Positions 1 to 64,000 of a stretch of 64,000 bases of DNA are shown piece after piece (the stretch's first letter is position 1; every line of letters starts with the position of its first letter). The stretch is taken from positions 959 through 64,958 of the forward strand of contig WAJV01000107.1 of the NCBI GenBank assembly GCA_015523725.1, in the 5' to 3' direction. The stretch is from Candidatus Geothermarchaeota archaeon. GTDB lineage: Archaea; Thermoproteota; Nitrososphaeria; Geothermarchaeales; JDFR-13. Below the pieces are notes generated by a model. It was not told the DNA's origin. It ran no database searches and saw nothing but the letters and a program-made list of their open reading frames with translations. The position numbers and the translations under genes were made by a program.

Positions 1-2
1 GA

Positions 3-1160
3 GCTATATTGCTTAGCGGGCCTCCGGGAACCGGGAAGACTGCCATAGCCATAGGAATAGCAAAAGAATTGGGTAAAGACGTACCATTTATATATTTAAG
101 CGCATCCGAGATATATTCAGCAGAGTATAGTAAAACGGAGGCCTTGATGAGAGCCATTAGAAAAGCTATAGGTGTAAAGATTAAGGACTTAAGAGAGGTC
201 ATTGAAGGAGAGGTTAAGAAACTAGAGGTTAAGATGGCTCCCCATCCATATAACCCATATCAACAGATCCCTGAGAGTATCAAAATAACCATAGCGACAA
301 AGGATGAGGAGAAAACCTTCTCGGCTGGCACAGAGATAGCTCTTGCATTCATTCAGCAAGGCATAAGAGAAGGAGATATAATAATGATCGATAAGGAGAC
401 TGGTAAGGTCACCAAATTAGGTAGATCTAAAGAGGCTCCGAGGCTCTATGACATAGAAGGAGAAGAATATTTAGATAGACCCACAGGACCCATAATCAAA
501 GAGAGAGAATTTATATATGTAATGACGTTACATGAGCTAGATCTAAGGAGGGCAAGGGGAGGAAGCCTACTCAGCCTATTCTTCACAACATCAGAAAAAG
601 AAATAAGTAGCGATATTAGGAGGGAAGTTGATGAATGGGTTAAAAACTTGGTCGAGGAGGGTAGGGCAGAGATAATACCAGGAGTATTATTCGTGGATGA
701 GATACACATGCTAGACATAGAGGCATATGCATTCCTAAACCGCGCTCTTGAAAGTGAGATGGCTCCAATCATAATATTTGCATCCAACAGGGGATTCACC
801 AAAATTAGGGGAACAGACATAACTTCACCACACGGAATCCCAATGGACCTATTAGATAGACTACTAATTATAATAACAGAGCCATATACCAAAGACGAAA
901 TGAGGGAAATAATCAAGATTAGGATGAGAGAAGAAGATGTGAAACTCACAGATGAAGCACTGGAGAGACTCGTTGAGATGGCTCAAGAACATAGCCTCAG
1001 ATATGCAATAATGTTACTAGCACCCACCAAAGAAGTAATACAATTAAAGAATAAAGACATCGCCGACGTAGAAGATATAGAATATGTCGCCAACCTATTT
1101 AGCGACTACAAAACCTCAGCGGAACACCTAAAAGAATATGAGAAACTTTACCTCAGCTAA
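3..1160 (+). CDS. RuvB-like (TIP49/Pontin-type) AAA+ ATPase, 5'-truncated by window edge
   Basis: ORF open to base 1. Walker A GPPGTGKTAIA at its N-terminal end and Walker B VLFVDEIHML. The track's M at 9 is a TTG, and the frame continues upstream. Confidence 0.7.
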   Translation, partial: AILLSGPPGTGKTAIAIGIAKELGKDVPFIYLSASEIYSAEYSKTEALMRAIRKAIGVKIKDLREVIEGEVKKLEVKMAPHPYNPYQQIPESIKITIATKDEEKTFSAGTEIALAFIQQGIREGDIIMIDKETGKVTKLGRSKEAPRLYDIEGEEYLDRPTGPIIKEREFIYVMTLHELDLRRARGGSLLSLFFTTSEKEISSDIRREVDEWVKNLVEEGRAEIIPGVLFVDEIHMLDIEAYAFLNRALESEMAPIIIFASNRGFTKIRGTDITSPHGIPMDLLDRLLIIITEPYTKDEMREIIKIRMREEDVKLTDEALERLVEMAQEHSLRYAIMLLAPTKEVIQLKNKDIADVEDIEYVANLFSDYKTSAEHLKEYEKLYLS

Positions 1161-1224
1161 CAAACTCCTATTAAACATCATCAAAAAAATAATTGTTACA
1201 AATATTCTAGTCAGGTAATAAATC

Positions 1225-2010
1225 ATGGATGAATTAGAATATGGGAAATACATAGTATTATTAGATGAGAAGGGTAAAAAATGGTTAATAAAATTAAGTG
1301 AAGGAGGAATATTTCATACACACAAAGGCAGAATATATCATGAAGAAATTTTAAAGGCAGGCTACGGGGGGGAAATATCCAGCGACAAGGGATACCATTT
1401 CTACGTATTAAAACCAACAATCTATGACTACATAATAAAAACTCCAAGGCCTACACAGATAGTATACCCAAAGGACATAGGTTACTTAATCCTAAAACTC
1501 GGTATACATCCTGGGACAAGGATATTAGAGGTAGGTATGGGAAGTGGTGCATTCACCTCAGCCATACTAACCATATTAAACGGAGAAGGCCATATTGATG
1601 CATATGAACGTAGAGAAGACATAATGTGGAGCACAATAAAGTACCTAAATAGGATAGGAGTAGATACTAAGATATTAAATATACATAAAACCGACTTCCT
1701 AGAAGCATCACCACCAAAAAATTATTATGATATAGCTATCGTTGATATAGATGAACCATGGAAGGCATTAGATAGAGTATATCTAGCCCTCAAGAACTCA
1801 GGTAGAGTAGGATTCATTGTACCGACATATAACCAACTGGATAAACTAGCCGAATATATAGGGAAAAGATTTACAGACATAGAGGCCATAGAGATAAGTT
1901 ATAGAGAACTACAATTTAAGAAGGGGCGAATTAGACCTAGATTCAGAATGATAGGATTCACTACAGTAGTCGTCACAGCGGCAAAAATTAAGGGGGGAGA
2001 GTATATATAA
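1225..2010 (+). CDS. trmI: tRNA (adenine57/58-N1)-methyltransferase TrmI/Gcd14 family
   Basis: SAM-binding motif EVGMGSGAFT. N-terminal KGxxVLL beta domain. Size 261 aa, typical of archaeal TrmI. Confidence 0.65.
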   Translation: MDELEYGKYIVLLDEKGKKWLIKLSEGGIFHTHKGRIYHEEILKAGYGGEISSDKGYHFYVLKPTIYDYIIKTPRPTQIVYPKDIGYLILKLGIHPGTRILEVGMGSGAFTSAILTILNGEGHIDAYERREDIMWSTIKYLNRIGVDTKILNIHKTDFLEASPPKNYYDIAIVDIDEPWKALDRVYLALKNSGRVGFIVPTYNQLDKLAEYIGKRFTDIEAIEISYRELQFKKGRIRPRFRMIGFTTVVVTAAKIKGGEYI

Positions 2011-2058
2011 GAAACTTTTTCAGTAAATAATTTATAAACAATAAAGAGAGAGAACTGG

Positions 2059-2412
2059 CTATGCACCCAATATCAGAATCGCAATAATCAATCCATATAT
2101 CGCTACTCCCTCACCTAGCCCTGCCAACAATAATAGCCAAGTCGATAACTCAGATTTCTCAACCAAGGCAGCCATACCTGAACTCGCAGTCCCACTAATC
2201 GCGATGCCGGCGCCCAGCGTAGAACCTGCAACAGCTATACCAGCACCAACAAACTTATCTCCCTGCGGAATAGCCGCCTGCTGCTCCTGACCAAAAACCG
2301 TAACCACCAGTGAGGAGAATGCGATAGCAATAATCAACAAGTTGAATAACAGAACTATTCTAAAGAGAGTTCTTCTATTCAAGCTGAGACCACTAAGCAA
2401 CTTAATATCCAT
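2059..2412 (-). CDS. atpK: A/V-type ATP synthase proteolipid subunit K (c)
   Basis: Gly/Ala-rich helical hairpin GAGIAVAGSTLGAGIAISG. 117 aa, last gene of the ATPase membrane sector. Confidence 0.8.
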   Translation of the reverse strand: MDIKLLSGLSLNRRTLFRIVLLFNLLIIAIAFSSLVVTVFGQEQQAAIPQGDKFVGAGIAVAGSTLGAGIAISGTASSGMAALVEKSELSTWLLLLAGLGEGVAIYGLIIAILILGA

Positions 2413-2500
2413 AGCACCTACCCCCTGCGGAAATATTAAATCTATTTATCTAGAGCTATCCTTTATAAGGTTAATTATATATCATTTATCCATCAATTTA

Positions 2501-4447
2501 CTATAATTTAAATGGCCTAAACAACCTCCCCTCATCAATATAGAACTTCGTAGAGAACTCATAAAATAAAAGCCTTATAGACTGTATGCCAGCTGCGAAG
2601 CCCTCAATTAAAATAACAATGACGTTAAATACAAGGTATGATGGTATAAAGCCCATACTACCAGCCAATATGCCAGCCACTGATGCCAACGCAACATGCG
2701 CGATAGCGAACGCCCCCAACCTAATATATGATATTGAATTAGTTATATAGGATAAGAACATCTCAATAAACTCACTTATACCCTCCATCATAACCTCCGA
2801 AAACGGATGCTTATGCTTAGAGAATACATTCAGTATAGTTGGCTTAAGGAAAATAAACACCAATAAACCTAACTCAACAAGAACTAGGGGCATATTCTCA
2901 GGCGCCCCAAATACGGCTAAACTCATGTGACCAGTAATAAACCTAATAGCCAACACGATACCTATCAAATAATACACCATCCCCACTACGCCACGCCAAC
3001 CAAGCAAAGCCTCAGCATAATCCCTATTCAACAAATTATTAACTATATTCATCAACAGACCTATATTCAGCTGAATTAATCCAAAAATTATCGATGCAAC
3101 CGCTATAACCAAAGGCTCCTCCATAGGGTTAAGCCAAATGGGCTCCATAAAATGAACCAGGAACGACTCACCATATAGGAACCCAAATATTATGGAAAAT
3201 ATACTAGCTGTTGATAGTATGGCACCCAACTTATTAAGGGCTGAATAAGATATCCCCAAGAACGGTTTTCTAAGTCTATATAGAATCTGCCCAATAATAA
3301 ATAAAATTACTCCCTGCCCCACATCACCAAACATCATCCCATACATAATCGAGAAGAGGATCGTGAAGGGAATAGTTGGATCAATCTCATTATAATTAGG
3401 CACACCCCTCATTCTAACAATCAATTGAAAACGACTTAATAAAGGTAATTCAGACAATAATGTAGGCGGCTTATCCTCAGGCCCCGGATCAGACACCTCC
3501 ATATGCATAAGCCCACCAGTAACACCATCAAGAGAAGACCTCAACTCATCAACCTTATCGGAGGGAACCCAACCATAAACAACAGAGAAATTCCTCGTCC
3601 TAACAAGCATAGATTTAACCCTATACATAAATCTAACATACCTCAAATATGGATGGAACCTCTCCCTAAGCCTTACAAACCCCTCTCTCAACCTACTCAA
3701 ATCAGAAAGAAGTTTCTTTCTCTCATCCACCAATTTACTATAGACCTCCCGAGGATCCGTACCCAAATCAGATGGGACGATGGCCTCCTCAAAATTAAGG
3801 GCAGTCAATACACCCACAATACCCTCCTTATCCTTCTGAGACCCAGCGATCAATATAAAATTCTCCTTCTCCCTACCTTTCATTACACTCAAAACAACAT
3901 TATACGGTTTCAAAGCCTCCATAAGCTTATCTACATTAACCTCAGGAATAAAACCAGCCTTGACAAAAATATGTGTATATTCACCAGCTATATCTAGAGA
4001 CACATTATTCCTCTTAAATACATCAACATTAACAATCAAATCATCCAACTCACCTAATCTCCTACGCCCTCTTTCCAGAGCTTCAGCCAACTCATTATAA
4101 GTATCCTCGACCTCAGCCAAGAATGCCCTCAACTTATCCAATGGAAGCTTCTCGGATCCAATAGATACACGCCTAATCCTAAATGCATCACGCAACTTAT
4201 CGATAAAAGATTTCTTAATCTCACTCTTAGGCAGAATCTCATCCAGGGTATTTATCGCGATACCAGCTCTATCATATAACCTTAGAAAAGAATTATATGC
4301 CTCTAACTCCACGTCCCCCCTAACACCACCCCTAGCCTGACTAATAAACTCAACCGCACCCAACCTACCAATCGTCTCCAGAACAACATCCTCCTTATCC
4401 CTAGGCACAGCCACATAAAACTTCTTCATCCGCTTCGGCCGCAACAT
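2501..4447 (-). CDS. atpI: A/V-type ATP synthase subunit I (a)
   Basis: 648 aa. Soluble N-terminal half with coiled coil and polytopic C-terminal half. Adjacent to atpK. Confidence 0.8.
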   Translation of the reverse strand: MLRPKRMKKFYVAVPRDKEDVVLETIGRLGAVEFISQARGGVRGDVELEAYNSFLRLYDRAGIAINTLDEILPKSEIKKSFIDKLRDAFRIRRVSIGSEKLPLDKLRAFLAEVEDTYNELAEALERGRRRLGELDDLIVNVDVFKRNNVSLDIAGEYTHIFVKAGFIPEVNVDKLMEALKPYNVVLSVMKGREKENFILIAGSQKDKEGIVGVLTALNFEEAIVPSDLGTDPREVYSKLVDERKKLLSDLSRLREGFVRLRERFHPYLRYVRFMYRVKSMLVRTRNFSVVYGWVPSDKVDELRSSLDGVTGGLMHMEVSDPGPEDKPPTLLSELPLLSRFQLIVRMRGVPNYNEIDPTIPFTILFSIMYGMMFGDVGQGVILFIIGQILYRLRKPFLGISYSALNKLGAILSTASIFSIIFGFLYGESFLVHFMEPIWLNPMEEPLVIAVASIIFGLIQLNIGLLMNIVNNLLNRDYAEALLGWRGVVGMVYYLIGIVLAIRFITGHMSLAVFGAPENMPLVLVELGLLVFIFLKPTILNVFSKHKHPFSEVMMEGISEFIEMFLSYITNSISYIRLGAFAIAHVALASVAGILAGSMGFIPSYLVFNVIVILIEGFAAGIQSIRLLFYEFSTKFYIDEGRLFRPFKL

Positions 4448-4568
4448 ATATAACCCCCACTAATCGATGAAACGATAGAAGACAATTATAAATTACAAAT
4501 TTATTAACCAGTATCAATTTAAAAAATGTATATATTAATCTAACCGTATTTAACTTAGAGGGATCCAT

Positions 4569-5144
4569 ATGAATATAAGAGATGTGGGATTAATCGCCCT
4601 ACTAATCACCTGGCTAGACACAATTATATACTCAATATACTTAATGATAAACAAGAATATATCAATAACATCCATAGAAAACCTCTATGAAATAGGTAGA
4701 AACCCATACCTATTCATCCTAAACGTAATACTGTTCTCCCTAAGCATATATATCGTCCTTAAAAATAGTCCAGAGAATGAGAGAAATATATTAAAGAAAG
4801 TATTCTGGGGATATCCAATAGCAACTCTATTAATAACACTCATTTATTCATTAATAATAGCAGGCGGGGAAGGCCTAAATATATTTACAAAATCACTGTT
4901 TATCCCAATGTATATCTTCGTTACCCTACTAACAACATTCCTCGCAGACCTATCTATAAAACCCATAAAGATATCTGAATACATTAAAAAATATTCACTA
5001 ATATTCACACTAATAGTAGAATTAGCTGTCTACCTGATACTCAGAATATTACTAGGAGCCTCACCAGTATTGGGAGGAACATTCCTACTACTAACAATTC
5101 TAACCTTAGCACTATATGCAACAGGAAAAATTAAGTTAAGTTAG
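4569..5144 (+). CDS. hypothetical polytopic membrane protein inserted between atpC and atpI on the opposite strand
   Basis: 191 aa with 5-6 hydrophobic helices. No recognisable motif. Confidence 0.4.
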   Translation: MNIRDVGLIALLITWLDTIIYSIYLMINKNISITSIENLYEIGRNPYLFILNVILFSLSIYIVLKNSPENERNILKKVFWGYPIATLLITLIYSLIIAGGEGLNIFTKSLFIPMYIFVTLLTTFLADLSIKPIKISEYIKKYSLIFTLIVELAVYLILRILLGASPVLGGTFLLLTILTLALYATGKIKLS

Positions 5145-6169
5145 ATTACAAGCTTTATCTCTTCCTCAGGAATAGATAACTCCTTGGCGAAAGCTATTGT
5201 AGTCAAGTTCCTATACTCAAAATAGATTGCATTCAAGTACCAGATTACATAACCCAGTCCCAATGCATTCCTAGTAGACATACTCTTAAGAAAATTAGAG
5301 AGAATCAAGTTTATACCATACTCCAGATCAGCTACACTCCCCTCCTCCAAAGCCTCAGCAACATAACTCGAGGCCCAGCCATATGGAGTCGACATAAAAC
5401 TATCTAGGAGAGTTTCTGCCCTAGCCCTCAACAAATTATTTATATATTCATCAGTCAACCTATAAAACGGCCTTAATATAGTCTCCTCAATCAACTCCTG
5501 CGGGGCACCCAACAACTTATATGCAACAATAAAGTAAAGATTCCTTAAATCAATCTCAAAACCAATAATATTCCTAACAACACCCTTATCAGGCAGCCTC
5601 TCAATATATTTAACAACATTCTTATAATACACTCTATCGAGATATGCCTCCAAAGGAATAGTTGAACCATATTCCCGTGCAATTGAAATATAGTTACCGA
5701 CCTCCCGATACTTAGTAAACATCAATAGAGTAACAGCATCCTCCAAGGACTCTGCCTCAATCATAGCCTGATAATTAATCACAGAATAAGTTCTAGGTAA
5801 CGGAATCAAATCATCAACTGCAAGCGATAAACCATGGAACTTAGCTACAAGGATACGTTTAACATTATCCACCTCCACCCTCCTAGTATATGCATCCAAA
5901 AACTTGTTGACAGGCTCAGGAGCAACCTTCAATAAATATAGTAGCCTATCAACATAAACCTCGGAAAAAACTTTATTCAACTCCCTAGCAGTAATACTCT
6001 CCCTAGACAATAAGCCAATCTTCTCTGCATAGTCGCCCCTCGAAACAGACTCAACAAAAGAATTTAAATCCCTAGTCCTAGCCAAGGCCCTAAAATCCTC
6101 AGCATTAAAAAGATGCGTGGATAAGCCATGAGCCCTAGTAATCAAGTAAATATAACTTGCAGACCTCAA
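5141..6169 (-). CDS. atpC: A/V-type ATP synthase subunit C (d)
   Basis: 342 aa all-helical protein. Position directly after atpD in the operon. Confidence 0.7.
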   Translation of the reverse strand: MRSASYIYLITRAHGLSTHLFNAEDFRALARTRDLNSFVESVSRGDYAEKIGLLSRESITARELNKVFSEVYVDRLLYLLKVAPEPVNKFLDAYTRRVEVDNVKRILVAKFHGLSLAVDDLIPLPRTYSVINYQAMIEAESLEDAVTLLMFTKYREVGNYISIAREYGSTIPLEAYLDRVYYKNVVKYIERLPDKGVVRNIIGFEIDLRNLYFIVAYKLLGAPQELIEETILRPFYRLTDEYINNLLRARAETLLDSFMSTPYGWASSYVAEALEEGSVADLEYGINLILSNFLKSMSTRNALGLGYVIWYLNAIYFEYRNLTTIAFAKELSIPEEEIKLVI

Positions 6170-6175
6170 TACATG

Positions 6176-6772
6176 TCACCTACCCAATATATGCTTAGTC
6201 CTCACAAACTCACCCAAAGCATCCTCCATAAGCCTCTCCTCAACATACCTAATAGTCTCCCTATACTGAGGTATAACAATCTTCTCCAGAGAATTAACCT
6301 TCCTAGAAGTACTCATCAACTCATATGCCAATGACTCAATATTATTCTCGACCTCAGCCGTCTTAATCATATAATCAAGAGCCTCATTCAACTTCTTCGC
6401 CAAAGCCTGTATCAAAGGATCGTAAAAAACCGTATAATCAACCCTCTTAGACACCTTCAAACCCACTAAATTAATCCCCATAACCATATTAGTATCAAAA
6501 TCCAGGTCCAAGTAACCGACACTCTTAGCCAATGTCAACAAATCTCTATACCCCTTCCTCATCAAGACATGCGCAAGAAGCTTATAAGCTTCCTTCAACC
6601 GACTCTCCATCTCACTCCTTATACCAACCTCACCCAACAACCTATTAATCTCACCAGCTAAACGATCCCTCTTCATCTCCAGAATCTCTTTCCCCTTAAC
6701 GATAAAACTCAACTGCTCCCTTAGAGCCAAAAGAACACCGGGACTCGCTGAAACACCGGATACAAAACTCAT
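6176..6772 (-). CDS. atpD: A/V-type ATP synthase subunit D
   Basis: 198 aa coiled-coil central stalk protein. N-terminus LLALREQLSFIVKGKEILEMKRDRL is typical of AtpD. Confidence 0.75.
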   Translation of the reverse strand: MSFVSGVSASPGVLLALREQLSFIVKGKEILEMKRDRLAGEINRLLGEVGIRSEMESRLKEAYKLLAHVLMRKGYRDLLTLAKSVGYLDLDFDTNMVMGINLVGLKVSKRVDYTVFYDPLIQALAKKLNEALDYMIKTAEVENNIESLAYELMSTSRKVNSLEKIVIPQYRETIRYVEERLMEDALGEFVRTKHILGR

Positions 6773-6783
6773 ACCCTCAGCAC

Positions 6784-8190
6784 CTAGGAAACAGGTTTAG
6801 CTCTATAATAATATTTCTCCAAAATCTCATCCTTAACCCTAACCAGCTCTTCCTCAGGCAATGTAGATAATACCTCCCAAGCCAAGTCAAGCGTCTCCTC
6901 AATCGTCCTATTCTCATACTCACCTTGATTAATAAACTTCCTCTCAAATATATCGGCGAAACGCAGGAAGAGCCTCTCCCTATCACTCAAACCCATCTCA
7001 CCGACGATCCTAGCCAAATCCCTAGCCTTGAGACCCCTAGAATATGCATCATACAACTGATCCGATACATCCTTATGGTCCTCCCTAGTCTTCCCAGGCC
7101 CCACACCACTCCTCATTAACCTACTGAGACTGGGAAGAACATTAATTGGCGGATAAATGCCCCTAGAATCCAACTCCTTGCTCAATATAATCTGGCCCTC
7201 AGTAATATATCCCGTCAAGTCTGGAATAGGATGTCTCTTATCACCACCCGGCATCGTCAAGATAGGCATCTGCGTCAAAGACCCCGGCCTACCCCTAACA
7301 ATACCAGCCCTCTCATAAATAGTAGCCAAGTCACTATACATATAACCAGGATAACCACCCCTACCCGGAACCTCCTCCCTAGCAGCACTAACCTCCCTAA
7401 GAGCCTCACAATAATTAGTCATATCAGTTAATATAGTTAGAACATGATAACCCAAGTCGAATGCAAGATACTCCGCAATAGTTAATGCAATCCGGGGGGT
7501 TACAAGCCTCTCGATAGCAGGGTCATCAGCCAAATTAAGAACAACCACAGACCTCTCGATAGCACCCGACTCCCTAAACGACTCAATAAAGAAACGGGCC
7601 TCATCATTCTTCAAACCCATCGCGGCAAAAACTATCGCGAACTCCTCCTCCTCACCCAATACAGTCGCCTGCCTAGCAATCTGGGCAGCGACCCTATTAT
7701 GAGGAAGACCAGACTCACTAAATATCGGCAGCTTCTGTCCCCTAATCAAACTCAACATACCATCAATAGCTGATATACCAGTCTGGATAAAGTTATTAGG
7801 ATGAATCCTAGCCCTAGGATTAATCGGCGAACCATTAATATCCCTACGCTCCCTAGACACAATCGGCCCCATACCATCAATAGGCTCAAACCTACCATTA
7901 AACATCCTCCCCAACGCATCATCCGAGACCGGTATCTCGAAAGTAGAGCCGGTGAACCTCACAGCCGTAGCCGTCTCCAAACCCGACTCCTCACCAAAAA
8001 CCTGTACAATAATATATTGGTTACTAACTTCAAGCACTCTACCCATCCTATCGATTCCATCTGGGGCCCTGACTAAAACCACCTCATCATATAAAACATT
8101 GGGTATAGGCTCCAAAACAAGTATAGAACCCCTAACCTCCCTAACACCCTTATGAACAACACCATAAATATCCCTAATATCCAGCGACAT
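6784..8190 (-). CDS. atpB: A/V-type ATP synthase subunit B (regulatory)
   Basis: 468 aa. Degenerate P-loop region and the conserved ...PSLSRLM... segment. Confidence 0.9.
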
Positions 8191-8193
8191 TAA

Positions 8194-10023
8194 CTACACC
8201 TCCACCTCAACACGATACTCACTAGCAAGCCTCTGCAAGGAAGACTTAGCCTCATCAGCCAACTCCTTAATAGCCTCAACCCTCCTAGGATCAAACTTAA
8301 CCCTCTTAATCTTAGACACGACGGGAAGCTCAAGAACCCTATCAATCGGAACCTTCTTCCTAATAAGCTTCTCAACATTATAATGAAAATCAATAATTAA
8401 CTTAAGTAACAAAGCAGACTTCTCAGGCTCAGAATAGGTATCAACCTCATCGAAGGCATTCTGCCTAAGAAAACCCTCTTTAATCAACTCAGAAGTCAAT
8501 AAAAGAAGCCGCTGATCATCTGGAAGAGACTTCTCACCAATGATCCTAGCTATCGACTCAACCTCAGCAGCAGAAGACAATATATTCATAGCGTCCTCCC
8601 TATAACGCGGAAAATCTTTATCAACACTCTTCCACCAATTAAGCAACTCCTCCTTATACATACTGAAACTCCCAATGAATCCACCAAGAATCTCCTTAGC
8701 ATATAAACTATAGCTCTTCAACCAATTAATGGCTGGGAAATGCCTACTATAAGCCAGATCAGCATCTAAAGCCCAGAAGACACCGGTAAACCGTAGAGTA
8801 TGAATCGTAACAGGCTCATTAAAATCACCTCCCGGGGGAGAAACAGCACCAACGATAGTTACCGAACCCTCCCTATCAGGCCTACCTAGGACCTTCACCC
8901 TACCAGCCCTCTCATAGAACTCAGCTATCTTATCAGGAAGATATGCGGGGAAACCACGCTCAACAGGCATCTCACCCAACCTTCCAGATATCTCCCTAAT
9001 AGCCTCAGCCCACCTAGATGTGGAGTCAGCCATAAGTGATACATCATATCCCATATCCCTATAATACTCAGCTATCGTAATACCGATATATACACTAGCC
9101 TCCCTAGCAGAAACCGGCATATTACTCGTATTAGCTATTAATACGGTACGCTCCATCAAAGGCTTACCAGTCTTAGGGTCCACCAACTCAGGAAAATCTT
9201 GAAGAACCTCAGCCATCTCATTCCCACGTTCCCCACATCCAATATAGACAACCACATCAGCATCACTCCACTTAGCCAATTGATGAAGAGTAATCGTCTT
9301 ACCTGTCCCAAATCCACCGGGTATACAGGCAGCCCCACCCTTAGCAACAGGGAAAAACACATCGATTACACGCTGACCAGTAATTAACGGCGTCTTAAGC
9401 GGAAGCCTTCCACCAGGAGCTATAGGCCTAGGCTCCCTCACAGGCCACTCCTGAATCATATTTAATTCCTTAACACCGCCATCATCCAACTCAACCTTAG
9501 CTATGACATCAGTTACCCTGAATTCCCCCTCACCAACCTCCAAAATCTTTCCAGAAACACCATGTGGAACCATAATTTTATGGATAATTGTTGACGACTC
9601 AGGAACCTCACCAATAATATCTCCCCCACTAACATAATCACCCTCCTTAACCAAAGGCCTAAAACTCCACTTAATATCCCTCGGCAACGTATATGCCTTA
9701 ATACCTCTACCAATAAATGGACCACTCGCCCTAATCAAATCATCCAGGGGCCTCCCAACACCATCAAAAATATTCTTAATCAAACCAGGCCCCAACTCGG
9801 CGACCAACTTCTTACCAGTACCCCGAATAGGGTCACCCACCTTCAAACCACTAGTTGGTTCATAAACTTGAGCAGCAAATGTATCCTCAATTATCCGGAT
9901 AACTTCACCAATCAAACCCTCCTCTCCAACCTCGACAACCTCACCAATCTTAATATCTGGAATACCCCTTCCAACAACTAGTGTACCTGAAACCCTAACA
10001 ATCTCTCCAACCCTATCCAACAC
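8194..10023 (-). CDS. atpA: A/V-type ATP synthase catalytic subunit A
   Basis: 609 aa. Walker A GPFGCGKT-type stretch (GGFGTGKT). No intein, continuous. Confidence 0.92.
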   Translation of the reverse strand: MLDRVGEIVRVSGTLVVGRGIPDIKIGEVVEVGEEGLIGEVIRIIEDTFAAQVYEPTSGLKVGDPIRGTGKKLVAELGPGLIKNIFDGVGRPLDDLIRASGPFIGRGIKAYTLPRDIKWSFRPLVKEGDYVSGGDIIGEVPESSTIIHKIMVPHGVSGKILEVGEGEFRVTDVIAKVELDDGGVKELNMIQEWPVREPRPIAPGGRLPLKTPLITGQRVIDVFFPVAKGGAACIPGGFGTGKTITLHQLAKWSDADVVVYIGCGERGNEMAEVLQDFPELVDPKTGKPLMERTVLIANTSNMPVSAREASVYIGITIAEYYRDMGYDVSLMADSTSRWAEAIREISGRLGEMPVERGFPAYLPDKIAEFYERAGRVKVLGRPDREGSVTIVGAVSPPGGDFNEPVTIHTLRFTGVFWALDADLAYSRHFPAINWLKSYSLYAKEILGGFIGSFSMYKEELLNWWKSVDKDFPRYREDAMNILSSAAEVESIARIIGEKSLPDDQRLLLLTSELIKEGFLRQNAFDEVDTYSEPEKSALLLKLIIDFHYNVEKLIRKKVPIDRVLELPVVSKIKRVKFDPRRVEAIKELADEAKSSLQRLASEYRVEVEV

Positions 10024-10673
10024 TAACCACCTCCAAACAACAACTCGAATATAGATACAGCTAACTCCTCCCTAGCCCTATTAAATAGAGCCTCAAAAGA
10101 CGCATTAAAATAAACCTTCTCCTCAACATCACTAACCACAACTCCGCCGACAATATCCAGATAATCATTAGCCAAACCAATCTTTATATTCCTACCGACA
10201 AGCTTGGATACATCCTTACTCAACTTACCCAACAAACCCTTCAACCGCGTCGCATCCTCCTTATTAACATGAATCAAAACCTCATCAACACCAATCTTAT
10301 TAACACCAAGAGCAATCATCCGAGGTAGAAAATCACCATAATATTCCTTACTACCCCTAAAACCAGTAAATCGCTCCCAAGCAGTCTTAAAAACCTGATC
10401 CACAACCTCCCATTTAGTATTAACAATTAATTTCTTACCCTCAATCCTAGCAAGAGATAATTCAGACCGAAGCCTCTCCTCCATCCTCTTCCTAACCTCC
10501 TGCTCCCTACTCAATCGAATCATCCTAGCCTTCTCCTCAGCATCCCTAATAATTTTATCCGCCTCAGCCCTAGCCTCAGACAATATTTCATTAACCTTAC
10601 GCTCAGCCTCCTCAAGAATCTCTCTCCTAAGCTCCTCAATACCCACTACTCGACACCCCCCTCCAACAACCAC
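10023..10673 (-). CDS. atpE: A/V-type ATP synthase subunit E (peripheral stalk). The start is uncertain because the first M overlaps atpH by 28 nt.
   Basis: Charged coiled-coil N-terminus (EELRREILEEAERKVNEIL...) and a globular C-terminal domain. Operon position. Confidence 0.65.
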   Translation of the reverse strand: MVVGGGCRVVGIEELRREILEEAERKVNEILSEARAEADKIIRDAEEKARMIRLSREQEVRKRMEERLRSELSLARIEGKKLIVNTKWEVVDQVFKTAWERFTGFRGSKEYYGDFLPRMIALGVNKIGVDEVLIHVNKEDATRLKGLLGKLSKDVSKLVGRNIKIGLANDYLDIVGGVVVSDVEEKVYFNASFEALFNRAREELAVSIFELLFGGG

Positions 10674-10957
10674 TTATACACCATATTCACAGCCTCGGAA
10701 AACTTATCCCTAGACTTATCCCTCAACTCCTTAGCCATACTATTATACTCAGCAATAACCTTTTCCTTCTCAACCCTAATCCTATCCAAATACTCAGCCT
10801 CAATATCACGAAACTCTATAGACTCAGCCTCCCTAATCAACTCACCAGCCCTACGCTTAGCATCAGCAATAATCTTCTCCGCCTCAGCCCTAGCATCCAA
10901 AATCCTCTTCTCAGCCTCCCTCTCAATCTCCAATAACATATCAATCTCACTAGACAT
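10646..10957 (-). CDS. atpH: A/V-type ATP synthase subunit H/G-like small coiled-coil stalk protein
   Basis: 103 aa. Nearly entirely charged heptads (AEAEKIIADAKRRAGELIREAE). Lies between atpF and atpE. Confidence 0.5.
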   Translation of the reverse strand: MSSEIDMLLEIEREAEKRILDARAEAEKIIADAKRRAGELIREAESIEFRDIEAEYLDRIRVEKEKVIAEYNSMAKELRDKSRDKFSEAVNMVYKWLLEGGVE

Positions 10958-10961
10958 ATTA

Positions 10962-11303
10962 TCAACCCCTCCCTAACTCCAACCTAACACCAACAGCTTG
11001 ACTAATCAAATTATATAAATCCTCAGTCCTCTTACCCACAGCTCCCTCCAAACCAGGAATCACCAGGAGAACAGGCCTATCCCTACCCTCCTTCCTAAAC
11101 CTAAAATGTCTACCCACAAGCTTTATATATAAATCCTCAGGAATAATCAATAGATCAACATCATCCCTATCTAGAACATCACCAATCATCTTCTCAGCAT
11201 CAATAATATCATAAACTACATGAGATTCCACACCAATTAACCTGAACGCAACCGATAAATAATCATCACCGAAAAAAACCGCCTTACCCATAAATACCCC
11301 CAT
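10962..11303 (-). CDS. atpF: A/V-type ATP synthase subunit F
   Basis: 113 aa. AVFFGDDYLSVAFRLIGV... matches the AtpF fold signature. First gene of the cluster. Confidence 0.7.
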   Translation of the reverse strand: MGVFMGKAVFFGDDYLSVAFRLIGVESHVVYDIIDAEKMIGDVLDRDDVDLLIIPEDLYIKLVGRHFRFRKEGRDRPVLLVIPGLEGAVGKRTEDLYNLISQAVGVRLELGRG

Positions 11304-11404
11304 ATCCCCAAAAATTAAGCCGCATATTTATATAGAGATTATGGAGATAGTGCATTAATAAATCTAAATATTTTCAATAAAGAATATTTTTAACTGATAA
11401 TCAA

Positions 11405-11938
11405 GTGATGATGCATATGAACCATAGAAACATAATTAGAATAATTGGGCTAACACTACTAATAATATCATCATTCATATACATATCAAGCCTAATCCAA
11501 TGGATAATAGAGGGAGGCGCCGATCCATTAGGAGAAAACCTAGTAAATAAAGAAATAGTAGTAATAAATAACATACTAATGTTCAAACCAATCTCAATAG
11601 CAATGGTCACAGGCGCCCTAGGATACATAATGATACTAGAGTCAATAAAAGACCCCTTCAAAACAAATAGAAGAATATTGATTGCAAAAACATCCAAAAT
11701 AATAGCATACGCATTCCTAATAATATCCGCATATGAATTCATATTCAACATGATGCTATGGGCAGCATATATAATAGTTAATGGCGGAACGATAAATATT
11801 GATGAAATATATACCCACTTCCCATACACACACTACTCATGGAATATAGTATTCGCAACCAAATTATTCTTCATGATACTAGTAATCTCACTAGCCACAA
11901 TATACTACATATCAAGATGGGAGAAACAGCAGCTATAA
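11405..11938 (+). CDS. hypothetical membrane protein
   Basis: 177 aa with 4-5 TM helices and no motif. Divergent from the ATPase operon. Confidence 0.4.
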   Translation: MMMHMNHRNIIRIIGLTLLIISSFIYISSLIQWIIEGGADPLGENLVNKEIVVINNILMFKPISIAMVTGALGYIMILESIKDPFKTNRRILIAKTSKIIAYAFLIISAYEFIFNMMLWAAYIIVNGGTINIDEIYTHFPYTHYSWNIVFATKLFFMILVISLATIYYISRWEKQQL

Positions 11939-12003
11939 AATTAACCTATAAATATTGGATATAACAATAAATCCATTATTCAAAACAAACCAATGAAAAA
12001 CAG

Positions 12004-12357
12004 GTGAAAAACATGAATAAATTAGAAATAAGCCCCAAGATAGGAAATATATTAGAAATACTAACAGGAATCTATCTTGTAATAATATCATCCTATCCAT
12101 TTGTGGTATGGTATATGTTCATAATTGGATTAATACCGATACTATCATCAATAATCAACCTATACAACAAGACTCTAGGTAAAAGAATAAAAATAGGGAT
12201 TGAGATAGTCATATTATCAATAATAATATCATATATATACCTCATAACAGACTTATTAAGCCACTCAAATCAACTAACAACAAGCACACCAACCATAATA
12301 CTCTCAATAGGACTAATAATAACTCTAATCACATTCATAACAAAATTATTCGAATAA
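12004..12357 (+). CDS. hypothetical small membrane protein
   Basis: 117 aa with 3-4 TM helices. Confidence 0.35.
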   Translation: MKNMNKLEISPKIGNILEILTGIYLVIISSYPFVVWYMFIIGLIPILSSIINLYNKTLGKRIKIGIEIVILSIIISYIYLITDLLSHSNQLTTSTPTIILSIGLIITLITFITKLFE

Positions 12358-12359
12358 AA

Positions 12360-13214
12360 ATGAAACCGACGCAGAAAAGAATAAGATTCTATAACTATCC
12401 ATATGAATATGATGAAGCCAAACAAATATTATGTGGAATACTCTATACAGCCGATACACAACCGACTTACATTCCCTTAACCAGAACAAGTAATACAACA
12501 ATTCTCCGGGAAGCATCAACATGGATAGAGGATAACTCAATCACAACCAAAGGATATTATAGTCAACTAAAGGTGCATGATATAGGAGACATAATTAACC
12601 CACAATCAATAAAAGAAATAATAAAAGAAATAGTCAATGAAAATAAACAAATCACATTCTTCGGGGGACCCCATAAATACACATATTATATTACGAATGC
12701 ATTAATCGATACAATTGGAATAAATAAACTAATAATATTGGATGCACACCTCGACTTAAAAAAAGAATTTATGGGAAAAAAATTTACAAGCGCAACCTTT
12801 CTACGAAAAATAACAGAAGAGGGAAAAATAGATAAGATTATAATTATTGGCGCCAGAGCATACCAGGAAGAAGAGATTAAATTCGCTGAAAAAAATAATA
12901 TAGATATAATAAATAACCCAAAAAAACTAACAGACTCAATATCCAAAGAAGACCAAATATATTTATCGATAGACATTGACTTCCTAGACTCAATATATAT
13001 ATCCGAGACACCATACCCAGAGGCCTGGGGCTATACACCACAGGACATAATAAATATATTCAAAACACTTATAGACAATAACGTGAGACTAGTTGGAGCA
13101 GACATAATGGAATACCTCCCAATACAAGGAAACCACACCCAAGCAAAACTAGTTTCAAGAATTATCCTAGAAACACTAATAACACAACATCAATTAACCA
13201 AACAACACAAATAG
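12360..13214 (+). CDS. arginase/agmatinase (ureohydrolase) family protein
   Basis: Family motifs GGPHK (GGDHS-like, His retained), LDAHLD (DAHxD) and SIDIDFLD (SxDxDxxD). All metal ligands are present. Confidence 0.65.
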   Translation: MKPTQKRIRFYNYPYEYDEAKQILCGILYTADTQPTYIPLTRTSNTTILREASTWIEDNSITTKGYYSQLKVHDIGDIINPQSIKEIIKEIVNENKQITFFGGPHKYTYYITNALIDTIGINKLIILDAHLDLKKEFMGKKFTSATFLRKITEEGKIDKIIIIGARAYQEEEIKFAEKNNIDIINNPKKLTDSISKEDQIYLSIDIDFLDSIYISETPYPEAWGYTPQDIINIFKTLIDNNVRLVGADIMEYLPIQGNHTQAKLVSRIILETLITQHQLTKQHK

Positions 13215-13266
13215 AAAAAAAATAAATTAAATTAAGCGACCACCAATACTATTTATAGATTAGGAT

Positions 13267-15864
13267 ATGACCCAAGGACTCGATAAATGGATATACCCCC
13301 AAGAAAAAAATAAACAACCAATTATAAAAAACAACAATTCATTGAAAAAAATAAATGATAACCCTAAACTCGATAATCTATATATATTATTATCAGCTGA
13401 CTACGATTCCCAAGAACAAAAGGTATACCTAAAGTTCTATAATATAAAGAAAGAGAATATCCTAATATGGTATGACACAACAGACCATAAACCATACGCC
13501 TTAAGCAAACTAAGACCAGAAGAATTAAGAATGCACCCAGACCTAGCCAGCATGAGTGATAGAATTATAGATTTAAAAGAGGTAAAGAAACACGACCCAA
13601 TAACAGATACAGACATAATAATGACAAAAATAGTTGTAAAAGACCCATTGGCAATAGGGGGGACAAGGACATCCCTAAGAGAGAAAATGAGGCTCTGGGA
13701 AGCAGACATAAAATACCATGCAAACTACATATTTGACCTTGGTTTCCAAGTCGGGGCATATTACATAATAGAAGACATAAAAAAAGTACCAAAACAAGTA
13801 GAACTTGAAATTCCCCCCGAAATCATGGAGAAATTCAATAAAACAAAAATGGATGAAAAGATACTAGAGTGGCTAAAACTACTTGCAATGGAGGTGCCCA
13901 ACTATAAAAGAGTGGCGCTCGATATAGAAGTGTTCAATCCCCCCGGAATAATGCCTAGGGTAGAGGACCCCCAGTATCCAATATTCATAGCTTCACTAAG
14001 AGGCTCCGATAACCTTAGAAAAATACTCGTATATGACTTGAGAAATGAAATAAAAGAAGATAGATTAAAACTAGACCACTACGAAGTAGAAGTTTATAGA
14101 TCAGAGAAAGAGTTAATCGAGAGGATAATAGATATAATAAAACAATATCCCATAGTCATTACATTCAACGGCGACAAATTCGACCTACCCTATATAAGAA
14201 GGAGAGGAGAGGCCATAGGTATACCAAACATTCGGGAATATATTAAACTAGGTAGAAATGATGCAAGAATAACATGGGGAGTACATATAGACCTATATGA
14301 ATTCTTTAAAAACGTATCAATTAAAACCTATGCATTCTCAAACTCATATGATATAGTTTCTCTAGATAGTGTCGCAAAGGCATTAATTGGAGAAGGAAAA
14401 ATAGAGTTCGAGAAGAGCTTCGAAGAAGCATCTATCTATGAAGCAATGGACTATGCATACCAAGATGCAGAGATCACGTATAAATTAACCGAATTCAATC
14501 AAAACCTAGTAATGAACCTAATAACAATAATAGCTAGAATATCTAATATGACTATAGATGACGTATGCAGACTCTCCATATCTAACTGGATAAAGAATAG
14601 ACTAGTATTCGAGCATAGGAAACTCAATTATCTAATACCATTAAGGGAAGAGATAGAGGCAAAAGGAGTAAAGCAACATCTAAAACCAATAACAAAAGGG
14701 AAAAAATATGTAGGCGCCATAGTAATCCAGCCAGAACCAGGAATACACTTCAATGTACATGTAGTCGACTTTGCAAGCCTATACCCAAGCATAATAAAGG
14801 AGTATAATATATCATATGAAACTGTTAACTGTCCACACCAAGAATGCCGAGACAACCTAGTAGAAGGAACATCAACCTGGATATGCAAGAAGAAGAGAGG
14901 TATAATAAGCCAATTCGCCGGGGCCATTAGAGACGTTAGAGTAAACATATTTAAAAAACTGGCTAAAGACAGGAAATTACCAGCTGCCAAACGTAGATTC
15001 TATGACGTAGTACAAAGCTCACTCAAAGTATTTATAAACGCTATATATGGAGTAATGGGCTCCGAAGCATTCCCATTCTACTATCTACCAGCCGCAGAAG
15101 CCACGACAATATTGGGACGAGGAGCCATAATGAAGGCAATAGAAATATCTAGAGAGATGGGATTAAAAGTAATATACGGAGATACAGACAGCCTATTCAT
15201 AAAAGATCCGGACAATGAAACACTAACAAAATTCATTAAGCGAGTTGAAAAAACCATAAGACTGAAACTAGATATTGACAAAATATATAGATACGTGGTA
15301 TTCAGCAGAAGAAAGAAAAACTATTTCGGTATATTGACGGACGGGACAGTTGATGTGAAAGGACTATTGGGGAAGAAAAGTAGTACACCACCATACATTA
15401 AAGACATATTCTACCAGGTACTCGATATACTAAAGAATGTAAATACACTAGATGAATTCAAGGAGGCGAAAGAAAACATTAAACAGATCGTATTAAATGC
15501 AGAAGCGAAACTTAGAAAAGGAGAAGTATCCATCAACGACCTAGCAATATCTGTAACACTAAGCAAACCCCTACACGCCTACACCAAAACCACACCCCAA
15601 CACGTAAAGGCCGCCAGAAAACTCAAGAGAGCCTTAGGCATAGACATATCACCAGGAACCATAATCAGAATAATTAAAACACGGGATAAGGAGGGGGCGT
15701 CACCAGTTGAATTGGTAAGGGACTATAGACAAGTAGATGTAGAAAAATATATCGAACTACTTAGGTCAACATTAAGCCAGATACTGGAGGCAATGGATAT
15801 AGATATAAAGGAAATTGAAATTAAGAAAGAATTTAGAAGCCTCGATCAATTCTTCAAATTCTAG
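13267..15864 (+). CDS. polB: DNA polymerase, family B
   Basis: Exo I motif ALDIEV, pol motif C YGDTDSLFI and a K-x-x-x-N-x-x-YG region. 865 aa. Confidence 0.9.
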   Translation: MTQGLDKWIYPQEKNKQPIIKNNNSLKKINDNPKLDNLYILLSADYDSQEQKVYLKFYNIKKENILIWYDTTDHKPYALSKLRPEELRMHPDLASMSDRIIDLKEVKKHDPITDTDIIMTKIVVKDPLAIGGTRTSLREKMRLWEADIKYHANYIFDLGFQVGAYYIIEDIKKVPKQVELEIPPEIMEKFNKTKMDEKILEWLKLLAMEVPNYKRVALDIEVFNPPGIMPRVEDPQYPIFIASLRGSDNLRKILVYDLRNEIKEDRLKLDHYEVEVYRSEKELIERIIDIIKQYPIVITFNGDKFDLPYIRRRGEAIGIPNIREYIKLGRNDARITWGVHIDLYEFFKNVSIKTYAFSNSYDIVSLDSVAKALIGEGKIEFEKSFEEASIYEAMDYAYQDAEITYKLTEFNQNLVMNLITIIARISNMTIDDVCRLSISNWIKNRLVFEHRKLNYLIPLREEIEAKGVKQHLKPITKGKKYVGAIVIQPEPGIHFNVHVVDFASLYPSIIKEYNISYETVNCPHQECRDNLVEGTSTWICKKKRGIISQFAGAIRDVRVNIFKKLAKDRKLPAAKRRFYDVVQSSLKVFINAIYGVMGSEAFPFYYLPAAEATTILGRGAIMKAIEISREMGLKVIYGDTDSLFIKDPDNETLTKFIKRVEKTIRLKLDIDKIYRYVVFSRRKKNYFGILTDGTVDVKGLLGKKSSTPPYIKDIFYQVLDILKNVNTLDEFKEAKENIKQIVLNAEAKLRKGEVSINDLAISVTLSKPLHAYTKTTPQHVKAARKLKRALGIDISPGTIIRIIKTRDKEGASPVELVRDYRQVDVEKYIELLRSTLSQILEAMDIDIKEIEIKKEFRSLDQFFKF

Positions 15865-15876
15865 ACTCAAATACCA

Positions 15877-17289
15877 TCAAACTATCTCTGGTCTCTTACT
15901 AAGGCGTTCATGGAAATATAATGGTCGGAAAGGAAAACCATTGATATCAGATTTAACCCTCATAATTAAATCATCCAATGTCATTTCAAGAGACTCGCCA
16001 CGACTCCCCCTAATCCTAACATTCAATTTATTACTCTTAACCTCCTTCTCACCAACCACAACAATGTATGGAACCCATTCACGCTCAGCATACATAATCT
16101 TCTTAGAAAGCGATACATCCCTATCATCAATATCAACCCTAATACCAGCATCCCTAATCATAAGCAATAGATTATAGGAATAATCCAAATATGCCTTAGA
16201 AACAGGTATAATCCTGACTTGGGTAGGGGAAAGCCAAGTCGGTAACATAGGTTTCTCACCCCTCTTCGCCATCTTAGCAGCCTCCTCCAAAAATTCATAT
16301 AGGAAACGCTCAACACTACCATGGATAGCTGTGTGCAGAATCACTGGATACTTAATCGATCCATCAACATCATGATACCTAATATTAAACCGCTTAGAAT
16401 TCCCAACATCAATCTGGACAGTAGCGGTTTCAAGAGGCCTACCCTGAGAATCTATGTAATGAAACTCAATATTAATAACCCAATAATATTTACCACTCTC
16501 AACCACATATATTAAGATAGGCTTACCTTCAGATCTAACCAGATCCAAAATAAAATCAAAATTATCCTGAACAAATCCATCTACAACATTATATAGGTTA
16601 TAATACGTCCAACCAAATTTAGAGCCCTCGGACATAATCAATTTAAAAATCTTTTTAAACTCATCCATTGCGGCATCCAAATCAGCGGTTAGAATATGTA
16701 AGTCTGGCATATAAAACCTCCTAGGCCGAGCCAATCCAGAAACCTCTCCCCTCTGCTCATATCTATAACTATCAGCCAACTCGAAAATATATAGAGGTAA
16801 GTCTCTATAACTTAAATAATGCCTCCTCAATAACGCAAACTGACCGAAACAAGCAGCATACCTAAGGACAAACTCCCTCTTAAACGGCTTAACCTTATAC
16901 ATTCTCTGCCCAAATAATGAAGCATGCTCCTTAATCGCTGGAGTATTAAGGTCATACATAATCGAGGTCCTAACAGGTAAGCCTCCAATTCTCCTAACCA
17001 CACTCAAACTATAATCCATCAATAAATCCATAATCAAAGTGCCCTTAGGAAGATAGGTTAAGTGCCCGGCGTCACTCAATGGCTCAACCTCAGCCAACTT
17101 AAGCCTCTTCATATAATCAATATGTGGAGACCTCTTAAACTCCCTCTTCTCACCGAGAGCCTCCTTCTCCAATAACGCCCTAAACCCCTCATCCCCACCG
17201 GCAAACTCCTCAGGATAATATAACTTACCATCAGGGGTCAACACATAATACTCTCCAGGCAATAATTCATCCACCGAGACCTCAGACAT
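15877..17289 (-). CDS. thrS: threonyl-tRNA synthetase, catalytic type (no N-terminal editing domain)
   Basis: Class II motif 2 FRYEQRGEVSGLARPRRFYMPDLHIL, as in ThrRS. C-terminal anticodon-binding domain. 470 aa, lacking the N2/editing region as in crenarchaeal ThrRS-cat. Confidence 0.7.
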   Translation of the reverse strand: MSEVSVDELLPGEYYVLTPDGKLYYPEEFAGGDEGFRALLEKEALGEKREFKRSPHIDYMKRLKLAEVEPLSDAGHLTYLPKGTLIMDLLMDYSLSVVRRIGGLPVRTSIMYDLNTPAIKEHASLFGQRMYKVKPFKREFVLRYAACFGQFALLRRHYLSYRDLPLYIFELADSYRYEQRGEVSGLARPRRFYMPDLHILTADLDAAMDEFKKIFKLIMSEGSKFGWTYYNLYNVVDGFVQDNFDFILDLVRSEGKPILIYVVESGKYYWVINIEFHYIDSQGRPLETATVQIDVGNSKRFNIRYHDVDGSIKYPVILHTAIHGSVERFLYEFLEEAAKMAKRGEKPMLPTWLSPTQVRIIPVSKAYLDYSYNLLLMIRDAGIRVDIDDRDVSLSKKIMYAEREWVPYIVVVGEKEVKSNKLNVRIRGSRGESLEMTLDDLIMRVKSDINGFPFRPLYFHERLSKRPEIV

Positions 17290-17479
17290 TCTTCCACCTC
17301 AACCTCTCCAATCTATCCAACTTCTTCCTCCTCTTCTTAAACTCTTTATAATGTTTCTTACATAGATATACCCTCCTACCACTAGGCTTAACATCCAACC
17401 CAGCCTCACGAACCTTATTTATAGATAGAGATCTTACAGCAACTTCTCCACATCCCTCAACACTACATATATCAGGCAA
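17282..17479 (-). CDS. small zinc-ribbon protein, translationally coupled upstream of thrS
   Basis: C-x2-C ... C-x2-H (CSVEGC ... CKKH) and a basic tail. Overlaps the thrS start by 8 nt. Confidence 0.4.
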   Translation of the reverse strand: MPDICSVEGCGEVAVRSLSINKVREAGLDVKPSGRRVYLCKKHYKEFKKRRKKLDRLERLRWKNV

Positions 17480-17528
17480 CTAAACCACCACCAAACCAAC
17501 ATAGAAATTAATTAAATAATAAAGTTAT

Positions 17529-18182
17529 TTGGGAAATATATATCCTACGTACCAAAAAATATTCTTTATCCAAGAGAGTGATGAAGAGGTGCTAAATAAA
17601 TTTAGGGAGAAACTCGAAACAAAGATAAATAATATAGCCAAAATATTCATTAAAATCGGCATACCGCCATGGATAGTATCACTAACAGGCTTAGTAATAA
17701 TAATCATATCATCAATAATCCTATTAATAGATAGATCAACACAGGGAATAATCATCTCACTAGTAATCTTTTTAATAGGTAATGCGATGGATGCCCTCGA
17801 TGGACCGATTGCTAGGCTAACAGGGAAGACGAGTAAGTGGGGAGGAATAACCGACTCCACACTAGATAAAATAGGTGAAACCATATATCCCTATACATTA
17901 GGATACACGGGAATAGCCCAATGGAGCCTCATCTATATCTACATAGTGACAGCGATACTAATCAGCTATTTAAGGGCCAGGGGAGAGGCTGAAGGAATAT
18001 ATATGAGGGGAATCGGGCTAATGGAGAGGGCTGAAAGGATAATTAGCCTAACAATAATACTATTATTATATGCTTTAACCAAAATCGATATTAATGTAAT
18101 GCTAACTATCCTAATTATATTAAACATAGTTACGATGATACAAAGAACCTACTATTTACACCAATCACTTAGTGAAAGCTAA
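17529..18182 (+). CDS. CDP-alcohol phosphatidyltransferase family lipid synthase
   Basis: Motif D-A-L-D-G-x2-A-R-x8-G-x3-D-x3-D (AMDALDGPIARLTGKTSKWGGITDSTLD). Polytopic. Confidence 0.75.
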   Translation: MGNIYPTYQKIFFIQESDEEVLNKFREKLETKINNIAKIFIKIGIPPWIVSLTGLVIIIISSIILLIDRSTQGIIISLVIFLIGNAMDALDGPIARLTGKTSKWGGITDSTLDKIGETIYPYTLGYTGIAQWSLIYIYIVTAILISYLRARGEAEGIYMRGIGLMERAERIISLTIILLLYALTKIDINVMLTILIILNIVTMIQRTYYLHQSLSES

Positions 18183-19604
18183 TCTCCCACCACCAAAAAC
18201 CCTCTTAGTGACACCCATAGCAGCATAAGGCAACCGATGTACATCTATTATCGATGGAATATTGTTTACAACCTCACCCAAAACCAAAACCCTACCACGG
18301 ACCAAATCCTTAGCAATAGATTTGACAGTAGCACTATCAACATTAGCTATCCTACTAAGCATCTCCAAATCATGGTCATTCTGGAATCTAAATATAAATA
18401 TATTATCAAGTTGCCTAAAAACCTCATGACCAAGCGAATCAGGTTGATTAGTTATAAATACTACAAATAACCCAAAATGCCTCATCCTAGTAATAACATC
18501 CTCCCAATATGTATCCCTAACATATAAATGAGCCTCCTCCGCAAATATGAATAAGGGATCCAGCAAATTCCTCTCAAGCAAATCAACTAATTTACTTAAA
18601 AAAATCTCCACCAAAATTCTCCTCTCAACAGAGGACAAACCCCTCAAATTAATAATGACACCACGATAATCCCTAAACAAATCCTCTAGCCCAACACTAG
18701 ATCCATCCCTAAGAAACCTACACGACTTAAGTATTAACAATCTTGATATCAAAGCATCCCTAATCATCAAATTTCTAACATAGTTATTAACAACATTTAT
18801 TAGACCATCGAAAGACAAGCCATAACCACGCCTAACAGCTACATCCCAAACCTCATTAAAAATATTTGCCGATACACCTGGCAAACCCAAAACATTCACC
18901 ATTAAATTAAGAACTGTATCCCTACCAAGATACTCAAGACTGAAATAGAGATTCTTCCCAGGATCAAACACCTCAACACCACTAGCCTCGACCAACCCAA
19001 GATACTCACCATTCAAATCAAATATAAGAATAGGTGCCCCGTGAGAAACCAAATTAACAGCCAATAATTTAGCCAAGTGAGACTTACCCGATCCCTTCAT
19101 TCCAGTAATCAATGTAAGAGAGCCGTCTAGCTTCTCAGCATAAATAGACACAGGATTACCATCAAAATCGATGCCCAAACCAATCTTATACTTAAATTCA
19201 CCCCCATCAACCAATCTAAGCACCTCAGACGTAGAGACCCTCTCAATTTTAGAATAGGCCCGTGAGGGTAAATCACTATATACAGAGGAGAAAACGCCAT
19301 CCTTAATAGACCCCCTAATGATAGCGGTAGCCAACTTAGTGTCCTTCAAAAACCTGGAGGCCCTCCCGACCTCAATCAAATCAGTCTCAACAAAATTTGA
19401 CTTATCCAGCAACCCTTCACGAACCAACTCATCTAAAATCCCAGGTGAATCTATATACTTAATATCAATAACCTGAACAACCAGGGAATAATCGCGCCCC
19501 ACATCACTAACCAAAAGATACTCTCCCTTCCTAATAGTTTCATGCGGAAAAACGAGAATCTCCAATGAATCCCCATCCTTCCTATATATTTTCATTATTA
19601 TCAC
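18165..19604 (-). CDS. HerA-like (FtsK/HerA superfamily, DUF87-type) ATPase
   Basis: N-terminal barrel-like segment, Walker A GMKGSGKS, Walker B LFIFAEEAH and sensor FITNQPDSL. Overlaps and is co-directional with the upstream NurA-like gene. Confidence 0.65.
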   Translation of the reverse strand: MIIMKIYRKDGDSLEILVFPHETIRKGEYLLVSDVGRDYSLVVQVIDIKYIDSPGILDELVREGLLDKSNFVETDLIEVGRASRFLKDTKLATAIIRGSIKDGVFSSVYSDLPSRAYSKIERVSTSEVLRLVDGGEFKYKIGLGIDFDGNPVSIYAEKLDGSLTLITGMKGSGKSHLAKLLAVNLVSHGAPILIFDLNGEYLGLVEASGVEVFDPGKNLYFSLEYLGRDTVLNLMVNVLGLPGVSANIFNEVWDVAVRRGYGLSFDGLINVVNNYVRNLMIRDALISRLLILKSCRFLRDGSSVGLEDLFRDYRGVIINLRGLSSVERRILVEIFLSKLVDLLERNLLDPLFIFAEEAHLYVRDTYWEDVITRMRHFGLFVVFITNQPDSLGHEVFRQLDNIFIFRFQNDHDLEMLSRIANVDSATVKSIAKDLVRGRVLVLGEVVNNIPSIIDVHRLPYAAMGVTKRVFGGGRLAFTK

Positions 19605-20628
19605 CCACTAAGGAATTAAAAGCACCAAAAATAACATCCCTCAAACCATAGGAACCAATAAATTTAACGCCAAATTCAGACTCTACATACTTCTTAACAC
19701 CAATTAACTCACCCCTAGACATTTTCGAGAGAATATGAGCCTCCTTAAGTACCTCTATGTATCCATGGCTAGTATGACTGGCATTATATAGATAATTAAG
19801 GACATCCTCATCCGATATAACACCAAGAGACCCAACATCAACTCTCATAGGTAAACCACCCCTCCTAAAAACACCAATATAAACATTATATGGATAACCC
19901 CGCTCCCTAGTATATCTGGGAACACTTACAGCACAAGGCGACCCATACCGAACAACCAAACTAAATAACCAAGGATAACGCCTAACCAACCTAGTCTTCT
20001 TCGCTATACCCACCAATGAATTCTTCCTAATCCTCCCCAAAAAGATCCCAGAAGAACCAGAATCCAGAAAAGATTTAAACAAAGACAAAGAACCATCTAA
20101 AACAATTAAACCCCTGTCCATAACCTCATCCGCAAACTCCATTAACAAATACTCAAAAATAGATATGAGAAACCTCTTCGCATCAGATGGCTCAAGAAAA
20201 CCCTTAAAATATCTAGATGATCCAGTAACATTAATGGATTCCAACATACTAACCAACGTATCCTCATCTAAGTATATCGGCAATGGACCCACCTTAAATA
20301 CATGATAAACACCACGATACTCACTGACTAAAGCACCCTTAATTGAGAATAAAAGCCCACCCTTAGACTCCCCAACAACAACAATAGATGAGTCTATTCC
20401 AATAATGGGCACATAATCATCCACACTCTTCAAATCAATCACATTGTAACCATCGACACCAGCCCCATCAGCCATAAACAAGGGAGTTAAATCACTCACA
20501 ACTCCACTAACATCCCTCGACACTATATTATCTCCCCTAATGTTCTCAAGAGAGTTTAAAAACAGGTTTTCCAATATATCCTTGAGTGTTTTGTTTTTGA
20601 TTCTTATTGATAATTCATGAACATTCAT
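19582..20628 (-). CDS. NurA-like nuclease (putative), partner of the HerA-like ATPase
   Basis: 348 aa. Two D-G/S-S motifs (IIGIDSS, LIVLDGSL) typical of the NurA RNase-H-like fold. 23-nt overlap with the HerA-like gene. Confidence 0.45.
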   Translation of the reverse strand: MNVHELSIRIKNKTLKDILENLFLNSLENIRGDNIVSRDVSGVVSDLTPLFMADGAGVDGYNVIDLKSVDDYVPIIGIDSSIVVVGESKGGLLFSIKGALVSEYRGVYHVFKVGPLPIYLDEDTLVSMLESINVTGSSRYFKGFLEPSDAKRFLISIFEYLLMEFADEVMDRGLIVLDGSLSLFKSFLDSGSSGIFLGRIRKNSLVGIAKKTRLVRRYPWLFSLVVRYGSPCAVSVPRYTRERGYPYNVYIGVFRRGGLPMRVDVGSLGVISDEDVLNYLYNASHTSHGYIEVLKEAHILSKMSRGELIGVKKYVESEFGVKFIGSYGLRDVIFGAFNSLVGDNNENI

Positions 20629-20697
20629 TTCACTTCATGAATAATATTGAATATACAAAATATTTAAATCTTTATTCAACTATTTATTATAATAGGT

Positions 20698-21090
20698 TTG
20701 AGTAACATGAGGGATGAGAAGATAAAAGTTAAGATGAATATTAAAGGTATTGAAGTAGAGATAGAATGCCTTCCATCCCAATTGAATCAAGCAATAAAAA
20801 ATATAGTCGAGTCATTAGGCGGAGCCACTACCGAAGAAGATACTGAATTTAGACCGTTAACCTGTAAAGAAGCCGTTGAAAAACTATGGATGGAGGGGTG
20901 GTTCAGTAATCCAAGGAAATTAGGTGAGGTTTGGAGTGAATTATCTAGGAGGGGCTTTAACTATGATAGAAGCGCGATATCCCACGCACTCAAATCACTT
21001 GTTAAAGAAGGGAAATTAACGAGGATGGGTAAGACTAGGAGATATAGTTATGTCCAAAAAATACCATCTAAAATTAAACAATTTAAATAA
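20698..21090 (+). CDS. small protein, member 1 of a local paralogous triad (N-terminal beta-hairpin motif + C-terminal winged helix)
   Basis: N-terminus KIKVKMNIKGIEVEIE. C-terminal wH SAISHALKSLVKEGKLTRMGKTRRYSY shared with the two downstream paralogs. Confidence 0.5.
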   Translation: MSNMRDEKIKVKMNIKGIEVEIECLPSQLNQAIKNIVESLGGATTEEDTEFRPLTCKEAVEKLWMEGWFSNPRKLGEVWSELSRRGFNYDRSAISHALKSLVKEGKLTRMGKTRRYSYVQKIPSKIKQFK

Positions 21091-21112
21091 ATCATGAATT
21101 AGCTAACGCAAT

Positions 21113-21601
21113 CTATAGATTAATCAATTTTATTAACCCCTTTACAGAGATCTCATAGTGAACACCACTGGATGACCTAATTCTTTTAACATATCCATCA
21201 TAATGTAGCTCACTCAATCTAGAGGAGATGGTTTTAGATGGTTTGCCTAGAATCATAGTTAATTCCCTTAATGATAAGTAGGGATTATCTGATTTACCCG
21301 CCAAATGAGTTAATTTAGCTATTCCTAGAGCAATTAATATTTTATTACTGAGAGCTAGTCTCTTGGGAGGCGATTCCCTAAATATGATTTCACCATCCTC
21401 AGACACCATGACATATTTTGATAGGGATTTAGATAACTCAATATAATCCACGTCAACCGATAATTCCTTAAATAAATCGAATCCAGGTAATACCTTCCCC
21501 ATCCACTTAATAATAGTTTTTATGACATCCTCCGGCTCTCCAGACACCTCTAGACTCAAGTCTTTAAACATGACCTTTGCATATACCTTATTATTACTCA
21601 A
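21113..21601 (-). CDS. small protein, member 2 of the paralogous triad
   Basis: N-terminus AKVMFKDLSLEVSG. C-terminal wH TISSRLSELHYDGYVKRIRSSSGVHYEI. Confidence 0.5.
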   Translation of the reverse strand: MSNNKVYAKVMFKDLSLEVSGEPEDVIKTIIKWMGKVLPGFDLFKELSVDVDYIELSKSLSKYVMVSEDGEIIFRESPPKRLALSNKILIALGIAKLTHLAGKSDNPYLSLRELTMILGKPSKTISSRLSELHYDGYVKRIRSSSGVHYEISVKGLIKLINL

Positions 21602-22059
21602 TCACCCTCACCCAATTGAATATTACCAGATACATAGAGATAGTGCTTATCCTTCCCCCTAATCCTCCTTATCACACCCCGCTGCACAAGCCTCTTCAGA
21701 GAAACCGCGATACTAGACTTTGGATAATATACTCCATAAGACTCAAGCATATTAATAATCTCCTTAAGCTGCCTAGGCTTACGTCCCCAGTCTGTTGAGA
21801 AGAACTTAGTCAATATCTGTGTCAAAGGCTCACCACTCTTGATCTTTACGTCAGGGAGGCCTCCAACAACCTCCTCAACACGCTCTCCAACAGATACTTC
21901 CTTAGACGCCTCTTTAGCCACTAAATAGGGCATCAATGTATTTACTAATGTAGCAACCTCCTCATATGAACCAGATAACTCTAATTCATTACCACCTATC
22001 CGAATCCTTACATATATCTTACCAGCCTCCTCACCCACTAAAATCACCCAGTAAATCAT
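21598..22059 (-). CDS. small protein, member 3 of the paralogous triad
   Basis: N-terminus KIYVRIRIGGNELELSG. C-terminal wH SIAVSLKRLVQRGVIRRIRGKDKHYLYV. 4-nt overlap with member 2. Its start overlaps the gatE stop. Confidence 0.5.
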   Translation of the reverse strand: MIYWVILVGEEAGKIYVRIRIGGNELELSGSYEEVATLVNTLMPYLVAKEASKEVSVGERVEEVVGGLPDVKIKSGEPLTQILTKFFSTDWGRKPRQLKEIINMLESYGVYYPKSSIAVSLKRLVQRGVIRRIRGKDKHYLYVSGNIQLGEGD

Positions 22060-23947
22060 TAATCAACTCAATAACTCTCCTTGGATCAACATTTCCACGA
22101 TACTTAGACATAACTATTGCCATCAACCTCTTAACAAGTATATTCTTCGGTAATTTTTTTAAATCCATTCTACTCTCCAATTGATTCTTAATATATTCCT
22201 CAATCTCCGAGTAATCCACTTTAGCAGATAACCCTAATTTATTAACCGCCTCCCTCACCCCCAAACCCTCCTTATAAGCAGTTATGATAATATCTTGAAG
22301 CCCCTCCTTAAATACAACACCCTCATCAACTAATTTCATACCCTCCATAACTAAACCCATGATGTTAGAATACTCGTCTAATCCCAACTCATCCATTATA
22401 TAGGGTAACCTATCAGTAAGGAAGGATGATATATAAGAGGGGGCAAGAGAATGTATCTCCCCAACCAACTTTATGAAATAATCATATAGATCCATATCAA
22501 GTAATTTCATCGCCATATCACGAGACAAACCATATTTATTAACCAATTCATCCAAGACCTTATAGGGTGGAATTAGAGGATTCTCCTTAAGATACTCCAT
22601 AATATTATCGTCAATAAGTATGGGTGGAATATCTGTCTCCGGATACATCCTAGCCATACCTGGCCTCGGCCTCATGTAAAAAGTAGATCCGTCTTCCCTA
22701 GCTCCCCTCGTCTCCTTAGGAGGCCCATATAATGCCTCAACCGCCCTCTCCAGAATCCTCGCTACAGCCAAATCCACCGTATCAACATCGGAGACAAAGA
22801 AGACCACGGCATCATCCTCCGATGCATCCATCACCCTCCTCAATTTACGGACCTCATCCAAGGTAATTCCATATTTAGGCATCTCATCAGTATGGAATAT
22901 GCCGCCTAAACCAGTCCAAAACCTTATTCTCTCAGCAATCTCTTTACCCAATCTATGCCCAGGGGCAACCTCAAAACCAAGTAATCCGCCGAATCCTGGT
23001 AATTTAACTGAATATACTTTAAATCCCTCGGATAATCCCCTCGAGATAACCCTATTCTTAGTATTTGAGAATATATCTGAAACGTCTCTATAAGTCTGAG
23101 ACTTAATAATAGACTCCTCAACCCCTCTCTCAGCCAATTCACTAGCAACCCTCATCAAACCAATCTGCCTCTTCACCTCAAACTCGATAACTGACCTAAG
23201 CTGCTGGAGCTTCTGAACCCCCTTCACCTCAATTACTGGACCACCCGAAATCGAGATATTTATATCCTGCCTAATACTACCTAATCCACGTCTCCTGACA
23301 CCAGTCATCGTAACCAATTGACCAATATATCTAGCGACCTCAACAGCCTCCTCAGGGGACCTAATATCAGGTTCGGTAGACACCTCAATTAGAGGTATAC
23401 CTAATCTATCCAAATTATATATAACATAATTACCTCTGCGGTCAACTATTCTGGCAGCCTCCTCCTCCAAACAAATACTTTGAATACCGATCTCCCTACC
23501 AATGCTAGGTACATATACAGAGCCCCCCATAGAAATAATCGACGTCCTCTGAAACCCTGTAGTATTAGAGCCATCCACAACTATCTTCCTCATAACATGC
23601 ACCTCATCAACAATATCCGCACCAATGAATCTTGCAATACGGAGGGCCGCCTTCAAACTCTCTATATCCATCTCATGAGGAGGCTCTTCATCAAGCTCCA
23701 CCAAACATGTTGACTCAGGCGGAGAAATATATTCAATTGTCAATCCCTTCTTAAATTCAAAATATGCCGCGGGATCTATTTGGCCCAACTCACTCTGTGT
23801 AGGCCTAAGCCTCCTCACAATACGGGGAGCCCCCTCACCCTCAACCAAATATGGTTTACATCTACAGAATAGCTTCCTACCCGTATTAAGCTGAAAGTGA
23901 ATCTCAAGACCAACTTTTAAGCCAACCTCATCATAATTCAATTCCAT
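22031..23947 (-). CDS. gatE: Glu-tRNA(Gln) amidotransferase subunit E
   Basis: 638 aa, archaea-specific GatE architecture. Directly downstream of gatD. Confidence 0.9.
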   Translation of the reverse strand: MELNYDEVGLKVGLEIHFQLNTGRKLFCRCKPYLVEGEGAPRIVRRLRPTQSELGQIDPAAYFEFKKGLTIEYISPPESTCLVELDEEPPHEMDIESLKAALRIARFIGADIVDEVHVMRKIVVDGSNTTGFQRTSIISMGGSVYVPSIGREIGIQSICLEEEAARIVDRRGNYVIYNLDRLGIPLIEVSTEPDIRSPEEAVEVARYIGQLVTMTGVRRRGLGSIRQDINISISGGPVIEVKGVQKLQQLRSVIEFEVKRQIGLMRVASELAERGVEESIIKSQTYRDVSDIFSNTKNRVISRGLSEGFKVYSVKLPGFGGLLGFEVAPGHRLGKEIAERIRFWTGLGGIFHTDEMPKYGITLDEVRKLRRVMDASEDDAVVFFVSDVDTVDLAVARILERAVEALYGPPKETRGAREDGSTFYMRPRPGMARMYPETDIPPILIDDNIMEYLKENPLIPPYKVLDELVNKYGLSRDMAMKLLDMDLYDYFIKLVGEIHSLAPSYISSFLTDRLPYIMDELGLDEYSNIMGLVMEGMKLVDEGVVFKEGLQDIIITAYKEGLGVREAVNKLGLSAKVDYSEIEEYIKNQLESRMDLKKLPKNILVKRLMAIVMSKYRGNVDPRRVIELINDLLGDFSG

Positions 23948-25280
23948 AATCCCCCCTCATATCCCAAACAGGACTCCTATCAGTAACCTCACCACTAACA
24001 TTACTAACCATTAATTCATCCAACATCTCCTCACCAAAATTACCCAATATCCAACTAGCCTTAACATAAGCCGTCTCAGACAACATATTACTCAAAGGAA
24101 TTACACCCATACGCTTCAGGAACCTACCAGTATCATAAACATTCATATTAACGCGACCCCATATACACTGAGAAGTCATATATATATGTACTCCTTTCTC
24201 AATAGCCAGCCTAATAACATCATATAAATGCTTCCCAACATGCCCCAATCCACTGCCCTCAACTATAACCGCTCTATAACCCTCATCAATCAATATCCTA
24301 AATAAGCTGGGTGACATACCTGGATAAAATTTTAGTAGAGCAGCTCTATCACTGAATTTACCATAGTAAACAGGCGGCCTATCAGGATCTCTAGCTAGAT
24401 AATTATCAGCCTTATAAACTATATTCCCCTTGGAATCCAACACCAAAACCGGGGGAACGTCAATGGATTGGAAAGCATCTCTACGACTAGTATGATTCTT
24501 CCTCACCCTAGTGCCTCTAAATACACCGATATATTTATCGGATGAGGATATATGCATAGCTACATATACCCCCGCCAAATCCGAATCAACCGCCACCCGA
24601 ATAGCGGAGAGTAGATTTAACGCAGCATCGGAACTCGGCCTATCACTCGACCTCTGGCTTCCAACCAATACAATTGGAATCGGCGGCTCCCTTATGGCGA
24701 AGGATAAGGCTGCAGCGGTATAACCCATCGTATCCGTTCCATGGAGAATAACTATTCCATCATACTTCTTTGAGATAATTCTCTTATATACCTCTGAAGC
24801 AATAGTCTCCCAATCACTCGGCAATAAATGCTCACTATACTTGTTCATAAGGATACTAGTCTCAACCCCAGCTATCCCCCTAGCCTCAGGGATAAAATTT
24901 AGGAGTTCTTCGGCGGAGACCGCGCTCTTAACGGCTCCAGTAACGTAATCAACCTTACTTAATATGGTTCCGCCAATAGATAGAACCAAAACCTTTTTAT
25001 CCCTACTCTCAACAACCTCCTCCTCCAAATACCTCATTAACTCTATTCTCGGCGGCTCAGCCGACTTTATATCCTCAATCCTCTCCACCGATAAACCAAT
25101 ATTATATCCATTATCCAGCTTCAATACGAGAATATTTGGAGATGAATACTCATGTTTAGGCATTATATAGCCAGTATATCGCTTCCCATCACGAGTAACT
25201 ATACTGACATAATCCCCATAGGATAGACCATATCTAGATAAAAAAAACTCTATAATATCTCTACCAGCCAATTTACTCAC
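23931..25280 (-). CDS. gatD: Glu-tRNA(Gln) amidotransferase subunit D (asparaginase-like)
   Basis: 449 aa with an asparaginase fold (…TGGTIAS-like LSIGGTILS and HGTDTM motifs). Confidence 0.9.
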   Translation of the reverse strand: MSKLAGRDIIEFFLSRYGLSYGDYVSIVTRDGKRYTGYIMPKHEYSSPNILVLKLDNGYNIGLSVERIEDIKSAEPPRIELMRYLEEEVVESRDKKVLVLSIGGTILSKVDYVTGAVKSAVSAEELLNFIPEARGIAGVETSILMNKYSEHLLPSDWETIASEVYKRIISKKYDGIVILHGTDTMGYTAAALSFAIREPPIPIVLVGSQRSSDRPSSDAALNLLSAIRVAVDSDLAGVYVAMHISSSDKYIGVFRGTRVRKNHTSRRDAFQSIDVPPVLVLDSKGNIVYKADNYLARDPDRPPVYYGKFSDRAALLKFYPGMSPSLFRILIDEGYRAVIVEGSGLGHVGKHLYDVIRLAIEKGVHIYMTSQCIWGRVNMNVYDTGRFLKRMGVIPLSNMLSETAYVKASWILGNFGEEMLDELMVSNVSGEVTDRSPVWDMRGDYGIEL

Positions 25281-26887
25281 CCCAAATATTTCGAGACGTA
25301 AACACCATCTCTCTTATATCCATGCTTATAATAATACTCCCTAACACCTACACCTGAAATAACGACGATCTTATCACCCCCCTCAGAATCAGCGAGTCTC
25401 TCAGCCTCTTTAAGCAGAAGAGAACCCAGACCAAGGTGCTGCCATGAACCTCTAGTAGGCCTAGAGCCTATCGGTATACTTCTCCCATATACATGGAGCT
25501 CCCTCACTATATACGTCTCCGACTCAATAATCTCGGGGCGCCATGCATATATAGATGGGTGTCTAAGCCTAATGAAACCATATATAACATCATTATCCAT
25601 ATCTTCCGCTGAGATAAAATAATCAACACCGTCATTAACAAAGAATCGTCTAACTACTATCCTCGGCTCACCACCCAAATAAGAATCCTTCAACCACCTT
25701 ATCCCAGCCTCTCTACAACGTATACAGTGACAAGCAATGCCAAGCCTCTTGAAGTCATCTAGAATCACTTGCCTCAAATTAGTTAATCTCACACCGTCGA
25801 CAATTTCTTGGGAAGGAATATCCCTATTAACCCTCATAATCCTATTCCATCTATGAACAAAATTATCCTTGCATAAGCCAATTAATTCCCTAGCGACTAT
25901 ATCAGAGTACGGCTTATACAAACCATTTCTCCATAGATTAATTAAGCCAGTATTCTCCAGCACCAGGGTCGGATAGATCTTTAGATTATCTGGGAAGAAA
26001 TTAGGGGAATTCATCACCATATTAAATGCCTGAATATCTAGCTTCTCATTAACTCCAAGTAATCCAGGCATCAAATGATAGGTAACTTTAAACCCAGCGT
26101 CCTTCAATCTCCTAGTAGCTTCAACCACAGCCCTAATATCATGGCCACGGTGGACCCATCTATAGACATCATCATAAACAGTCTGTACACCCAATTCAAC
26201 CCTAGTCCCACCATGCTCAAGCATCCAGTCAATATCCTCAACCCTAGAGGCGTCGGGCCTAGTCTCAAAAGTTAATCCGACTATACGATACCTACTATAT
26301 TCAGCAGCCAATAACCCCCTATAAAAATCACTTGGATAGAAACCTATGAATGCCTTCAATAACCTACGCATATACCACTCACGATACTCTAGGGGCGTTT
26401 TATTAAAAGTACCTCCCTGAATAATAATCTCAACCTTCGAGACATCATGACCCATCTGCCTCAACTGAGAAATCCTACTAATAACTTGCCGATAAGGATC
26501 AAAATTATTCCTTATTCCCCTCATGGCACTCGGCTCCCTACCCGTATAGGAAATCGGGGATCCAGGGAAGTGGGGGCAATATATGCATCTTCCATGTGGA
26601 CATTCATATGGACGGGTCATAATAGCGATAATAGCGACTCCAGATAAGGTTCTAACAGGCTTCCTCCTAAGATACTCAATAAGATATTTATGGCCTGGTG
26701 AATAACTATTAATATAATTTATTATATCTATATTAGATGGATACTTATTTAATCCATATATCCTGACCGCCTCACGCTTCACCCTATTCAATATATTAAA
26801 CCCAATATTTTCTCCATGGGAGGCCAAGGCATCAACAATATATTTTAATGCCTCTAAATACCTTTCATCAACAACAACTTCATCCAT
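25277..26887 (-). CDS. elp3: Elongator Elp3 homolog (radical SAM + GNAT tRNA-modifying enzyme). The probable true start is the internal ATG, since the longest ORF extends to 26983.
   Basis: rSAM cluster CPHGRCIYCP. C-terminal GNAT. The track ORF adds a 32-aa hydrophobic leader (MEHYNNYVLVFSFWRLL...) that is probably not translated. Confidence 0.8.
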   Translation of the reverse strand: MDEVVVDERYLEALKYIVDALASHGENIGFNILNRVKREAVRIYGLNKYPSNIDIINYINSYSPGHKYLIEYLRRKPVRTLSGVAIIAIMTRPYECPHGRCIYCPHFPGSPISYTGREPSAMRGIRNNFDPYRQVISRISQLRQMGHDVSKVEIIIQGGTFNKTPLEYREWYMRRLLKAFIGFYPSDFYRGLLAAEYSRYRIVGLTFETRPDASRVEDIDWMLEHGGTRVELGVQTVYDDVYRWVHRGHDIRAVVEATRRLKDAGFKVTYHLMPGLLGVNEKLDIQAFNMVMNSPNFFPDNLKIYPTLVLENTGLINLWRNGLYKPYSDIVARELIGLCKDNFVHRWNRIMRVNRDIPSQEIVDGVRLTNLRQVILDDFKRLGIACHCIRCREAGIRWLKDSYLGGEPRIVVRRFFVNDGVDYFISAEDMDNDVIYGFIRLRHPSIYAWRPEIIESETYIVRELHVYGRSIPIGSRPTRGSWQHLGLGSLLLKEAERLADSEGGDKIVVISGVGVREYYYKHGYKRDGVYVSKYLG

Positions 26888-27005
26888 AGACATCATCCAA
26901 TACAAAAAACACATCGATAAATAAATAATAATTAATAGTCTCCAAAAGCTAAACACTAATACATAGTTGTTATAATGCTCCAAAGTATTTGTTACATCAA
27001 AAGAT

Positions 27006-27797
27006 TTAGATTATATTTCTATAATAAGGAAAGTATTCATAAGCATATTTAATAGCGAATATCAGTTCGTCATCGATTAGCCTTAGATTATATATAATAT
27101 TCTTAACTTCACCAATATCCCTACTAAACAGTATCATTAGTCCTGAGTTGCCTCGTGAGAAGTCCCAGACAACCCTCTCAGAAACCTCTCCCCTAATGAT
27201 ATCCAATTTACTAGATATAACCATAAATAGGGTTATTCCACTCCTTGGAATATCGATGATAGGGATTACCTTCATGATCTTGGCCTTAATCAATGCCTTA
27301 ACATGGCGAACAACTGTGTCCCTGGATAATTCAAGCTCTTCAGCAATCTTATAGAGAGGTGTCTCTGGATCCCTACTCAATAAACCCAGTATTCTGCTAT
27401 CAAGCATAGACCTATGCGTAACAATATCTTGATCAGGGATAAACGTTACCAAGACACGCTTATCGATGCCAATCTCCCTAAAATATCTCCTCAATTCATC
27501 AACCGAATCGGCATAAAGCTCATAAATATTCACGCCGTCTATACAACTGAATCTAGCAATAACTCTAGATGAGTCAATCTCACCATCAACAGCGATATAT
27601 CCATTGACAAACCCGAAAAAATTAGGATGAATATATAAGTATGGCTTATTGAGTACACCCTCACTCAGCAATCTCCTCAACCTATAATTAACGAGTTGGG
27701 GGGATAGACCTAATTTATCCGCTATCTCCCTCTGGGTTATAGATCCATTCCTTAATACTAGTATCAAAATCTCCTTATCAACATCATCCATAAACAA
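27006..27797 (-). CDS. HTH transcriptional regulator with two tandem Lrp/AsnC-type HTH modules
   Basis: EILILVLRNGSITQREIADKLGLSPQLVNYRLRRL and a second LGLLSRDPETPLYKIAEELELSRDTVVRHVKAL. Confidence 0.5.
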   Translation of the reverse strand: MFMDDVDKEILILVLRNGSITQREIADKLGLSPQLVNYRLRRLLSEGVLNKPYLYIHPNFFGFVNGYIAVDGEIDSSRVIARFSCIDGVNIYELYADSVDELRRYFREIGIDKRVLVTFIPDQDIVTHRSMLDSRILGLLSRDPETPLYKIAEELELSRDTVVRHVKALIKAKIMKVIPIIDIPRSGITLFMVISSKLDIIRGEVSERVVWDFSRGNSGLMILFSRDIGEVKNIIYNLRLIDDELIFAIKYAYEYFPYYRNII

Positions 27798-27910
27798 TAT
27801 AAATATTGGTTACGGGAATTTAACCTAACGTATTTAATATACTCATTGTATTGATGTAGGATTGTTCAGACTAGAGTTAATCATAATGAAAAAAAGAATT
27901 TTTGGGGGAG

Positions 27911-29365
27911 TTAATTATTAACAATCAATACTCCTCTCAATCCCTGATCCTTATGTCCAGGCACCGTACACCAGAAAACAAATTCCCCGGCGACATCCGC
28001 AACAAAAGTAAGCGTATACTTATCTCCTGGATTGATTGTATCGGTGGTTAAGTTATAACCATCTATAAATAGATTATGGGGTATAGTCCCATTATTAATG
28101 AAAATTATTGTTATTACTTGACCCTTCTCAACAGATATTCTATTTGGGGTGTAAAACCATTCCTGTGCAGAAACTTTAATGGTAATCGATGCATTTGAAC
28201 TATTACCTACTCCAAACTCGGGGACATTACTAAAGGTGGCTCCGCTAATAACATCTTGTTCAAACATGACGTGGATAAATGGCTGTGGCTTACCATTAGG
28301 AAGTATAAATGGAAGATTTAAGGGATGATAAACCGGTCCATTTTTAGTAATCTGTATTGGGAAGACCACTATATGTGTATGATGTAGTTGGCCTGCCGGT
28401 GTATTATCAATATTGAGTGGAAGCTCTTCATCAAGCATTAACCTATAGTTCTTGTCCCTAACGACTTGAGTAGTCATTCCATGAATAACGACGTTTTGCT
28501 CAATAACTTCCCCGTCAACCACGATGTCGCCGAAGGCCCAGAAAGCAGCGTAGGTAAATAATTTAGGCATTAATGGGGAGCCGGTGCCGGTGGTGCCATG
28601 GTGCCATGCATTTAACAAGACTCCTCCACCGGTCTCATAACCTGGTAAGGGAGGCATAAACACATGCTTAACAACTAATTTATAATTGTTACCACTTGGA
28701 TCCGTAAACGTTATATTAGCATTAACTACATCAGATGTATTTATTGGGGGTCCCATAGTATCATATGGAACTTTATCGATGAACTCGATGCTCATAGACC
28801 CGCTCACTATCCTCGCCTTGTCACTGAATAGAGTAGGGACTTTAAGGATATAATCACCCTCTGGTGAGAAGCCCCTCATCTCCTCGGGAGCCGCCACTAA
28901 GAAAGGTAGTTTACGAAGCAATTCTGGAACACTTGAGCCTAGGGGTTGCGGGAGTCTTGAGGATACGTTGATAGCCCACTCCAACCTATCATTCCCGAAC
29001 ATGGGGTTATCGGGGGTCCCGAATACGCTGGGGCTGAGCCTCCTAAACCCTGGCAAAATCCAGTAAACAATCTTCCCTTCTTCCTGGGAGACAGAGACAC
29101 TCCTAACACTTAACTCAGCGACCCTATCACTCAATGACTTAACCTTTGCTCCAAGGGCGTCATTAACACTCTTCAAATTATCTACCTCAGAGCTTAATTG
29201 ATTATTAATGCTCTTCAACTCACCGACCTTAGAACTAATATTATTTAACTGTGGCACCAGATATAGAGCCAGTCCTCCAGCGCCGATAAGAACACCGAAC
29301 ACCAAGACTATAAAATACCTCAAAAAAAGTTTATTATCCGTATTCGACATCATCAAAAACCTCAC
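27911..29365 (-). CDS. membrane-anchored coiled-coil protein with a C-terminal type-1 copper (cupredoxin) domain
   Basis: N-terminal TM, about 55 aa of heptads, a roughly 290-aa unknown domain, and a C-terminal 90 aa with His (PHNLF) ... WCTVPGH (azurin-like C-x-x-P-G-H) ligands. Confidence 0.6.
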   Translation of the reverse strand: MRFLMMSNTDNKLFLRYFIVLVFGVLIGAGGLALYLVPQLNNISSKVGELKSINNQLSSEVDNLKSVNDALGAKVKSLSDRVAELSVRSVSVSQEEGKIVYWILPGFRRLSPSVFGTPDNPMFGNDRLEWAINVSSRLPQPLGSSVPELLRKLPFLVAAPEEMRGFSPEGDYILKVPTLFSDKARIVSGSMSIEFIDKVPYDTMGPPINTSDVVNANITFTDPSGNNYKLVVKHVFMPPLPGYETGGGVLLNAWHHGTTGTGSPLMPKLFTYAAFWAFGDIVVDGEVIEQNVVIHGMTTQVVRDKNYRLMLDEELPLNIDNTPAGQLHHTHIVVFPIQITKNGPVYHPLNLPFILPNGKPQPFIHVMFEQDVISGATFSNVPEFGVGNSSNASITIKVSAQEWFYTPNRISVEKGQVITIIFINNGTIPHNLFIDGYNLTTDTINPGDKYTLTFVADVAGEFVFWCTVPGHKDQGLRGVLIVNN

Positions 29366-29430
29366 AATGTATAGGAATAGATAATGCTGGAATCCAACTA
29401 TACATCTTTATAAAAAAATTTTTGATTAAT

Positions 29431-29513
29431 GTATAGCCATGATGAGAAACTATTTATTTGATTCAATCAATGGGCCCATGCAATTTTTATGACGTATCCT
29501 TTCTCCTGAATAC
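29431..29513 (+). ncRNA. candidate C/D box sRNA (weak)
   Basis: Box C ATGATGA at 29439-45 and box D CTGA at 29506-09, with a flanking GTAT/ATAC terminal stem. Internal degenerate D' TTGA and C' ATGACG. Intergenic between divergent genes. Confidence 0.2.
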
Positions 29514-29611
29514 ATCTTTATATATTTACTCAAAAAATTGTTAATACCACATATCCTAGGAAAATGTCTAACAATAAATATCATATAGACAATTTATTTA
29601 TCCCGTGATAA

Positions 29612-30151
29612 ATGGAGATGAAGTCATTAAATAGGATAAATCTAGAGAATCTGATGAAGACAGTTGAATACATTAAAGAGAATCCGGAGGCGGCTATAAA
29701 AACCACTAGGGTAGAGGGTGAATGGATACTAGATGAAGAAGAGGGTCCACAATTTAAGGCAACCATATCAACCAGTGAGGGAGAGTTTCAACTAGAGGCC
29801 GACCAACCCATCCAACTAGGTGGAAGTGGGGTGAGGCCGAGTCCAATACATTACTGCCTATATGGAGTGGCATCATGTACAGCAGCCACATTAGCCACAA
29901 TAGCGGCTACACAGGGAATAAAACTAAATAAAATGAAGGTATCCATCACGAATAAAATAAACTTCTCGAGACCACTGGGATTGTCAGACGCCCCCACAGT
30001 ACAAGAAATACAACTAGAAATCCAAATAGAAACAGACGCCAACGAAGACAAAATAAAAAACCTAGAACAACTAACAAAAAACAGATGCCCAGCAATATAC
30101 TGCCTAACCAACCCAATCAAAACAACACTAAAAATAAACAAAACAAAATAA
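29612..30151 (+). CDS. OsmC/Ohr family peroxiredoxin-like protein
   Basis: GGSGVRPSPIHYCLYGVASCTAATL two-Cys OsmC signature. Confidence 0.7.
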   Translation: MEMKSLNRINLENLMKTVEYIKENPEAAIKTTRVEGEWILDEEEGPQFKATISTSEGEFQLEADQPIQLGGSGVRPSPIHYCLYGVASCTAATLATIAATQGIKLNKMKVSITNKINFSRPLGLSDAPTVQEIQLEIQIETDANEDKIKNLEQLTKNRCPAIYCLTNPIKTTLKINKTK

Positions 30152-30161
30152 ACAAACCACC

Positions 30162-30326
30162 CTACCTAGGCCGCCACTGACCAGGAGGCCTATTCAACAA
30201 AACCCTCTTCCTATAATTAACCCTATTCCTCCTCCTAGGATTAGTCGGAGCCCTAGGAGAAGGATCAATCTTAGGAGTCAAAGAACGAACCTTTCCTGCT
30301 TTTGTGAGTGAGCCGTGCGTGCCCAT
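30162..30326 (-). CDS. rps30e: 30S ribosomal protein S30e (54 aa, absent from the ORF track because under 60 aa)
   Basis: Hand translation gives MGTHGSLTKAGKVRSLTPKIDPSPRAPTNPRRRNRVNYRKRVLLNRPPGQWRPR, containing the archaeal S30e N-terminal HGSLTKAGKVR..TPK signature. A TTATAAA box and GGTGGGG SD-like sequence lie upstream. Confidence 0.75.
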   Translation of the reverse strand: MGTHGSLTKAGKVRSLTPKIDPSPRAPTNPRRRNRVNYRKRVLLNRPPGQWRPR

Positions 30327-30380
30327 GTGTCCCCACCTTTTCTCTCTGTTTTTAATATTTGCTTCATTGTTTATAAGTTT

Positions 30381-31628
30381 TTACGATAAATTGCCGAGAA
30401 GAGGGAGAGGGGGGTAGTATCTCAGTAGGCTTAGTCCATACTCTCCTTTGATCCATCTTTGTGACCTCTGTTTAACATGGCTTCTATATTTCCTATAAAT
30501 TTTATGCTTTTCTCTAACATCGAATTTATTAGATAGTATTAGATGTTTTAGAAATACCTTCTCTGGGTGTTTTAGCATTAACTGCCTTAGAAGCCATCTT
30601 ACTTCACTTTTTCTTCTTATCTGTATTTGATAGCACTTGGTTCTTTTATTGAACCTTATTATTGGATTCAGCCCTAATTTTATAAACTCGTTTTTGACAA
30701 TATCTATGAGATATTTTTTACTATTTGTTATCGTTAATATATATTCTCCCTTTTTTGAAATCATTATACTTCCATCTGCATCCATTAACCCTGCTAAGAA
30801 ATTTATGAAATAATTATTAACAGCCCACTCAATCCATCGTCTTCTTCCTCTTCTTTTTACTAAATAGTCATATGGCGGCATTGCTATTCTTACTTCAGTC
30901 TCATAAATCTCTCGTAACTGTTTTCTATATTTTCTCATTCGCTTTGCAAATCTTAGATTATAAGGAAAATTCTTGAATATCTTTTTTATTAGCCCTAGAT
31001 ATGTTATATGCGTCGTTGTCAATTTAAGCTCATAGTAGTTGACGTGCTTATTTATCCCTATGTCATCTAGCAACCCAATTAAATACGCCTTTAATTCATC
31101 ATTAAGCTCTAAGGCGGTATTGAAGTCATAGTGATTCTTTGTGTGATGTACCACTAGATTATGCCTTTTCTTTAAGTTATATACAACTTCGGCCGTTATA
31201 TGATATTTCTTAACAATTTCTTTTGTAGACTTTCCTTGTAATATCTCTCTAATGATTTCTTTTTTATTATAATTGTATAGCTTTCTTTTCCTTTTGATCC
31301 TTAGCTTTTTCGCTTTGTATGGCTTTCTTATTCCTTGTATCCAGTTTTTCAATGTTCTCAATGGAATATCCGGATATCTTTCCTTTATCTCCTTCAGTTT
31401 TAATCCTTGGTTCCAAAGTTTTATTATTTCGTAGTATATTTCTGGTTCATAGCTTTTCTTGTATCTTTTTACTTCTTTCTTCTCAGCTCCTTTAGGTTTC
31501 TTTCCATGATAGAACCAGCCTCTTAATGTATCGTATTTCACTCCCAGCGCTTTCGCTATCTCCTTGATTCGATATCCCTTGTTCCTTAGTTCAATAGCTT
31601 TATAGTATGTCTCTGGGTCATACACCAA
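30381..31628 (-). CDS. free-standing LAGLIDADG homing-endonuclease-like protein with three N-terminal HTH repeats
   Basis: Repeated YYKAIELRNKGYRIKEIAK / YYEIIKLWNQGLKLKEIKE / IIREILQGKSTKEIVKK HTH units. LIGLLDDIG and LAGLMDADGS dodecapeptide motifs. Confidence 0.65.
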   Translation of the reverse strand: MVYDPETYYKAIELRNKGYRIKEIAKALGVKYDTLRGWFYHGKKPKGAEKKEVKRYKKSYEPEIYYEIIKLWNQGLKLKEIKERYPDIPLRTLKNWIQGIRKPYKAKKLRIKRKRKLYNYNKKEIIREILQGKSTKEIVKKYHITAEVVYNLKKRHNLVVHHTKNHYDFNTALELNDELKAYLIGLLDDIGINKHVNYYELKLTTTHITYLGLIKKIFKNFPYNLRFAKRMRKYRKQLREIYETEVRIAMPPYDYLVKRRGRRRWIEWAVNNYFINFLAGLMDADGSIMISKKGEYILTITNSKKYLIDIVKNEFIKLGLNPIIRFNKRTKCYQIQIRRKSEVRWLLRQLMLKHPEKVFLKHLILSNKFDVREKHKIYRKYRSHVKQRSQRWIKGEYGLSLLRYYPPLPLLGNLS

Positions 31629-32000
31629 TTCCCATCCCTCCAGTCTTTTGGATGCCTATGCCACCGCCTGACTAAAATTATTTCTTGGGCATATTCCCTA
31701 ACGCTTAAATACTTATCTATATTGGGATTGTTTGTTCGATAAACAGGTTGCAGATTTATTTTTAAATAGGTGGGTCGATATATATCTAGGTCTCCGTGTA
31801 CACCTAATGCGAAGATTTTTTTATCCATGGGGGTTTTACTGGATAATTAGGTTTTAGACTGTGAGTATAATGATTGTTTTGGTGTTGGTTCAATCCTAAA
31901 TTGATTAGTTTCGGGACTTATGATTATTTATATCCATATTTATTAATTTTGTGTAAAGAGTTTTGTTGTTAAATGGTTGGGCTAGGGGCTGTATGACGCC

Positions 32001-33554
32001 ATGCCAGTAATAAAAAAAGTGAATTTCCGGCTTCTAAAAAGCTTCAGCTCCATAATGATGCAGCAAATAACTACATATATAATAACCCTAATAACATTCG
32101 GCGTCATATCGAGAATCCTTAGCCCAACCGAGATGGGTGTATATGGATTACTGGTATCAACCGTCTACCTAATAGGCCTGTCATCCAACTTCGGTATGAA
32201 GAAGGTGGCGATTAGACTAATAGCTGGATCAATGGCACACAATGAAGATAGAGTGGCAAGTGGAATATATTGGAAAACCATATTATTATCCCTACCATCA
32301 ACCATTTTACTCGGAATAGGTGCATCCTACCTATATGATAAACTAGGAATATTCAATGAAGTCAATACATCAAATGGATTTATTCTATTCACACTCCTCC
32401 TAATCCTATTCTCAATCAGGAACACAGTATCATCAGGCCTAGAGGCCCTACACCTATTCCATTACGAAACACTATACTACTCAGTAGGATACACAACCTA
32501 TAGACTATTGATGGTATATTTATTAATAAATGGATATGGAGTAAGTGGAATACTTATATCATGGATAATAGGGGAGGCAATCACCACCTTCTACACAATA
32601 AGAAAATTGATAGATAAATTTCCACCCAGCATAAAAGGATATAGCAGCATAAATATACTAAAAAAAGCCTCACCACTATTCATAACGGATATAATATTAT
32701 CTGCAGCCGAATATGGAGATAGGATAGCCTCCACAATACTTGGACTAGACATAGTAGCATTCTTCTACATAGCATCAGTAGGAGTAATGTTCCTCACAAG
32801 CATATACCAAGCAGTCCAATCAAGCATACTACCCCACCTATCAGAAGAATTCCACATAAACGGATTCAACTCAATAGGAGAAAGCCTACATGACATAAGC
32901 AGATACGTATTCATCTTCATATCACCAATATTTTTACTAGCAGCCGTATTAGCAGAGCCATTCATAATCCTCTTAGCAGGCCCCCAATACATAGCGGCAG
33001 CCCCCATATTCCAAATAATGTGCATAGGCCTATGGCTAGGTCCACTGAACCCCATACTACAAAGCACATTCATAGCAGTAGACAGAAACAATGAACTAAT
33101 GGCCACAATACTATTAGCAACAATCCTAGACATATTCATAATGATAATACTCTACCCAAAGATAGGTTATTTATCAACAGGACTTGGAAGAGCCCTACTA
33201 GTCATATCAACCAACATAATCTTACTAGCAATAGGAATAAAACTAATAAACATAAAAATTGATTATATAGCATACGGTAAATCAGCTATATCAGCCGGAA
33301 TAAGTGCAGCAGCGGGACTAATCCTATGGAACTATATCCATAGAATAGACCTACTACCCATATACGTAATAGCACCAACAATAATCTACCTACTAATGAT
33401 TAGATTACTCAGGTTCATAAAACCAGAGGAAGTAGCATCCCTATACCTAAGCCTACCAAAACATAGATACGTAACCCGCGGCATAAAAATCGTATGCATG
33501 TTAACCGGCATAGATATAAATACAGTATTAAAAATAGTCTCTAAATATAAGTAG
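32001..33554 (+). CDS. MOP/Wzx-type oligosaccharide (polysaccharide biosynthesis) flippase
   Basis: 517 aa with about 14 TM helices. Overall MOP-family organisation. Confidence 0.5.
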   Translation: MPVIKKVNFRLLKSFSSIMMQQITTYIITLITFGVISRILSPTEMGVYGLLVSTVYLIGLSSNFGMKKVAIRLIAGSMAHNEDRVASGIYWKTILLSLPSTILLGIGASYLYDKLGIFNEVNTSNGFILFTLLLILFSIRNTVSSGLEALHLFHYETLYYSVGYTTYRLLMVYLLINGYGVSGILISWIIGEAITTFYTIRKLIDKFPPSIKGYSSINILKKASPLFITDIILSAAEYGDRIASTILGLDIVAFFYIASVGVMFLTSIYQAVQSSILPHLSEEFHINGFNSIGESLHDISRYVFIFISPIFLLAAVLAEPFIILLAGPQYIAAAPIFQIMCIGLWLGPLNPILQSTFIAVDRNNELMATILLATILDIFIMIILYPKIGYLSTGLGRALLVISTNIILLAIGIKLINIKIDYIAYGKSAISAGISAAAGLILWNYIHRIDLLPIYVIAPTIIYLLMIRLLRFIKPEEVASLYLSLPKHRYVTRGIKIVCMLTGIDINTVLKIVSKYK

Positions 33555-33625
33555 AGAAACAATAATAAACTATGTTTATCTAATGGAAAATAGATTTTTA
33601 TATTATGTATATTGGGGGATAAATT

Positions 33626-34771
33626 ATGAGAATATACTTAACTCCAATAGGCCTACTACTAAAAAATAGAGAAACAAGATTCATAAGCTTCGGGAATAAT
33701 GTAGATGAAATGGCTAAGGCACTATATGAAATCCATAGAGGAACATATAAACTACCAAATAAAATAAGGAAATTAATCAAGGATAAAGAAATAATGGTTG
33801 ACTCACCACAACTAAGAGACATAATAAGGAAAAACATGGAGACAACCAAGATAAAACCAATTAAACAATTTGAAGACCCAACCGAACACATCCAAAAAAT
33901 ATTGAATATGGATAAACAAGAGATCAACAACCTCTACAAAGAAGTAATGACTAAATACACAGAACTAAAACTAAGAGAAGAATTATCTAATAAAGACCTC
34001 CTAATAATCCAAGCAATAAATGCATATGACGAATATACCGAGATGATTAACATAATATACGAGAGATTAAGAGAATGGTATGGAATATATTTCCCGGAAC
34101 TATCAAAAATAGTTAAGAAGATAGACAGCTACGCCAATCTAATAGCATCCATAGGCTACAAAGAAAAATTCAGTGAAAAAGAATTATCAAAATTCGGATA
34201 CTCGAAGAACAGGATATTGGAAATAATTGAAGCGGCAAAAGAAAGCAGTGGAGCAGAATTAAATAAAAACGAACTAACCATCATAATGCAGCAAGCCGAA
34301 TTACTAAAAACCATGATTAAGGAGAGAGAGAACATTGAGGAGCACATAACAACACTAGTTGAGGAAGTAGCACCAAACACAGCAGCCATAATAGGACCAA
34401 AATTAACCGCACGCCTAATAGCTAAAGCAGGAAGCCTTAGAAAACTAGCCATGTTCCCAGCCAGCACCATACAACTGCTAGGAGCGGAAAAAGCACTATT
34501 CATAGCCCTAAGAAAAGGAGGTAAACCACCCAAACACGGCATAATATTCCAACACCCATATATAAACCAATCACCAAAGAGTGTTAGAGGAAAAATAGCT
34601 AGATTACTAGCTGGAAAAATAGCAATAGCGGTGAGAACAGATGTATTCGGAGGAGAATACATAGGAGACAAACTTGCGGAGGAAGTAAGAAAAAAAGTTG
34701 AAGAAATAAGGAAAAAAGCCCCCAAGAAAAAAGTAGCTAAGAAAAAAAGGAGGAGAGGGAGATGGAGATAG
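33626..34771 (+). CDS. nop5: C/D box snoRNP protein Nop5 (Nop56/58)
   Basis: Nop domain ...AEKALFIALRKGGKPPKHGIIFQHP... and a C-terminal KKE/R tail. Directly upstream of fibrillarin. Confidence 0.85.
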   Translation: MRIYLTPIGLLLKNRETRFISFGNNVDEMAKALYEIHRGTYKLPNKIRKLIKDKEIMVDSPQLRDIIRKNMETTKIKPIKQFEDPTEHIQKILNMDKQEINNLYKEVMTKYTELKLREELSNKDLLIIQAINAYDEYTEMINIIYERLREWYGIYFPELSKIVKKIDSYANLIASIGYKEKFSEKELSKFGYSKNRILEIIEAAKESSGAELNKNELTIIMQQAELLKTMIKERENIEEHITTLVEEVAPNTAAIIGPKLTARLIAKAGSLRKLAMFPASTIQLLGAEKALFIALRKGGKPPKHGIIFQHPYINQSPKSVRGKIARLLAGKIAIAVRTDVFGGEYIGDKLAEEVRKKVEEIRKKAPKKKVAKKKRRRGRWR

Positions 34772-35457
34772 AAAAAATGGATATAAAAAATACATACCTA
34801 ATAAAGATAAATGATAAGAAATACCTAGCCACCAAAAACCTAACCCCAGGAATAACCTATTATAAAGAAAGACTATTCAAAACAAAATACGGCGAACTAA
34901 GAGAATGGATTCCCTACAAAAGTAAATTATCAGCCGCCTACCTAAAAAAGATGGATATAAAAATACTAAATAGCGCAAGGAAAATCCTATACCTAGGAAT
35001 GTCAACAGGAACAACCGTAAGCCATATATCAGACATAATCGAAGAAGAAGGCATAATTTATGGAGTTGAAGTCGCCCCAAGAGTCATGCTTGAATACATA
35101 AACAGAGTGGCCAAACACCGAGACAACATAATACCATTATTCTATGATGCAAGAATACCAGAACAATACAAATACGTAATCCATGGATACGTGGACATGG
35201 TCTATTGTGACGTAGCCCAACCAGATCAAACAGAGATAGCAATAAACAACTCAAAAATATATCTAAAAAAAGGTGGAGAATTATTCCTAGCCATTAAAGC
35301 AAGAAGCATAGATGCATCAAGGGAGCCTAAGGAAATATATCAAGAAGAACTGAACAAACTTAAAAACAACGGATTCAAAATATTAGAAATAGTAGACTTA
35401 GCACCATATGAAAAAGACCATGCAATGGTCAGAGCCAAGAAAATTAGTTCAATCTAA
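34762..35457 (+). CDS. flpA: fibrillarin rRNA/tRNA 2'-O-methyltransferase
   Basis: SAM motif ILYLGMSTGTTVSHISDI. 231 aa. Coupled to nop5 by a 10-nt overlap. Confidence 0.9.
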   Translation: MEIEKMDIKNTYLIKINDKKYLATKNLTPGITYYKERLFKTKYGELREWIPYKSKLSAAYLKKMDIKILNSARKILYLGMSTGTTVSHISDIIEEEGIIYGVEVAPRVMLEYINRVAKHRDNIIPLFYDARIPEQYKYVIHGYVDMVYCDVAQPDQTEIAINNSKIYLKKGGELFLAIKARSIDASREPKEIYQEELNKLKNNGFKILEIVDLAPYEKDHAMVRAKKISSI

Positions 35458-36164
35458 TCCAAATCCCTCCCCGCCAAATAAGGAATCCTATTCACCCTAA
35501 TGACCTGAACATACTTCCTCTCAACCCTTTTAGGCACATCATCAACACCAACATCCCCAAAATCACTCTTTAAATATAAATATGGACCCTTATACTCCTC
35601 ACCAGTCACATAAAAAAAGATATTTCCAGCCAAATCATGATCAGATATAAAAACATTCAAAACATACACACCATTACTTACATCAAACCATATATAGGGT
35701 ATCTCACCCAACTCAAAATATATCGAATTAGCTATAACCAATAGAGACCTTAAATCACTAACCTTAACATACGACAAATTGGAGGCATCACCCAAATCGA
35801 AAACACAATTATGCGGCTCACCAAATAAATAAGAAACAGGGATATATATACCGGACACAATATCTTCATACCCCTCCTCCAAAACCTCAGCCTCATCAAC
35901 CCTATAAGTATATACATTCGGGGGTTTGGAACCTATCACAGTATGTATAAAAGCCAGCTTAGGAGTCTTCACGAAAGAAGGTAGATAAAAACCAATTATA
36001 TAACGCCCCTCACCAGAGGGATAAGAAATCAGACCCGGCTTCTCCCCTTTGACATTAACATGAAGCCTAATCAAATCCAATAAACTATATGCCTCAATAC
36101 CCAATACAGATAAAGTAGCCAACATCAACACCCCAAAACTAAACATATTATAACTATAAGTCAT
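35454..36164 (-). CDS. hypothetical secreted/membrane-anchored protein
   Basis: N-terminal signal/TM MFSFGVLMLATLSVLGIEA. No motif. Confidence 0.35.
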   Translation of the reverse strand: MTYSYNMFSFGVLMLATLSVLGIEAYSLLDLIRLHVNVKGEKPGLISYPSGEGRYIIGFYLPSFVKTPKLAFIHTVIGSKPPNVYTYRVDEAEVLEEGYEDIVSGIYIPVSYLFGEPHNCVFDLGDASNLSYVKVSDLRSLLVIANSIYFELGEIPYIWFDVSNGVYVLNVFISDHDLAGNIFFYVTGEEYKGPYLYLKSDFGDVGVDDVPKRVERKYVQVIRVNRIPYLAGRDLD

Positions 36165-36182
36165 GCAATATTATTTTTTAAG

Positions 36183-36998
36183 ATGAAAGTAAAAAAAGTG
36201 ATGAATACAAGATACTCAATAATAGAGAAGGATGCAAGGATCAAGGAAGCACTTGCAAGGATGGCTAGAGAAAACATAAATAAACTAATAGTAGTAAAAC
36301 ATAAGGGTGATAAAAAGCCATACGGCATAATAACAGAATACGATATATTCTACAGACTATCAAGAACCAAAATTAAGAAATTCGAACCATATAATACATC
36401 AGTAGCAAGCGCCGCAACAACACCCGTTGAAACCGCCAATAAAGAGATGGACCTAAAATTTGTCGCAAAAAACTTCCTAACCAAAGGATACAGCTCAATG
36501 CCCATAGTAGAGAATGATGAAATAATAGGTGTTATAACAAAGGAAGATATAATAAGCCTACTATATAGATATGAAGACCTTATAAACCAGCCAGTTACAC
36601 TATTAACTACACAGATAAAAGGAAAAATCAGGCTCTTTGACAAGCTATCACTCGCACTAAGCAAATTCATGGGAACAGGCTTTAGCAACCTAGTGGTAAT
36701 TGATGATGGAGTGCCTGTAGGCATACTTAAAGTATATGACGTTGCCAAAACCCTATTCACAATTAGAAAAATAAATCCAACCCCCCACTGGGAGAGCGTA
36801 GTAAAGGAAATATATGTAGCTGAAGTTATGAGGAAAGATATAAATATACTTACAAATGAATCCAGCATCAAAGAAGCTCTAAATATTATAATTACCACTA
36901 ACCAACACATCATACCCATAACCGACAATAATAAAGCCGTGGGCCTCATATCTAGAAGCAACATAATAAGATACATGATAAATAATAAACTAATTTAA
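36183..36998 (+). CDS. CBS-domain protein (two CBS pairs)
   Basis: Repeated CBS-like beta-alpha-beta-beta-alpha units (…IIGVITKEDII…, …AVGLISRSNII…). Confidence 0.6.
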   Translation: MKVKKVMNTRYSIIEKDARIKEALARMARENINKLIVVKHKGDKKPYGIITEYDIFYRLSRTKIKKFEPYNTSVASAATTPVETANKEMDLKFVAKNFLTKGYSSMPIVENDEIIGVITKEDIISLLYRYEDLINQPVTLLTTQIKGKIRLFDKLSLALSKFMGTGFSNLVVIDDGVPVGILKVYDVAKTLFTIRKINPTPHWESVVKEIYVAEVMRKDINILTNESSIKEALNIIITTNQHIIPITDNNKAVGLISRSNIIRYMINNKLI

Positions 36999-37012
36999 TG
37001 GTAGGATAGGAT

Positions 37013-37501
37013 ATGGAGACACCTAAATTCATAGCTGACGAGATGAATGGAGATATAGCCAGATGGCTAAGGATAATTGGATTCGACTGCATCTACCTAA
37101 AGGGAGACAAACTAGACGATAAGTTAATTGAAATAGCGGATAAAGAGAATAGAATACTACTCACATCCGATAAAGAACTATTCAAAAAAGCAATATACAG
37201 AGGGGTCGAGACACATTACATCGAGCAAGTAAGATTAGAGGAGAAATTAAAGAAAATAGTTGATAAATATAATCTAAATGAATACATCCCAAAACTCGAA
37301 TATAGATGCCCAATATGCAACCAAAAACTAGTTAAAGCAACAAATATTAAGAAAGTCCCCCCAAAAGTCAAGGAGAAACATAAAATAATCCTATACTGCA
37401 AAAACTGTGACAAATATTACTGGAGAGGAGGCCATTGGAAAAAAATCAATAAAATACTCAAATATGCAGGATTAACAAATACAAGTGTCAATAAATTATA
37501 G
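37013..37501 (+). CDS. Mut7-C/DUF82 PIN-like RNase domain protein with a C-terminal zinc ribbon
   Basis: N-terminus FIADEMNGDIARWLRIIGFDC is characteristic of Mut7-C. CPICN ... CKNC ribbon. Confidence 0.6.
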   Translation: METPKFIADEMNGDIARWLRIIGFDCIYLKGDKLDDKLIEIADKENRILLTSDKELFKKAIYRGVETHYIEQVRLEEKLKKIVDKYNLNEYIPKLEYRCPICNQKLVKATNIKKVPPKVKEKHKIILYCKNCDKYYWRGGHWKKINKILKYAGLTNTSVNKL

Positions 37502-37558
37502 AAGATGAAAGGTACATTTATTTAATATATATCTAAAAGGATACTTATTTAGAGAAGA

Positions 37559-40500
37559 ATGAGAACGTATATCAAAGAGATACGTATAAACAACTACAAA
37601 ACATATAAAAATGCTAGAATAAAATTTCACCCCCAACTCAACATAATAGTTGGTCCAAACGGCTCCGGCAAATCAAACCTCATAGAAGCAATATTATATG
37701 GATTAGGAGAAAGAAGTATGAAGGTATTCAGAGCATATAAATATAAGGACCTCCTCCCAGCAGACTCAAGAAACTCAGCAAAAACACTATCCGTAACAAT
37801 AATAATCGAGGACCAGAATGGAGATGAGCATATCTTCAAAAGAATATATAATGCAAATAACAATACCCATGCATATTACTATAATAGAAAAAGAGTGAGT
37901 AGAGGAGTATACATATCAAAACTAGCCACATTAGGATACAGGGGACTACACCATGTATATATCCCCCAAGGAGGAATAATAAGCAAAGCAAATATAACAT
38001 CAAGAGATTTAAAAGACATCGTAGACGATGCATTAGGAATAAAAGAATTTAATATCAAAAAGCAGGAGGCCCTAGAGAAACTTGAGAAAGCCGAGGCCAA
38101 ACTGGAGAATATAAAGGAAAAACAAGAGATCATGAAGGAAGTAATATATACACTAATGGCTCAAATGATATCATACGATAGAAAGAATAATTTAGATAAG
38201 ATATCAAGAAGAATAAAAGGCTATTTAATAGTCAATGAAAATAAGAAAATAAGGCCCAAACTAACAAAATACACGAAGAAAATAAATGAATTAGAGAATA
38301 TAAAGGAGAAACTAAACAAGAGAATGGAGAAAATAGAGGAGAAAATAACTAAAATCGATGCAAAGATGGGGAAGCTAAGAGAGAAATTAAAGGGCAGAGA
38401 AGAATATCAACAACTACTCAAAGAATATTCAGATGTAAATATCAATATAACTACTACACAAGATAAAATAAAGAGACTTACAGATGACAAAGAGAGATAT
38501 CTAGATGAGATATCCCAGATAGATAAAGATTTAGAAAATATAAAACTCGAAGTAGCTACATACGCAGCCACACTAAAAGAACTAAATCAAGCAAATAGAA
38601 GAAACCAAACAGAGTTAAATAGCCTATATAAAGAGAAAGAAAAACTAGAAAATAAGATAAATAAATTGAGAGAAGAGTTAGACCAAATAATTGAAAAGAA
38701 AGAGAAACTAGAGGAGGAGAAAGAGAATATATTGAAGACGCATATTAAGGAAGAAGCGGAGATAATAGCCATCGAAAAAATAAAAGACTTATATATAGAC
38801 AAGAAGAAGCAGCTAGAAGACAAGAGAAGAAAATATCTAGATACAATAAAAAAATTCGAAGAGAGAATCGAGAAATTAAGCCAAATGAAGACAGAACTAG
38901 ACAATAAACTAAAGAAGCTAAGGAAAGAGAAGGAGAAAAAAGACAATAGATATAGAGAGTTAAAGAGGGAGATAAGAGACGCAGAAAAATTATTAAATAA
39001 AGTAGAGAGATATATTGAGAAACTTAGAAAGGAGGAGGAAATCAGAAACATAGAATTTAAGAATAATGCAGAATACGTACTGAAGATAGCCAAAGATATG
39101 AACTTAAAAGGAGTGTTGGGAATACTATCCAACTTTATAAATGGACCAAAAGAAATCATCAACATCCTAAGAAGATACCTAGGAAGAGAATGGTACAGCA
39201 TCATAGTATATGACGAGGCAACAGCAAAAAAATTATTTAAACTATCGGAGTCAATAAAAAAGAAAGTCGTTATCAAACCAATAACCAAATACATGTCCAA
39301 CGAAGAAAAAATCCATGAAAGAAGTGTGATAAACATATTAAAAATAAAGAACTATAGAAAACTAAAACCACTAGTAAACTCTCTATTTGGGGACTTGATA
39401 ATAACATCAGATCTTGAAGAAGGTATAAAACTCCTAGATGAGGGACATGGAATAATCAGTAGGAAAGGAGAGTTCATAATCACACCAGACAACTGGATAT
39501 ACGAAGGAAGGAAAAGAATGGTCATAGATGAAGACATATCCAAAATAGAAGAAATATACCACCAATTTAAACGAATGATAGACCTAAGGAGAGAAGATCT
39601 AGATAAACTAAATGAAGAAAGAGAGAAACTAATAGACGATATAACAGAAGCCACAAGTGAGTACACCAGACTAAAACAATCTATAGAACTCATAAAGACA
39701 TCAATAGGATACATGAAAGACCTAGAGAAATTCTATCGCAACAAGGTAAAAGAGATAGAGAAAGACCTATCGAAAGAAAAAAATAGAAGAAAGATCGATA
39801 AAACACCATTAGATGAAATTAGAACAATAGAAAATAAAATAAACACTATTTATAAAAAGATGGCGGATTATACAAATGAAATAACCGAAATAAACACAAA
39901 AATAAATAATATAAATAATTTAATTAGTAAAAATAATGCCAATATAGAATTAATAAAAAAATCAATATTGTCGACAAAGGAGAAGAAAGCAAGACTCAAG
40001 AAAAGAAGAAGTGAAGTGAAAACAAGGATAAAAAACATAGATAGGGAGATAAATAATCTAAAAAACACGCTAAAAATATTAGAGAGGAATAAGAAGGAAA
40101 GCGAATCCCAACTCAATAAATTCAATGAAGAAATCAAAGCAATAGAGGATAAACTAGAGAAACTGAATTCACTAAAGAATCAACTATATGGCAAATGGAA
40201 AAAAGCCAATGAAAAACTATCAGACCTAAAGGAAATAGAGACCAGATTAACATACAAAATCAAAACATTGAAGACTAGGCTAATACACAATGAAGACACT
40301 ATATTGAAACTTGGATATACAATAGAGGAACTCTCAAATAAAGAGACAAACATCGAGACTTTAGAGTTACTGCAGCAAGAAGTCGATGAAGAATTAAAAA
40401 GCTTTGAGAAAGAGGCCCACTACCCCTCACCCACAGCCTATATTGAATATAGAGAAAAATATGAGCCATACAAACTATTCACAATAAACCGGGCGAAACT

Positions 40501-41029
40501 AGAGGAGGAAAAAGAGGCGATCCTAGATTTTATTAGAGAGATTGAGATGGAGAAGGAGAGGACATTTAGAGAAGGCTTCACAAAGATCAAGGAGAAATTC
40601 ACCAGACTAATTAATCACGTCTTCCCCGATTCAGAAGTATATATAGAACTAGAGGATCCAGAGGATATAGATAGTGGTTTGGCAGTATATGTAAAGTTAA
40701 GGGATAAACCACAACTCCCAGTAATATCAGCCAGTGGAGGGGAGAAATCACTATTCATCATACTATTTCTACTATCCGTTTATTCCATACCAGGGAACGT
40801 CGTATTCCTACTAGATGAAATTGATGCACATATAGACCCACGTAACCTGAATAAGTTCGCGTCAGCCCTAGAACTCCAAAAGACAGAGAGCCAAATCATA
40901 TACGTAACATTACCCAGGGACGAGGCCCTACCCAGAATATCAGACCACCTAATAGGAATATTTTTCCGCAGAGGAGTTTCCCGCCCAGTAGTTATACCAA
41001 ACACAGAATTATTCAGGGTGGTGAAGTAA
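37559..41029 (+). CDS. smc: SMC chromosome condensation/segregation ATPase
   Basis: N-terminal Walker A GPNGSGKSN. About 800 aa of coiled coil. C-terminal signature SGGEKSL, and D-loop/Walker B LLDEIDAHID. No CxxC zinc hook, so not Rad50. Confidence 0.8.
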   Translation: MRTYIKEIRINNYKTYKNARIKFHPQLNIIVGPNGSGKSNLIEAILYGLGERSMKVFRAYKYKDLLPADSRNSAKTLSVTIIIEDQNGDEHIFKRIYNANNNTHAYYYNRKRVSRGVYISKLATLGYRGLHHVYIPQGGIISKANITSRDLKDIVDDALGIKEFNIKKQEALEKLEKAEAKLENIKEKQEIMKEVIYTLMAQMISYDRKNNLDKISRRIKGYLIVNENKKIRPKLTKYTKKINELENIKEKLNKRMEKIEEKITKIDAKMGKLREKLKGREEYQQLLKEYSDVNINITTTQDKIKRLTDDKERYLDEISQIDKDLENIKLEVATYAATLKELNQANRRNQTELNSLYKEKEKLENKINKLREELDQIIEKKEKLEEEKENILKTHIKEEAEIIAIEKIKDLYIDKKKQLEDKRRKYLDTIKKFEERIEKLSQMKTELDNKLKKLRKEKEKKDNRYRELKREIRDAEKLLNKVERYIEKLRKEEEIRNIEFKNNAEYVLKIAKDMNLKGVLGILSNFINGPKEIINILRRYLGREWYSIIVYDEATAKKLFKLSESIKKKVVIKPITKYMSNEEKIHERSVINILKIKNYRKLKPLVNSLFGDLIITSDLEEGIKLLDEGHGIISRKGEFIITPDNWIYEGRKRMVIDEDISKIEEIYHQFKRMIDLRREDLDKLNEEREKLIDDITEATSEYTRLKQSIELIKTSIGYMKDLEKFYRNKVKEIEKDLSKEKNRRKIDKTPLDEIRTIENKINTIYKKMADYTNEITEINTKINNINNLISKNNANIELIKKSILSTKEKKARLKKRRSEVKTRIKNIDREINNLKNTLKILERNKKESESQLNKFNEEIKAIEDKLEKLNSLKNQLYGKWKKANEKLSDLKEIETRLTYKIKTLKTRLIHNEDTILKLGYTIEELSNKETNIETLELLQQEVDEELKSFEKEAHYPSPTAYIEYREKYEPYKLFTINRAKLEEEKEAILDFIREIEMEKERTFREGFTKIKEKFTRLINHVFPDSEVYIELEDPEDIDSGLAVYVKLRDKPQLPVISASGGEKSLFIILFLLSVYSIPGNVVFLLDEIDAHIDPRNLNKFASALELQKTESQIIYVTLPRDEALPRISDHLIGIFFRRGVSRPVVIPNTELFRVVK

Positions 41030-41677
41030 ATGAGTGTAGAAGACCTACCAATAATACTAGAAGACAGAGATAAACTGATGAAGATAAATCCATGGAAAAT
41101 AGATCTAAAGAAAGAGATAGAGAAAATACTAGAGTATTTCGATAAAAATGGATTAAATTATATTTTAGCCGGATACGCAGCAGACAATTCATCATTAGTC
41201 TTTAAGAGAAAAGTGGAGACCATAGAAAACATAACTAAACCATTTAAGAAAAGAAGAGCCGAGACAGAGGTGGAAAAAAATATTTTACTACCTGAGATCG
41301 AGGTCGCACACCTAATAGGTAAACCAATTATAGACCTCAGCGATATCATAAATAAATTAAGTGAAATACTTGAGAAAAGAATGAGTATGAAAGCAGGCCT
41401 CTCAGACCAAGATGAAGTAGACATATTAACAAATTATTACACAGAGACTATCTTAAGTGAAGAGAGGATACAGGAAATATGGAGAATCCTAAATGACGCA
41501 TTCAAAATAATTAAACCCCAAATATCGCTACTAGAAATAATCGAAACATTAACCCAATATACACCCTACATAATATTCTTCGCCATAATATTTCTCTACA
41601 TGGATGGGAAAATAGATGTGGATATAGTGGAGGAGGATGGCGTTGCAAAAGACATCATCATCAAAAAAATTGAGTAG
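41030..41677 (+). CDS. scpA: ScpA (kleisin)-like protein, immediately downstream of smc
   Basis: 215 aa. N-terminal INPWKIDL motif region and C-terminal winged helix. Position in the smc operon. Confidence 0.5.
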   Translation: MSVEDLPIILEDRDKLMKINPWKIDLKKEIEKILEYFDKNGLNYILAGYAADNSSLVFKRKVETIENITKPFKKRRAETEVEKNILLPEIEVAHLIGKPIIDLSDIINKLSEILEKRMSMKAGLSDQDEVDILTNYYTETILSEERIQEIWRILNDAFKIIKPQISLLEIIETLTQYTPYIIFFAIIFLYMDGKIDVDIVEEDGVAKDIIIKKIE

Positions 41678-42143
41678 GAAATTAGAGGGATTACTAGACG
41701 CCCTATTCTTTGCAACAACACGACCTATTAGTATAAACAGCATAATGAAGCTACTGGAGATTAAAGATAAGAAAGAGGCCAAAAAAATCATGAATCTCTA
41801 CATGGAAAACTTTAGACAAAAGATGTATGGAGTCAAAATCGTGAGGAGGGGAGAATACTTCTACCCAAAAATAGACGAGAAATACATCGAGAAAATAAGC
41901 GGATACTTACATCCCCCACCCCTAACCAACAAACAACTCGAGGTATTAGCATATATTTATGTAAACAAAAGGGTTAAAATGAGTGAATTAAGCAACATAT
42001 TTGGATCAAGAACATATAAAGACGTAAAGAAATTCATTAGATTAGGATTAGTTTCAAGGAGAAAGACAGAGCAAGGCTATATAGTAGAGATTAGGAAAGA
42101 GGCCGAGCCACTAATAATAAGAAAAAGAAGAAGGAGAAAATAG
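41637..42143 (+). CDS. scpB: ScpB-like tandem winged-helix protein
   Basis: LEGLLDALFFATTRPISINSIMKLL first wH and LTNKQLEVLAYIYVNKRVKMSEL second wH. Overlaps scpA. Confidence 0.5.
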   Translation: MALQKTSSSKKLSRKLEGLLDALFFATTRPISINSIMKLLEIKDKKEAKKIMNLYMENFRQKMYGVKIVRRGEYFYPKIDEKYIEKISGYLHPPPLTNKQLEVLAYIYVNKRVKMSELSNIFGSRTYKDVKKFIRLGLVSRRKTEQGYIVEIRKEAEPLIIRKRRRRK

Positions 42144-42200
42144 ATATTTAAATATAGGCAAAGTAATCTACGTATAATAAGTACATAAAGGTGTATACAA

Positions 42201-42596
42201 ATGGTTCAATGGCATTGGGACCTACATAAACGAAAAAAGACTGGAGGAAGAAGGAGAATATGGAGAAAGAAACGAAAGTATGAAAGAGGCGGCACACCGA
42301 CAGAAACCATACTAGGAGAAACCAAGATAAAAGTAGAGAGAGTTAAGGGAGGAAACATAAAAATAAGGGTATTTAGGGAACAATATGCAAATCTATATAT
42401 ACCCAACGAAAATAAAGTCGTAAAAACAAGAATACTGAGGGTATTATCAAATCCATCAAATAGAGACTATAGTAGGAGGGGTGTAATCACAAAAGGAGCA
42501 ATAATAGAGACCGAACACGGAGAAGCAATAGTAACATCTAGACCAGGCCAAGACGGGGTCATAAATGCAAAACTAGTAAAAGCAATAGAAAAATAA
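42201..42596 (+). CDS. rps8e: 30S ribosomal protein S8e
   Basis: N-terminus VQWHWDLHKRKKTGGRRR is typical of S8e. Confidence 0.85.
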   Translation: MVQWHWDLHKRKKTGGRRRIWRKKRKYERGGTPTETILGETKIKVERVKGGNIKIRVFREQYANLYIPNENKVVKTRILRVLSNPSNRDYSRRGVITKGAIIETEHGEAIVTSRPGQDGVINAKLVKAIEK

Positions 42597-42606
42597 TGAG
42601 GTAAAA

Positions 42607-42900
42607 ATGAGGCTAAAAGATGGATATGTGATTTGGACAGTATACTTCGACCAAAATATACCTAGAAGCAGAGGTAGAAAAATATCAAAAAATAAAGCCA
42701 TACCAAAGCCGACGTTAAATGAATTACAGGAAGCGGCGAGAAGAGCAGGATATAAACCAATATCAATTAGGAAGGCAAAATATCCGTCGCTATGGTGGGT
42801 AGAAGATTCCGGATATATAGTTATACAAAAGAAAGATTCCAAATATAAGGCTATTAAAGAGATAGCTAGAGAACTTAGGAGGATAAGGGGAGGAAAGTAA
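42607..42900 (+). CDS. srp19: signal recognition particle protein SRP19
   Basis: 97 aa. VIWTVYFDQNIPRSRGRKISK motif. Confidence 0.8.
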   Translation: MRLKDGYVIWTVYFDQNIPRSRGRKISKNKAIPKPTLNELQEAARRAGYKPISIRKAKYPSLWWVEDSGYIVIQKKDSKYKAIKEIARELRRIRGGK

Positions 42901-42988
42901 CCTTTAGATTTATTTTCAATACAATAATATAAATATTATTAGCACCATCAAAAATACATTTCTATCCTAATATGGAGAAGAGATAATT

Positions 42989-43231
42989 ATGAAGAAAGCC
43001 GGAAAAATAGTACACTACACAAAATACAAAGTCTTTGTCATCGAAGCAGAAGAAAAAATACTGCCAGAAGACAAACTTGTAGATGCAAAGGGCAGAGTGA
43101 TAGGTGAAGTAATCGATGTCATCGGCCCAATCAATAAACCATACCTAGTTGTAAAACCACTAGTCAACAAGCCGGAGAAACTCATCGGAGCAGAAGTCTA
43201 CTACTTAAAAAAGAGGAGGAGGGGACGATGA
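42989..43231 (+). CDS. gar1: H/ACA snoRNP protein Gar1
   Basis: 80 aa. AKGRVIGEVIDVIGPINKPYLVVKP Gar1 barrel. Confidence 0.8.
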   Translation: MKKAGKIVHYTKYKVFVIEAEEKILPEDKLVDAKGRVIGEVIDVIGPINKPYLVVKPLVNKPEKLIGAEVYYLKKRRRGR

Positions 43232-44049
43232 GCATAGACGAAGAATGTCCAATATGCGGAGGCAAGAGATTCAACTACGACAGACTAAACAATTCATATA
43301 TATGTACTACATGCGGCTATGTAATGGAAATATCAATGAGTATTAGGATGGACCCGCCCTTCCAAAAAACCGAGAGAAAAACAATAGGAAGAAAGGTAGA
43401 TGGTGAATTAATGGATATTAAAACAAGGATTAAATTACCCCTAGAAAAATACTTGGAAGAAATGTATTTAGAGTTAGAAAATCTACGAAGATTCTTCCCC
43501 ACAGTAAAAGAAGTGGATATTCAATTAGCAAAGAAAATATTGAAGAGATATATTGGGAGAAGTGGAAGAAAGATTAGGAGAAGAAAGAGGGAACTAGCTT
43601 TATCCCTACTATACCTCTCCACAAAAATAAACAAAATATATCCATTATCATCAAAAGAAATTTACTCAGTAGCAAAGAAACTAAAATTATCCGTGAGGGA
43701 CATTAGAAGAATTACCAAGGATATTATGAAGAAACTTGATATAAAAATAATGCCAAGGTATGAGGATGAAGAGAGGGAAATATTAAATAAAATTTGGAGG
43801 GAGTTGGGTAGAGATAAAAAAGTAAATGAATTAATAAGAAAGATTCACAAAGCCGTAAAAGAAAAAAAGATAGGTGTAGGTAAAACCAAGAAAACAATAA
43901 TAGCGTCAATAGCATATATAGCATATAAAATATATGGCTACAATGTCAGTCAAGATAAAATAGCTAGTATTGTAGGAATATCATCAGTCCCACTAAGAAA
44001 TATGGTTAAAGAAATAATGTTAAATGTATATTTTGAGGTACTACTTTAA
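43228..44049 (+). CDS. tfb: TFIIB-family transcription factor (divergent, short TFB paralog)
   Basis: N-terminal Zn ribbon CPICGGKRFNYDRLNNSYICTTCGY, followed by a lysine-rich cyclin-like region. Conserved gar1-tfb adjacency. Confidence 0.55.
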   Translation: MSIDEECPICGGKRFNYDRLNNSYICTTCGYVMEISMSIRMDPPFQKTERKTIGRKVDGELMDIKTRIKLPLEKYLEEMYLELENLRRFFPTVKEVDIQLAKKILKRYIGRSGRKIRRRKRELALSLLYLSTKINKIYPLSSKEIYSVAKKLKLSVRDIRRITKDIMKKLDIKIMPRYEDEEREILNKIWRELGRDKKVNELIRKIHKAVKEKKIGVGKTKKTIIASIAYIAYKIYGYNVSQDKIASIVGISSVPLRNMVKEIMLNVYFEVLL

Positions 44050-44107
44050 ATAAATATGAATTTATTACCTATAGAAACTATTATTTATTTAATAGACAAT
44101 GTATTAG

Positions 44108-44383
44108 ATGCATTTTAATACTTGTCTAATAAGAGTAGTGAAATATATGATGAAAAACGAGACAAAAGTATCTATAGAAGAAAAAGATAATGAAACACAG
44201 CTAAGGAAAAAAATTTTGATAGCCAAAAATAGGAGGAAAGCAATTGACTTTATTAAAGAAATATACTGCATTAAATGTGAATATAAGGAAGATTGCTCAG
44301 CAAGATATCCAGACTATATATATAAATGTCCATATATCATTGAATGGGCATTAGAAAAATATAAAGAACACCTCAATGAATAA
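44108..44383 (+). CDS. small Cys-rich hypothetical protein
   Basis: CIKCEYKEDC...YKCPY cluster. Confidence 0.3.
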   Translation: MHFNTCLIRVVKYMMKNETKVSIEEKDNETQLRKKILIAKNRRKAIDFIKEIYCIKCEYKEDCSARYPDYIYKCPYIIEWALEKYKEHLNE

Positions 44384-44397
44384 CTAAGATTGGCATT

Positions 44398-45066
44398 ATG
44401 AAAGACTGGGTTAGAAAAAGAAGGGAAAGAGATCCCTATAGAGAAAAAGCAAGGAAAATAGGTGTAAGAAGTAGAGCCTACTTTAAACTCATGGATATAG
44501 ATAGAAGATTCAATATATTAAAAACTGGAGACTTAGTTATAGACCTAGGAGCGTATCCAGGCGGATGGTTACAATATATATCCAGTAAGATCGGATATGA
44601 TGGACACGTCTATGGAATAGATATTAGAGAAATTGCTGAGTTCCCGGATAGGCCAAACATTACAACAATAAAAGGAGATGTATTCAAAAAAGAAACCATT
44701 GAAAAAATAAGTAAGATGATTAAAGAAAATAAAGTTGATGTCTTGGTCAGCGACCTCTCCCCAAACATAACAGGAATATGGGAATTAGACACCGAGAAAA
44801 TCTATGACTATAATAAGGTCACCATGAGATACATAGATAGATTCCTAAGAAAGGGAGGGACGGCCGTAATAAAATCATTTGAAGGCAGATACTCAGATAG
44901 GATAATTAAGATGGTTAAGAGACGGTTCAAATGGGTTGCAAAATACAAACCAAAAGCATCTAGAAAAAGAAGCGCAGAATTCTACATAATTGGACTAAAT
45001 TATCTAGGTAAAGACCGCAAAACCTTCATTAAAACATCGAGAGAACAATCAGACTTAAAACCATAA
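44398..45066 (+). CDS. rlmE: rRNA large subunit 2'-O-methyltransferase RlmE/FtsJ
   Basis: RSRAYFKLMDIDRRF...VIDLGAYPGGW motifs. Confidence 0.85.
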   Translation: MKDWVRKRRERDPYREKARKIGVRSRAYFKLMDIDRRFNILKTGDLVIDLGAYPGGWLQYISSKIGYDGHVYGIDIREIAEFPDRPNITTIKGDVFKKETIEKISKMIKENKVDVLVSDLSPNITGIWELDTEKIYDYNKVTMRYIDRFLRKGGTAVIKSFEGRYSDRIIKMVKRRFKWVAKYKPKASRKRSAEFYIIGLNYLGKDRKTFIKTSREQSDLKP

Positions 45067-46115
45067 GGAGAGAAATGGGTCCGCCCAACCCTATAACCCA
45101 ACTCAACCAACCTATCCATAACAACCTTCAAACGTGGAGGAGATCTTCTCAACCTAGAACATATAGCATGAAGATCAAAATAATATGGGGGGAAATCAGC
45201 CTCCTCCATTAATATGTTAAACAATTCCTTAGCCCTATCCCTATCCTCACCAACTAAAATATAGTTATAAAGCTCACCATCCAAGATCATCCTAATAAAC
45301 TCTTTATCATGAAGAGGCCCTATCCATAGAGGACCTAAAATAATTGATCCAGAAGGAATATGCAACCCCTCTCCAAGCCTCATCAAAGAATATACATTAA
45401 CCTTATCTCCACTCAATATAATATAGCCAATATACTCATATGGAAAACGCAACCTCCCCTCGAAAACCCTAACATATATTCTTGCATACTGCTCGGAAAA
45501 AACACTCAGCACAGGCTTAATGTATCTACCATGCCTACCAGCGGAGTCAAGAACAGATTTAATCAATATCCTTAAAGCAGCCTCGTGGCAAAACCAAGTT
45601 TTCCTAACTAATGAAGCATACTTTCTAAATGCAGCAGAGGGATATAATCCACACAAGGCAGTTAAATCAGTAGCAGTTATAGCCACCAAACCACCCTTCC
45701 TAACGGAGGAAACAAGGGCATCTATATAGGGTGCCGGAGACCCAAATGGATCCAAGTCAATAAAATCAAGCCTATACAACCCATCGGAAAACAAAAAACT
45801 CCTAACATCAAGATTAAAAACCTTAGCCCTAACCCCATTATCAACCACATTCCTCCTAATATTCTCATAAGCGGCTCTAGATCTATCGTTAAACCACACC
45901 TCCGATACAGAAGCCGACTCCAAATAATATCTAATTCCCCTCACACCAGTAGCAGCCATCACATCACCAACCACTATATCCCTCCCCCTCAACTTAGCCT
46001 CACAAACCAATACAGGAATCCCCAAAGACCTACTAAACCTTGCATAAGGATTATAAAACACTGAGTCATCCACCACAAACCTAGCAGCACCCTCATACAA
46101 GTATCTCATACCCAA
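45000..46115 (-). CDS. trm1: tRNA (guanine26-N2)-dimethyltransferase Trm1
   Basis: FYNP...DLDPFGSPAPYID catalytic motifs. 371 aa. Confidence 0.8.
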   Translation of the reverse strand: MGMRYLYEGAARFVVDDSVFYNPYARFSRSLGIPVLVCEAKLRGRDIVVGDVMAATGVRGIRYYLESASVSEVWFNDRSRAAYENIRRNVVDNGVRAKVFNLDVRSFLFSDGLYRLDFIDLDPFGSPAPYIDALVSSVRKGGLVAITATDLTALCGLYPSAAFRKYASLVRKTWFCHEAALRILIKSVLDSAGRHGRYIKPVLSVFSEQYARIYVRVFEGRLRFPYEYIGYIILSGDKVNVYSLMRLGEGLHIPSGSIILGPLWIGPLHDKEFIRMILDGELYNYILVGEDRDRAKELFNILMEEADFPPYYFDLHAICSRLRRSPPRLKVVMDRLVELGYRVGRTHFSPYGFKSDCSLDVLMKVLRSLPR

Positions 46116-46165
46116 TTCTTAATCACCACACCTAAGAATCTATATATTATATACCAGACGTTATT

Positions 46166-46732
46166 ATGATTATTGACATGATAAAGATATTTATAACTGG
46201 ACCTCCAGGAGTCGGTAAAACAACAATTATCAACAGATTATATGAAACACTTAAACTATACGGATATAATCCCGGTGGATTCATAACCTATGAAATTAGG
46301 GAGGGAGGCGTTAGAGTCGGGTTCACAATAAAATCACTAAATACGAATAAAGAGGGTATACTAGCCCACATAAAGCAGCCAAATGGACCATCCATCGGAA
46401 AATACAGAGTAAACCTAAAAAACCTAGAGGAAATCGGAGTGAAATCCATAATCGACTCCCTCAAAGACAATAATGTAAGCATAATATTGGTAGATGAAAT
46501 TGGACCCATGGAGATGACATCAATAAAATTCAAGGAAGCTATTAGACACCTCCTAGACTCGGATAAACCAGCTATAATGACTGTCCACTATAGAATATCG
46601 ACGCAACTAAATAAATTATTCTATACAGAGAGAGAGACAAAATTATATATGGTGACTAGGGATAATAGAGAAGCAATACCATATATTATATGGAGGGACA
46701 TTAGGTCGAGGGGATTGTTAGGTGATAGATGA
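46166..46732 (+). CDS. THEP1-type nucleoside-triphosphatase
   Basis: IFITGPPGVGKTTI Walker A and ILVDEIGPME Walker B. 188 aa. Confidence 0.75.
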   Translation: MIIDMIKIFITGPPGVGKTTIINRLYETLKLYGYNPGGFITYEIREGGVRVGFTIKSLNTNKEGILAHIKQPNGPSIGKYRVNLKNLEEIGVKSIIDSLKDNNVSIILVDEIGPMEMTSIKFKEAIRHLLDSDKPAIMTVHYRISTQLNKLFYTERETKLYMVTRDNREAIPYIIWRDIRSRGLLGDR

Positions 46733-47417
46733 CACCATCTATATAATGGGTATAGATGAAGCTGGGCGTGGCCCAGTAATAGGTCCGATGATAATAGCCG
46801 GCGTCATCGCCACACCCAGCCAAATAGAGACATTAAATAAACAGGTCAAAAAAGACTCCAAAAAATACTCTCCACTCAAGAGAAGTACTTTATATGAATA
46901 TATACACAACATAGCTAGAGACATATATATAGAGAGGATAAACGCTCAGGAAATAGATGAATGGGTGTTGGGCAAAGGCGGATTAAATGAAATGGAAGCA
47001 TACTACACATCAAAAATAATTAAGAAAGCCCTAACAAAACATAAAGTATCGATGGTATATGTGGATGCATGTGATGCATCAGAAGAATCATATAAAAAAA
47101 GAATCGAGAAATATCTAGGGCCAGTCAAGAACCAAGTAACCATAATATCTGAACATAAAGCAGATGAAAAATACACAATAGTATCGGCTGCAAGCATCGT
47201 TGCGAAGATAATTAGAGATAGAGAAATAGATGACCTGAAAAAAATATATGGGGACTTCGGAAGCGGCTATCCCTCTGACCCCCGTACAAAAGAATTCATC
47301 CTAAAAATAGAAGATATAGAGAAATTAAGTATTATTAGAAAGAGTTGGAAACCAATAAAGAGGATAATGGAGAAGAAGAATTTCAAGGACTTAGGTGAGT
47401 ATATTGGACATATTTGA
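46722..47417 (+). CDS. rnhB: ribonuclease HII
   Basis: MGIDEAGRGPVIGPM catalytic DEAGRG motif. Confidence 0.85.
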   Translation: MIDDTIYIMGIDEAGRGPVIGPMIIAGVIATPSQIETLNKQVKKDSKKYSPLKRSTLYEYIHNIARDIYIERINAQEIDEWVLGKGGLNEMEAYYTSKIIKKALTKHKVSMVYVDACDASEESYKKRIEKYLGPVKNQVTIISEHKADEKYTIVSAASIVAKIIRDREIDDLKKIYGDFGSGYPSDPRTKEFILKIEDIEKLSIIRKSWKPIKRIMEKKNFKDLGEYIGHI

Positions 47418-48087
47418 TAGATTAAAAGACTTGCTATCAACACATGAAAAAGACATGCTTAAAGCAATTAAACAACATATTGAACTATCAATTAAAGCAT
47501 TGAGCCTACTTATTGAACAATTTGAGAGAGAGGGAGAAGAGGATAAGAAACTATATAGAGGAGAGATTGAGAGACTGGAGAAGAGGGGAGATTTATCGGT
47601 CTCAAAACTAACCAAACTAATATTTGGTGGGGCAGTAATGGTCCCCCTACAAAATTACCTAATAAAATTAATTGATATAATAGACGACATACTAGACACG
47701 ATACACTTCCTATCCGGAGAAGACTATAGAAAATTATATTTTAAGAGACTAAGAGGTGAAAAAGCAAGAGAAGTGGAGGAAGAAATATTGAATTATCTTA
47801 AATATACATCTAAAGCGCTAGAAAAACTAAATGAAATGGTTACATACGCGATAAACAATGAATGGGAAACTTTAGTAAAGTTATCCGAGGAGGTTGAAAA
47901 GATTGAGGAGGAGGGAGACGATATTAAACACCACATGATTGACGAAATATATCGAAACTGGGATAAAATCAGGGAACCATATTTCTCATACTTGACTCAA
48001 TTCATATACATGGTAGACCAAATACAAGATTTAACCGAAGATGCATCAAATATGCTACTCATCACCATTCAATATATGCATGGGTAA
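47395..48087 (+). CDS. DUF47 (PhoU-like) protein, putative regulator paired with PiT transporter
   Basis: All-helical 230 aa. Adjacent to the PiT permease as in the canonical DUF47-PiT pairs. Confidence 0.45.
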   Translation: MSILDIFDRLKDLLSTHEKDMLKAIKQHIELSIKALSLLIEQFEREGEEDKKLYRGEIERLEKRGDLSVSKLTKLIFGGAVMVPLQNYLIKLIDIIDDILDTIHFLSGEDYRKLYFKRLRGEKAREVEEEILNYLKYTSKALEKLNEMVTYAINNEWETLVKLSEEVEKIEEEGDDIKHHMIDEIYRNWDKIREPYFSYLTQFIYMVDQIQDLTEDASNMLLITIQYMHG

Positions 48088-48099
48088 CACTGGATAAAA

Positions 48100-49065
48100 A
48101 TGATCCTAGAAATTCTCTTACTAATCCTAACATTATTTACAATAACACTCCTAACCGGTAATAACATAGGAACCATTAGAGGCCCATTCAAATCACTGGG
48201 GGAGATAAGGAAATTATCCACAATAACAATATTATTTGGAGTATTGATAGGTGTAATAGCAGAAGGCTGGAAGTTAAATAGATTCTATACCGCATACCAA
48301 TTATCAGGTATTGAAGTATTAATATTATTAATTAGCACCACATTCCTAGTACTCATTGGAAACATATATAGAACACCCATATCACTAAACATGTCTATTA
48401 TATCCGGTGTATGGGGTATAAACCTAGCAGCCTCAAACAACTTCGACATCGAATACACCCTCCTGATTATAGCTGCATGGATAACACTCCCACTAATAAG
48501 TATAGTATCATCAGCCGCAATATCCCACATAATAACTAGAAAAAATTTATTGAGGGGGTGGGGAGGCTACTCAATCGAGAAAATCATATCAATAATATCA
48601 ACACTATTTCTAGCATATGTATTCGGTGCGAACACAATAGGACTAATAATATCCATAGTATCGCCGAATCTTAGAATATTTTATGGAGACATAATTCTAC
48701 TATTGGGTATAACAGCATCATATTTAATCGGTATGAAATATTTATCCGGAAGTCTTGAAGCCGGGTTAGCATTCAATATATATAATATAGGCCTAGTCTC
48801 ACTCATATCGAGCCAAATATCCACATTTATCATGCTTGAAATAGCCACACAATTCGGCTTACCAATATCCTTAACCCAAGTCTTCACAATATCACTCATC
48901 GGCGCCTCCCTAAGCCGCAGATTAAAACTAATCAATATTAGATATATAATTCATATGTCCAAAGTCTGGATAACTTCACTTATACTAGGATTCACAATAT
49001 CCATAACACTATATATTCTCCTAAATCTACTCACGATAAATTATCCAGTCCTCCTAACAAGGTAA
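48100..49065 (+). CDS. PiT-family inorganic phosphate/sulfate permease (putative)
   Basis: Polytopic 321 aa. LTGNNIGTIRGPF resembles the PiT GANDVAN-region motif. Two-fold internal repeat. Confidence 0.45.
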   Translation: MILEILLLILTLFTITLLTGNNIGTIRGPFKSLGEIRKLSTITILFGVLIGVIAEGWKLNRFYTAYQLSGIEVLILLISTTFLVLIGNIYRTPISLNMSIISGVWGINLAASNNFDIEYTLLIIAAWITLPLISIVSSAAISHIITRKNLLRGWGGYSIEKIISIISTLFLAYVFGANTIGLIISIVSPNLRIFYGDIILLLGITASYLIGMKYLSGSLEAGLAFNIYNIGLVSLISSQISTFIMLEIATQFGLPISLTQVFTISLIGASLSRRLKLINIRYIIHMSKVWITSLILGFTISITLYILLNLLTINYPVLLTR

Positions 49066-51665
49066 GCAACAACCAAGGAAATTACCAAAGCAACTACGAA
49101 GTAAATATAATATCTGACCAATAGATTCTCCCTAACTACCAATTTAGTAGATGGTATATCATCCCTACCGAGTACAACCTTATAAACACCATTAAATACA
49201 TAATCCACGGAAATATTGATCACATACTCCCCTGGCTTAAGACCAGTAATAATATAATCTTTCTCAAACCCAGCCCCAGATAATGCAACGGCCTCACTAA
49301 CCTCCGTCCCACCGCCTTTGAAAGCTAAGCCACTAGGCAATACAATATTTAAATTAACCGAGTCAATACAATCAACACAGTCACTCTCGATCCTAACCAC
49401 TAATCTCGAGGTCTTACCCTCAGTAACATCAGCTGGAGACAAATGAACCGAGACCCTCACACCATATACAAAAGTTATATTAAAGTCTCCTAAAACAACC
49501 TCCCTCAAAATACCTCCATAAATAAATGATGCCTTAACCCCATTTATGGAGTAGTTACCCTCCTCAGTAGACCTAACCACGATATCAACGGTCTTACTAT
49601 CTCCACCATATACTATGGAAACATTGTTACCAGCATATGTCACGTTCAAAGCCTCGGAGAAGGAGTCGGCCGAAACAGTATAATTGAAGATAGAGTAATC
49701 ACCATTATTACTCAAACTAACATTAATATAGTAGGGGAACTTCGTTATCATCTTACCTCCAGAGGAACTTAATTTAACTATAACTGAATTATTATAGTAA
49801 ATATCCACCCCAGTCTCTATAGAATATGAATAAGATGGTGTCATCACATTTACCACAAAAATTGGATAGAGGAATGGCTTACTTGACGTAACATTGAAAA
49901 TAGCTGAGAAAGATTTTTTAGCACCCACTCCAAGCGCGAACCCATGGACAATTATACTTGAGTCATTTAGTGAATAGTCTCCACCAGAGTATTTTATATC
50001 AGAGATAATGCTTTCTAAATTAGCCTTGACACTTACATCGGTAGCATCTACTAATCCAGCATTCTCAATAGATACAGTTACATTAAGCAAACTATTATTA
50101 ATATAATGTTGTTCATCCAACTTAACAGAAGGCCAATATATTTTATTCGGAGTATAGGCAACATAGGTTTCTGGAGAAGTTATGTTAAAATTCATCGAGC
50201 CAATCATATAAGTAGCTTTACCAAAAACAGGTAGGATTATGTCCAACGGCGACTCCACATTAACACTCGATTCCACTATCCTCTCCTCTCCAGGAGCCAA
50301 TGAGCCAATTACATACTCGCCTACTATTAGATTATCAACCGATACAGAGCCTCTGTTCTTAACCACCAGCTTATAATTGAAGGGCTTACCTAGCTCAGCC
50401 TTCGCATTAGGAATATCCATAGTAAGGTCTATAAAGCCTCCATTTGAATGGATATACTGAGTCTGAGAAAAATATGTTAATGATTGATTATTTGATAGTT
50501 TAACGATAGCCTTGGCAGACCCTATATAAATATCTTGACTCAAATTCTCAATCCTAACAACATATTTGATTATCCTACTCTGACCTCCCTTCAAATCAGT
50601 TACATTACCCTCTACAACACCAGATACAAGAGATACTCCGGGCTGATCCCACCACGGATACTCCTTAACAACAACCTTACCTACACTCACCTTACCAACA
50701 TTCTCAATCTTGAGGTAAACCTCATAAACCCCCCCAGCTGAAAAATCAGTACTATTAAAATCTCTAGTGACCACTATCAGTGGGTAATCCAACCTCAACT
50801 CAATATCCAGGGGATTAAGCTTCGACCCTGGAGAGGTTGATCCACTAATAATCATGAAGCGAGTCTTAGAATCACTCAAACTAACATTATATATACTAGG
50901 TATCTTAGATAACATAATATACCTTGAATAAATTGTGAAATCCACTGTATTCGTGTCATTGGGATAAGGCTCCCAATCTATCTGACCCAATAAATTCTTG
51001 AAACCGCCAGGATTCCTATTGATAAAAGAAATAAATAGGTCTGCAACTCCATTATCAACATCAGCCAATAAAGTTATGTTATAATAGTCAAAGTCAGTCA
51101 TTCTCGTGACTGGAGTCCACTTGGCTACTGCATAGCCTAAATTATCTATGAAACCTAGTAATTTACTCTTATAAACTATGTCACTATACGGAGATAAATA
51201 TATGTATGATCCATTGTCCACCTGATACCTCATAAAAGCCAACATAAGTCTATTAGAAAAATCTTTAGCTACAGCATCCACATCCATGGATGTGGATGAA
51301 GGAGTCAACACTAATAACGCCTTACTACCCGGCACATATAATAGACCAGTACCATTATACCATAAGCCATCAAGAAAATAATTATAAGTATTTTTCCAAT
51401 CACTATTCTTAATAAAACTAAGTTTAAAACTCTTTAAACCACCCCCGAATCCACCCAACAGACTCGACAAACTATTATATAAATCAGCGGAATTTCGAAG
51501 ACCCAACCTAATTAACAACGAATCATACCCCACAAATATCTTTACAGACTCATTTACAGAGCCTTGAGCATACACGGCTCCCGGGCGACTAATATAACTA
51601 AATAAACCCAATAGTAAAATCACCAATATTACGATACGTATACTCCTCACCTTAGACACCAGCAA
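49041..51665 (-). CDS. large extracellular surface protein (S-layer/cell-surface glycoprotein candidate), signal peptide + C-terminal TM anchor
   Basis: N-terminal signal ILVILLLGLFSYISRPGAVYA. Beta-rich Ser/Thr/Asn-rich body with many N-x-S/T sequons. C-terminal YIYFVVALVISLVVAYLVRR anchor. Confidence 0.6.
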   Translation of the reverse strand: MLVSKVRSIRIVILVILLLGLFSYISRPGAVYAQGSVNESVKIFVGYDSLLIRLGLRNSADLYNSLSSLLGGFGGGLKSFKLSFIKNSDWKNTYNYFLDGLWYNGTGLLYVPGSKALLVLTPSSTSMDVDAVAKDFSNRLMLAFMRYQVDNGSYIYLSPYSDIVYKSKLLGFIDNLGYAVAKWTPVTRMTDFDYYNITLLADVDNGVADLFISFINRNPGGFKNLLGQIDWEPYPNDTNTVDFTIYSRYIMLSKIPSIYNVSLSDSKTRFMIISGSTSPGSKLNPLDIELRLDYPLIVVTRDFNSTDFSAGGVYEVYLKIENVGKVSVGKVVVKEYPWWDQPGVSLVSGVVEGNVTDLKGGQSRIIKYVVRIENLSQDIYIGSAKAIVKLSNNQSLTYFSQTQYIHSNGGFIDLTMDIPNAKAELGKPFNYKLVVKNRGSVSVDNLIVGEYVIGSLAPGEERIVESSVNVESPLDIILPVFGKATYMIGSMNFNITSPETYVAYTPNKIYWPSVKLDEQHYINNSLLNVTVSIENAGLVDATDVSVKANLESIISDIKYSGGDYSLNDSSIIVHGFALGVGAKKSFSAIFNVTSSKPFLYPIFVVNVMTPSYSYSIETGVDIYYNNSVIVKLSSSGGKMITKFPYYINVSLSNNGDYSIFNYTVSADSFSEALNVTYAGNNVSIVYGGDSKTVDIVVRSTEEGNYSINGVKASFIYGGILREVVLGDFNITFVYGVRVSVHLSPADVTEGKTSRLVVRIESDCVDCIDSVNLNIVLPSGLAFKGGGTEVSEAVALSGAGFEKDYIITGLKPGEYVINISVDYVFNGVYKVVLGRDDIPSTKLVVRENLLVRYYIYFVVALVISLVVAYLVRRTG

Positions 51666-51793
51666 CCAAACTTGAAACAGCCTAATTAACCGTGGCTGTG
51701 AAATATAGATTATAATAATCTATGTCTTAAAAACGAGATATATAAATTTATTCAATATATGGTGTGGAGAAAGGATAGATAGTTATCATCAGC

Positions 51794-54340
51794 CTAAATA
51801 CCTTCAGGGTCCACTATCCCAGCCCTAGTTATAGCGAATACAGCCTCCCCAGGCGGGTGCTCAGGACTATCCACAATTAAAGCTATTCTTAGATTCTTCT
51901 TGGACTTCCTTAAGTAAATCCGATAAGTAACTGCATGCGCCACTACATGGCCACCAACTGGTTTAGTCGGATCGCCAAACATTATATCCGGCTGCTCCTG
52001 AACCTGATTAGTAATCACTATCGCTACATCATACACCTCAGCTATTCTAAGAAGCTCATGCATAAATCTATTAAGTAATTGTTGTCTCTCCGAGAGTTTT
52101 CCCCTACCTATATATTCAGCCCTAAAAGGTGCAATTGCCGAGTCAATCGCGATAAAACCGACATTATTCTCCTTAATCTTTTTAGGTAAAGAATGACTCA
52201 ATAATAATAGATGAGTTGTATTAAAGGCTCTCGCCACAATTATCCGATGTAATGCATCCCGGGGATCCAATCCCCTAGCATTAGCTATATCCACTATCCT
52301 AGATGGACTAAAAGTCTTCTCAGTATCGATATATATGGCATTCATATTCAGACCTCCCTGATCCTCAGGCAGCTGCACATTAACAGCAAGAGTATGACAC
52401 AATTGCGTATTATGAAGTATACAGGGATTTACACCACCAATAAATGTATGATAACCTGGAACCACCACATCATACACGTAATCGTTATACTCTATTAATT
52501 TAGATTTAGTGACTATATCCCACCTCAAATCCTTTATAAATTCTATTGTAGAGACAGCATTTCTCAGAATCTGGATCCGTCGATCCAATTCCCCTAATAA
52601 GACCTCTCTAATCTTCTTCACTTTATTCCTGTCCCTAGGTAGCCCCCTATATACATAATTCCATATTGTAGTCTTTGAAACTCCTAGTTGATTTGCAAGA
52701 ATCCCCCTAACTGAGAATGGAATCTCCCTATAAATCCTCTTGAAATTAACCAGATCATTATCCTCATTAATCACATTTTTAAGCTCTATGAATTTCTCAA
52801 TGTATTTACTGAAGACATTAAGTACCCTATCTACAACATATGTCGAAATATATTTCTGCTTGGATTTAGCCAATCTAATTAGTAAATGATATGCAGCATC
52901 AGCTCCCCAACTATTCCCACCAACATCTTTCCGCAATCTCCCCCGATTACCGCCGATAGTTGATTTGTATACGTTCCTCAAGTAGGTAGAGATAATAGCA
53001 GGCAACTCATCATAATCTTTACTTCTTTTAATAGAATTAACTTCTCGAGATTTAAATGGCAGACTATCTATTTTATACCTATCGTTTCCACTGATAAATA
53101 TTTTATAATAGGTTTTCCCATTAATCTTCTTCTCCCTAAGAACTCCTCTCACTCCTATTCTCAATAATAGATACAGTATATTTGTAGCCAGTCTTTTACT
53201 GGCAGTAGAGAGTTCTATTGCCCCATATTCTCTATAATATCCGCCTCCTTCAATATACCCAGCCAAAAAAGCTTCCACAATCCTTCTAGGTCCATTTAAA
53301 ATAATCTCTGGAATCCATTTATCCCTTGATTTTACTTTAGAGACTTTCACAATCCATTCTCCAACAGGCTTTCTTAAAAGTATTCTAGGCGGATGCCTAC
53401 TACTTTTGTCTCTATATATTTTAGGCTTAAAACCGAACTTCCTATACACGTATTCAGTTATCCATCCTAGCAAACTCTCATCCTTCAGTGAAATCGATAA
53501 GGGATTATACCCTCCTTCAGCGATATATAGACCCATAAAATATGCATCATCTGAATCCAATCCATTGGATTTACCGGCCTCAAAGTCAATCTCTTTGGGA
53601 CACGCTATATAATCCCCCTCCCTTACTTCACTAGCCCTAACCCAGGAAACACCATCCTCCCTAAGAATTAATAATGGATGGCTCTTCGTAATCCTGAGGA
53701 TACCTCCAAACTCAGTATGTATCTCCATCAGCTTCGATACTTTTTCTCTATAAATATAAGGTGCAGCTACGACTTTAAAACCTTCAGGCCCTAAAGCAAG
53801 CACCTTCATTTCTGGAGCGGTGACTAAATAGCCGTCTCCATACTTAGTCTCACCATATAGATCCCTATAGTTTTCATAAAGTTTCTCCATTGTATCAATG
53901 TGTGGAGTGTCTGGATTAATATATAATATTGGAGTGTCCTTAGAGAAACATTTTCCTGAACCGAATTCACCATAGAACTCCGTCACCGCTCCAGTTGCAA
54001 TGCCGCCTTTAAGAAGCTCATCTAAATTTTTTGACCCTGTAGTTATATATCTCCTCATACTAATCTTCTCCATTAAATAGTCCGCAGTCACAAAATCATC
54101 CTCAACCAAGCCACGTTCCTTTAATAAGTTATATGCATTTAGAATAATCTTCTCAGCTCTCTCCACCCCAGTATTCAGCATCTCAGCCAGTTGTATAGGC
54201 GAATATAATAATAATCCCTTCGCATCAGTTATACCCAGCTCCCTTAACTTCCTAGCAGTAACATCACCGATACCGGGAACCTCTTTTAAACTAACCTCTT
54301 CACTCACAACAATCTCCCCACTATACAGATTATACCTCAA
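51794..54340 (-). CDS. radA: DNA repair and recombination protein RadA, interrupted by a 514-aa intein in the Walker A motif
   Basis: N-terminal HhH. GEFGSGK|C...HN|TQLCHTLAVNVQLP splice junctions. Exteins sum to 334 aa with classic RadA motifs. Confidence 0.9.
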   Translation of the reverse strand: MRYNLYSGEIVVSEEVSLKEVPGIGDVTARKLRELGITDAKGLLLYSPIQLAEMLNTGVERAEKIILNAYNLLKERGLVEDDFVTADYLMEKISMRRYITTGSKNLDELLKGGIATGAVTEFYGEFGSGKCFSKDTPILYINPDTPHIDTMEKLYENYRDLYGETKYGDGYLVTAPEMKVLALGPEGFKVVAAPYIYREKVSKLMEIHTEFGGILRITKSHPLLILREDGVSWVRASEVREGDYIACPKEIDFEAGKSNGLDSDDAYFMGLYIAEGGYNPLSISLKDESLLGWITEYVYRKFGFKPKIYRDKSSRHPPRILLRKPVGEWIVKVSKVKSRDKWIPEIILNGPRRIVEAFLAGYIEGGGYYREYGAIELSTASKRLATNILYLLLRIGVRGVLREKKINGKTYYKIFISGNDRYKIDSLPFKSREVNSIKRSKDYDELPAIISTYLRNVYKSTIGGNRGRLRKDVGGNSWGADAAYHLLIRLAKSKQKYISTYVVDRVLNVFSKYIEKFIELKNVINEDNDLVNFKRIYREIPFSVRGILANQLGVSKTTIWNYVYRGLPRDRNKVKKIREVLLGELDRRIQILRNAVSTIEFIKDLRWDIVTKSKLIEYNDYVYDVVVPGYHTFIGGVNPCILHNTQLCHTLAVNVQLPEDQGGLNMNAIYIDTEKTFSPSRIVDIANARGLDPRDALHRIIVARAFNTTHLLLLSHSLPKKIKENNVGFIAIDSAIAPFRAEYIGRGKLSERQQLLNRFMHELLRIAEVYDVAIVITNQVQEQPDIMFGDPTKPVGGHVVAHAVTYRIYLRKSKKNLRIALIVDSPEHPPGEAVFAITRAGIVDPEGI
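52409..53950 (-). mobile_element. RadA P-loop intein with LAGLIDADG homing endonuclease domain (in-frame protein-splicing element)
   Basis: Begins with Cys after GSGK. Block B TKSHPLL. Two dodecapeptide motifs FMGLYIAEGG / FLAGYIEGGG. Ends ILHN followed by Thr+1. Confidence 0.85.
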
Positions 54341-54359
54341 TATATAAATTTAATATTCT

Positions 54360-55667
54360 TTAAGGATATAACCTAGTCGGCGTCCTAGGGAATAAAGTAG
54401 CATCCCTTACATGGGGAAGATCCAATAACCACCTCAATACACGCTCGACACCCATTCCGAATCCGGAGTGAGGCGGCATCCCATAACGCCTAATATCAAT
54501 ATACCAACCATAATCCTCTGGATTCAAACCCATCCTCTTAATCTTCTCAATCAAATACTTATAATCATGAATTCGTTGGCCACCAGAAGTTATTTCTCCA
54601 TAACCCATTGGAGCCATTAAGTCGGATGATAAAGTTACCTCGGGTCTCCTCGGATCATCCATATGATAAAAACTCCTCGTACTCACAGGAAATCCATAAA
54701 CAAAAAATGGCTTATCAAACTCCATACTCAGGACACGCTCCTCATCAGCCCCGAAATCCTCACCCCACTCGATCTCAACTCCCTTCCTCTGAAGTAGCTC
54801 AATAGCTTCATCGTAACTAATTCTCTCAAATCTTGAATCCACATCAGGCAAACCCTTCCCTCTCACATATTTAATTTCATCTGGAACAATCTCCTCCATC
54901 CTATTAACGATATATTTAAGAAGTTCCTCCTCAATATCCATAATATCTTCATGGTCAGCGAAAGCAACCTCAGCCTCAATATGAAGAAACTCGGTTAGGT
55001 GTTTTCTAGTCCTCGACTTCTCAGCCCTAAAGCTGGGTTGTATGACAAATACCTTCTCGAAGACACATATAGCAGCCTCCTCATAGAATTGGCTGCTCTG
55101 TGTTAAATAAGCCTTCTTATCAAAATATTTTAACTCGAAGAGAGTTGCTCCTCCTTCTACAGCAGAGGTTATAAACGTAGGCGCAGTAATCAATACATAC
55201 CCATTTTTAATAAAATATTCCCAAGCAGATTGAACCAAGGCACTCCTAGCTAATAAAATAGCTCTTGATTTTGGGCCCCTAATAGTTAAGTGACGTAGAT
55301 CAAACATTGAATCAGGAGATTTGGCTACCGATGGCGTTATCGGCCATACCTCAGCCTTAGCAACCACATCAATATTCTTTATATGAACCTCAACTCCACC
55401 GGGAGCCCTAGGATCCCTCTTAACCCATCCTACAACAGCGACTGCACTCTCAACCGGAATATCAGCCACTTCACTGAACCTCTTCCCCAACTTATCTGCA
55501 TCACCAACCAGCTGCACATATCCATATCTATCCCTAAGCATGAAGAAAACCTTATTTGAATGCACCCTCTTAGTGAATATCCATCCAATTAACTTAACCT
55601 CCTCTCCCTCCCTAGCACTAGACAATTTCCTAGAGTCCGAATTCCTCCATTTAATTAGTCCAGCCAT
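54360..55667 (-). CDS. aspS: aspartyl-tRNA synthetase, archaeal type
   Basis: N-terminal OB fold, class II motifs (…FRAE…, …GFGMGVERV…). 435 aa. Confidence 0.85.
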   Translation of the reverse strand: MAGLIKWRNSDSRKLSSAREGEEVKLIGWIFTKRVHSNKVFFMLRDRYGYVQLVGDADKLGKRFSEVADIPVESAVAVVGWVKRDPRAPGGVEVHIKNIDVVAKAEVWPITPSVAKSPDSMFDLRHLTIRGPKSRAILLARSALVQSAWEYFIKNGYVLITAPTFITSAVEGGATLFELKYFDKKAYLTQSSQFYEEAAICVFEKVFVIQPSFRAEKSRTRKHLTEFLHIEAEVAFADHEDIMDIEEELLKYIVNRMEEIVPDEIKYVRGKGLPDVDSRFERISYDEAIELLQRKGVEIEWGEDFGADEERVLSMEFDKPFFVYGFPVSTRSFYHMDDPRRPEVTLSSDLMAPMGYGEITSGGQRIHDYKYLIEKIKRMGLNPEDYGWYIDIRRYGMPPHSGFGMGVERVLRWLLDLPHVRDATLFPRTPTRLYP

Positions 55668-55670
55668 CTA

Positions 55671-56819
55671 TTAATCCACCATCCCCTCAACCATATCTAC
55701 AATATTATCCAGACCATTATATCTAATTAACTGCCTCCTTATATTAACTAGGTTACCCAAATAAACAGAATAGTTACCAAAGATCTTCCTAAGTGTATTT
55801 AACAATATTTTTGGAGAACGCCTCAATTCATTAAAATCAATATATTCTCCAATCCCCAGATCCATCACACGCTTCGCATTCTCAATCTGCTCAGTCTGAT
55901 TAACAGCCGGTATCACAATCATCGGGGTCAATGAATATATAGACTCAAAGATGCTTGTTTGACCTCCCCTCAAAACAACCACATTCACACTACCTAAAAA
56001 CCCGTACTTATCCTCAATCCATCCATTCACCAGCAACCCTCTACCCTTAATAAATAAATCCTTTTTACTTGGGTCACCCAGAGACACCCTAACCCTATAT
56101 CTTCCCCGAAGCACATTAAGTAACTTGAGGACTTCCATACTAAAAATCTTTTTATCTAAATAAGGCGCACTTATGTAAAAACCCAGATCCCACTCCCTAC
56201 CACCTGGCTTAACCTCAATACTAGGCTGCTCAATAATAGGACCAGTGAATACGATCTTTGATAATAGGTCTCCGCCATACATCGAGATAACATCTATAAT
56301 ATTTCTATATGTAATAGTATAGGGTGGAGGTAAGTCAAGCAAGGCAACCAAGTCACTCATTAACCATATCTTTGGGAAAACCTTATATAAAATAAGGTTA
56401 TTCAACAATTCACTATTCGAGGAAACTGATAATTGATTCGTTAATACTAACCTAGGAATATCTCTAAACACACGTGTAGAAAATTGTGACAAGGGTTTAG
56501 AATCTATTATAATTAAATCCGGGTTTATCAAATCAATGATCTTCCTCTCAACATAGATAGCTGTCCTATAATAACCAAACTTGGAAATATAATGAAGTGA
56601 TGAATATAATGGAGAGAAACCTGAGTCACTCCATTTAATTATCATACCCGGTGCCTTAACAACCCTCTTAAAACCCACTCCCCAATAATATTCCAAGGCG
56701 TCTCCAGAGGCCGCTACATAAACTTCATGGCCTCGCTCAACCAATCTACCAATTATTTTATGGGTCCTACTAGCATGGCCGAAGCCCAAACCACAAACTA
56801 CAAACAATATTCTCATCAA
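55671..56819 (-). CDS. glycosyltransferase, MJ1255/UDP-glycosyltransferase-like (GT-B)
   Basis: N-terminus MRILFVVCGLGFGHASR is typical of MurG/MGT-like GT-B enzymes. Confidence 0.45.
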   Translation of the reverse strand: MMRILFVVCGLGFGHASRTHKIIGRLVERGHEVYVAASGDALEYYWGVGFKRVVKAPGMIIKWSDSGFSPLYSSLHYISKFGYYRTAIYVERKIIDLINPDLIIIDSKPLSQFSTRVFRDIPRLVLTNQLSVSSNSELLNNLILYKVFPKIWLMSDLVALLDLPPPYTITYRNIIDVISMYGGDLLSKIVFTGPIIEQPSIEVKPGGREWDLGFYISAPYLDKKIFSMEVLKLLNVLRGRYRVRVSLGDPSKKDLFIKGRGLLVNGWIEDKYGFLGSVNVVVLRGGQTSIFESIYSLTPMIVIPAVNQTEQIENAKRVMDLGIGEYIDFNELRRSPKILLNTLRKIFGNYSVYLGNLVNIRRQLIRYNGLDNIVDMVEGMVD

Positions 56820-56828
56820 TAATCCCTA

Positions 56829-57491
56829 CTAACATTTCGGAAACTTCTCCTCAACCACTTCCCCACCCGGAGACTTCTCAATAAAAACCTGAGCCTCAAA
56901 CCTATATATCTCAACACCCTTATAGAGATAAGCATCTGGAGGCAAACCAGCCTTCATAGATAAATGAATTAAATACTCCTCCGCACTCCACCCATATTCA
57001 ACTGGCACCTGAGGCAATAATAAACCACTATAAGGACCATATCTCAATACCAAACCATCTCTACCTACAACTATCTTCTTAGGAAGCTCGAGGGGAGACT
57101 TATACTCCACCTTCTCCAACGGAGTTAATACGGAGACCTCAAAAACACAGTCATTGAACTCACTCAGTTTTAATGGAGTGAATCTAGGGTCATTAAACGC
57201 CGACTCAATCGCTGTCTCCATAACAGCCTTATAAAGCGGCTTAATCGGCATTGGATATCCTATACATCCCCTCAACTCCCTCTCCCCACCCACCAATTTA
57301 TATATAGTAGTAAAGACACCCCTCTCCATCTTCAACCTATCCGTCAATTTAGATTCATCAACCCTAGGCAATTCCAGGCCAGCCAATTTACTATATACAG
57401 TCTCCCTAGCCAACTTAACTAAATATGCGCCTTCATCAAGCGATAATTTTACATCATCCATGTAACAACCACCCAACACCGAGATATACAC
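56829..57491 (-). CDS. AMMECR1 domain protein
   Basis: LRGCIGYP motif. About 200 aa. Confidence 0.7.
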   Translation of the reverse strand: MYISVLGGCYMDDVKLSLDEGAYLVKLARETVYSKLAGLELPRVDESKLTDRLKMERGVFTTIYKLVGGERELRGCIGYPMPIKPLYKAVMETAIESAFNDPRFTPLKLSEFNDCVFEVSVLTPLEKVEYKSPLELPKKIVVGRDGLVLRYGPYSGLLLPQVPVEYGWSAEEYLIHLSMKAGLPPDAYLYKGVEIYRFEAQVFIEKSPGGEVVEEKFPKC

Positions 57492-57600
57492 ATCAATTAA
57501 ATTATTTGTGGATAAATATAGAATATTAATGTCAGTAAAGACTTATTCTATTAATATTCCAAGTACCTAATAAAAGGTAGACATATGGCTGGTGTTTTAA

Positions 57601-58740
57601 ATGGGCAGGGTATTTAAAGAAGGCGGTGAACATATTTTCAGCACGGGATACGTTCCGGATGAACTCCCCCACAGAGAAGAACAGATTAAACAATTAGTAG
57701 ATATAATAAGAGACGGCTTGGAAGTCGATGCATACCATGTACCCATCCTATATGGAGAGACAGGTACAGGTAAAACAACGACTATAATCCATGTACTCAA
57801 TATAATTGATAGAAGATATAAAGGAAGAGTACAGGTAAAACGTGTAAATGCAACGATAAAGAATAGAAGTTACCTCGCTATAACCGATTTAGCGGAAAAG
57901 TTTATCCCTGTACCACCTAGAGGACTAAGTATAGAGGAGATACTAAGCAGACTATATGATAAACTAGACATCCAAGACATGCAATATGTCTTTGCAATAG
58001 ATGATGCAGATGAACTAATTAGAAGGGAGAAGGGAAAGATACTGGAATTGTTGACGAGGATAGAAGAGAACTATGATAGACGACTATTATTCCCAATAAT
58101 AGTGGTTAGGAATCTAAAGTATATTGATGCACTCCCAAGCCATATAACCTCAAAATTAGGAGGCCTTAGAATAGCATTTCCACCATACAAAAAAAGAGAA
58201 TTAAAGGATATTCTTAAAGAAAGAATTGAGAAAGGTATTAGGGATGGGGGAATCACCCAAAACGCCATAGAATGCGCCACCTATAATGTAGAGAAATTGC
58301 TTGGTGGAAACGCCAGAGAACTACTAAATATAATATTAATGGCCGGGAAGCTGGTTGAAAGGAGGGGAGGGGATAAAATAGAGTCGGAGCATATTAGACA
58401 GGCATTATATGAGTCATACTCATCTCGACTCTCATCAGGATTAACCATAAAGAAACCCAGAGATAAGAAATATAGGGTGTTATGGGCAATCTATAAAGTA
58501 CTTCATGAAGAGCAAGACAAATATTATATAGATGATGAGATAATACAAGAAGCATTTGAAATATATAAAACAACCTTCCAAATCGAAGACCTAAACAAAG
58601 AAGATATTCCCGACATCCTTCTCGACATGGCTATATATGAAAAACAGAATCTAATTGCCTTAGATGAGGGTAGACTAGCAGCAGCCCATTATCCAGTAAG
58701 CCTAGTATTTCAGATATTAACTAACAACCTATTCTTCTAG
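57601..58740 (+). CDS. orc1: Orc1/Cdc6 replication initiator
   Basis: AAA+ Walker A LYGETGTGKTTT, Walker B AIDDADEL, and a C-terminal winged helix. Confidence 0.8.
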   Translation: MGRVFKEGGEHIFSTGYVPDELPHREEQIKQLVDIIRDGLEVDAYHVPILYGETGTGKTTTIIHVLNIIDRRYKGRVQVKRVNATIKNRSYLAITDLAEKFIPVPPRGLSIEEILSRLYDKLDIQDMQYVFAIDDADELIRREKGKILELLTRIEENYDRRLLFPIIVVRNLKYIDALPSHITSKLGGLRIAFPPYKKRELKDILKERIEKGIRDGGITQNAIECATYNVEKLLGGNARELLNIILMAGKLVERRGGDKIESEHIRQALYESYSSRLSSGLTIKKPRDKKYRVLWAIYKVLHEEQDKYYIDDEIIQEAFEIYKTTFQIEDLNKEDIPDILLDMAIYEKQNLIALDEGRLAAAHYPVSLVFQILTNNLFF

Positions 58741-58827
58741 ATTAATTACTAATTAATACTTTCACTTACCTCTCTCCACAGAGATACAAACCCAGTCAAA
58801 TATATCAAAAAACATTAAATAAGTGGT

Positions 58828-59118
58828 ATGAAGAAGTTAGTTCTCTATACACCCGAGAATATTGAGGGAGAGAAACTATTTAGATTAGTTAAGGCCTTGA
58901 AGCAGGAGGCTGAACTACTCAGACTAAGCTTCACAGGACCCATATTCCGAGAAGACGATAAATTAGTAGTCTACTATGAAGACGATGAGATAAGGACATT
59001 CATCTATGTAGATGATCTAAATAATGAATTGGATACGGAGAAAATAAGAGCCACAATAAAGGTCTTAGCCTTAATAGCGATGGATAAAGAAGAGGAAATA
59101 TATGTCGAAAACATATAA
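58828..59118 (+). CDS. hypothetical acidic protein
   Basis: 96 aa with native codon usage. No motif. Confidence 0.3.
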   Translation: MKKLVLYTPENIEGEKLFRLVKALKQEAELLRLSFTGPIFREDDKLVVYYEDDEIRTFIYVDDLNNELDTEKIRATIKVLALIAMDKEEEIYVENI

Positions 59119-59126
59119 ATAAAAGA

Positions 59127-59438
59127 CTAGTGGCACCCCATCCCATAAGAATCATAGTCATAATTATCCATCATACCATCATAGCCATGCATCATATGCA
59201 TATGGTGCATCATATCCTCGCACTCCTCGTGAGACTCTGGATAGCCATGGTCATCATCAGTGGAATGCCCTTCATCACCAGCCATCATACCGCCACCCCA
59301 GTGAGCACCATGCATTACTGAACTATATACATATCCAGAGACCAAGGGCGCCACCGCCAACACAAACAATAAACCAACCAGAACAACCAATAAACCATCC
59401 TTCATAACAATCACCAATCCCATCATAAACAGAAACAA
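59127..59438 (-). CDS. secreted Met/His-rich putative metal (Cu/Co/Ni)-binding protein
   Basis: Signal/TM anchor, then a C-terminal 50 aa packed with H and M (MMHHMHMMHGYDGMM, HWGGGMMAGDEGH). T/G3 codon usage unlike neighbouring native genes. Confidence 0.5.
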   Translation of the reverse strand: MFLFMMGLVIVMKDGLLVVLVGLLFVLAVAPLVSGYVYSSVMHGAHWGGGMMAGDEGHSTDDDHGYPESHEECEDMMHHMHMMHGYDGMMDNYDYDSYGMGCH

Positions 59439-59531
59439 TACTTAAACATACCTGAAACAAGCCGAAACAACCCCGAACAAAAAACAAAAACTTAAAAACA
59501 AAAACCAAAAAAATATACAATACAGAAACTA

Positions 59532-59624
59532 GGGCCCGTCGTCTAGCTTGGCTAGGATGCCAGCCTGGGGACCCATATTGGGCTAGTGCGCTGGTGATCG
59601 TGGGTTCAAATCCCACCGGGCCCA
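59532..59624 (+). tRNA. tRNA-Pro (anticodon GGG by the preferred fold, UGG alternative) with an approximately 18-nt intron after position 37
   Basis: Acceptor GGGCCCG/CGGGCCC. T-arm GTGGG-TTCAAAT-CCCAC. Anticodon stem CCAGC/GCTGG. Loop C-T-GGG-G, then an 18-nt insert. Discriminator A. Confidence 0.7.
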
Positions 59625-60212
59625 CCTAGGACCCTTATTTATTTTTAGTGTATAAGTTTCGACTGATGTTTTAGGAGTGGATATTAATAAATAAAGATGA
59701 GGATGGAGCTGGTTTTTCTATATGATAGGCCTAGTTGCATTTCTAGTATGCTGAAACTAGCTTCACCGAGAGATCTCTGGACAAACTGCTCTATAAAAAT
59801 AACTATTTGATAGTTATGATGATTTGTCATGAGTTTCTCACCGTCTCTCTTGATAGATACGCTTCCAGCCTTAGTAACTAGGTATGGTCCTGTAGCTGTT
59901 ATATCAAGATATTTCTCTAGTAGGTACTTTACATAGTATAGTAGTTTTATACTGTTGTTTGAAAGAAATATTCGCATAAACCTATAATTAGATCCGTCTT
60001 ATCGTATAGTCTTCTTAGGAGCTTGCTACGGTTTCATGGTTATACCTGATGTATGGTGTCAATGTTTCCAATGTCTGCCATTTATACTATGTGCAGAACC
60101 CCTTCGAGCTATAGTATATTCTCCACATATTTTAGCTAATACTCCATATTGGCGTCTTATATTTCTGTCACTTAATTTACATTCCCAATAATTTTTATAT
60201 TATGGTGTTATT

Positions 60213-61145
60213 ATGCATATACCTGATGGTGTTCTAGATCCAGCTACATCATCATTTTTCTATTTAATAACTATCATATATGGCATATTAGTGATAAAGT
60301 ATATTAAAAGGAAAAGAGGCGTCTCGGATTATAACATATCAGTTATCTCCACCGTAACTGCATTAGTATTTATTGCTCAAATGATTAACTGGCCTATTCC
60401 AGGTGGTACGTCTCTACATTTGGTTGGTGGCGGATTAGTGGGTGTGTTATTAGGCCCCATTTATGGCTATCTTTCGATGTCTATTGTTCTAGCTGTTCAA
60501 TGTTTCCTTTTTGGCGACGGAGGAGTGTCGGCATTAGGGGCCAATATTTTTAATATGGCTATTATCGGTGTCTTAAGCGGGTATGTTGTATACCGCATTA
60601 CAAAACAATTTTTATCGAATTCTTCCAAAGCCGTTTTTATTGCCGGTTTTTTGGCAGGATGGTTGAGCCTTGCGCTAGCAGGATTTGCTTGTGGGGTAGA
60701 GATCGGAATATCCAGATATTTCGGATTTAACTTAGGGATTACTGTACCAATCATGACCGGATGGCACATTATATTAGGGCTCATTGAAGGTTTTTTAACA
60801 GCATTAATATTGGAATATTTCTCTAGAAAATTTGGTAACGAGTATCTACTAACTGGTGGAAACGCAAGTTATGATCTCAGTATAATAAATGCATCAATGG
60901 TCTTAGCTCTCTTTGTATCCCCATTGTTTTCCATTTTCCTAGCTAATATGATGGGTTACAAGGAGCCTATAGATCTAATACTTGATTTAATAGGTTTTAA
61001 GACAGGGGGAAGAGTTTTAACATCACCCTTTATGGGGTATTCATTCCCCTTTCTACCCAGTTTTTTAGGATATATTCTTTCAGGTTTTATTGGTGTAACA
61101 GTCATTTATGCGATATTTATAATGGTTAAGCTTGTATCCAAATGA
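60213..61145 (+). CDS. cbiM: ECF transporter substrate-specific component CbiM/NikM, probably CbiM-CbiN fusion
   Basis: Diagnostic N-terminus MHIPDGVL. 310 aa with a roughly 90-aa two-TM C-terminal extension. T3 codon usage. Confidence 0.7.
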   Translation: MHIPDGVLDPATSSFFYLITIIYGILVIKYIKRKRGVSDYNISVISTVTALVFIAQMINWPIPGGTSLHLVGGGLVGVLLGPIYGYLSMSIVLAVQCFLFGDGGVSALGANIFNMAIIGVLSGYVVYRITKQFLSNSSKAVFIAGFLAGWLSLALAGFACGVEIGISRYFGFNLGITVPIMTGWHIILGLIEGFLTALILEYFSRKFGNEYLLTGGNASYDLSIINASMVLALFVSPLFSIFLANMMGYKEPIDLILDLIGFKTGGRVLTSPFMGYSFPFLPSFLGYILSGFIGVTVIYAIFIMVKLVSK

Positions 61146-61156
61146 GCTGACTATAT

Positions 61157-61966
61157 ATGAAAATAACCTACCAATCAATCATCGAGAGATTAATTATATT
61201 CTTAACTGACACTCTCTCCATATTTTATACTGAGTTTAGCAATATAAGTTCAGTTTCGCCACCTATTTTTTTGTTATTCACAGTTGTTTTTGCATTATTA
61301 TCATCTTATTCAAATAAATACATTCTATCATTAATATTATTGATTAATTATATAGTACTTTCAATAGCTTTTGGAACTAATTTCAAAAAACTTTATAATA
61401 TATTAACCATATCTGCAATCTTTCTATTTATATTCTTAAGCCCTTTTATCATCTACTATTTTTACATATTTGGTTTTGATGAAGCTATTTATTTTATATT
61501 GAATGAGAGTAATGGTCTTGCAATTATTTTTATTAGGTCTATCTTAAGTATTTGCTATTTATCCATGATACCTCTCGTCTTAGGGATAGATGGATTGATC
61601 CAATCGTTAAGGGGCCTTGGGCTGTCTAAAACACAAGTATTAGCTTTTTTTCTAACATACAGGAAATTATTAAGCTTAATTCAGGAAATAATTATCATCA
61701 TTATGGGCAGAGCATCTAGAAGACTAAATAAAAAAGAGAATATTATTAATCTATGGAGGAATTTAGCAGAAGGTGTGGCTGAATTTATTTATAGAGGGCT
61801 TTCTATAGGGTTTATGATAGGCCTGGGATTTAAAAGCAGAATTATTATGTCTGAATTCCCATATCGTAGAATTAACAGTTCAAAAATTCGTACATCAATT
61901 TATGTTGCATACTCTTTTCTTATAATAATGGTTAGTCTATATATCCTGGTGATTAGGATTGAATAA
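61157..61966 (+). CDS. cbiQ: ECF transporter transmembrane (T) component CbiQ
   Basis: Polytopic 269 aa between cbiM and cbiO. Confidence 0.5.
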   Translation: MKITYQSIIERLIIFLTDTLSIFYTEFSNISSVSPPIFLLFTVVFALLSSYSNKYILSLILLINYIVLSIAFGTNFKKLYNILTISAIFLFIFLSPFIIYYFYIFGFDEAIYFILNESNGLAIIFIRSILSICYLSMIPLVLGIDGLIQSLRGLGLSKTQVLAFFLTYRKLLSLIQEIIIIIMGRASRRLNKKENIINLWRNLAEGVAEFIYRGLSIGFMIGLGFKSRIIMSEFPYRRINSSKIRTSIYVAYSFLIIMVSLYILVIRIE

Positions 61967-62780
61967 TTATTTGATTGAATGTAACGATTTAGTTTTCATA
62001 TATCCAGATAATACCGTTGCTTTGAATAAAGTGTCTTTTAGGGTCTCTGAAGGGGAATGTATAGGTATTGTCGGGCCTACAGGTTCAGGTAAATCTACCC
62101 TGCTTTTAATTATATCCGGTTTATTATTTCCTACAAAGGGTCGGGTTAAATATAAGGGTAAGGATATCTCTAAATATGATGCTTTAAGAAGAGAGGTAGC
62201 CATACTATTTCAAAATCCATTTAATCAGTTTTTGACATCAAATGTCTTTGATGAAATAGCATATATTCCACGTCAGTTGGGTATTAAGGAAGATGAGATA
62301 ATAAAAATCGTTAAATATTACTCTCATAAACTAGGTTTGGATCATTTGCTTAACAAATCACCTTTTAGAATCAGTGGAGGAGAAGCACGTAGATTAGGAA
62401 TCGCCATGGTTTTGTCCTATAACCCAGATGTCATATTACTTGATGAACCCTTTTCAGACCTATCTCCAAAATATATAAAGATTGTTAAAGATATTCTTAA
62501 AGATTTGAAGGAAAATGGGAAAACTATACTTCTAAGCAGTCACTCCCTACATCACATGCTTGATATAGTTGATAAGCTCTTAATTTTGAATAAAGGGAAA
62601 GTTTTAGCATTCGCTGATATAGAAACCATAATTCGTAATGATGACCTTATTAAGATGGCTGATTTAGAGATACCATGCTACATTAAGATTCTTCAGGAAC
62701 TAGGGATGAGGGATATTAGACCACTCCCTAGGACTCTTAAAGATTTTGTGGAAGTCTTTATACATCATTATGGTAAATAA
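61959..62780 (+). CDS. cbiO: ECF transporter ATPase CbiO
   Basis: Walker A GPTGSGKST, signature ISGGEARR and Walker B ILLDEP. Confidence 0.85.
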   Translation: MNNYLIECNDLVFIYPDNTVALNKVSFRVSEGECIGIVGPTGSGKSTLLLIISGLLFPTKGRVKYKGKDISKYDALRREVAILFQNPFNQFLTSNVFDEIAYIPRQLGIKEDEIIKIVKYYSHKLGLDHLLNKSPFRISGGEARRLGIAMVLSYNPDVILLDEPFSDLSPKYIKIVKDILKDLKENGKTILLSSHSLHHMLDIVDKLLILNKGKVLAFADIETIIRNDDLIKMADLEIPCYIKILQELGMRDIRPLPRTLKDFVEVFIHHYGK

Positions 62781-62858
62781 AATTATTTTATATTATATAC
62801 ATGACCTATTCATAATTGTTTCCATAATTCAAAAATTTTTAATAAAATTATCCTTTTA

Positions 62859-64000
62859 TCAAGAATTATTTTGGTTACCCCCTCCCTTTCTAATACTGTT
62901 CTCTATCTCAATTAGATCCTTAATATATAAATTATTTTCATCTCGCGCTCTATGTATTCCGAATAAACCCCTCTTAATAACCTCGAACAAATTCTTAATC
63001 CTATGTCTCAACACCTCCTTTACCAAATATTTAGGCCTCAAATAAAACCTTTGATATGCCCAGTGAAGAAGCCTACGGACATCATCCAATGAAAAACGGT
63101 ATCCACGCATAATAGGCTGAATAGTAGTATATCTGCTCCAATCCCATACTTCTATGAAACCCATCGACTTAGCATATTCATATAATGGAGTCCCAGGAAA
63201 GGGTGTTGCGGCAGTGAACTGAGCATAATCAAGACCTAAGTCAATTGAGAATTTCACAATATTCTTCATGTCATCTATAGTCTGCCATGGAAAACCCAAT
63301 ATAAAACTACCCGCAGCCTCTAAACCAAATAAATGGGTTAATTCAACAGCCCTCCAAACCTGACTTATAGTAACCTTCTTACCTATCCTAACCAGATCCT
63401 CATCCTTATACGACTCAATACCATAATATATTATGGAGCAACCGCTCCTACTTAACCCTGCCAAGACCTCTCTATCCACGTTACTAACTCTAGAGCCGCA
63501 GGTATATGTTATGTCTAGCCCCCTATCCATTATCAGCTCTGTAAACTTAAGCACCCATCTCTTACTAAGCGTTAACTCATCATCGGTAAAAGCCACTATA
63601 CGCGTATTATATTTGTCTAAGGCCTCCTCAATCTCATCGACAACGGACTCGGGGCTCCTAATCCTATACCTCCTCCCCCATAAATAACTAGTAGTGCAAT
63701 AAATACATCCATATGGACATCCTCTACTAGCCATAATATGAACAATCCTAATAGGCTTATCAAATAGAGTATAACGATCCATAGGAAGGAGGTGCCTAGC
63801 TGGCCTAGGCAATATATCTAAATCCCGAATAAGTTCACGATATCCATTAAACCTTGGAACTCCCTCTACTCTATAAGCAACGCCCCTAATCTCCCGCAAA
63901 TCAGGGCGTCCAGACTCAATATACCTAACCAACTCTAGAGAAGTAAACTCACCCTCACCGACAACAACATAGTCAACATAACCAGTGGATAAAGCCTCAT
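62859..64000 (-). CDS. B12-binding (class B) radical SAM enzyme, 5' end beyond window
   Basis: rSAM cluster CPYGCIYC. The frame stays open upstream of the track start to the window edge, through ...DYVVVGEGE..., a cobalamin-binding-domain motif. T3 codon usage. Confidence 0.65.
   Translation of the reverse strand, partial: EALSTGYVDYVVVGEGEFTSLELVRYIESGRPDLREIRGVAYRVEGVPRFNGYRELIRDLDILPRPARHLLPMDRYTLFDKPIRIVHIMASRGCPYGCIYCTTSYLWGRRYRIRSPESVVDEIEEALDKYNTRIVAFTDDELTLSKRWVLKFTELIMDRGLDITYTCGSRVSNVDREVLAGLSRSGCSIIYYGIESYKDEDLVRIGKKVTISQVWRAVELTHLFGLEAAGSFILGFPWQTIDDMKNIVKFSIDLGLDYAQFTAATPFPGTPLYEYAKSMGFIEVWDWSRYTTIQPIMRGYRFSLDDVRRLLHWAYQRFYLRPKYLVKEVLRHRIKNLFEVIKRGLFGIHRARDENNLYIKDLIEIENSIRKGGGNQNNS

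Follow-up and report, generated by a model that had tools for sequence, protein, structure and literature searches.

Strand-dependent codon usage and the origin of a nickel/cobalt ECF transporter operon beside tRNA-Pro in Candidatus Geothermarchaeota archaeon

Integrative islands associated with tRNA genes carry an integrase and duplicate the 3' end of the tRNA as an att site. Genes that have recently been inverted, as described in Borrelia and other bacteria, still use the codons of the strand that they have left. In metal transport, CbiMNQO and NikMNQO are reportedly the group-I ECF transporters for cobalt and nickel. The locus described here, in which features of these systems meet beside a remnant of a free-standing LAGLIDADG homing-endonuclease gene, lies at the right end of a 64,000-nt stretch of DNA from Candidatus Geothermarchaeota archaeon (GCA_015523725.1 WAJV01000107.1:959-64958; hereafter the window). 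A reading made from the sequence alone had described everything from 59127 onwards as a horizontally acquired island anchored at tRNA-Pro, with a Met/His-rich protein gene, cbiMQO and a B12-binding radical SAM (rSAM) gene as its cargo.

Like tRNA-associated integrative islands, the locus presents a lineage-specific atypical block beside a tRNA gene, absent from the same site in a relative. Unlike them, it contains neither an integrase nor an att/tRNA repeat, the block measures only ~3.2 kb, its junction lies ~0.5 kb off the tRNA, and its cargo belongs to the host clade and bears the host dinucleotide signature. With the strand-switched genes of bacteria that have a strong replication-strand bias it shares an orientation-dependent codon usage and the presence of a few genes with the signature of the other strand, which are best read as the result of a recent strand change. 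The difference is that the host is an archaeon and that the switch would be coupled to a change of locus instead of being a simple inversion in place.

Strand asymmetry and the limits of the atypical patch

At four-fold degenerate sites of the 64-kb window, + strand genes use A.57, C.22, G.09 and T.12, and − strand genes use A.20, C.12, G.19 and T.49, the + strand of the DNA being A/C-rich at these sites irrespective of gene direction. The genome has a very strong strand-specific mutational bias, as a result of which + and − strand genes favour opposite synonymous codons. The bias persists over the next 10 kb past the window, and the four-fold AT skew (~0.4-0.65) is uninterrupted over at least 74 kb, passing straight across orc1; its sign is constant from 1 to 74.3 kb except in two patches, each of which holds a LAGLIDADG homing-endonuclease gene. 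The closest relatives have a much weaker bias at this syntenic locus, and, to our knowledge, skews this strong are not the norm in archaea. The preference for A in third positions that had been attributed to native genes in general is real for + strand genes and fails for those on the − strand, every one of which is T3/G3-rich in the window, including radA (four-fold A.25, T.40).

A replication origin next to orc1/cdc6 (57601-58740, + strand; Pfam AAA_22 and Cdc6_lid) is not supported, since the skew has the same sign on either side of this gene and no repeated ORB elements were found; a conserved motif at 58774 occurs as a single copy when up to four mismatches are tolerated.

Codon usage was compared at four-fold degenerate sites only, by chi2 (3 df) of each gene against the pooled + or − strand genes. 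By this measure the Met/His-rich gene and the rSAM gene behave as native − strand genes (chi2 of 1.8 and 1.6, respectively), and the abrupt switch in codon usage perceived at 59127 is largely a change in gene orientation. What survives of the proposed codon-distinct block is the transporter operon: cbiM, cbiQ and cbiO give chi2 values of 62, 69 and 109 against the other + strand genes, among which the maximum is 26, and values of 39, 15 and 10 against the − strand profile. Their four-fold composition (A.28-.36, T.32-.46; about A.34, T.39) is accompanied by a displaced tetranucleotide usage on the coding strand: the operon correlates less well with the + pool (r = 0.49) than with the − pool (r = 0.68), and native + strand genes have r = 0.62-0.94 with the + pool. 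The deviation is not an effect of membrane proteins, as had been correctly noted before, because the other + strand genes for such proteins (4569-5144, 32001-33554 and 48100-49065) have a native profile; the strongest outlier is the soluble CbiO.

The atypical stretch is restricted to 59625-62858 (~3.2 kb) and contains a 5'-truncated LAGLIDADG pseudogene and cbiM(N)QO. Its far end, which had been supposed to lie outside the window, falls inside it: the anomaly stops at 62858, and the 10.3 kb that ENA scaffold L163 supplies past the window have a native profile throughout. On the right, the patch ends with the spacer (62781-62858) that separates cbiO from the convergent rSAM gene; the + strand AT skew is -0.10 there and +0.41 in the following spacer (64332-64579). 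The patch carries the host's own strand-symmetrised dinucleotide signature: it lies at a distance of 35.6 from the remainder of the 74 kb (51±27 for other 3.2-kb chunks) and of 58-111 from the relatives' loci.

Genes of the patch and of its flanks

On the left, the order RadA-AsnRS-GT-AMMECR1-Orc1-96-aa ORF-Met/His-tRNA-Pro is syntenic in four loci of relatives (L002, L166, L168 and L172), and L167 and L169 share this flank up to their contig ends. Orc1/Cdc6, which anchors the flank outside the atypical patch, has syntenic counterparts with 64-69% identity in L002, L166-L169 and L172. The resident 96-aa ORF (58828-59118, + strand) has the four-fold profile of native + strand genes, and all close relatives have it in this position, with 74-85% identity. 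The Met/His-rich small protein gene (59127-59438, − strand), whose product has an N-terminal hydrophobic segment and a C-terminal GMGCH, is a resident as well and is conserved together with tRNA-Pro, which removes it from the cargo to which it had been assigned: in L002, L166, L168 and L172 a homologue (42-58% identity) separates the 96-aa ORF from tRNA-Pro, and L167 has one on a contig that stops ahead of the tRNA. The reported tRNA-Pro gene is present at 59532-59624 (+ strand; Rfam RF00005, 51.5 bits); the anticodon GGG and an 18-nt intron were read from the sequence, ARAGORN having missed this tRNA. The same tRNA-Pro, with differing introns, is found in those four loci.

The sequence from 59625 to 60212, previously described as apparently non-coding or decayed, is the remnant of a free-standing HTH-LAGLIDADG homing-endonuclease gene on the − strand; it forms the left part of the patch and includes the junction with cbiM. 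In relatives an intact HTH+LAGLIDADG_3 gene lies directly 3' of tRNA-Pro, and Pfam LAGLIDADG_3 matches the intact orthologues in L172 and L168. What remains here is the C-terminal part (residues ~176-252, at 59744-59974), 42% identical over 78 aa to the intact genes (257/260 aa) that occupy this position in L172/L168 (58.5 bits; tblastn, BLASTP), together with a weak frame-shifted piece at 60024-60128; this copy is consequently a dead pseudogene. Its 97-aa ORF has no Pfam domain at E≤0.001. The N-terminal ~118 codons are missing, and the lost 5' part is exactly the side that faces cbiM. The + strand AT skew of the region is -0.19, native spacers being mostly zero or positive.

The operon begins with cbiM/nikM (60213-61145, + strand; Pfam CbiM, 199.6 bits), which encodes an S component with the N-terminal MHIPDG and, fused at the C-terminus, a putative PDGLE (CbiN-like) segment. 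The last ~100 aa score 22.8 bits against PDGLE, under the cut-off of 27, and the same fused architecture is present in the relatives' proteins P0002-P0005. It is followed by cbiQ, for the T component (61157-61966, + strand; Pfam CbiQ, 29.8 bits), and cbiO, for the ATPase (61959-62780, + strand; Pfam ABC_tran, 109.9 bits), whose products are 40% and 57-59% identical, respectively, to those of a sister MAG. The CbiM, CbiQ and ABC_tran matches all exceed the Pfam gathering scores, and S, T and ATPase components are encoded together in one operon, as in the CbiMNQO/NikMNQO systems. An ECF-type nickel/cobalt uptake transporter is predicted on these grounds. Regarding its substrate, all scores against the NCBIfam 'cobalt transporter CbiM' equivalogs are under their cut-offs, and nickel is judged at least as likely as cobalt because the relatives' orthologous operons adjoin nikR (in L174, near NiFe-hydrogenase genes). 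The operon of the window differs from them in having no nikR neighbour, this gene not being found within 74 kb.

The four protein-coding genes that the sequence-only reading had named here as cbiM(N), cbiQ, cbiO and B12-rSAM were all recovered by Pfam. The last of them (62859-64000, − strand; PF02310 B12-binding and PF04055 Radical_SAM) runs past the window end, the full gene being 62859-64331 (490 aa; length from L001 and L163). Its product contains CPYGCIYC, which fits the CxxxCxxC motif of class B radical SAM enzymes, and no NCBIfam equivalog attains its cut-off with it. The composition of the gene is that of a resident (tetranucleotide r = 0.89 with the − pool, in addition to its low chi2), although it is missing from this site in L172. 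A coherent cobalt/cobalamin cargo had been proposed for the locus. Neither CbiM nor CbiQ is encoded at any of 80 loci that have a homologue of this rSAM, and given the association of the relatives' cbiMQO with nikR the shared theme looks coincidental.

The same site in relatives and the origin of the operon

The only relative contig that spans the site, L172, has tRNA-Pro followed by the intact LAGLIDADG gene, u232 (68.5%) and a HAD gene (68%), with neither cbiMQO nor rSAM; the other contigs stop at or just after the LAGLIDADG gene. As u232 and HAD are found past rSAM in this genome (64.6-66.0 kb), L172 runs directly into the genes beyond and represents an empty site. To this extent the earlier interpretation is supported: a relative lacks a block that the window has beside tRNA-Pro, and the composition of cbiMQO has not come to equilibrium with that of the adjoining DNA.

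Some relatives have the operon elsewhere. In two lineages (L161, of which L162 is the same sequence, and L173) the order is HMGR-CoA transferase-MVK-CBS, cbiMQO, nikR-ACAD-ETF; a third lineage (L175-L177) has the same left flank and cbiM-cbiQ up to the contig ends, and L174 has cbiMQO with nikR in a different context. A neighbour-joining tree places CbiM of the window with P0002, then P0003/P0004 and then P0005, and identity over the CbiM domain falls likewise (67%, 64%, 63% and 60% for P0002, P0003, P0004 and P0005). Orc1 identities (L002 69%, L169 66%, L168 64%) follow the same order for P0002, P0004 and P0005 if the contigs are taken as the same three lineages, a common MAG being known only for P0002/L002; P0003 has no matching Orc1 contig. 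These comparisons place CbiM with the relatives' own clade, and together with the native symmetrised signature they speak against the foreign lineage from which the genes had been thought to come.

The reading preferred here, to which a probability of about 0.6 may be given, is that a clade-native nickel/cobalt ECF operon was recently relocated, or flipped, into the homing-endonuclease locus 3' of tRNA-Pro and has not yet completed its re-equilibration to the strand bias. The ancestral operon of the lineage would have lain between the CBS-domain gene and nikR, as in three relatives, and would have moved recently, minus nikR, into the endonuclease locus in the lineage of the window. Illegitimate or double-strand-break-associated recombination at that locus, in which the endonuclease may have had a role, would be the route. 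The operon would now lie on the strand opposite to that of its codon adaptation, with only partial re-equilibration. The Met/His gene and tRNA-Pro on one side of it are residents, as are the B12-rSAM gene and all that follows on the other. No repeats or other scars that point to the mechanism of relocation were found. An insertion here seems a better reading than a loss elsewhere; the window and L168 are about equally far from the other relatives, so that parsimony alone does not polarise the two.

Horizontal transfer within the clade, in which cbiMQO would have reached the LAGLIDADG locus from a related archaeon without strong strand bias, is possible but unlikely. The four-fold composition of cbiMQO does resemble that of genes from weak-skew relatives (L160, L173 and L165), the empty site in L172 would be accounted for, and the locus looks variable, since contigs of relatives break there and L002 has a different sequence after the tRNA. 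Nevertheless, the best homologue available reaches no more than 55% identity (67% over the CbiM domain), which means that any donor would be unsampled. Identity between window and relatives (48-55%) is also in the same range as that of positional orthologues among the relatives (49-56%), and the dinucleotide signature of the patch is nearer to the host than to any relative's locus.

It is improbable that the arrangement tRNA-Pro-LAGLIDADG-cbiMQO-rSAM-u232 is old, the L172 lineage having lost or never had cbiMQO and rSAM, and that cbiMQO alone was recently inverted in place. The fully equilibrated rSAM gene, by this token a long-term resident at or near the site, agrees with such a history, and so do cbiMQO genes of − strand type that now lie on the + strand. 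However, three relatives share a different, conserved location for the operon, which in two of them is next to nikR; the flanks of 60213-62858 have no inverted repeats above chance-level matches; and the LAGLIDADG gene lacks its 5' part precisely where it meets cbiM, as would be expected of an insertion junction.

A classical foreign integrative island at tRNA-Pro, with the Met/His gene, cbiMQO and rSAM and extending past the window, can account for the tRNA at the boundary, the atypical cbiMQO codons and the empty site, and is nonetheless very improbable. No integrase, recombinase or transposase was found with Pfam in the ORFs of 59-64 kb and the called genes up to 74.3 kb. No exact match of at least 12 nt to the tRNA occurs elsewhere in the 74.3 kb on either strand, and its last 30 nt have no match there with up to 7 mismatches on both strands; a 21-nt repeat at 59625/62727 (17/21) is one of 44 such families and does not rise above chance. 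The junction itself is ~500-590 nt downstream of the tRNA, inside the endonuclease pseudogene. Moreover, relatives share the Met/His gene and the tRNA, rSAM and the next 10 kb are compositionally native, and the nearest relatives of the cargo, which has a native symmetrised signature, belong to the same clade.

An artefact, either chimeric mis-assembly of what is evidently a metagenome-assembled contig or gene-specific selection or membrane amino-acid content (of the three cbi genes, two are for membrane proteins), is scarcely credible. Each junction is found again in independently assembled sequence with SNP differences (the left one in ENA scaffold L163, with 24 SNPs in 11 kb relative to the window, and the right one also in a Logan contig), only four-fold sites were tested, the soluble CbiO is the most deviant and the other + strand membrane genes are native.

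Strand bias as a source of apparent islands

The finding as such is a small change in the gene order of a common transporter and matters very little. A compositional artefact underlies most of the case for horizontal transfer, and there is a caution in this: where strand bias is strong, the orientation of the genes is enough to produce what looks like a codon-usage island, and tests for islands need to be strand-aware and restricted to synonymous sites.

The strand asymmetry is a more interesting and more valuable lead than the operon. It could help to find replication origins and termini and to date rearrangements in an uncultured thermophilic archaeal lineage, and it raises the question of what changed in the replication or repair machinery of this lineage. 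As a tentative and rather doubtful generalisation, this lineage and, independently, the organism of L174 might have an unusually strong replication-strand mutational bias, in which recent strand switches are seen as patches of reversed skew and breaks made by endonucleases are hotspots that capture or relocate native operons, here the nickel/cobalt transporter. The second LAGLIDADG copy of the window, at 30381-31628, is intact and also lies within a reversed-skew patch, a setting that is as expected for mobile DNA.

Gene order around the tRNA-Pro gene

To the left of the transporter genes, the window carries a RadA gene with an intein (51794-54340, − strand), followed on the same strand by genes for AsnRS, a glycosyltransferase and AMMECR1, then orc1/cdc6 (57601-58740, + strand), a 96-aa ORF (+) and a Met/His-rich 103-aa ORF (59127-59438, −). 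Next come tRNA-Pro (59532-59624, +), cbiM (60213-61145, +, with a weak C-terminal PDGLE match), cbiQ and cbiO (both +), and a radical SAM (rSAM) gene on the − strand that leaves the window (62859-64331 in window-equivalent coordinates). Two other assemblies, the Logan contig L001 and the 78.5-kb ENA scaffold L163, contain this locus with a few SNPs and prolong the sequence to 74.3 kb; the extension was obtained from L163 by means of the rSAM protein. In both, the rSAM product is a complete 490-aa B12-binding radical SAM enzyme. The 13 genes found in the 10 kb past the window encode a 232-aa unknown protein, a HAD hydrolase, MaoC, CutA1, a nitroreductase, a CDF efflux protein, a 119-aa unknown protein, HxlR, DoxX, ThiS, an rSAM-SPASM protein, AOR and a partial ORF.

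The tRNA gene that the sequence-only reading had placed in a boundary zone is real. It was recovered by Rfam only (51.5 bits), whereas ARAGORN reported no tRNA in the window and missed this intron-containing gene; an anticodon GGG and an 18-nt intron can be read off the sequence. Its counterparts lie at 8156-8260, 8687-8778 and 6331-6435 in the relatives' contigs L002, L168 and L172, respectively. The exons are near-identical among relatives, and the introns vary in length and sequence: that of the window, like that of L168, has 18 nt, and those of L002 and L172 are A-rich and about 31 nt long.

The order RadA-AsnRS-glycosyltransferase-AMMECR1-Orc1-96-aa ORF-Met/His protein is common to five contigs from about four related species, and tRNA-Pro comes next wherever the contig is long enough (L002, L166, L168 and L172). 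In a sixth contig, L169, the shared flank extends to the 96-aa ORF, and the gene after that is cut off by the contig end. Relative to the window, Orc1 is 64-69% identical, AsnRS 83-85% and the glycosyltransferase 57-60%. This conserved flank indicates that the Met/His gene and the tRNA are resident, so the Met/His gene cannot be counted as island cargo, as had been proposed. The gene holds a constant position between the 96-aa ORF and tRNA-Pro. Its product (about 100-125 aa among relatives, with a tail of variable length) has an N-terminal hydrophobic segment, a tail rich in Met, His, Asp, Glu and Cys, and a conserved C-terminal GMGCH; it had no match in Pfam or NCBIfam and, from its composition, may bind metal. 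The longer gene calls of L166 and L168 overlap the tRNA.

In L166, L168 and L172, relatives found by way of Orc1, an intact − strand gene encoding a 257-260-aa protein with HTH and LAGLIDADG_3 domains (Pfam support) lies directly 3' of tRNA-Pro. In the window, 59744-59974 (−) matches residues 176-252 of the intact protein (42% over 78 aa, 58.5 bits), and a weak, frame-shifted piece at 60024-60128 corresponds to residues ~119-153; the N-terminal ~118 codons are absent, at the side facing cbiM. The stretch 59625-60212 is thus a homing-endonuclease pseudogene at its ancestral position, and the roughly 590 nt of decayed sequence noticed earlier after the tRNA prove to be a LAGLIDADG remnant.

The arrangement of L172 is tRNA-Pro, LAGLIDADG gene (6458-7231), a 79-nt spacer, a gene 68.5% identical to that of the 232-aa unknown protein (window-equivalent 64580-65278) and a HAD gene (68%). 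Compared with L172, the window has cbiMQO and the rSAM gene as extra, between the endonuclease gene and that of the 232-aa protein. L172 excepted, the contigs (L002, L166, L167, L168 and L169) stop within 0.3-2 kb after Orc1 or tRNA-Pro, at or just past the LAGLIDADG gene, and these breaks suggest that the locus holds a repeated element or varies between strains. In L002, the 248 nt that follow the tRNA gave no LAGLIDADG match, and a DNA-level comparison of the relatives' non-coding contig tails with the window found nothing. Among genome contigs, the Orc1 search returned one close relative only, an 8.5-kb contig ending 248 nt past the tRNA.

Strand-dependent codon usage and the atypical patch

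Third codon positions of 62 ORFs depend on gene orientation: + strand genes have A3 ≈.5 and C3 ≈.2, and − strand genes T3 ≈.45 and G3 ≈.3. When the count is limited to 4-fold degenerate sites, which removes amino-acid effects, the pooled frequencies are A.57, C.22, G.09 and T.12 in + strand genes, and A.20, C.12, G.19 and T.49 in − strand genes. Both pools show that the + strand of the window is A/C-rich at synonymous sites whatever the gene direction. The contrast from which an abrupt codon switch at 59127 had been read is therefore a property of the whole window and not a boundary. Related to this, the statement that native genes prefer A in third positions holds for + strand genes and fails for RadA, which is T-rich and lies on the − strand.

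On the + strand, + genes have a 4-fold AT skew of about +0.65 and − genes one of about +0.43, with C exceeding G. All 13 genes past the window have the native profile of their orientation, and the asymmetry is unbroken over 74 kb (window 1-64000 plus L163 to 74331), across orc1/cdc6. A replication origin marked by a skew flip beside orc1 was considered and rejected, because the skew keeps its sign across orc1 and on through the rSAM gene and the next 10 kb to 74 kb; no repeated ORB-like motif was found. At the same locus, the 4-fold AT skew of L172 and L168 has the same sign and is much weaker in most genes (about +0.1 to +0.4), and that of the outgroup L171 is about 0. An equally extreme bias, with 4-fold AT skew of -0.4 to -0.8 in both gene orientations, is seen in 1-16536 of L174 (JGI 3300037673, Ga0314854_000514), another contig with a cbiM locus, whose cbi genes are fully equilibrated to its strand bias; the trait is thus present in at least one other organism of the same CbiM clade. 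A literature search on strong strand asymmetry in archaea gave general and bacterial papers only, and nothing describing this lineage.

Measured against + strand genes at 4-fold sites, cbiM, cbiQ and cbiO are extreme (chi2 = 62, 69 and 109, 3 df), which bears out the earlier observation that their codon usage is atypical; against the − strand profile they are much closer (39, 15 and 10). It was also right that this is not a membrane-protein effect, since the profile of other + strand membrane proteins is native and the deviation is greatest in CbiO, which is soluble. For their own orientation, the rSAM gene (chi2 1.6) and the Met/His gene (1.8) are ordinary. Coding-strand tetranucleotides of the cbi operon correlate better with the − pool (r 0.68) than with the + pool (0.49), the opposite of every native + gene, and the rSAM gene follows the pattern of native − strand genes (0.89 with the − pool, 0.33 with the + pool). 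The spacers 59439-59531 and 64332-64579 are strongly A/C-rich, and 59625-60212 and 62781-62858 are T-rich. Gene and spacer composition together delimit an atypical patch of 3.2 kb (59625-62858) with both ends within the window, instead of an island starting at 59127 and running past its end. That boundary and extent were wrong because strand-dependent codon usage had been taken for a contrast between native and foreign genes.

Affiliation and origin of the cbiMQO operon

The three genes code for the T component CbiQ, the ATPase CbiO and a CbiM-family S component with the N-terminal sequence MHIPDG and a PDGLE/CbiN-like segment fused at its C-terminus; together they are predicted to form a group-I ECF transporter that imports Ni2+ and/or Co2+. 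In relatives, cbiMQO stands at other loci. L161, from the same MAG as L002, and L173 share a mutually conserved arrangement in which cbiM-cbiQ-cbiO lies between HMGR-CoA transferase-mevalonate kinase-CBS and a convergent nikR followed by acyl-CoA dehydrogenase-ETF. L175-L177, from a third lineage, have the same left flank and cbiM-cbiQ and end before the right flank, and in the fourth contig, L174, cbiMQO-nikR adjoins NiFe-hydrogenase genes. The nikR neighbour matches NikR models with scores below the NCBIfam cut-offs, and no nikR was found within the available 74 kb of the window genome. Going by this linkage, nickel is no less likely a substrate than cobalt. Functional coherence between cobalt uptake and the B12-rSAM enzyme, as earlier suggested, is probably coincidental: searching metagenome contigs with the rSAM protein gave 80 loci (identity ≤62%), none syntenic with the window and none with CbiM or CbiQ nearby, which shows only that cbi genes are not the usual neighbours of this rSAM family. 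Many archaeal contigs (L087-L094, L100, L105-L107, L111-L116 and others) have a second radical SAM gene about 0.5 kb downstream of the rSAM homologue; the window rSAM gene has no such downstream partner, and there cbiO converges on it.

The closest CbiM homologue is P0002 (55% overall), from the same MAG as L002, the contig with the highest Orc1 identity. In a neighbour-joining tree of the CbiM domain (60 best hits), the window sequence groups with P0002, then P0003/P0004, then P0005, and these five form one clade separate from Desulfurococcales, Thermofilaceae and other archaeal sequences. CbiM-domain identity falls from P0002 (67%) through P0004 (63%) to P0005 (60%), and Orc1 identity descends in the same order from L002 (69%) through L169 (66%) to L168 (64%). 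P0002 and L002 belong to one MAG, P0004 and L169 to a single sequencing run, and the pairing of P0005 with L168 has only common samples and a similar GC content behind it; no Orc1 contig corresponds to P0003 (64%). Positional orthologues of the relatives are 49-56% identical among themselves and 48-55% identical to the window's. Tree and identities indicate that the cargo is no less native to the clade than its flanks. Besides, the strand-symmetrised dinucleotide distance (×1000) of the patch is 35.6 to the rest of the 74 kb, where other 3.2-kb chunks give 51±27, and 58-111 to the relatives' loci. A foreign lineage for the cargo is thus not supported, CbiM ranking as Orc1 does and the patch signature being nearest to the host.

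The simplest account is that a clade-native operon was relocated into the LAGLIDADG locus. The ECF-type Ni/Co transporter operon would have left its nikR-linked locus and entered 3' of tRNA-Pro, removing the 5' part of the endonuclease gene. Its synonymous sites would be adapted to the other strand than the one on which it now lies, and they would be partly re-equilibrated: 4-fold A of.28-.36 and T of.32-.46 are intermediate between the values of native + and − strand genes. A possible mechanism is illegitimate or break-induced recombination at the endonuclease locus. The convergent rSAM gene and cbiMQO cannot have arrived as a single piece, because the strand signature of one of them would then be wrong; full equilibration marks the rSAM gene as a long-term resident in its present orientation. 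The strand asymmetry stands out more than the relocation, which would be an ordinary rearrangement of an ordinary transporter.

It is possible that cbiMQO was acquired from a related organism that lacks the strand bias, although the donor would have to be unsampled and the dinucleotide signature agrees less well with this reading. An old arrangement in which cbiMQO was inverted in place is less parsimonious, as three relatives keep the conserved alternative locus. The proposed integrative island at the tRNA survives as a lineage-specific insertion beside that gene, but a classical foreign island is contradicted on its defining features, no integrase being found between 59 and 74 kb and no tRNA-derived repeat in the 74 kb. 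A 21-nt direct repeat between 59625, the exact tRNA 3' end, and 62727, inside cbiO, was examined as an att-like pair and is at chance level (a 17/21 match where 5.3 kb contain 44 families of this kind, within coding sequence and absent in relatives); inverted repeats flanking cbiMQO were short, low-identity matches only. Mis-assembly is unlikely, both junctions recurring in assemblies that differ by SNPs.

Other atypical stretches and LAGLIDADG elements

Milder outliers of composition occur elsewhere in the window. The gene at 27911-29365 (−), encoding a 484-aa protein with a C-terminal cupredoxin domain, has chi2 47 and weak skew, and two small ORFs (20698-21090, +; 21113-21601, −) have AT skew near zero or reversed. 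Within the 74 kb, the symmetrised dinucleotide signature deviates most at 36000-39500 (delta* up to 179, mean 51), which coincides with a 1156-aa ORF (37559-41029, +) that is very A-rich at codon positions 1 and 2.

The RadA intein carries a LAGLIDADG domain and is a presence/absence polymorphism among close relatives: RadA has 848 aa in the window and 837 aa in L169, and 317-323 aa without intein in L166-L168, L172 and L171, apparently also in L002. The only other patch of reversed skew in the 74 kb, 30152-32000, contains an ORF (30381-31628, −) for a 415-aa HTH and LAGLIDADG_3 protein with opposite-strand usage (4-fold A.52, T.18); both flanking spacers are reversed too, and the patch resembles a free-standing homing-endonuclease element that was inserted or inverted not long ago.

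What the first reader, a model, noticed from the sequence alone, without database searches (positions are those of the whole stretch)
59127..59438. Secreted Met/His-rich protein adjacent to the cobalt transporter
This is a 103-aa protein. It has an N-terminal hydrophobic anchor or signal. Its C-terminal half is dominated by His and Met in MxxM/HxxM-like arrangements (MMHHMHMMHGYDGMM), plus a terminal Cys and acidic residues. Such Mets/His motifs are typical of periplasmic Cu(I)/Cu(II) or Ni/Co-binding chaperones. Its location next to cbiMQO and its foreign codon usage suggest a metal-handling accessory, possibly a metallochaperone or metal sponge for the ECF transporter.
Basis: partly seen in the sequence, partly recalled or inferred. 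Interest (0 to 1): 0.55.

Follow-up and report, generated by a model that had tools for sequence, protein, structure and literature searches.

The report
Small archaeal Met/His/Cys-rich membrane protein
This is a real gene for a tiny membrane-anchored or secreted acidic protein from a rare, unnamed archaeal family, whose methionine-, histidine- and cysteine-rich tail looks built to bind metal ions such as copper; nothing ties it to the nearby cobalt transporter.

Summary
The ORF is real, but it most likely starts at the conserved ATG at 59405, giving 92 aa rather than 103. It is under purifying selection (dN/dS 0.15-0.31 in four pairs). It has a strongly hydrophobic N-terminal segment. The 68-residue tail has 11 Met, 10 His, 2 Cys, 14 Asp/Glu and no Lys/Arg.

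It matches no Pfam, NCBIfam or PDB entry. Exhaustive searches found about ten relatives, in two subfamilies, all unnamed or "hypothetical". The shared signature is one hydrophobic N-terminal helix followed by 1-3 copies of H-x(0-1)-[DE]-[DE]-C-E-x-M-M. The window's subfamily also ends in GMGCH.

Codon usage is native. The cbiMQO neighbourhood is not conserved: the genes are divergent, separated by a tRNA-Pro gene and a LAGLIDADG pseudogene, and cbiM is absent at that position in all three relatives whose contigs reach that far.

Best reading, which is inferred and not shown: an extracytoplasmic soft-metal (most likely Cu(I)) buffer or chaperone that works like SilE/PcoE or the Ctr1 ectodomain but is not homologous to them. 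It is a new variant of a known kind and of modest interest.

The parts
59127..59405 (-). Coding sequence of the 92-aa protein (MKDG...GMGCH; stop codon at 59127-59129)
   Evidence: ORF. The ATG and Shine-Dalgarno are conserved in six lineages. dN/dS is 0.25 against L001 and is the best of the six frames; 0.15-0.31 in three other pairs. One gene call on record starts here (P0001).
59334..59405 (-). Residues 1-24: short n-region (MKD), an 18-19-residue hydrophobic core and a conserved P-x-V-x-G | Y-V-Y. Either an uncleaved signal anchor or a Sec-type signal peptide
   Evidence: Kyte-Doolittle peak 2.94. AlphaFold helix 2-32, pLDDT about 84. Conserved across the family. The choice between cleavage and anchoring was not testable here.
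59130..59333 (-). Residues 25-92: acidic Met/His/Cys-rich tail, the predicted extracytoplasmic metal-binding region
   Evidence: Composition. Mostly disordered in the AlphaFold model, apart from helix 57-73. Invariant M31, G38-G39-M40-M41, H47, H59, E61, C62, E63, M65, M66, H68, M89-G90-C91-H92 across the five sequences of its subfamily.
59208..59231 (-). Family core motif HEECEDMM (residues 59-66)
   Evidence: H-x(0-1)-[DE]-[DE]-C-E-x-M-M is present 1-3 times in all 11 family sequences listed. On a helix, H, C, M and M fall within an arc of about 120 degrees.
59169..59213 (-). Lineage-specific Met/His run MMHHMHMMHGYDGMM (residues 65-79). It occupies the place of the second and third Cys-containing repeats of relatives
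   Evidence: Alignments. Present only in the window and L001.
59130..59144 (-). C-terminal GMGCH (MGCH invariant in the window's subfamily)
59410..59415 (-). GGTGAT Shine-Dalgarno-like element, 4 nt upstream of the ATG
   Evidence: Invariant in six lineages.
59439..59446 (-). TATA-like box TTTAAGTA, its 3' end 33 nt upstream of the ATG (putative promoter)
   Evidence: Conserved as TTTAAGTA, TTTAATTA or TTTATGTA in six lineages. Its function is inferred.
59432..59470 (-). Three copies of TTGTTTC (59464-59470, 59454-59460, 59432-59438) bracketing the TATA-like box; a possible operator
   Evidence: These are 3 of the 10 copies in the 64-kb window. The columns are invariant across lineages. Function not tested.

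Best explanation
The locus encodes a genuine, vertically inherited 92-aa protein.

Proposed mechanism (inferred):
- A single N-terminal hydrophobic helix targets the protein to the membrane, either as a signal anchor or as a cleaved signal peptide.
- The 68-residue tail is then exposed outside the cytoplasmic membrane. It is very acidic, has no basic residues and is largely disordered.
- The tail carries soft-metal ligands: Met, His and two Cys. These include the family motif H-E-E-C-E-D-M-M and the C-terminal M-G-C-H.
- It most likely binds thiophilic metal cations, with Cu(I) the best guess. Ag, Cd, Zn and Fe(II) are not excluded.
- The motif region probably folds into a helix on binding.
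- The protein would then act as an envelope metal buffer ('sponge') or chaperone.
- It has its own conserved promoter, possibly regulated through TTGTTTC repeats. It is not a component of the neighbouring CbiM(N)QO transporter.

Shown here: the gene is real, its composition, the family and its motif, the conserved synteny, native codon usage, and the non-conserved cbi adjacency.

Inferred: topology, metal binding, metal identity and physiological role.
For: Real gene:
- dN/dS is 0.25 and is the best of six frames; 0.27, 0.15 and 0.31 in other pairs.
- The ATG and GGTGAT are conserved.

Family:
- An exhaustive HMMER search and two profile searches found only about ten clusters.
- They fall into two subfamilies that match profile-to-profile at 96.5% probability, E 8e-10.
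- What is conserved is the hydrophobic N-terminus plus the His, Cys, Met and Glu positions. The rest of the tail evolves fast and changes repeat number. That is the pattern expected if the ligands are the function.

Structure and topology:
- The motif places H, C, M and M on one helical face.
- AlphaFold predicts helices exactly over the motif regions and disorder elsewhere.
- With no Lys/Arg and 14 Asp/Glu after the hydrophobic segment, the tail is expected to lie outside, by the positive-inside rule (established knowledge).

Precedents:
- SilE and PcoE are disordered periplasmic His/Met proteins that gain helical structure on Ag(I) or Cu(I) binding (shown for SilE with Ag(I); reported for PcoE with Cu(I)). 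Their ligands are spaced i to i+3 or i+4, and they act as metal sponges (PMC5008109; PMC7558416).
- Ctr1 has a multi-Cu(I)-binding N-terminal metal-binding domain and a C-terminal HCH Cu(I) site (PMC6437178).

Context:
- In the sister subfamily the gene always follows a membrane-tethered wHTH regulator that has an invariant PMWQMHMxMMG loop. This is an independent hint of metal-related function.
- The same genome encodes at least one membrane-anchored cupredoxin-domain protein, so copper is handled outside the membrane.
Against: - No experiment and no homology to any characterised metal-binding protein. There are no Pfam, NCBIfam or PDB hits.
- No copper, silver or other metal-resistance gene is a conserved neighbour. 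The conserved neighbours are tRNA-Pro, a 96-aa protein without Cys or His, and Orc1/Cdc6.
- Over the whole segment 57-73 the ligands are not significantly one-sided (p = 0.18).
- The AlphaFold models have low confidence (mean pLDDT 58 and 53).
- Acidic E-x-x-E plus Cys/His would also suit Fe, Zn, Ni or Co.
- Topology and signal-peptide cleavage were judged by rules of thumb only.
Confidence: 0.5

Rival explanations
1. Accessory metallochaperone or metal sponge of the adjacent CbiM(N)QO ECF transporter, capturing Co or Ni and feeding it to CbiM.
For:
- His, Cys and Asp/Glu are also good Ni/Co ligands.
- The cbiM, cbiQ and cbiO assignments are solid.
Against: - The genes are divergently transcribed and separated by a tRNA-Pro gene and a LAGLIDADG pseudogene.
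- cbiM, cbiQ and cbiO are absent from every related locus fetched. In the three loci that extend past the breakpoint, the neighbours are different genes.
- The region beyond the tRNA is a synteny breakpoint.
- The known accessory components (CbiN, NikN, NikK, NikL) are described as parts of the cbi/nik gene clusters, and the N components have two TM segments (PMC2667541). This protein has one TM, and the CbiM here already carries a fused two-TM PDGLE-like extension.
- Met-rich sites are typical of Cu(I)/Ag(I), not of Ni/Co (established knowledge).
Confidence: 0.06
2. A metal-sensing or regulatory partner rather than a buffer. The small protein reports envelope metal status to a membrane-bound transcription factor or another sensor, as suggested by the operon of the sister subfamily.
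For: - The sister subfamily is always encoded directly downstream of a DUF7343 wHTH protein. That protein has two N-terminal TM segments and an invariant Met/His ecto-loop.
- The window's promoter region is more conserved than the protein and carries three TTGTTTC repeats around the TATA box.
Against: - No homologue of that regulator is found in the window or in any locus of the window's subfamily (tblastn).
- The adjacency is known only for the distant subfamily.
Confidence: 0.14
3. A dedicated copper-insertion chaperone for extracytoplasmic cuproproteins, working like PCuAC or Sco, rather than a detoxifying sponge.
For: - The window encodes a membrane-anchored protein with a C-terminal cupredoxin domain (27911-29365).
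- The Met/His/Cys ligand set suits Cu(I) transfer.
Against: - The cupredoxin gene is 30 kb away with no conserved linkage.
- There is no similarity to the PCuAC, Sco or CopC folds.
- The variable repeat number suggests capacity rather than a precise transfer site.
Confidence: 0.1
4. A small membrane protein whose biased composition is not about metals, for example an envelope or S-layer-associated acidic peptide, or a class III (pilin-like) signal-peptide protein.
For: - No direct evidence for metal binding.
- MKDG|LLVV fits a loose prepilin-peptidase pattern (own reading of the sequence).
Against: - The conserved positions are exactly the His, Cys and Met residues.
- The pilin-like pattern breaks in relatives: Ser at position -1 in P0005 and Tyr at +2 in P0004.
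Confidence: 0.15
5. Not a gene: a chance ORF in a composition-skewed intergenic stretch.
For: - It is short and of low complexity.
- The first 11 codons of the 103-codon ORF overlap the promoter region.
Against: - dN/dS is well below 1 in four independent pairs, and this frame is the best of six.
- The start codon and Shine-Dalgarno are conserved.
- The motif is conserved down to about 40% identity.
Confidence: 0.03

Closest known systems
SilE / PcoE periplasmic 'metal sponge' proteins of Enterobacteria
   Same: - Small, exported, rich in His and Met with i to i+3 or i+4 spacing.
- Largely disordered, with helix-prone motif segments.
- Proposed to soak up Cu(I)/Ag(I) in the envelope (PMC5008109, PMC7558416).
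- The window protein has MxxM, HxxM, MxxH and HxxH spacings in MMHHMHMMH, and a predicted helix over residues 57-73.
   Different: - No detectable sequence homology.
- It is archaeal and half the size.
- It contains conserved Cys and the motif HxEECExMM.
- It is probably membrane-anchored.
- It is not encoded in a sil/pco-type resistance operon.
Ctr1 copper transporter: N-terminal metal-binding ectodomain and C-terminal HCH
   Same: - A Met/His cluster on the outside that binds several Cu(I) ions, attached to a TM helix.
- A flexible extreme C-terminus ending in a Cys-His Cu(I) site: HCH in Ctr1, GCH here (PMC6437178).
   Different: - Ctr1 is a three-TM trimeric eukaryotic channel whose HCH is cytoplasmic.
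- Here there is one TM and no channel, and both elements lie on the same side.
- This is an analogy only.
CbiN / NikN / NikK / NikL accessory components of ECF Co/Ni transporters
   Same: Small membrane proteins that work with CbiM/NikM. The window gene lies near a cbiM gene.
   Different: - CbiN and NikN have two TM segments, and these accessory components are described as parts of the cbi/nik gene clusters (PMC2667541).
- This protein has one TM, is divergent from cbiM, and matches neither CbiN nor the PDGLE domain.
- It is not linked to cbi genes in relatives.
Csp1 copper storage proteins and bacterial metallothioneins
   Same: High-capacity Cu(I) binding by many Cys (with some Met/His) on helices. 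Csp1 is exported (PMC7558416).
   Different: - Csps are pre-folded four-helix bundles with 13 or more Cys and form tetramers.
- This protein has 2 Cys (5 in relatives), is predicted to be mostly disordered, and shows no Csp homology.
Sister subfamily of 69-97-aa archaeal proteins (P0007-P0011), all unnamed or 'hypothetical'
   Same: - The same design: MDKNLL-TM, MMGWN, His/Met-rich stretch and HDECE[DE]MM.
- hhalign probability 96.5%.
   Different: - No C-terminal GMGCH.
- Encoded in the order membrane wHTH (DUF7343), small protein, luciferase-like oxidoreductase. This context is absent from the window.

Membership tests
SilE/PcoE metal-sponge family | Detectable sequence homology to SilE or PcoE | tested here: not met
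   No Pfam or NCBIfam family at E <= 0.1 and E <= 1 respectively. No PDB chain matches the single sequence or the family profile. I did not check whether the libraries contain a SilE/PcoE model.
SilE/PcoE metal-sponge family | Repeated His/Met motifs with i to i+3 or i+4 spacing in an exported, largely disordered protein | tested here: met
   MMHHMHMMH gives MxxM, HxxM, MxxH and HxxH spacings. The N-terminus is hydrophobic. AlphaFold predicts disorder apart from helix 57-73.
SilE/PcoE metal-sponge family | Encoded within a metal-resistance operon (sil or pco) under metal-responsive control | tested here: not met
   The conserved neighbours are tRNA-Pro, a 96-aa protein and orc1/cdc6. No efflux or resistance genes are adjacent.
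SilE/PcoE metal-sponge family | Metal-induced folding and multi-ion Ag(I)/Cu(I) binding | not testable with these tools
   Needs CD, NMR or ESI-MS on purified protein.
ECF Co/Ni transporter accessory component (CbiN, NikN, NikK, NikL) | Encoded in the cbi/nik operon, with linkage conserved across genomes | tested here: not met
   The gene is divergent from cbiM, with a tRNA and a pseudogene between them. No cbiM, cbiQ or cbiO is found in L004, L005, L020 or any other related locus.
ECF Co/Ni transporter accessory component (CbiN, NikN, NikK, NikL) | CbiN or PDGLE-type sequence and two-TM topology (N components) | tested here: not met
   No CbiN or PDGLE hit. Only one hydrophobic segment. The two-TM PDGLE-like element is instead fused to CbiM.
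Archaeal TRASH-domain copper proteins (CopM/CopT type) | TRASH/YHS-type Cys motif domain | tested here: not met
   No Pfam hit. Only two Cys, 29 residues apart. The spacing rule for TRASH domains is recalled from memory.
Folded periplasmic Cu chaperones (CusF, CopC, PCuAC, Sco) | Beta-barrel, cupredoxin-like or thioredoxin-like fold with a defined Met/His or Cys site | tested here: not met
   No Pfam, NCBIfam or PDB sequence match. The AlphaFold models contain helices and coil only, at low confidence.
Csp copper storage proteins | Cys-lined four-helix bundle | tested here: not met
   2 Cys; no bundle predicted; no sequence match.
New family defined here (TM + HxEECExMM repeat proteins) | N-terminal single hydrophobic helix, at least one H-x(0-1)-[DE]-[DE]-C-E-x-M-M motif, an acidic tail free of Lys and Arg, and (in subfamily 1) a C-terminal MGCH | tested here: met
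Class III (prepilin-like) signal-peptide proteins | Conserved [KR]-[GA] cleavage site immediately before the hydrophobic stretch | tested here: not met
   The window has K-D-G|L. P0005 has Ser at position -1 and P0004 has Tyr at +2. The pattern is recalled from memory; no predictor was run.

The most novel reading that the evidence does not exclude
The two subfamilies together are a previously undescribed archaeal envelope metal module. It consists of single-pass proteins that display HxEECExMM repeats. In the sister clade these work with a membrane-tethered winged-helix regulator carrying its own Met/His ecto-loop. In the window's clade they are controlled through the conserved TTGTTTC-flanked promoter. 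On this reading, the module is a new way for archaea to sense and buffer Cu(I)-like metals outside the membrane.
Probability: 0.2. Interest if true: 0.55.

Novelty: new variant of a known kind. Interest (0 to 1): 0.3.

Why it matters
Little is known about how archaea handle metals outside the cytoplasmic membrane. In particular, I found no description of an archaeal counterpart of the bacterial periplasmic sponges and chaperones, either in my literature searches or from my own knowledge.

If this family binds Cu(I) or related metals, it would be a compact new ligand design (His-Cys-Met-Met on one helical face, in 1-3 copies). In the sister clade it might also be the handle for a new membrane-bound metal-responsive regulator.

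For annotating this window, the practical result is negative. The gene should not be labelled a CbiMQO accessory, and it is not a foreign insertion.

Tried and rejected
- **Family and structure libraries.** Pfam, NCBIfam and PDB sequence searches with the single protein and with the family profile returned nothing usable. The two PDB matches at E 0.5-1.7 (cytochrome c1, OmpT) are compositional noise.
- **Genome-collection scan with the single protein.** It returned only spurious bacterial hits. These were a signal-peptide word in a 261-aa Alkalispirochaeta protein and a 'DDDHGYPE' word in an antisense ORF. It did not contain the window's own genome, so the organism's name could not be obtained.
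- **Accession and cluster look-ups.** None gave a taxon or a sample description.
- **Exact look-ups of the window's own proteins.** No contig is on record for them.
- **Viral contigs.** No relatives found.
- **Foreign origin.** Rejected on codon usage and synteny.
- **Helical one-sidedness over residues 57-73.** Not significant (p = 0.18); only the 8-9-residue core motif is one-sided.
- **AlphaFold models.** Both are too low in confidence for a fold search, so none was run.
- **TTGTTTC motif.** Not enriched elsewhere in the window and not found upstream of cbiM. It gives no regulon link.
- **Regulator and oxidoreductase of the sister subfamily.** Both are absent from the window.
- **RiPP-precursor idea** (small Cys-containing peptide near radical-SAM genes). 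Dropped. The radical-SAM genes are not conserved neighbours. In L005 the radical-SAM/SPASM gene is not adjacent either; it lies next to an aldehyde ferredoxin oxidoreductase gene, about 5.6 kb from the small gene.
Full report
**1. What is in the sequence**

The start needs correcting. I aligned the upstream region from six lineages: the window, L001, L004, L005, L006 and L009. The ATG at 59405 (M-K/R-D) is invariant, and so is a GGTGAT Shine-Dalgarno-like element 4 nt upstream of it. The TTG at 59438 directly follows a conserved TATA-like box (TTTAAGTA, 59439-59446). One gene call on record also begins at MKDG (P0001, 92 aa). The protein is therefore most likely 92 aa:

MKDGLLVVLVGLLFVLAVAPLVSGYVYSSVMHGAHWGGGMMAGDEGHSTDDDHGYPESHEECEDMMHHMHMMHGYDGMMDNYDYDSYGMGCH

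- Residues 4-22 are strongly hydrophobic, with a Kyte-Doolittle 19-residue mean of up to 2.94.
- Residues 25-92 contain 11 Met, 10 His, 11 Gly, 14 Asp/Glu, 7 Tyr, 2 Cys and no Lys or Arg.
- The Met+His density, 20 in 60 residues, is the highest of 252 stop-free stretches in the window. The next independent stretch has 11.
- The protein ends in -GMGCH, so the Cys is penultimate.

**2. Is it a real gene?**

Yes.

- Against a closely related metagenomic strain (L001, 92.6% nucleotide identity over the ORF), the frame shows 10 synonymous and 12 non-synonymous differences and no indels. dS is 0.195, dN is 0.049 and dN/dS is 0.25, the best ratio of the six frames.
- Three further pairs give 0.27 (L006/L009), 0.15 (L010/L013) and 0.31 (L004/L005).
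- The tail evolves faster than its neighbours. dN is 0.073, against 0.011 for orc1/cdc6 and 0 for the adjacent 96-aa ORF.

**3. Codon usage is not foreign**

- The mean log relative synonymous-codon probability is -1.025.
- The same amino acids drawn from the window's own usage (44 long ORFs) give -1.029 +/- 0.048. Gene-sized chunks of those ORFs give -1.069 +/- 0.080.
- The ORF's 46% GC is what its amino-acid composition predicts, 45.3 +/- 1.6%.
- The conserved synteny described below also argues for vertical inheritance.

**4. Relatives**

Nothing matched in Pfam, NCBIfam or the PDB, whether I searched with the single sequence or with the family profile.

- A word-indexed search of 5.8 billion proteins found only the protein itself and the L001 allele.
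- An exhaustive HMMER pass over 1.84 billion representatives added one distant relative, P0004.
- Profile iterations and a metagenome scan added P0005, P0006 (and the L009 allele) and a second subfamily, P0007-P0011.
- None carries any name other than 'hypothetical protein'.
- None is on a viral contig.

The two subfamilies match profile-to-profile with 96.5% probability, E 8e-10.

The family signature is:
- a short n-region (M-K/R-D or M-D-K);
- one hydrophobic helix of about 20 residues;
- a GGMM or MMGW element;
- 1-3 copies of H-x(0-1)-[DE]-[DE]-C-E-x-M-M;
- in the window's subfamily, a C-terminal (G)MGCH.

Relatives P0004-P0006 have three Cys-containing repeats and 5 Cys. The window and L001 keep one repeat (HEECEDMM), and the run MMHHMHMMHGYDGMM stands where the other repeats would be. 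The 'Met/His-rich' look is therefore a lineage-specific version of a His/Cys/Met/Glu repeat protein.

All tails in the window's subfamily lack Lys and Arg.

**5. Structure and topology**

AlphaFold was run with the shallow family alignment.
- For the window protein it gives helix 2-32 (pLDDT about 84) and helix 57-73 over ESHEECEDMMHHMHMMH (pLDDT about 64). The rest is disordered, and mean pLDDT is 58.
- For the three-repeat relative P0004 it gives helix 2-32 and helices over the repeats. Mean pLDDT is 53.

These models are too weak for fold comparison, but they are consistent with a TM or signal helix followed by a disordered, helix-prone tail.

In the core motif, H, C, M and M fall within about 120 degrees of a helical wheel in every family member. 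Over the whole 57-73 segment of the window protein the ligands are everywhere, and one-sidedness is not significant (p = 0.18).

By the positive-inside rule (established knowledge), a tail with 14 acidic and no basic residues should lie outside the membrane.

A conserved P-x-V-x-G | Y-[VM]-Y after the hydrophobic core fits the (-3,-1) rule for signal peptidase I. However, the hydrophobic core is long (18-19 residues), and the sister subfamily has no such site. Cleaved signal and uncleaved anchor therefore remain equally plausible. No predictor was available.

**6. Genomic context**

The window is housekeeping archaeal chromosome. It includes:
- A-type ATPase subunits, family B DNA polymerase, ProRS, GatD/E, Elp3, Nop56 and fibrillarin;
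- SMC/ScpB, TFB, Trm1 and RNase HII;
- RadA with an insertion, AsnRS and Orc1/Cdc6.

Around the gene, the following order is conserved in every locus of the window's subfamily long enough to show it (L004, L005, L006, L007 and L020; the short contigs L001, L008 and L009 show only the adjacent parts):

RadA, AsnRS, glycosyltransferase, AMMECR1, Orc1/Cdc6, 96-aa ORF (convergent), this gene, tRNA-Pro (divergent), LAGLIDADG endonuclease.

The cobalt/nickel transporter is not part of that conserved block.
- In the window, cbiM (60213) lies 775 bp from the end of the ORF as drawn (59438), on the opposite strand.
- tRNA-Pro(GGG), with an 18-nt intron (59532-59626), and two remnants of the LAGLIDADG gene (59744-59974 and 60024-60128) lie between them.
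- In L004 and L005 the genes beyond the endonuclease are a 232-aa protein and a HAD hydrolase.
- In L020 the gene beyond it is an unrelated hydrophobic protein.
- tblastn with CbiM, CbiQ and CbiO found them in none of the related loci.
- The transporter also looks complete. CbiM (PF01891, E 7e-59) has a C-terminal extension of about 100 residues with two hydrophobic segments and a weak PDGLE match, and it is followed by CbiQ and CbiO. This corresponds to the two-TM N component described for Cbi/Nik systems (PMC2667541).

The hypothesis that this gene is an accessory of the ECF transporter therefore loses its only support.

**7. Hints from elsewhere**

(a) In the sister subfamily the small gene always lies between a 143-150-aa protein and a luciferase-like oxidoreductase. 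The 143-150-aa protein has two N-terminal hydrophobic segments, an invariant PMWQMHMxMMG-x-Y-x-FPM loop and a C-terminal winged helix (DUF7343/MarR-like). A membrane-tethered regulator with its own Met/His loop beside a Met/His/Cys tail protein points to metal sensing or handling. Neither partner is present in the window or in its subfamily's loci.

(b) The 126-bp region between the ATG and the tRNA is more conserved than the protein. Mean column identity is 76% among lineages whose proteins are about 50-57% identical. It contains three TTGTTTC copies bracketing the TATA-like box. These are 3 of only 10 copies in 64 kb. This may be an operator.

(c) The window encodes a membrane-anchored 484-aa protein with a C-terminal cupredoxin domain, so the organism places copper outside the membrane.

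(d) L005 has CutA1 and a CDF cation-efflux gene 3-5 kb away, but other genes lie between. I give this no weight.

**8. Most likely mechanism**

The ligand set is Met thioether, His imidazole and Cys thiolate, set in an acidic, flexible, exported tail. This is the chemistry of Cu(I)/Ag(I) sites in envelope proteins.
- SilE and PcoE are disordered His/Met proteins that fold into helices on metal binding and act as sponges. Their ligands are spaced i to i+3 or i+4 (PMC5008109; PMC7558416).
- Ctr1 has a multi-Cu(I) ectodomain and a flexible C-terminal HCH Cu(I) site (PMC6437178). The window protein's -GCH end and its Met/His clusters echo both elements.

I therefore favour an extracytoplasmic soft-metal buffer or chaperone, with Cu(I) as the best guess. 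The variable repeat number and fast-evolving spacers fit capacity rather than precise recognition.

This is inference from composition, conservation pattern and analogy. Fe(II), Zn, Cd, Ni and Co cannot be excluded, because E-x-x-E, His and Cys suit them too.

**9. Comparison with known families**

The protein works like SilE/PcoE or the Ctr1 ectodomain, but it is not a member of either. There is no homology, it contains conserved Cys, it is probably anchored, it is archaeal, and it is not in a resistance operon.

It is not CbiN, NikN, NikK or NikL. It is not a TRASH-domain protein. It is not a folded CusF, CopC, PCuAC or Sco-type chaperone. It is not a Csp four-helix bundle.

It defines, with about ten relatives, a small unnamed family.

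**10. Verdict**

The sequence observation is largely right, apart from the start codon, the codon-usage claim and the strength of 'adjacent'.

A metal-binding exported protein is plausible. The link to the cobalt transporter and a foreign origin are not supported.

Novelty: a new variant of a known kind. Interest is modest (0.3), rising if the regulator-linked module of the sister clade proves to be a real envelope metal sensor.

Noticed in passing
window 59532-59626 (+): tRNA-Pro(GGG) with an 18-nt intron. Default ARAGORN missed it. Rfam and aragorn -i found it. Across relatives the intron varies in sequence and length (about 30 nt in L004). The T-stem shows fully compensatory changes: GTGGG/CCCAC, CCCGG/CCGGG and GCCGG/CCGGC.
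   Followed up: partly
window 59744-59974 and 60024-60128 (-): Remnants of a LAGLIDADG_3 homing-endonuclease gene. It is intact (257-265 aa) next to the same tRNA in L004, L007, L008, L009 and L020, and frameshifted in L005. The position beyond it is a synteny breakpoint, and in this window that is where cbiMQO sits.
   Followed up: partly
window 59406-59531 (intergenic, read on the minus strand): G/T-rich intergenic region that is more conserved across lineages than the downstream protein. It contains three TTGTTTC repeats around a TATA-like box, a second TTTTTAAG element, and the tRNA promoter on the other strand. It may be an operator or a shared control region.
   Followed up: partly
window 58828-59118 (+): A 96-aa acidic protein with no Cys or His and no family match. 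It is convergent with the Met/His gene (8 bp between the stop codons). It is 100% identical in L001 and 74-88% identical in the other lineages, so it is far better conserved than its neighbour. Function unknown.
   Followed up: partly
L010 9469-9921; L011, L013, L016 and L019 equivalents: A membrane-tethered winged-helix protein (DUF7343, 143-150 aa) with an invariant PMWQMHMxMMG.Y.FPM loop between two hydrophobic segments. It is always immediately upstream of the sister-subfamily small protein and a luciferase-like oxidoreductase. It is a candidate membrane-bound metal-responsive regulator.
   Followed up: partly
window 51794-54340 (-): RadA is 848 aa here but 317-323 aa in L004, L006, L007 and L020. 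The extra sequence is presumably an intein inserted in the ATPase domain of this lineage only. I did not run a domain search on it.
   Followed up: no
window 27911-29365 (-): A 484-aa membrane-anchored protein with a C-terminal cupredoxin (type-1 copper-like) domain. The ligand region reads ...IPHN...FWCTVPGHKDQGL.
   Followed up: no
window 30381-31628 (-): A second free-standing LAGLIDADG_3 ORF, fused to N-terminal HTH_23/transposase-type helix-turn-helix domains.
   Followed up: no
window 60213-61145 (+), with 62859-63932 (-): CbiM begins MHIPDG. It carries a fused C-terminal extension with two hydrophobic segments (residues 221-249 and 280-310) and a weak PDGLE match, probably a fused N component. 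A radical-SAM gene lies immediately downstream of cbiO, convergent with it.
   Followed up: partly
window 49041-51665 (-): An 874-aa ORF with no Pfam match at E <= 1e-5. The gene at the equivalent position in L020 (867 aa) has only faint CARDB/CLIPPER-type hits.
   Followed up: no
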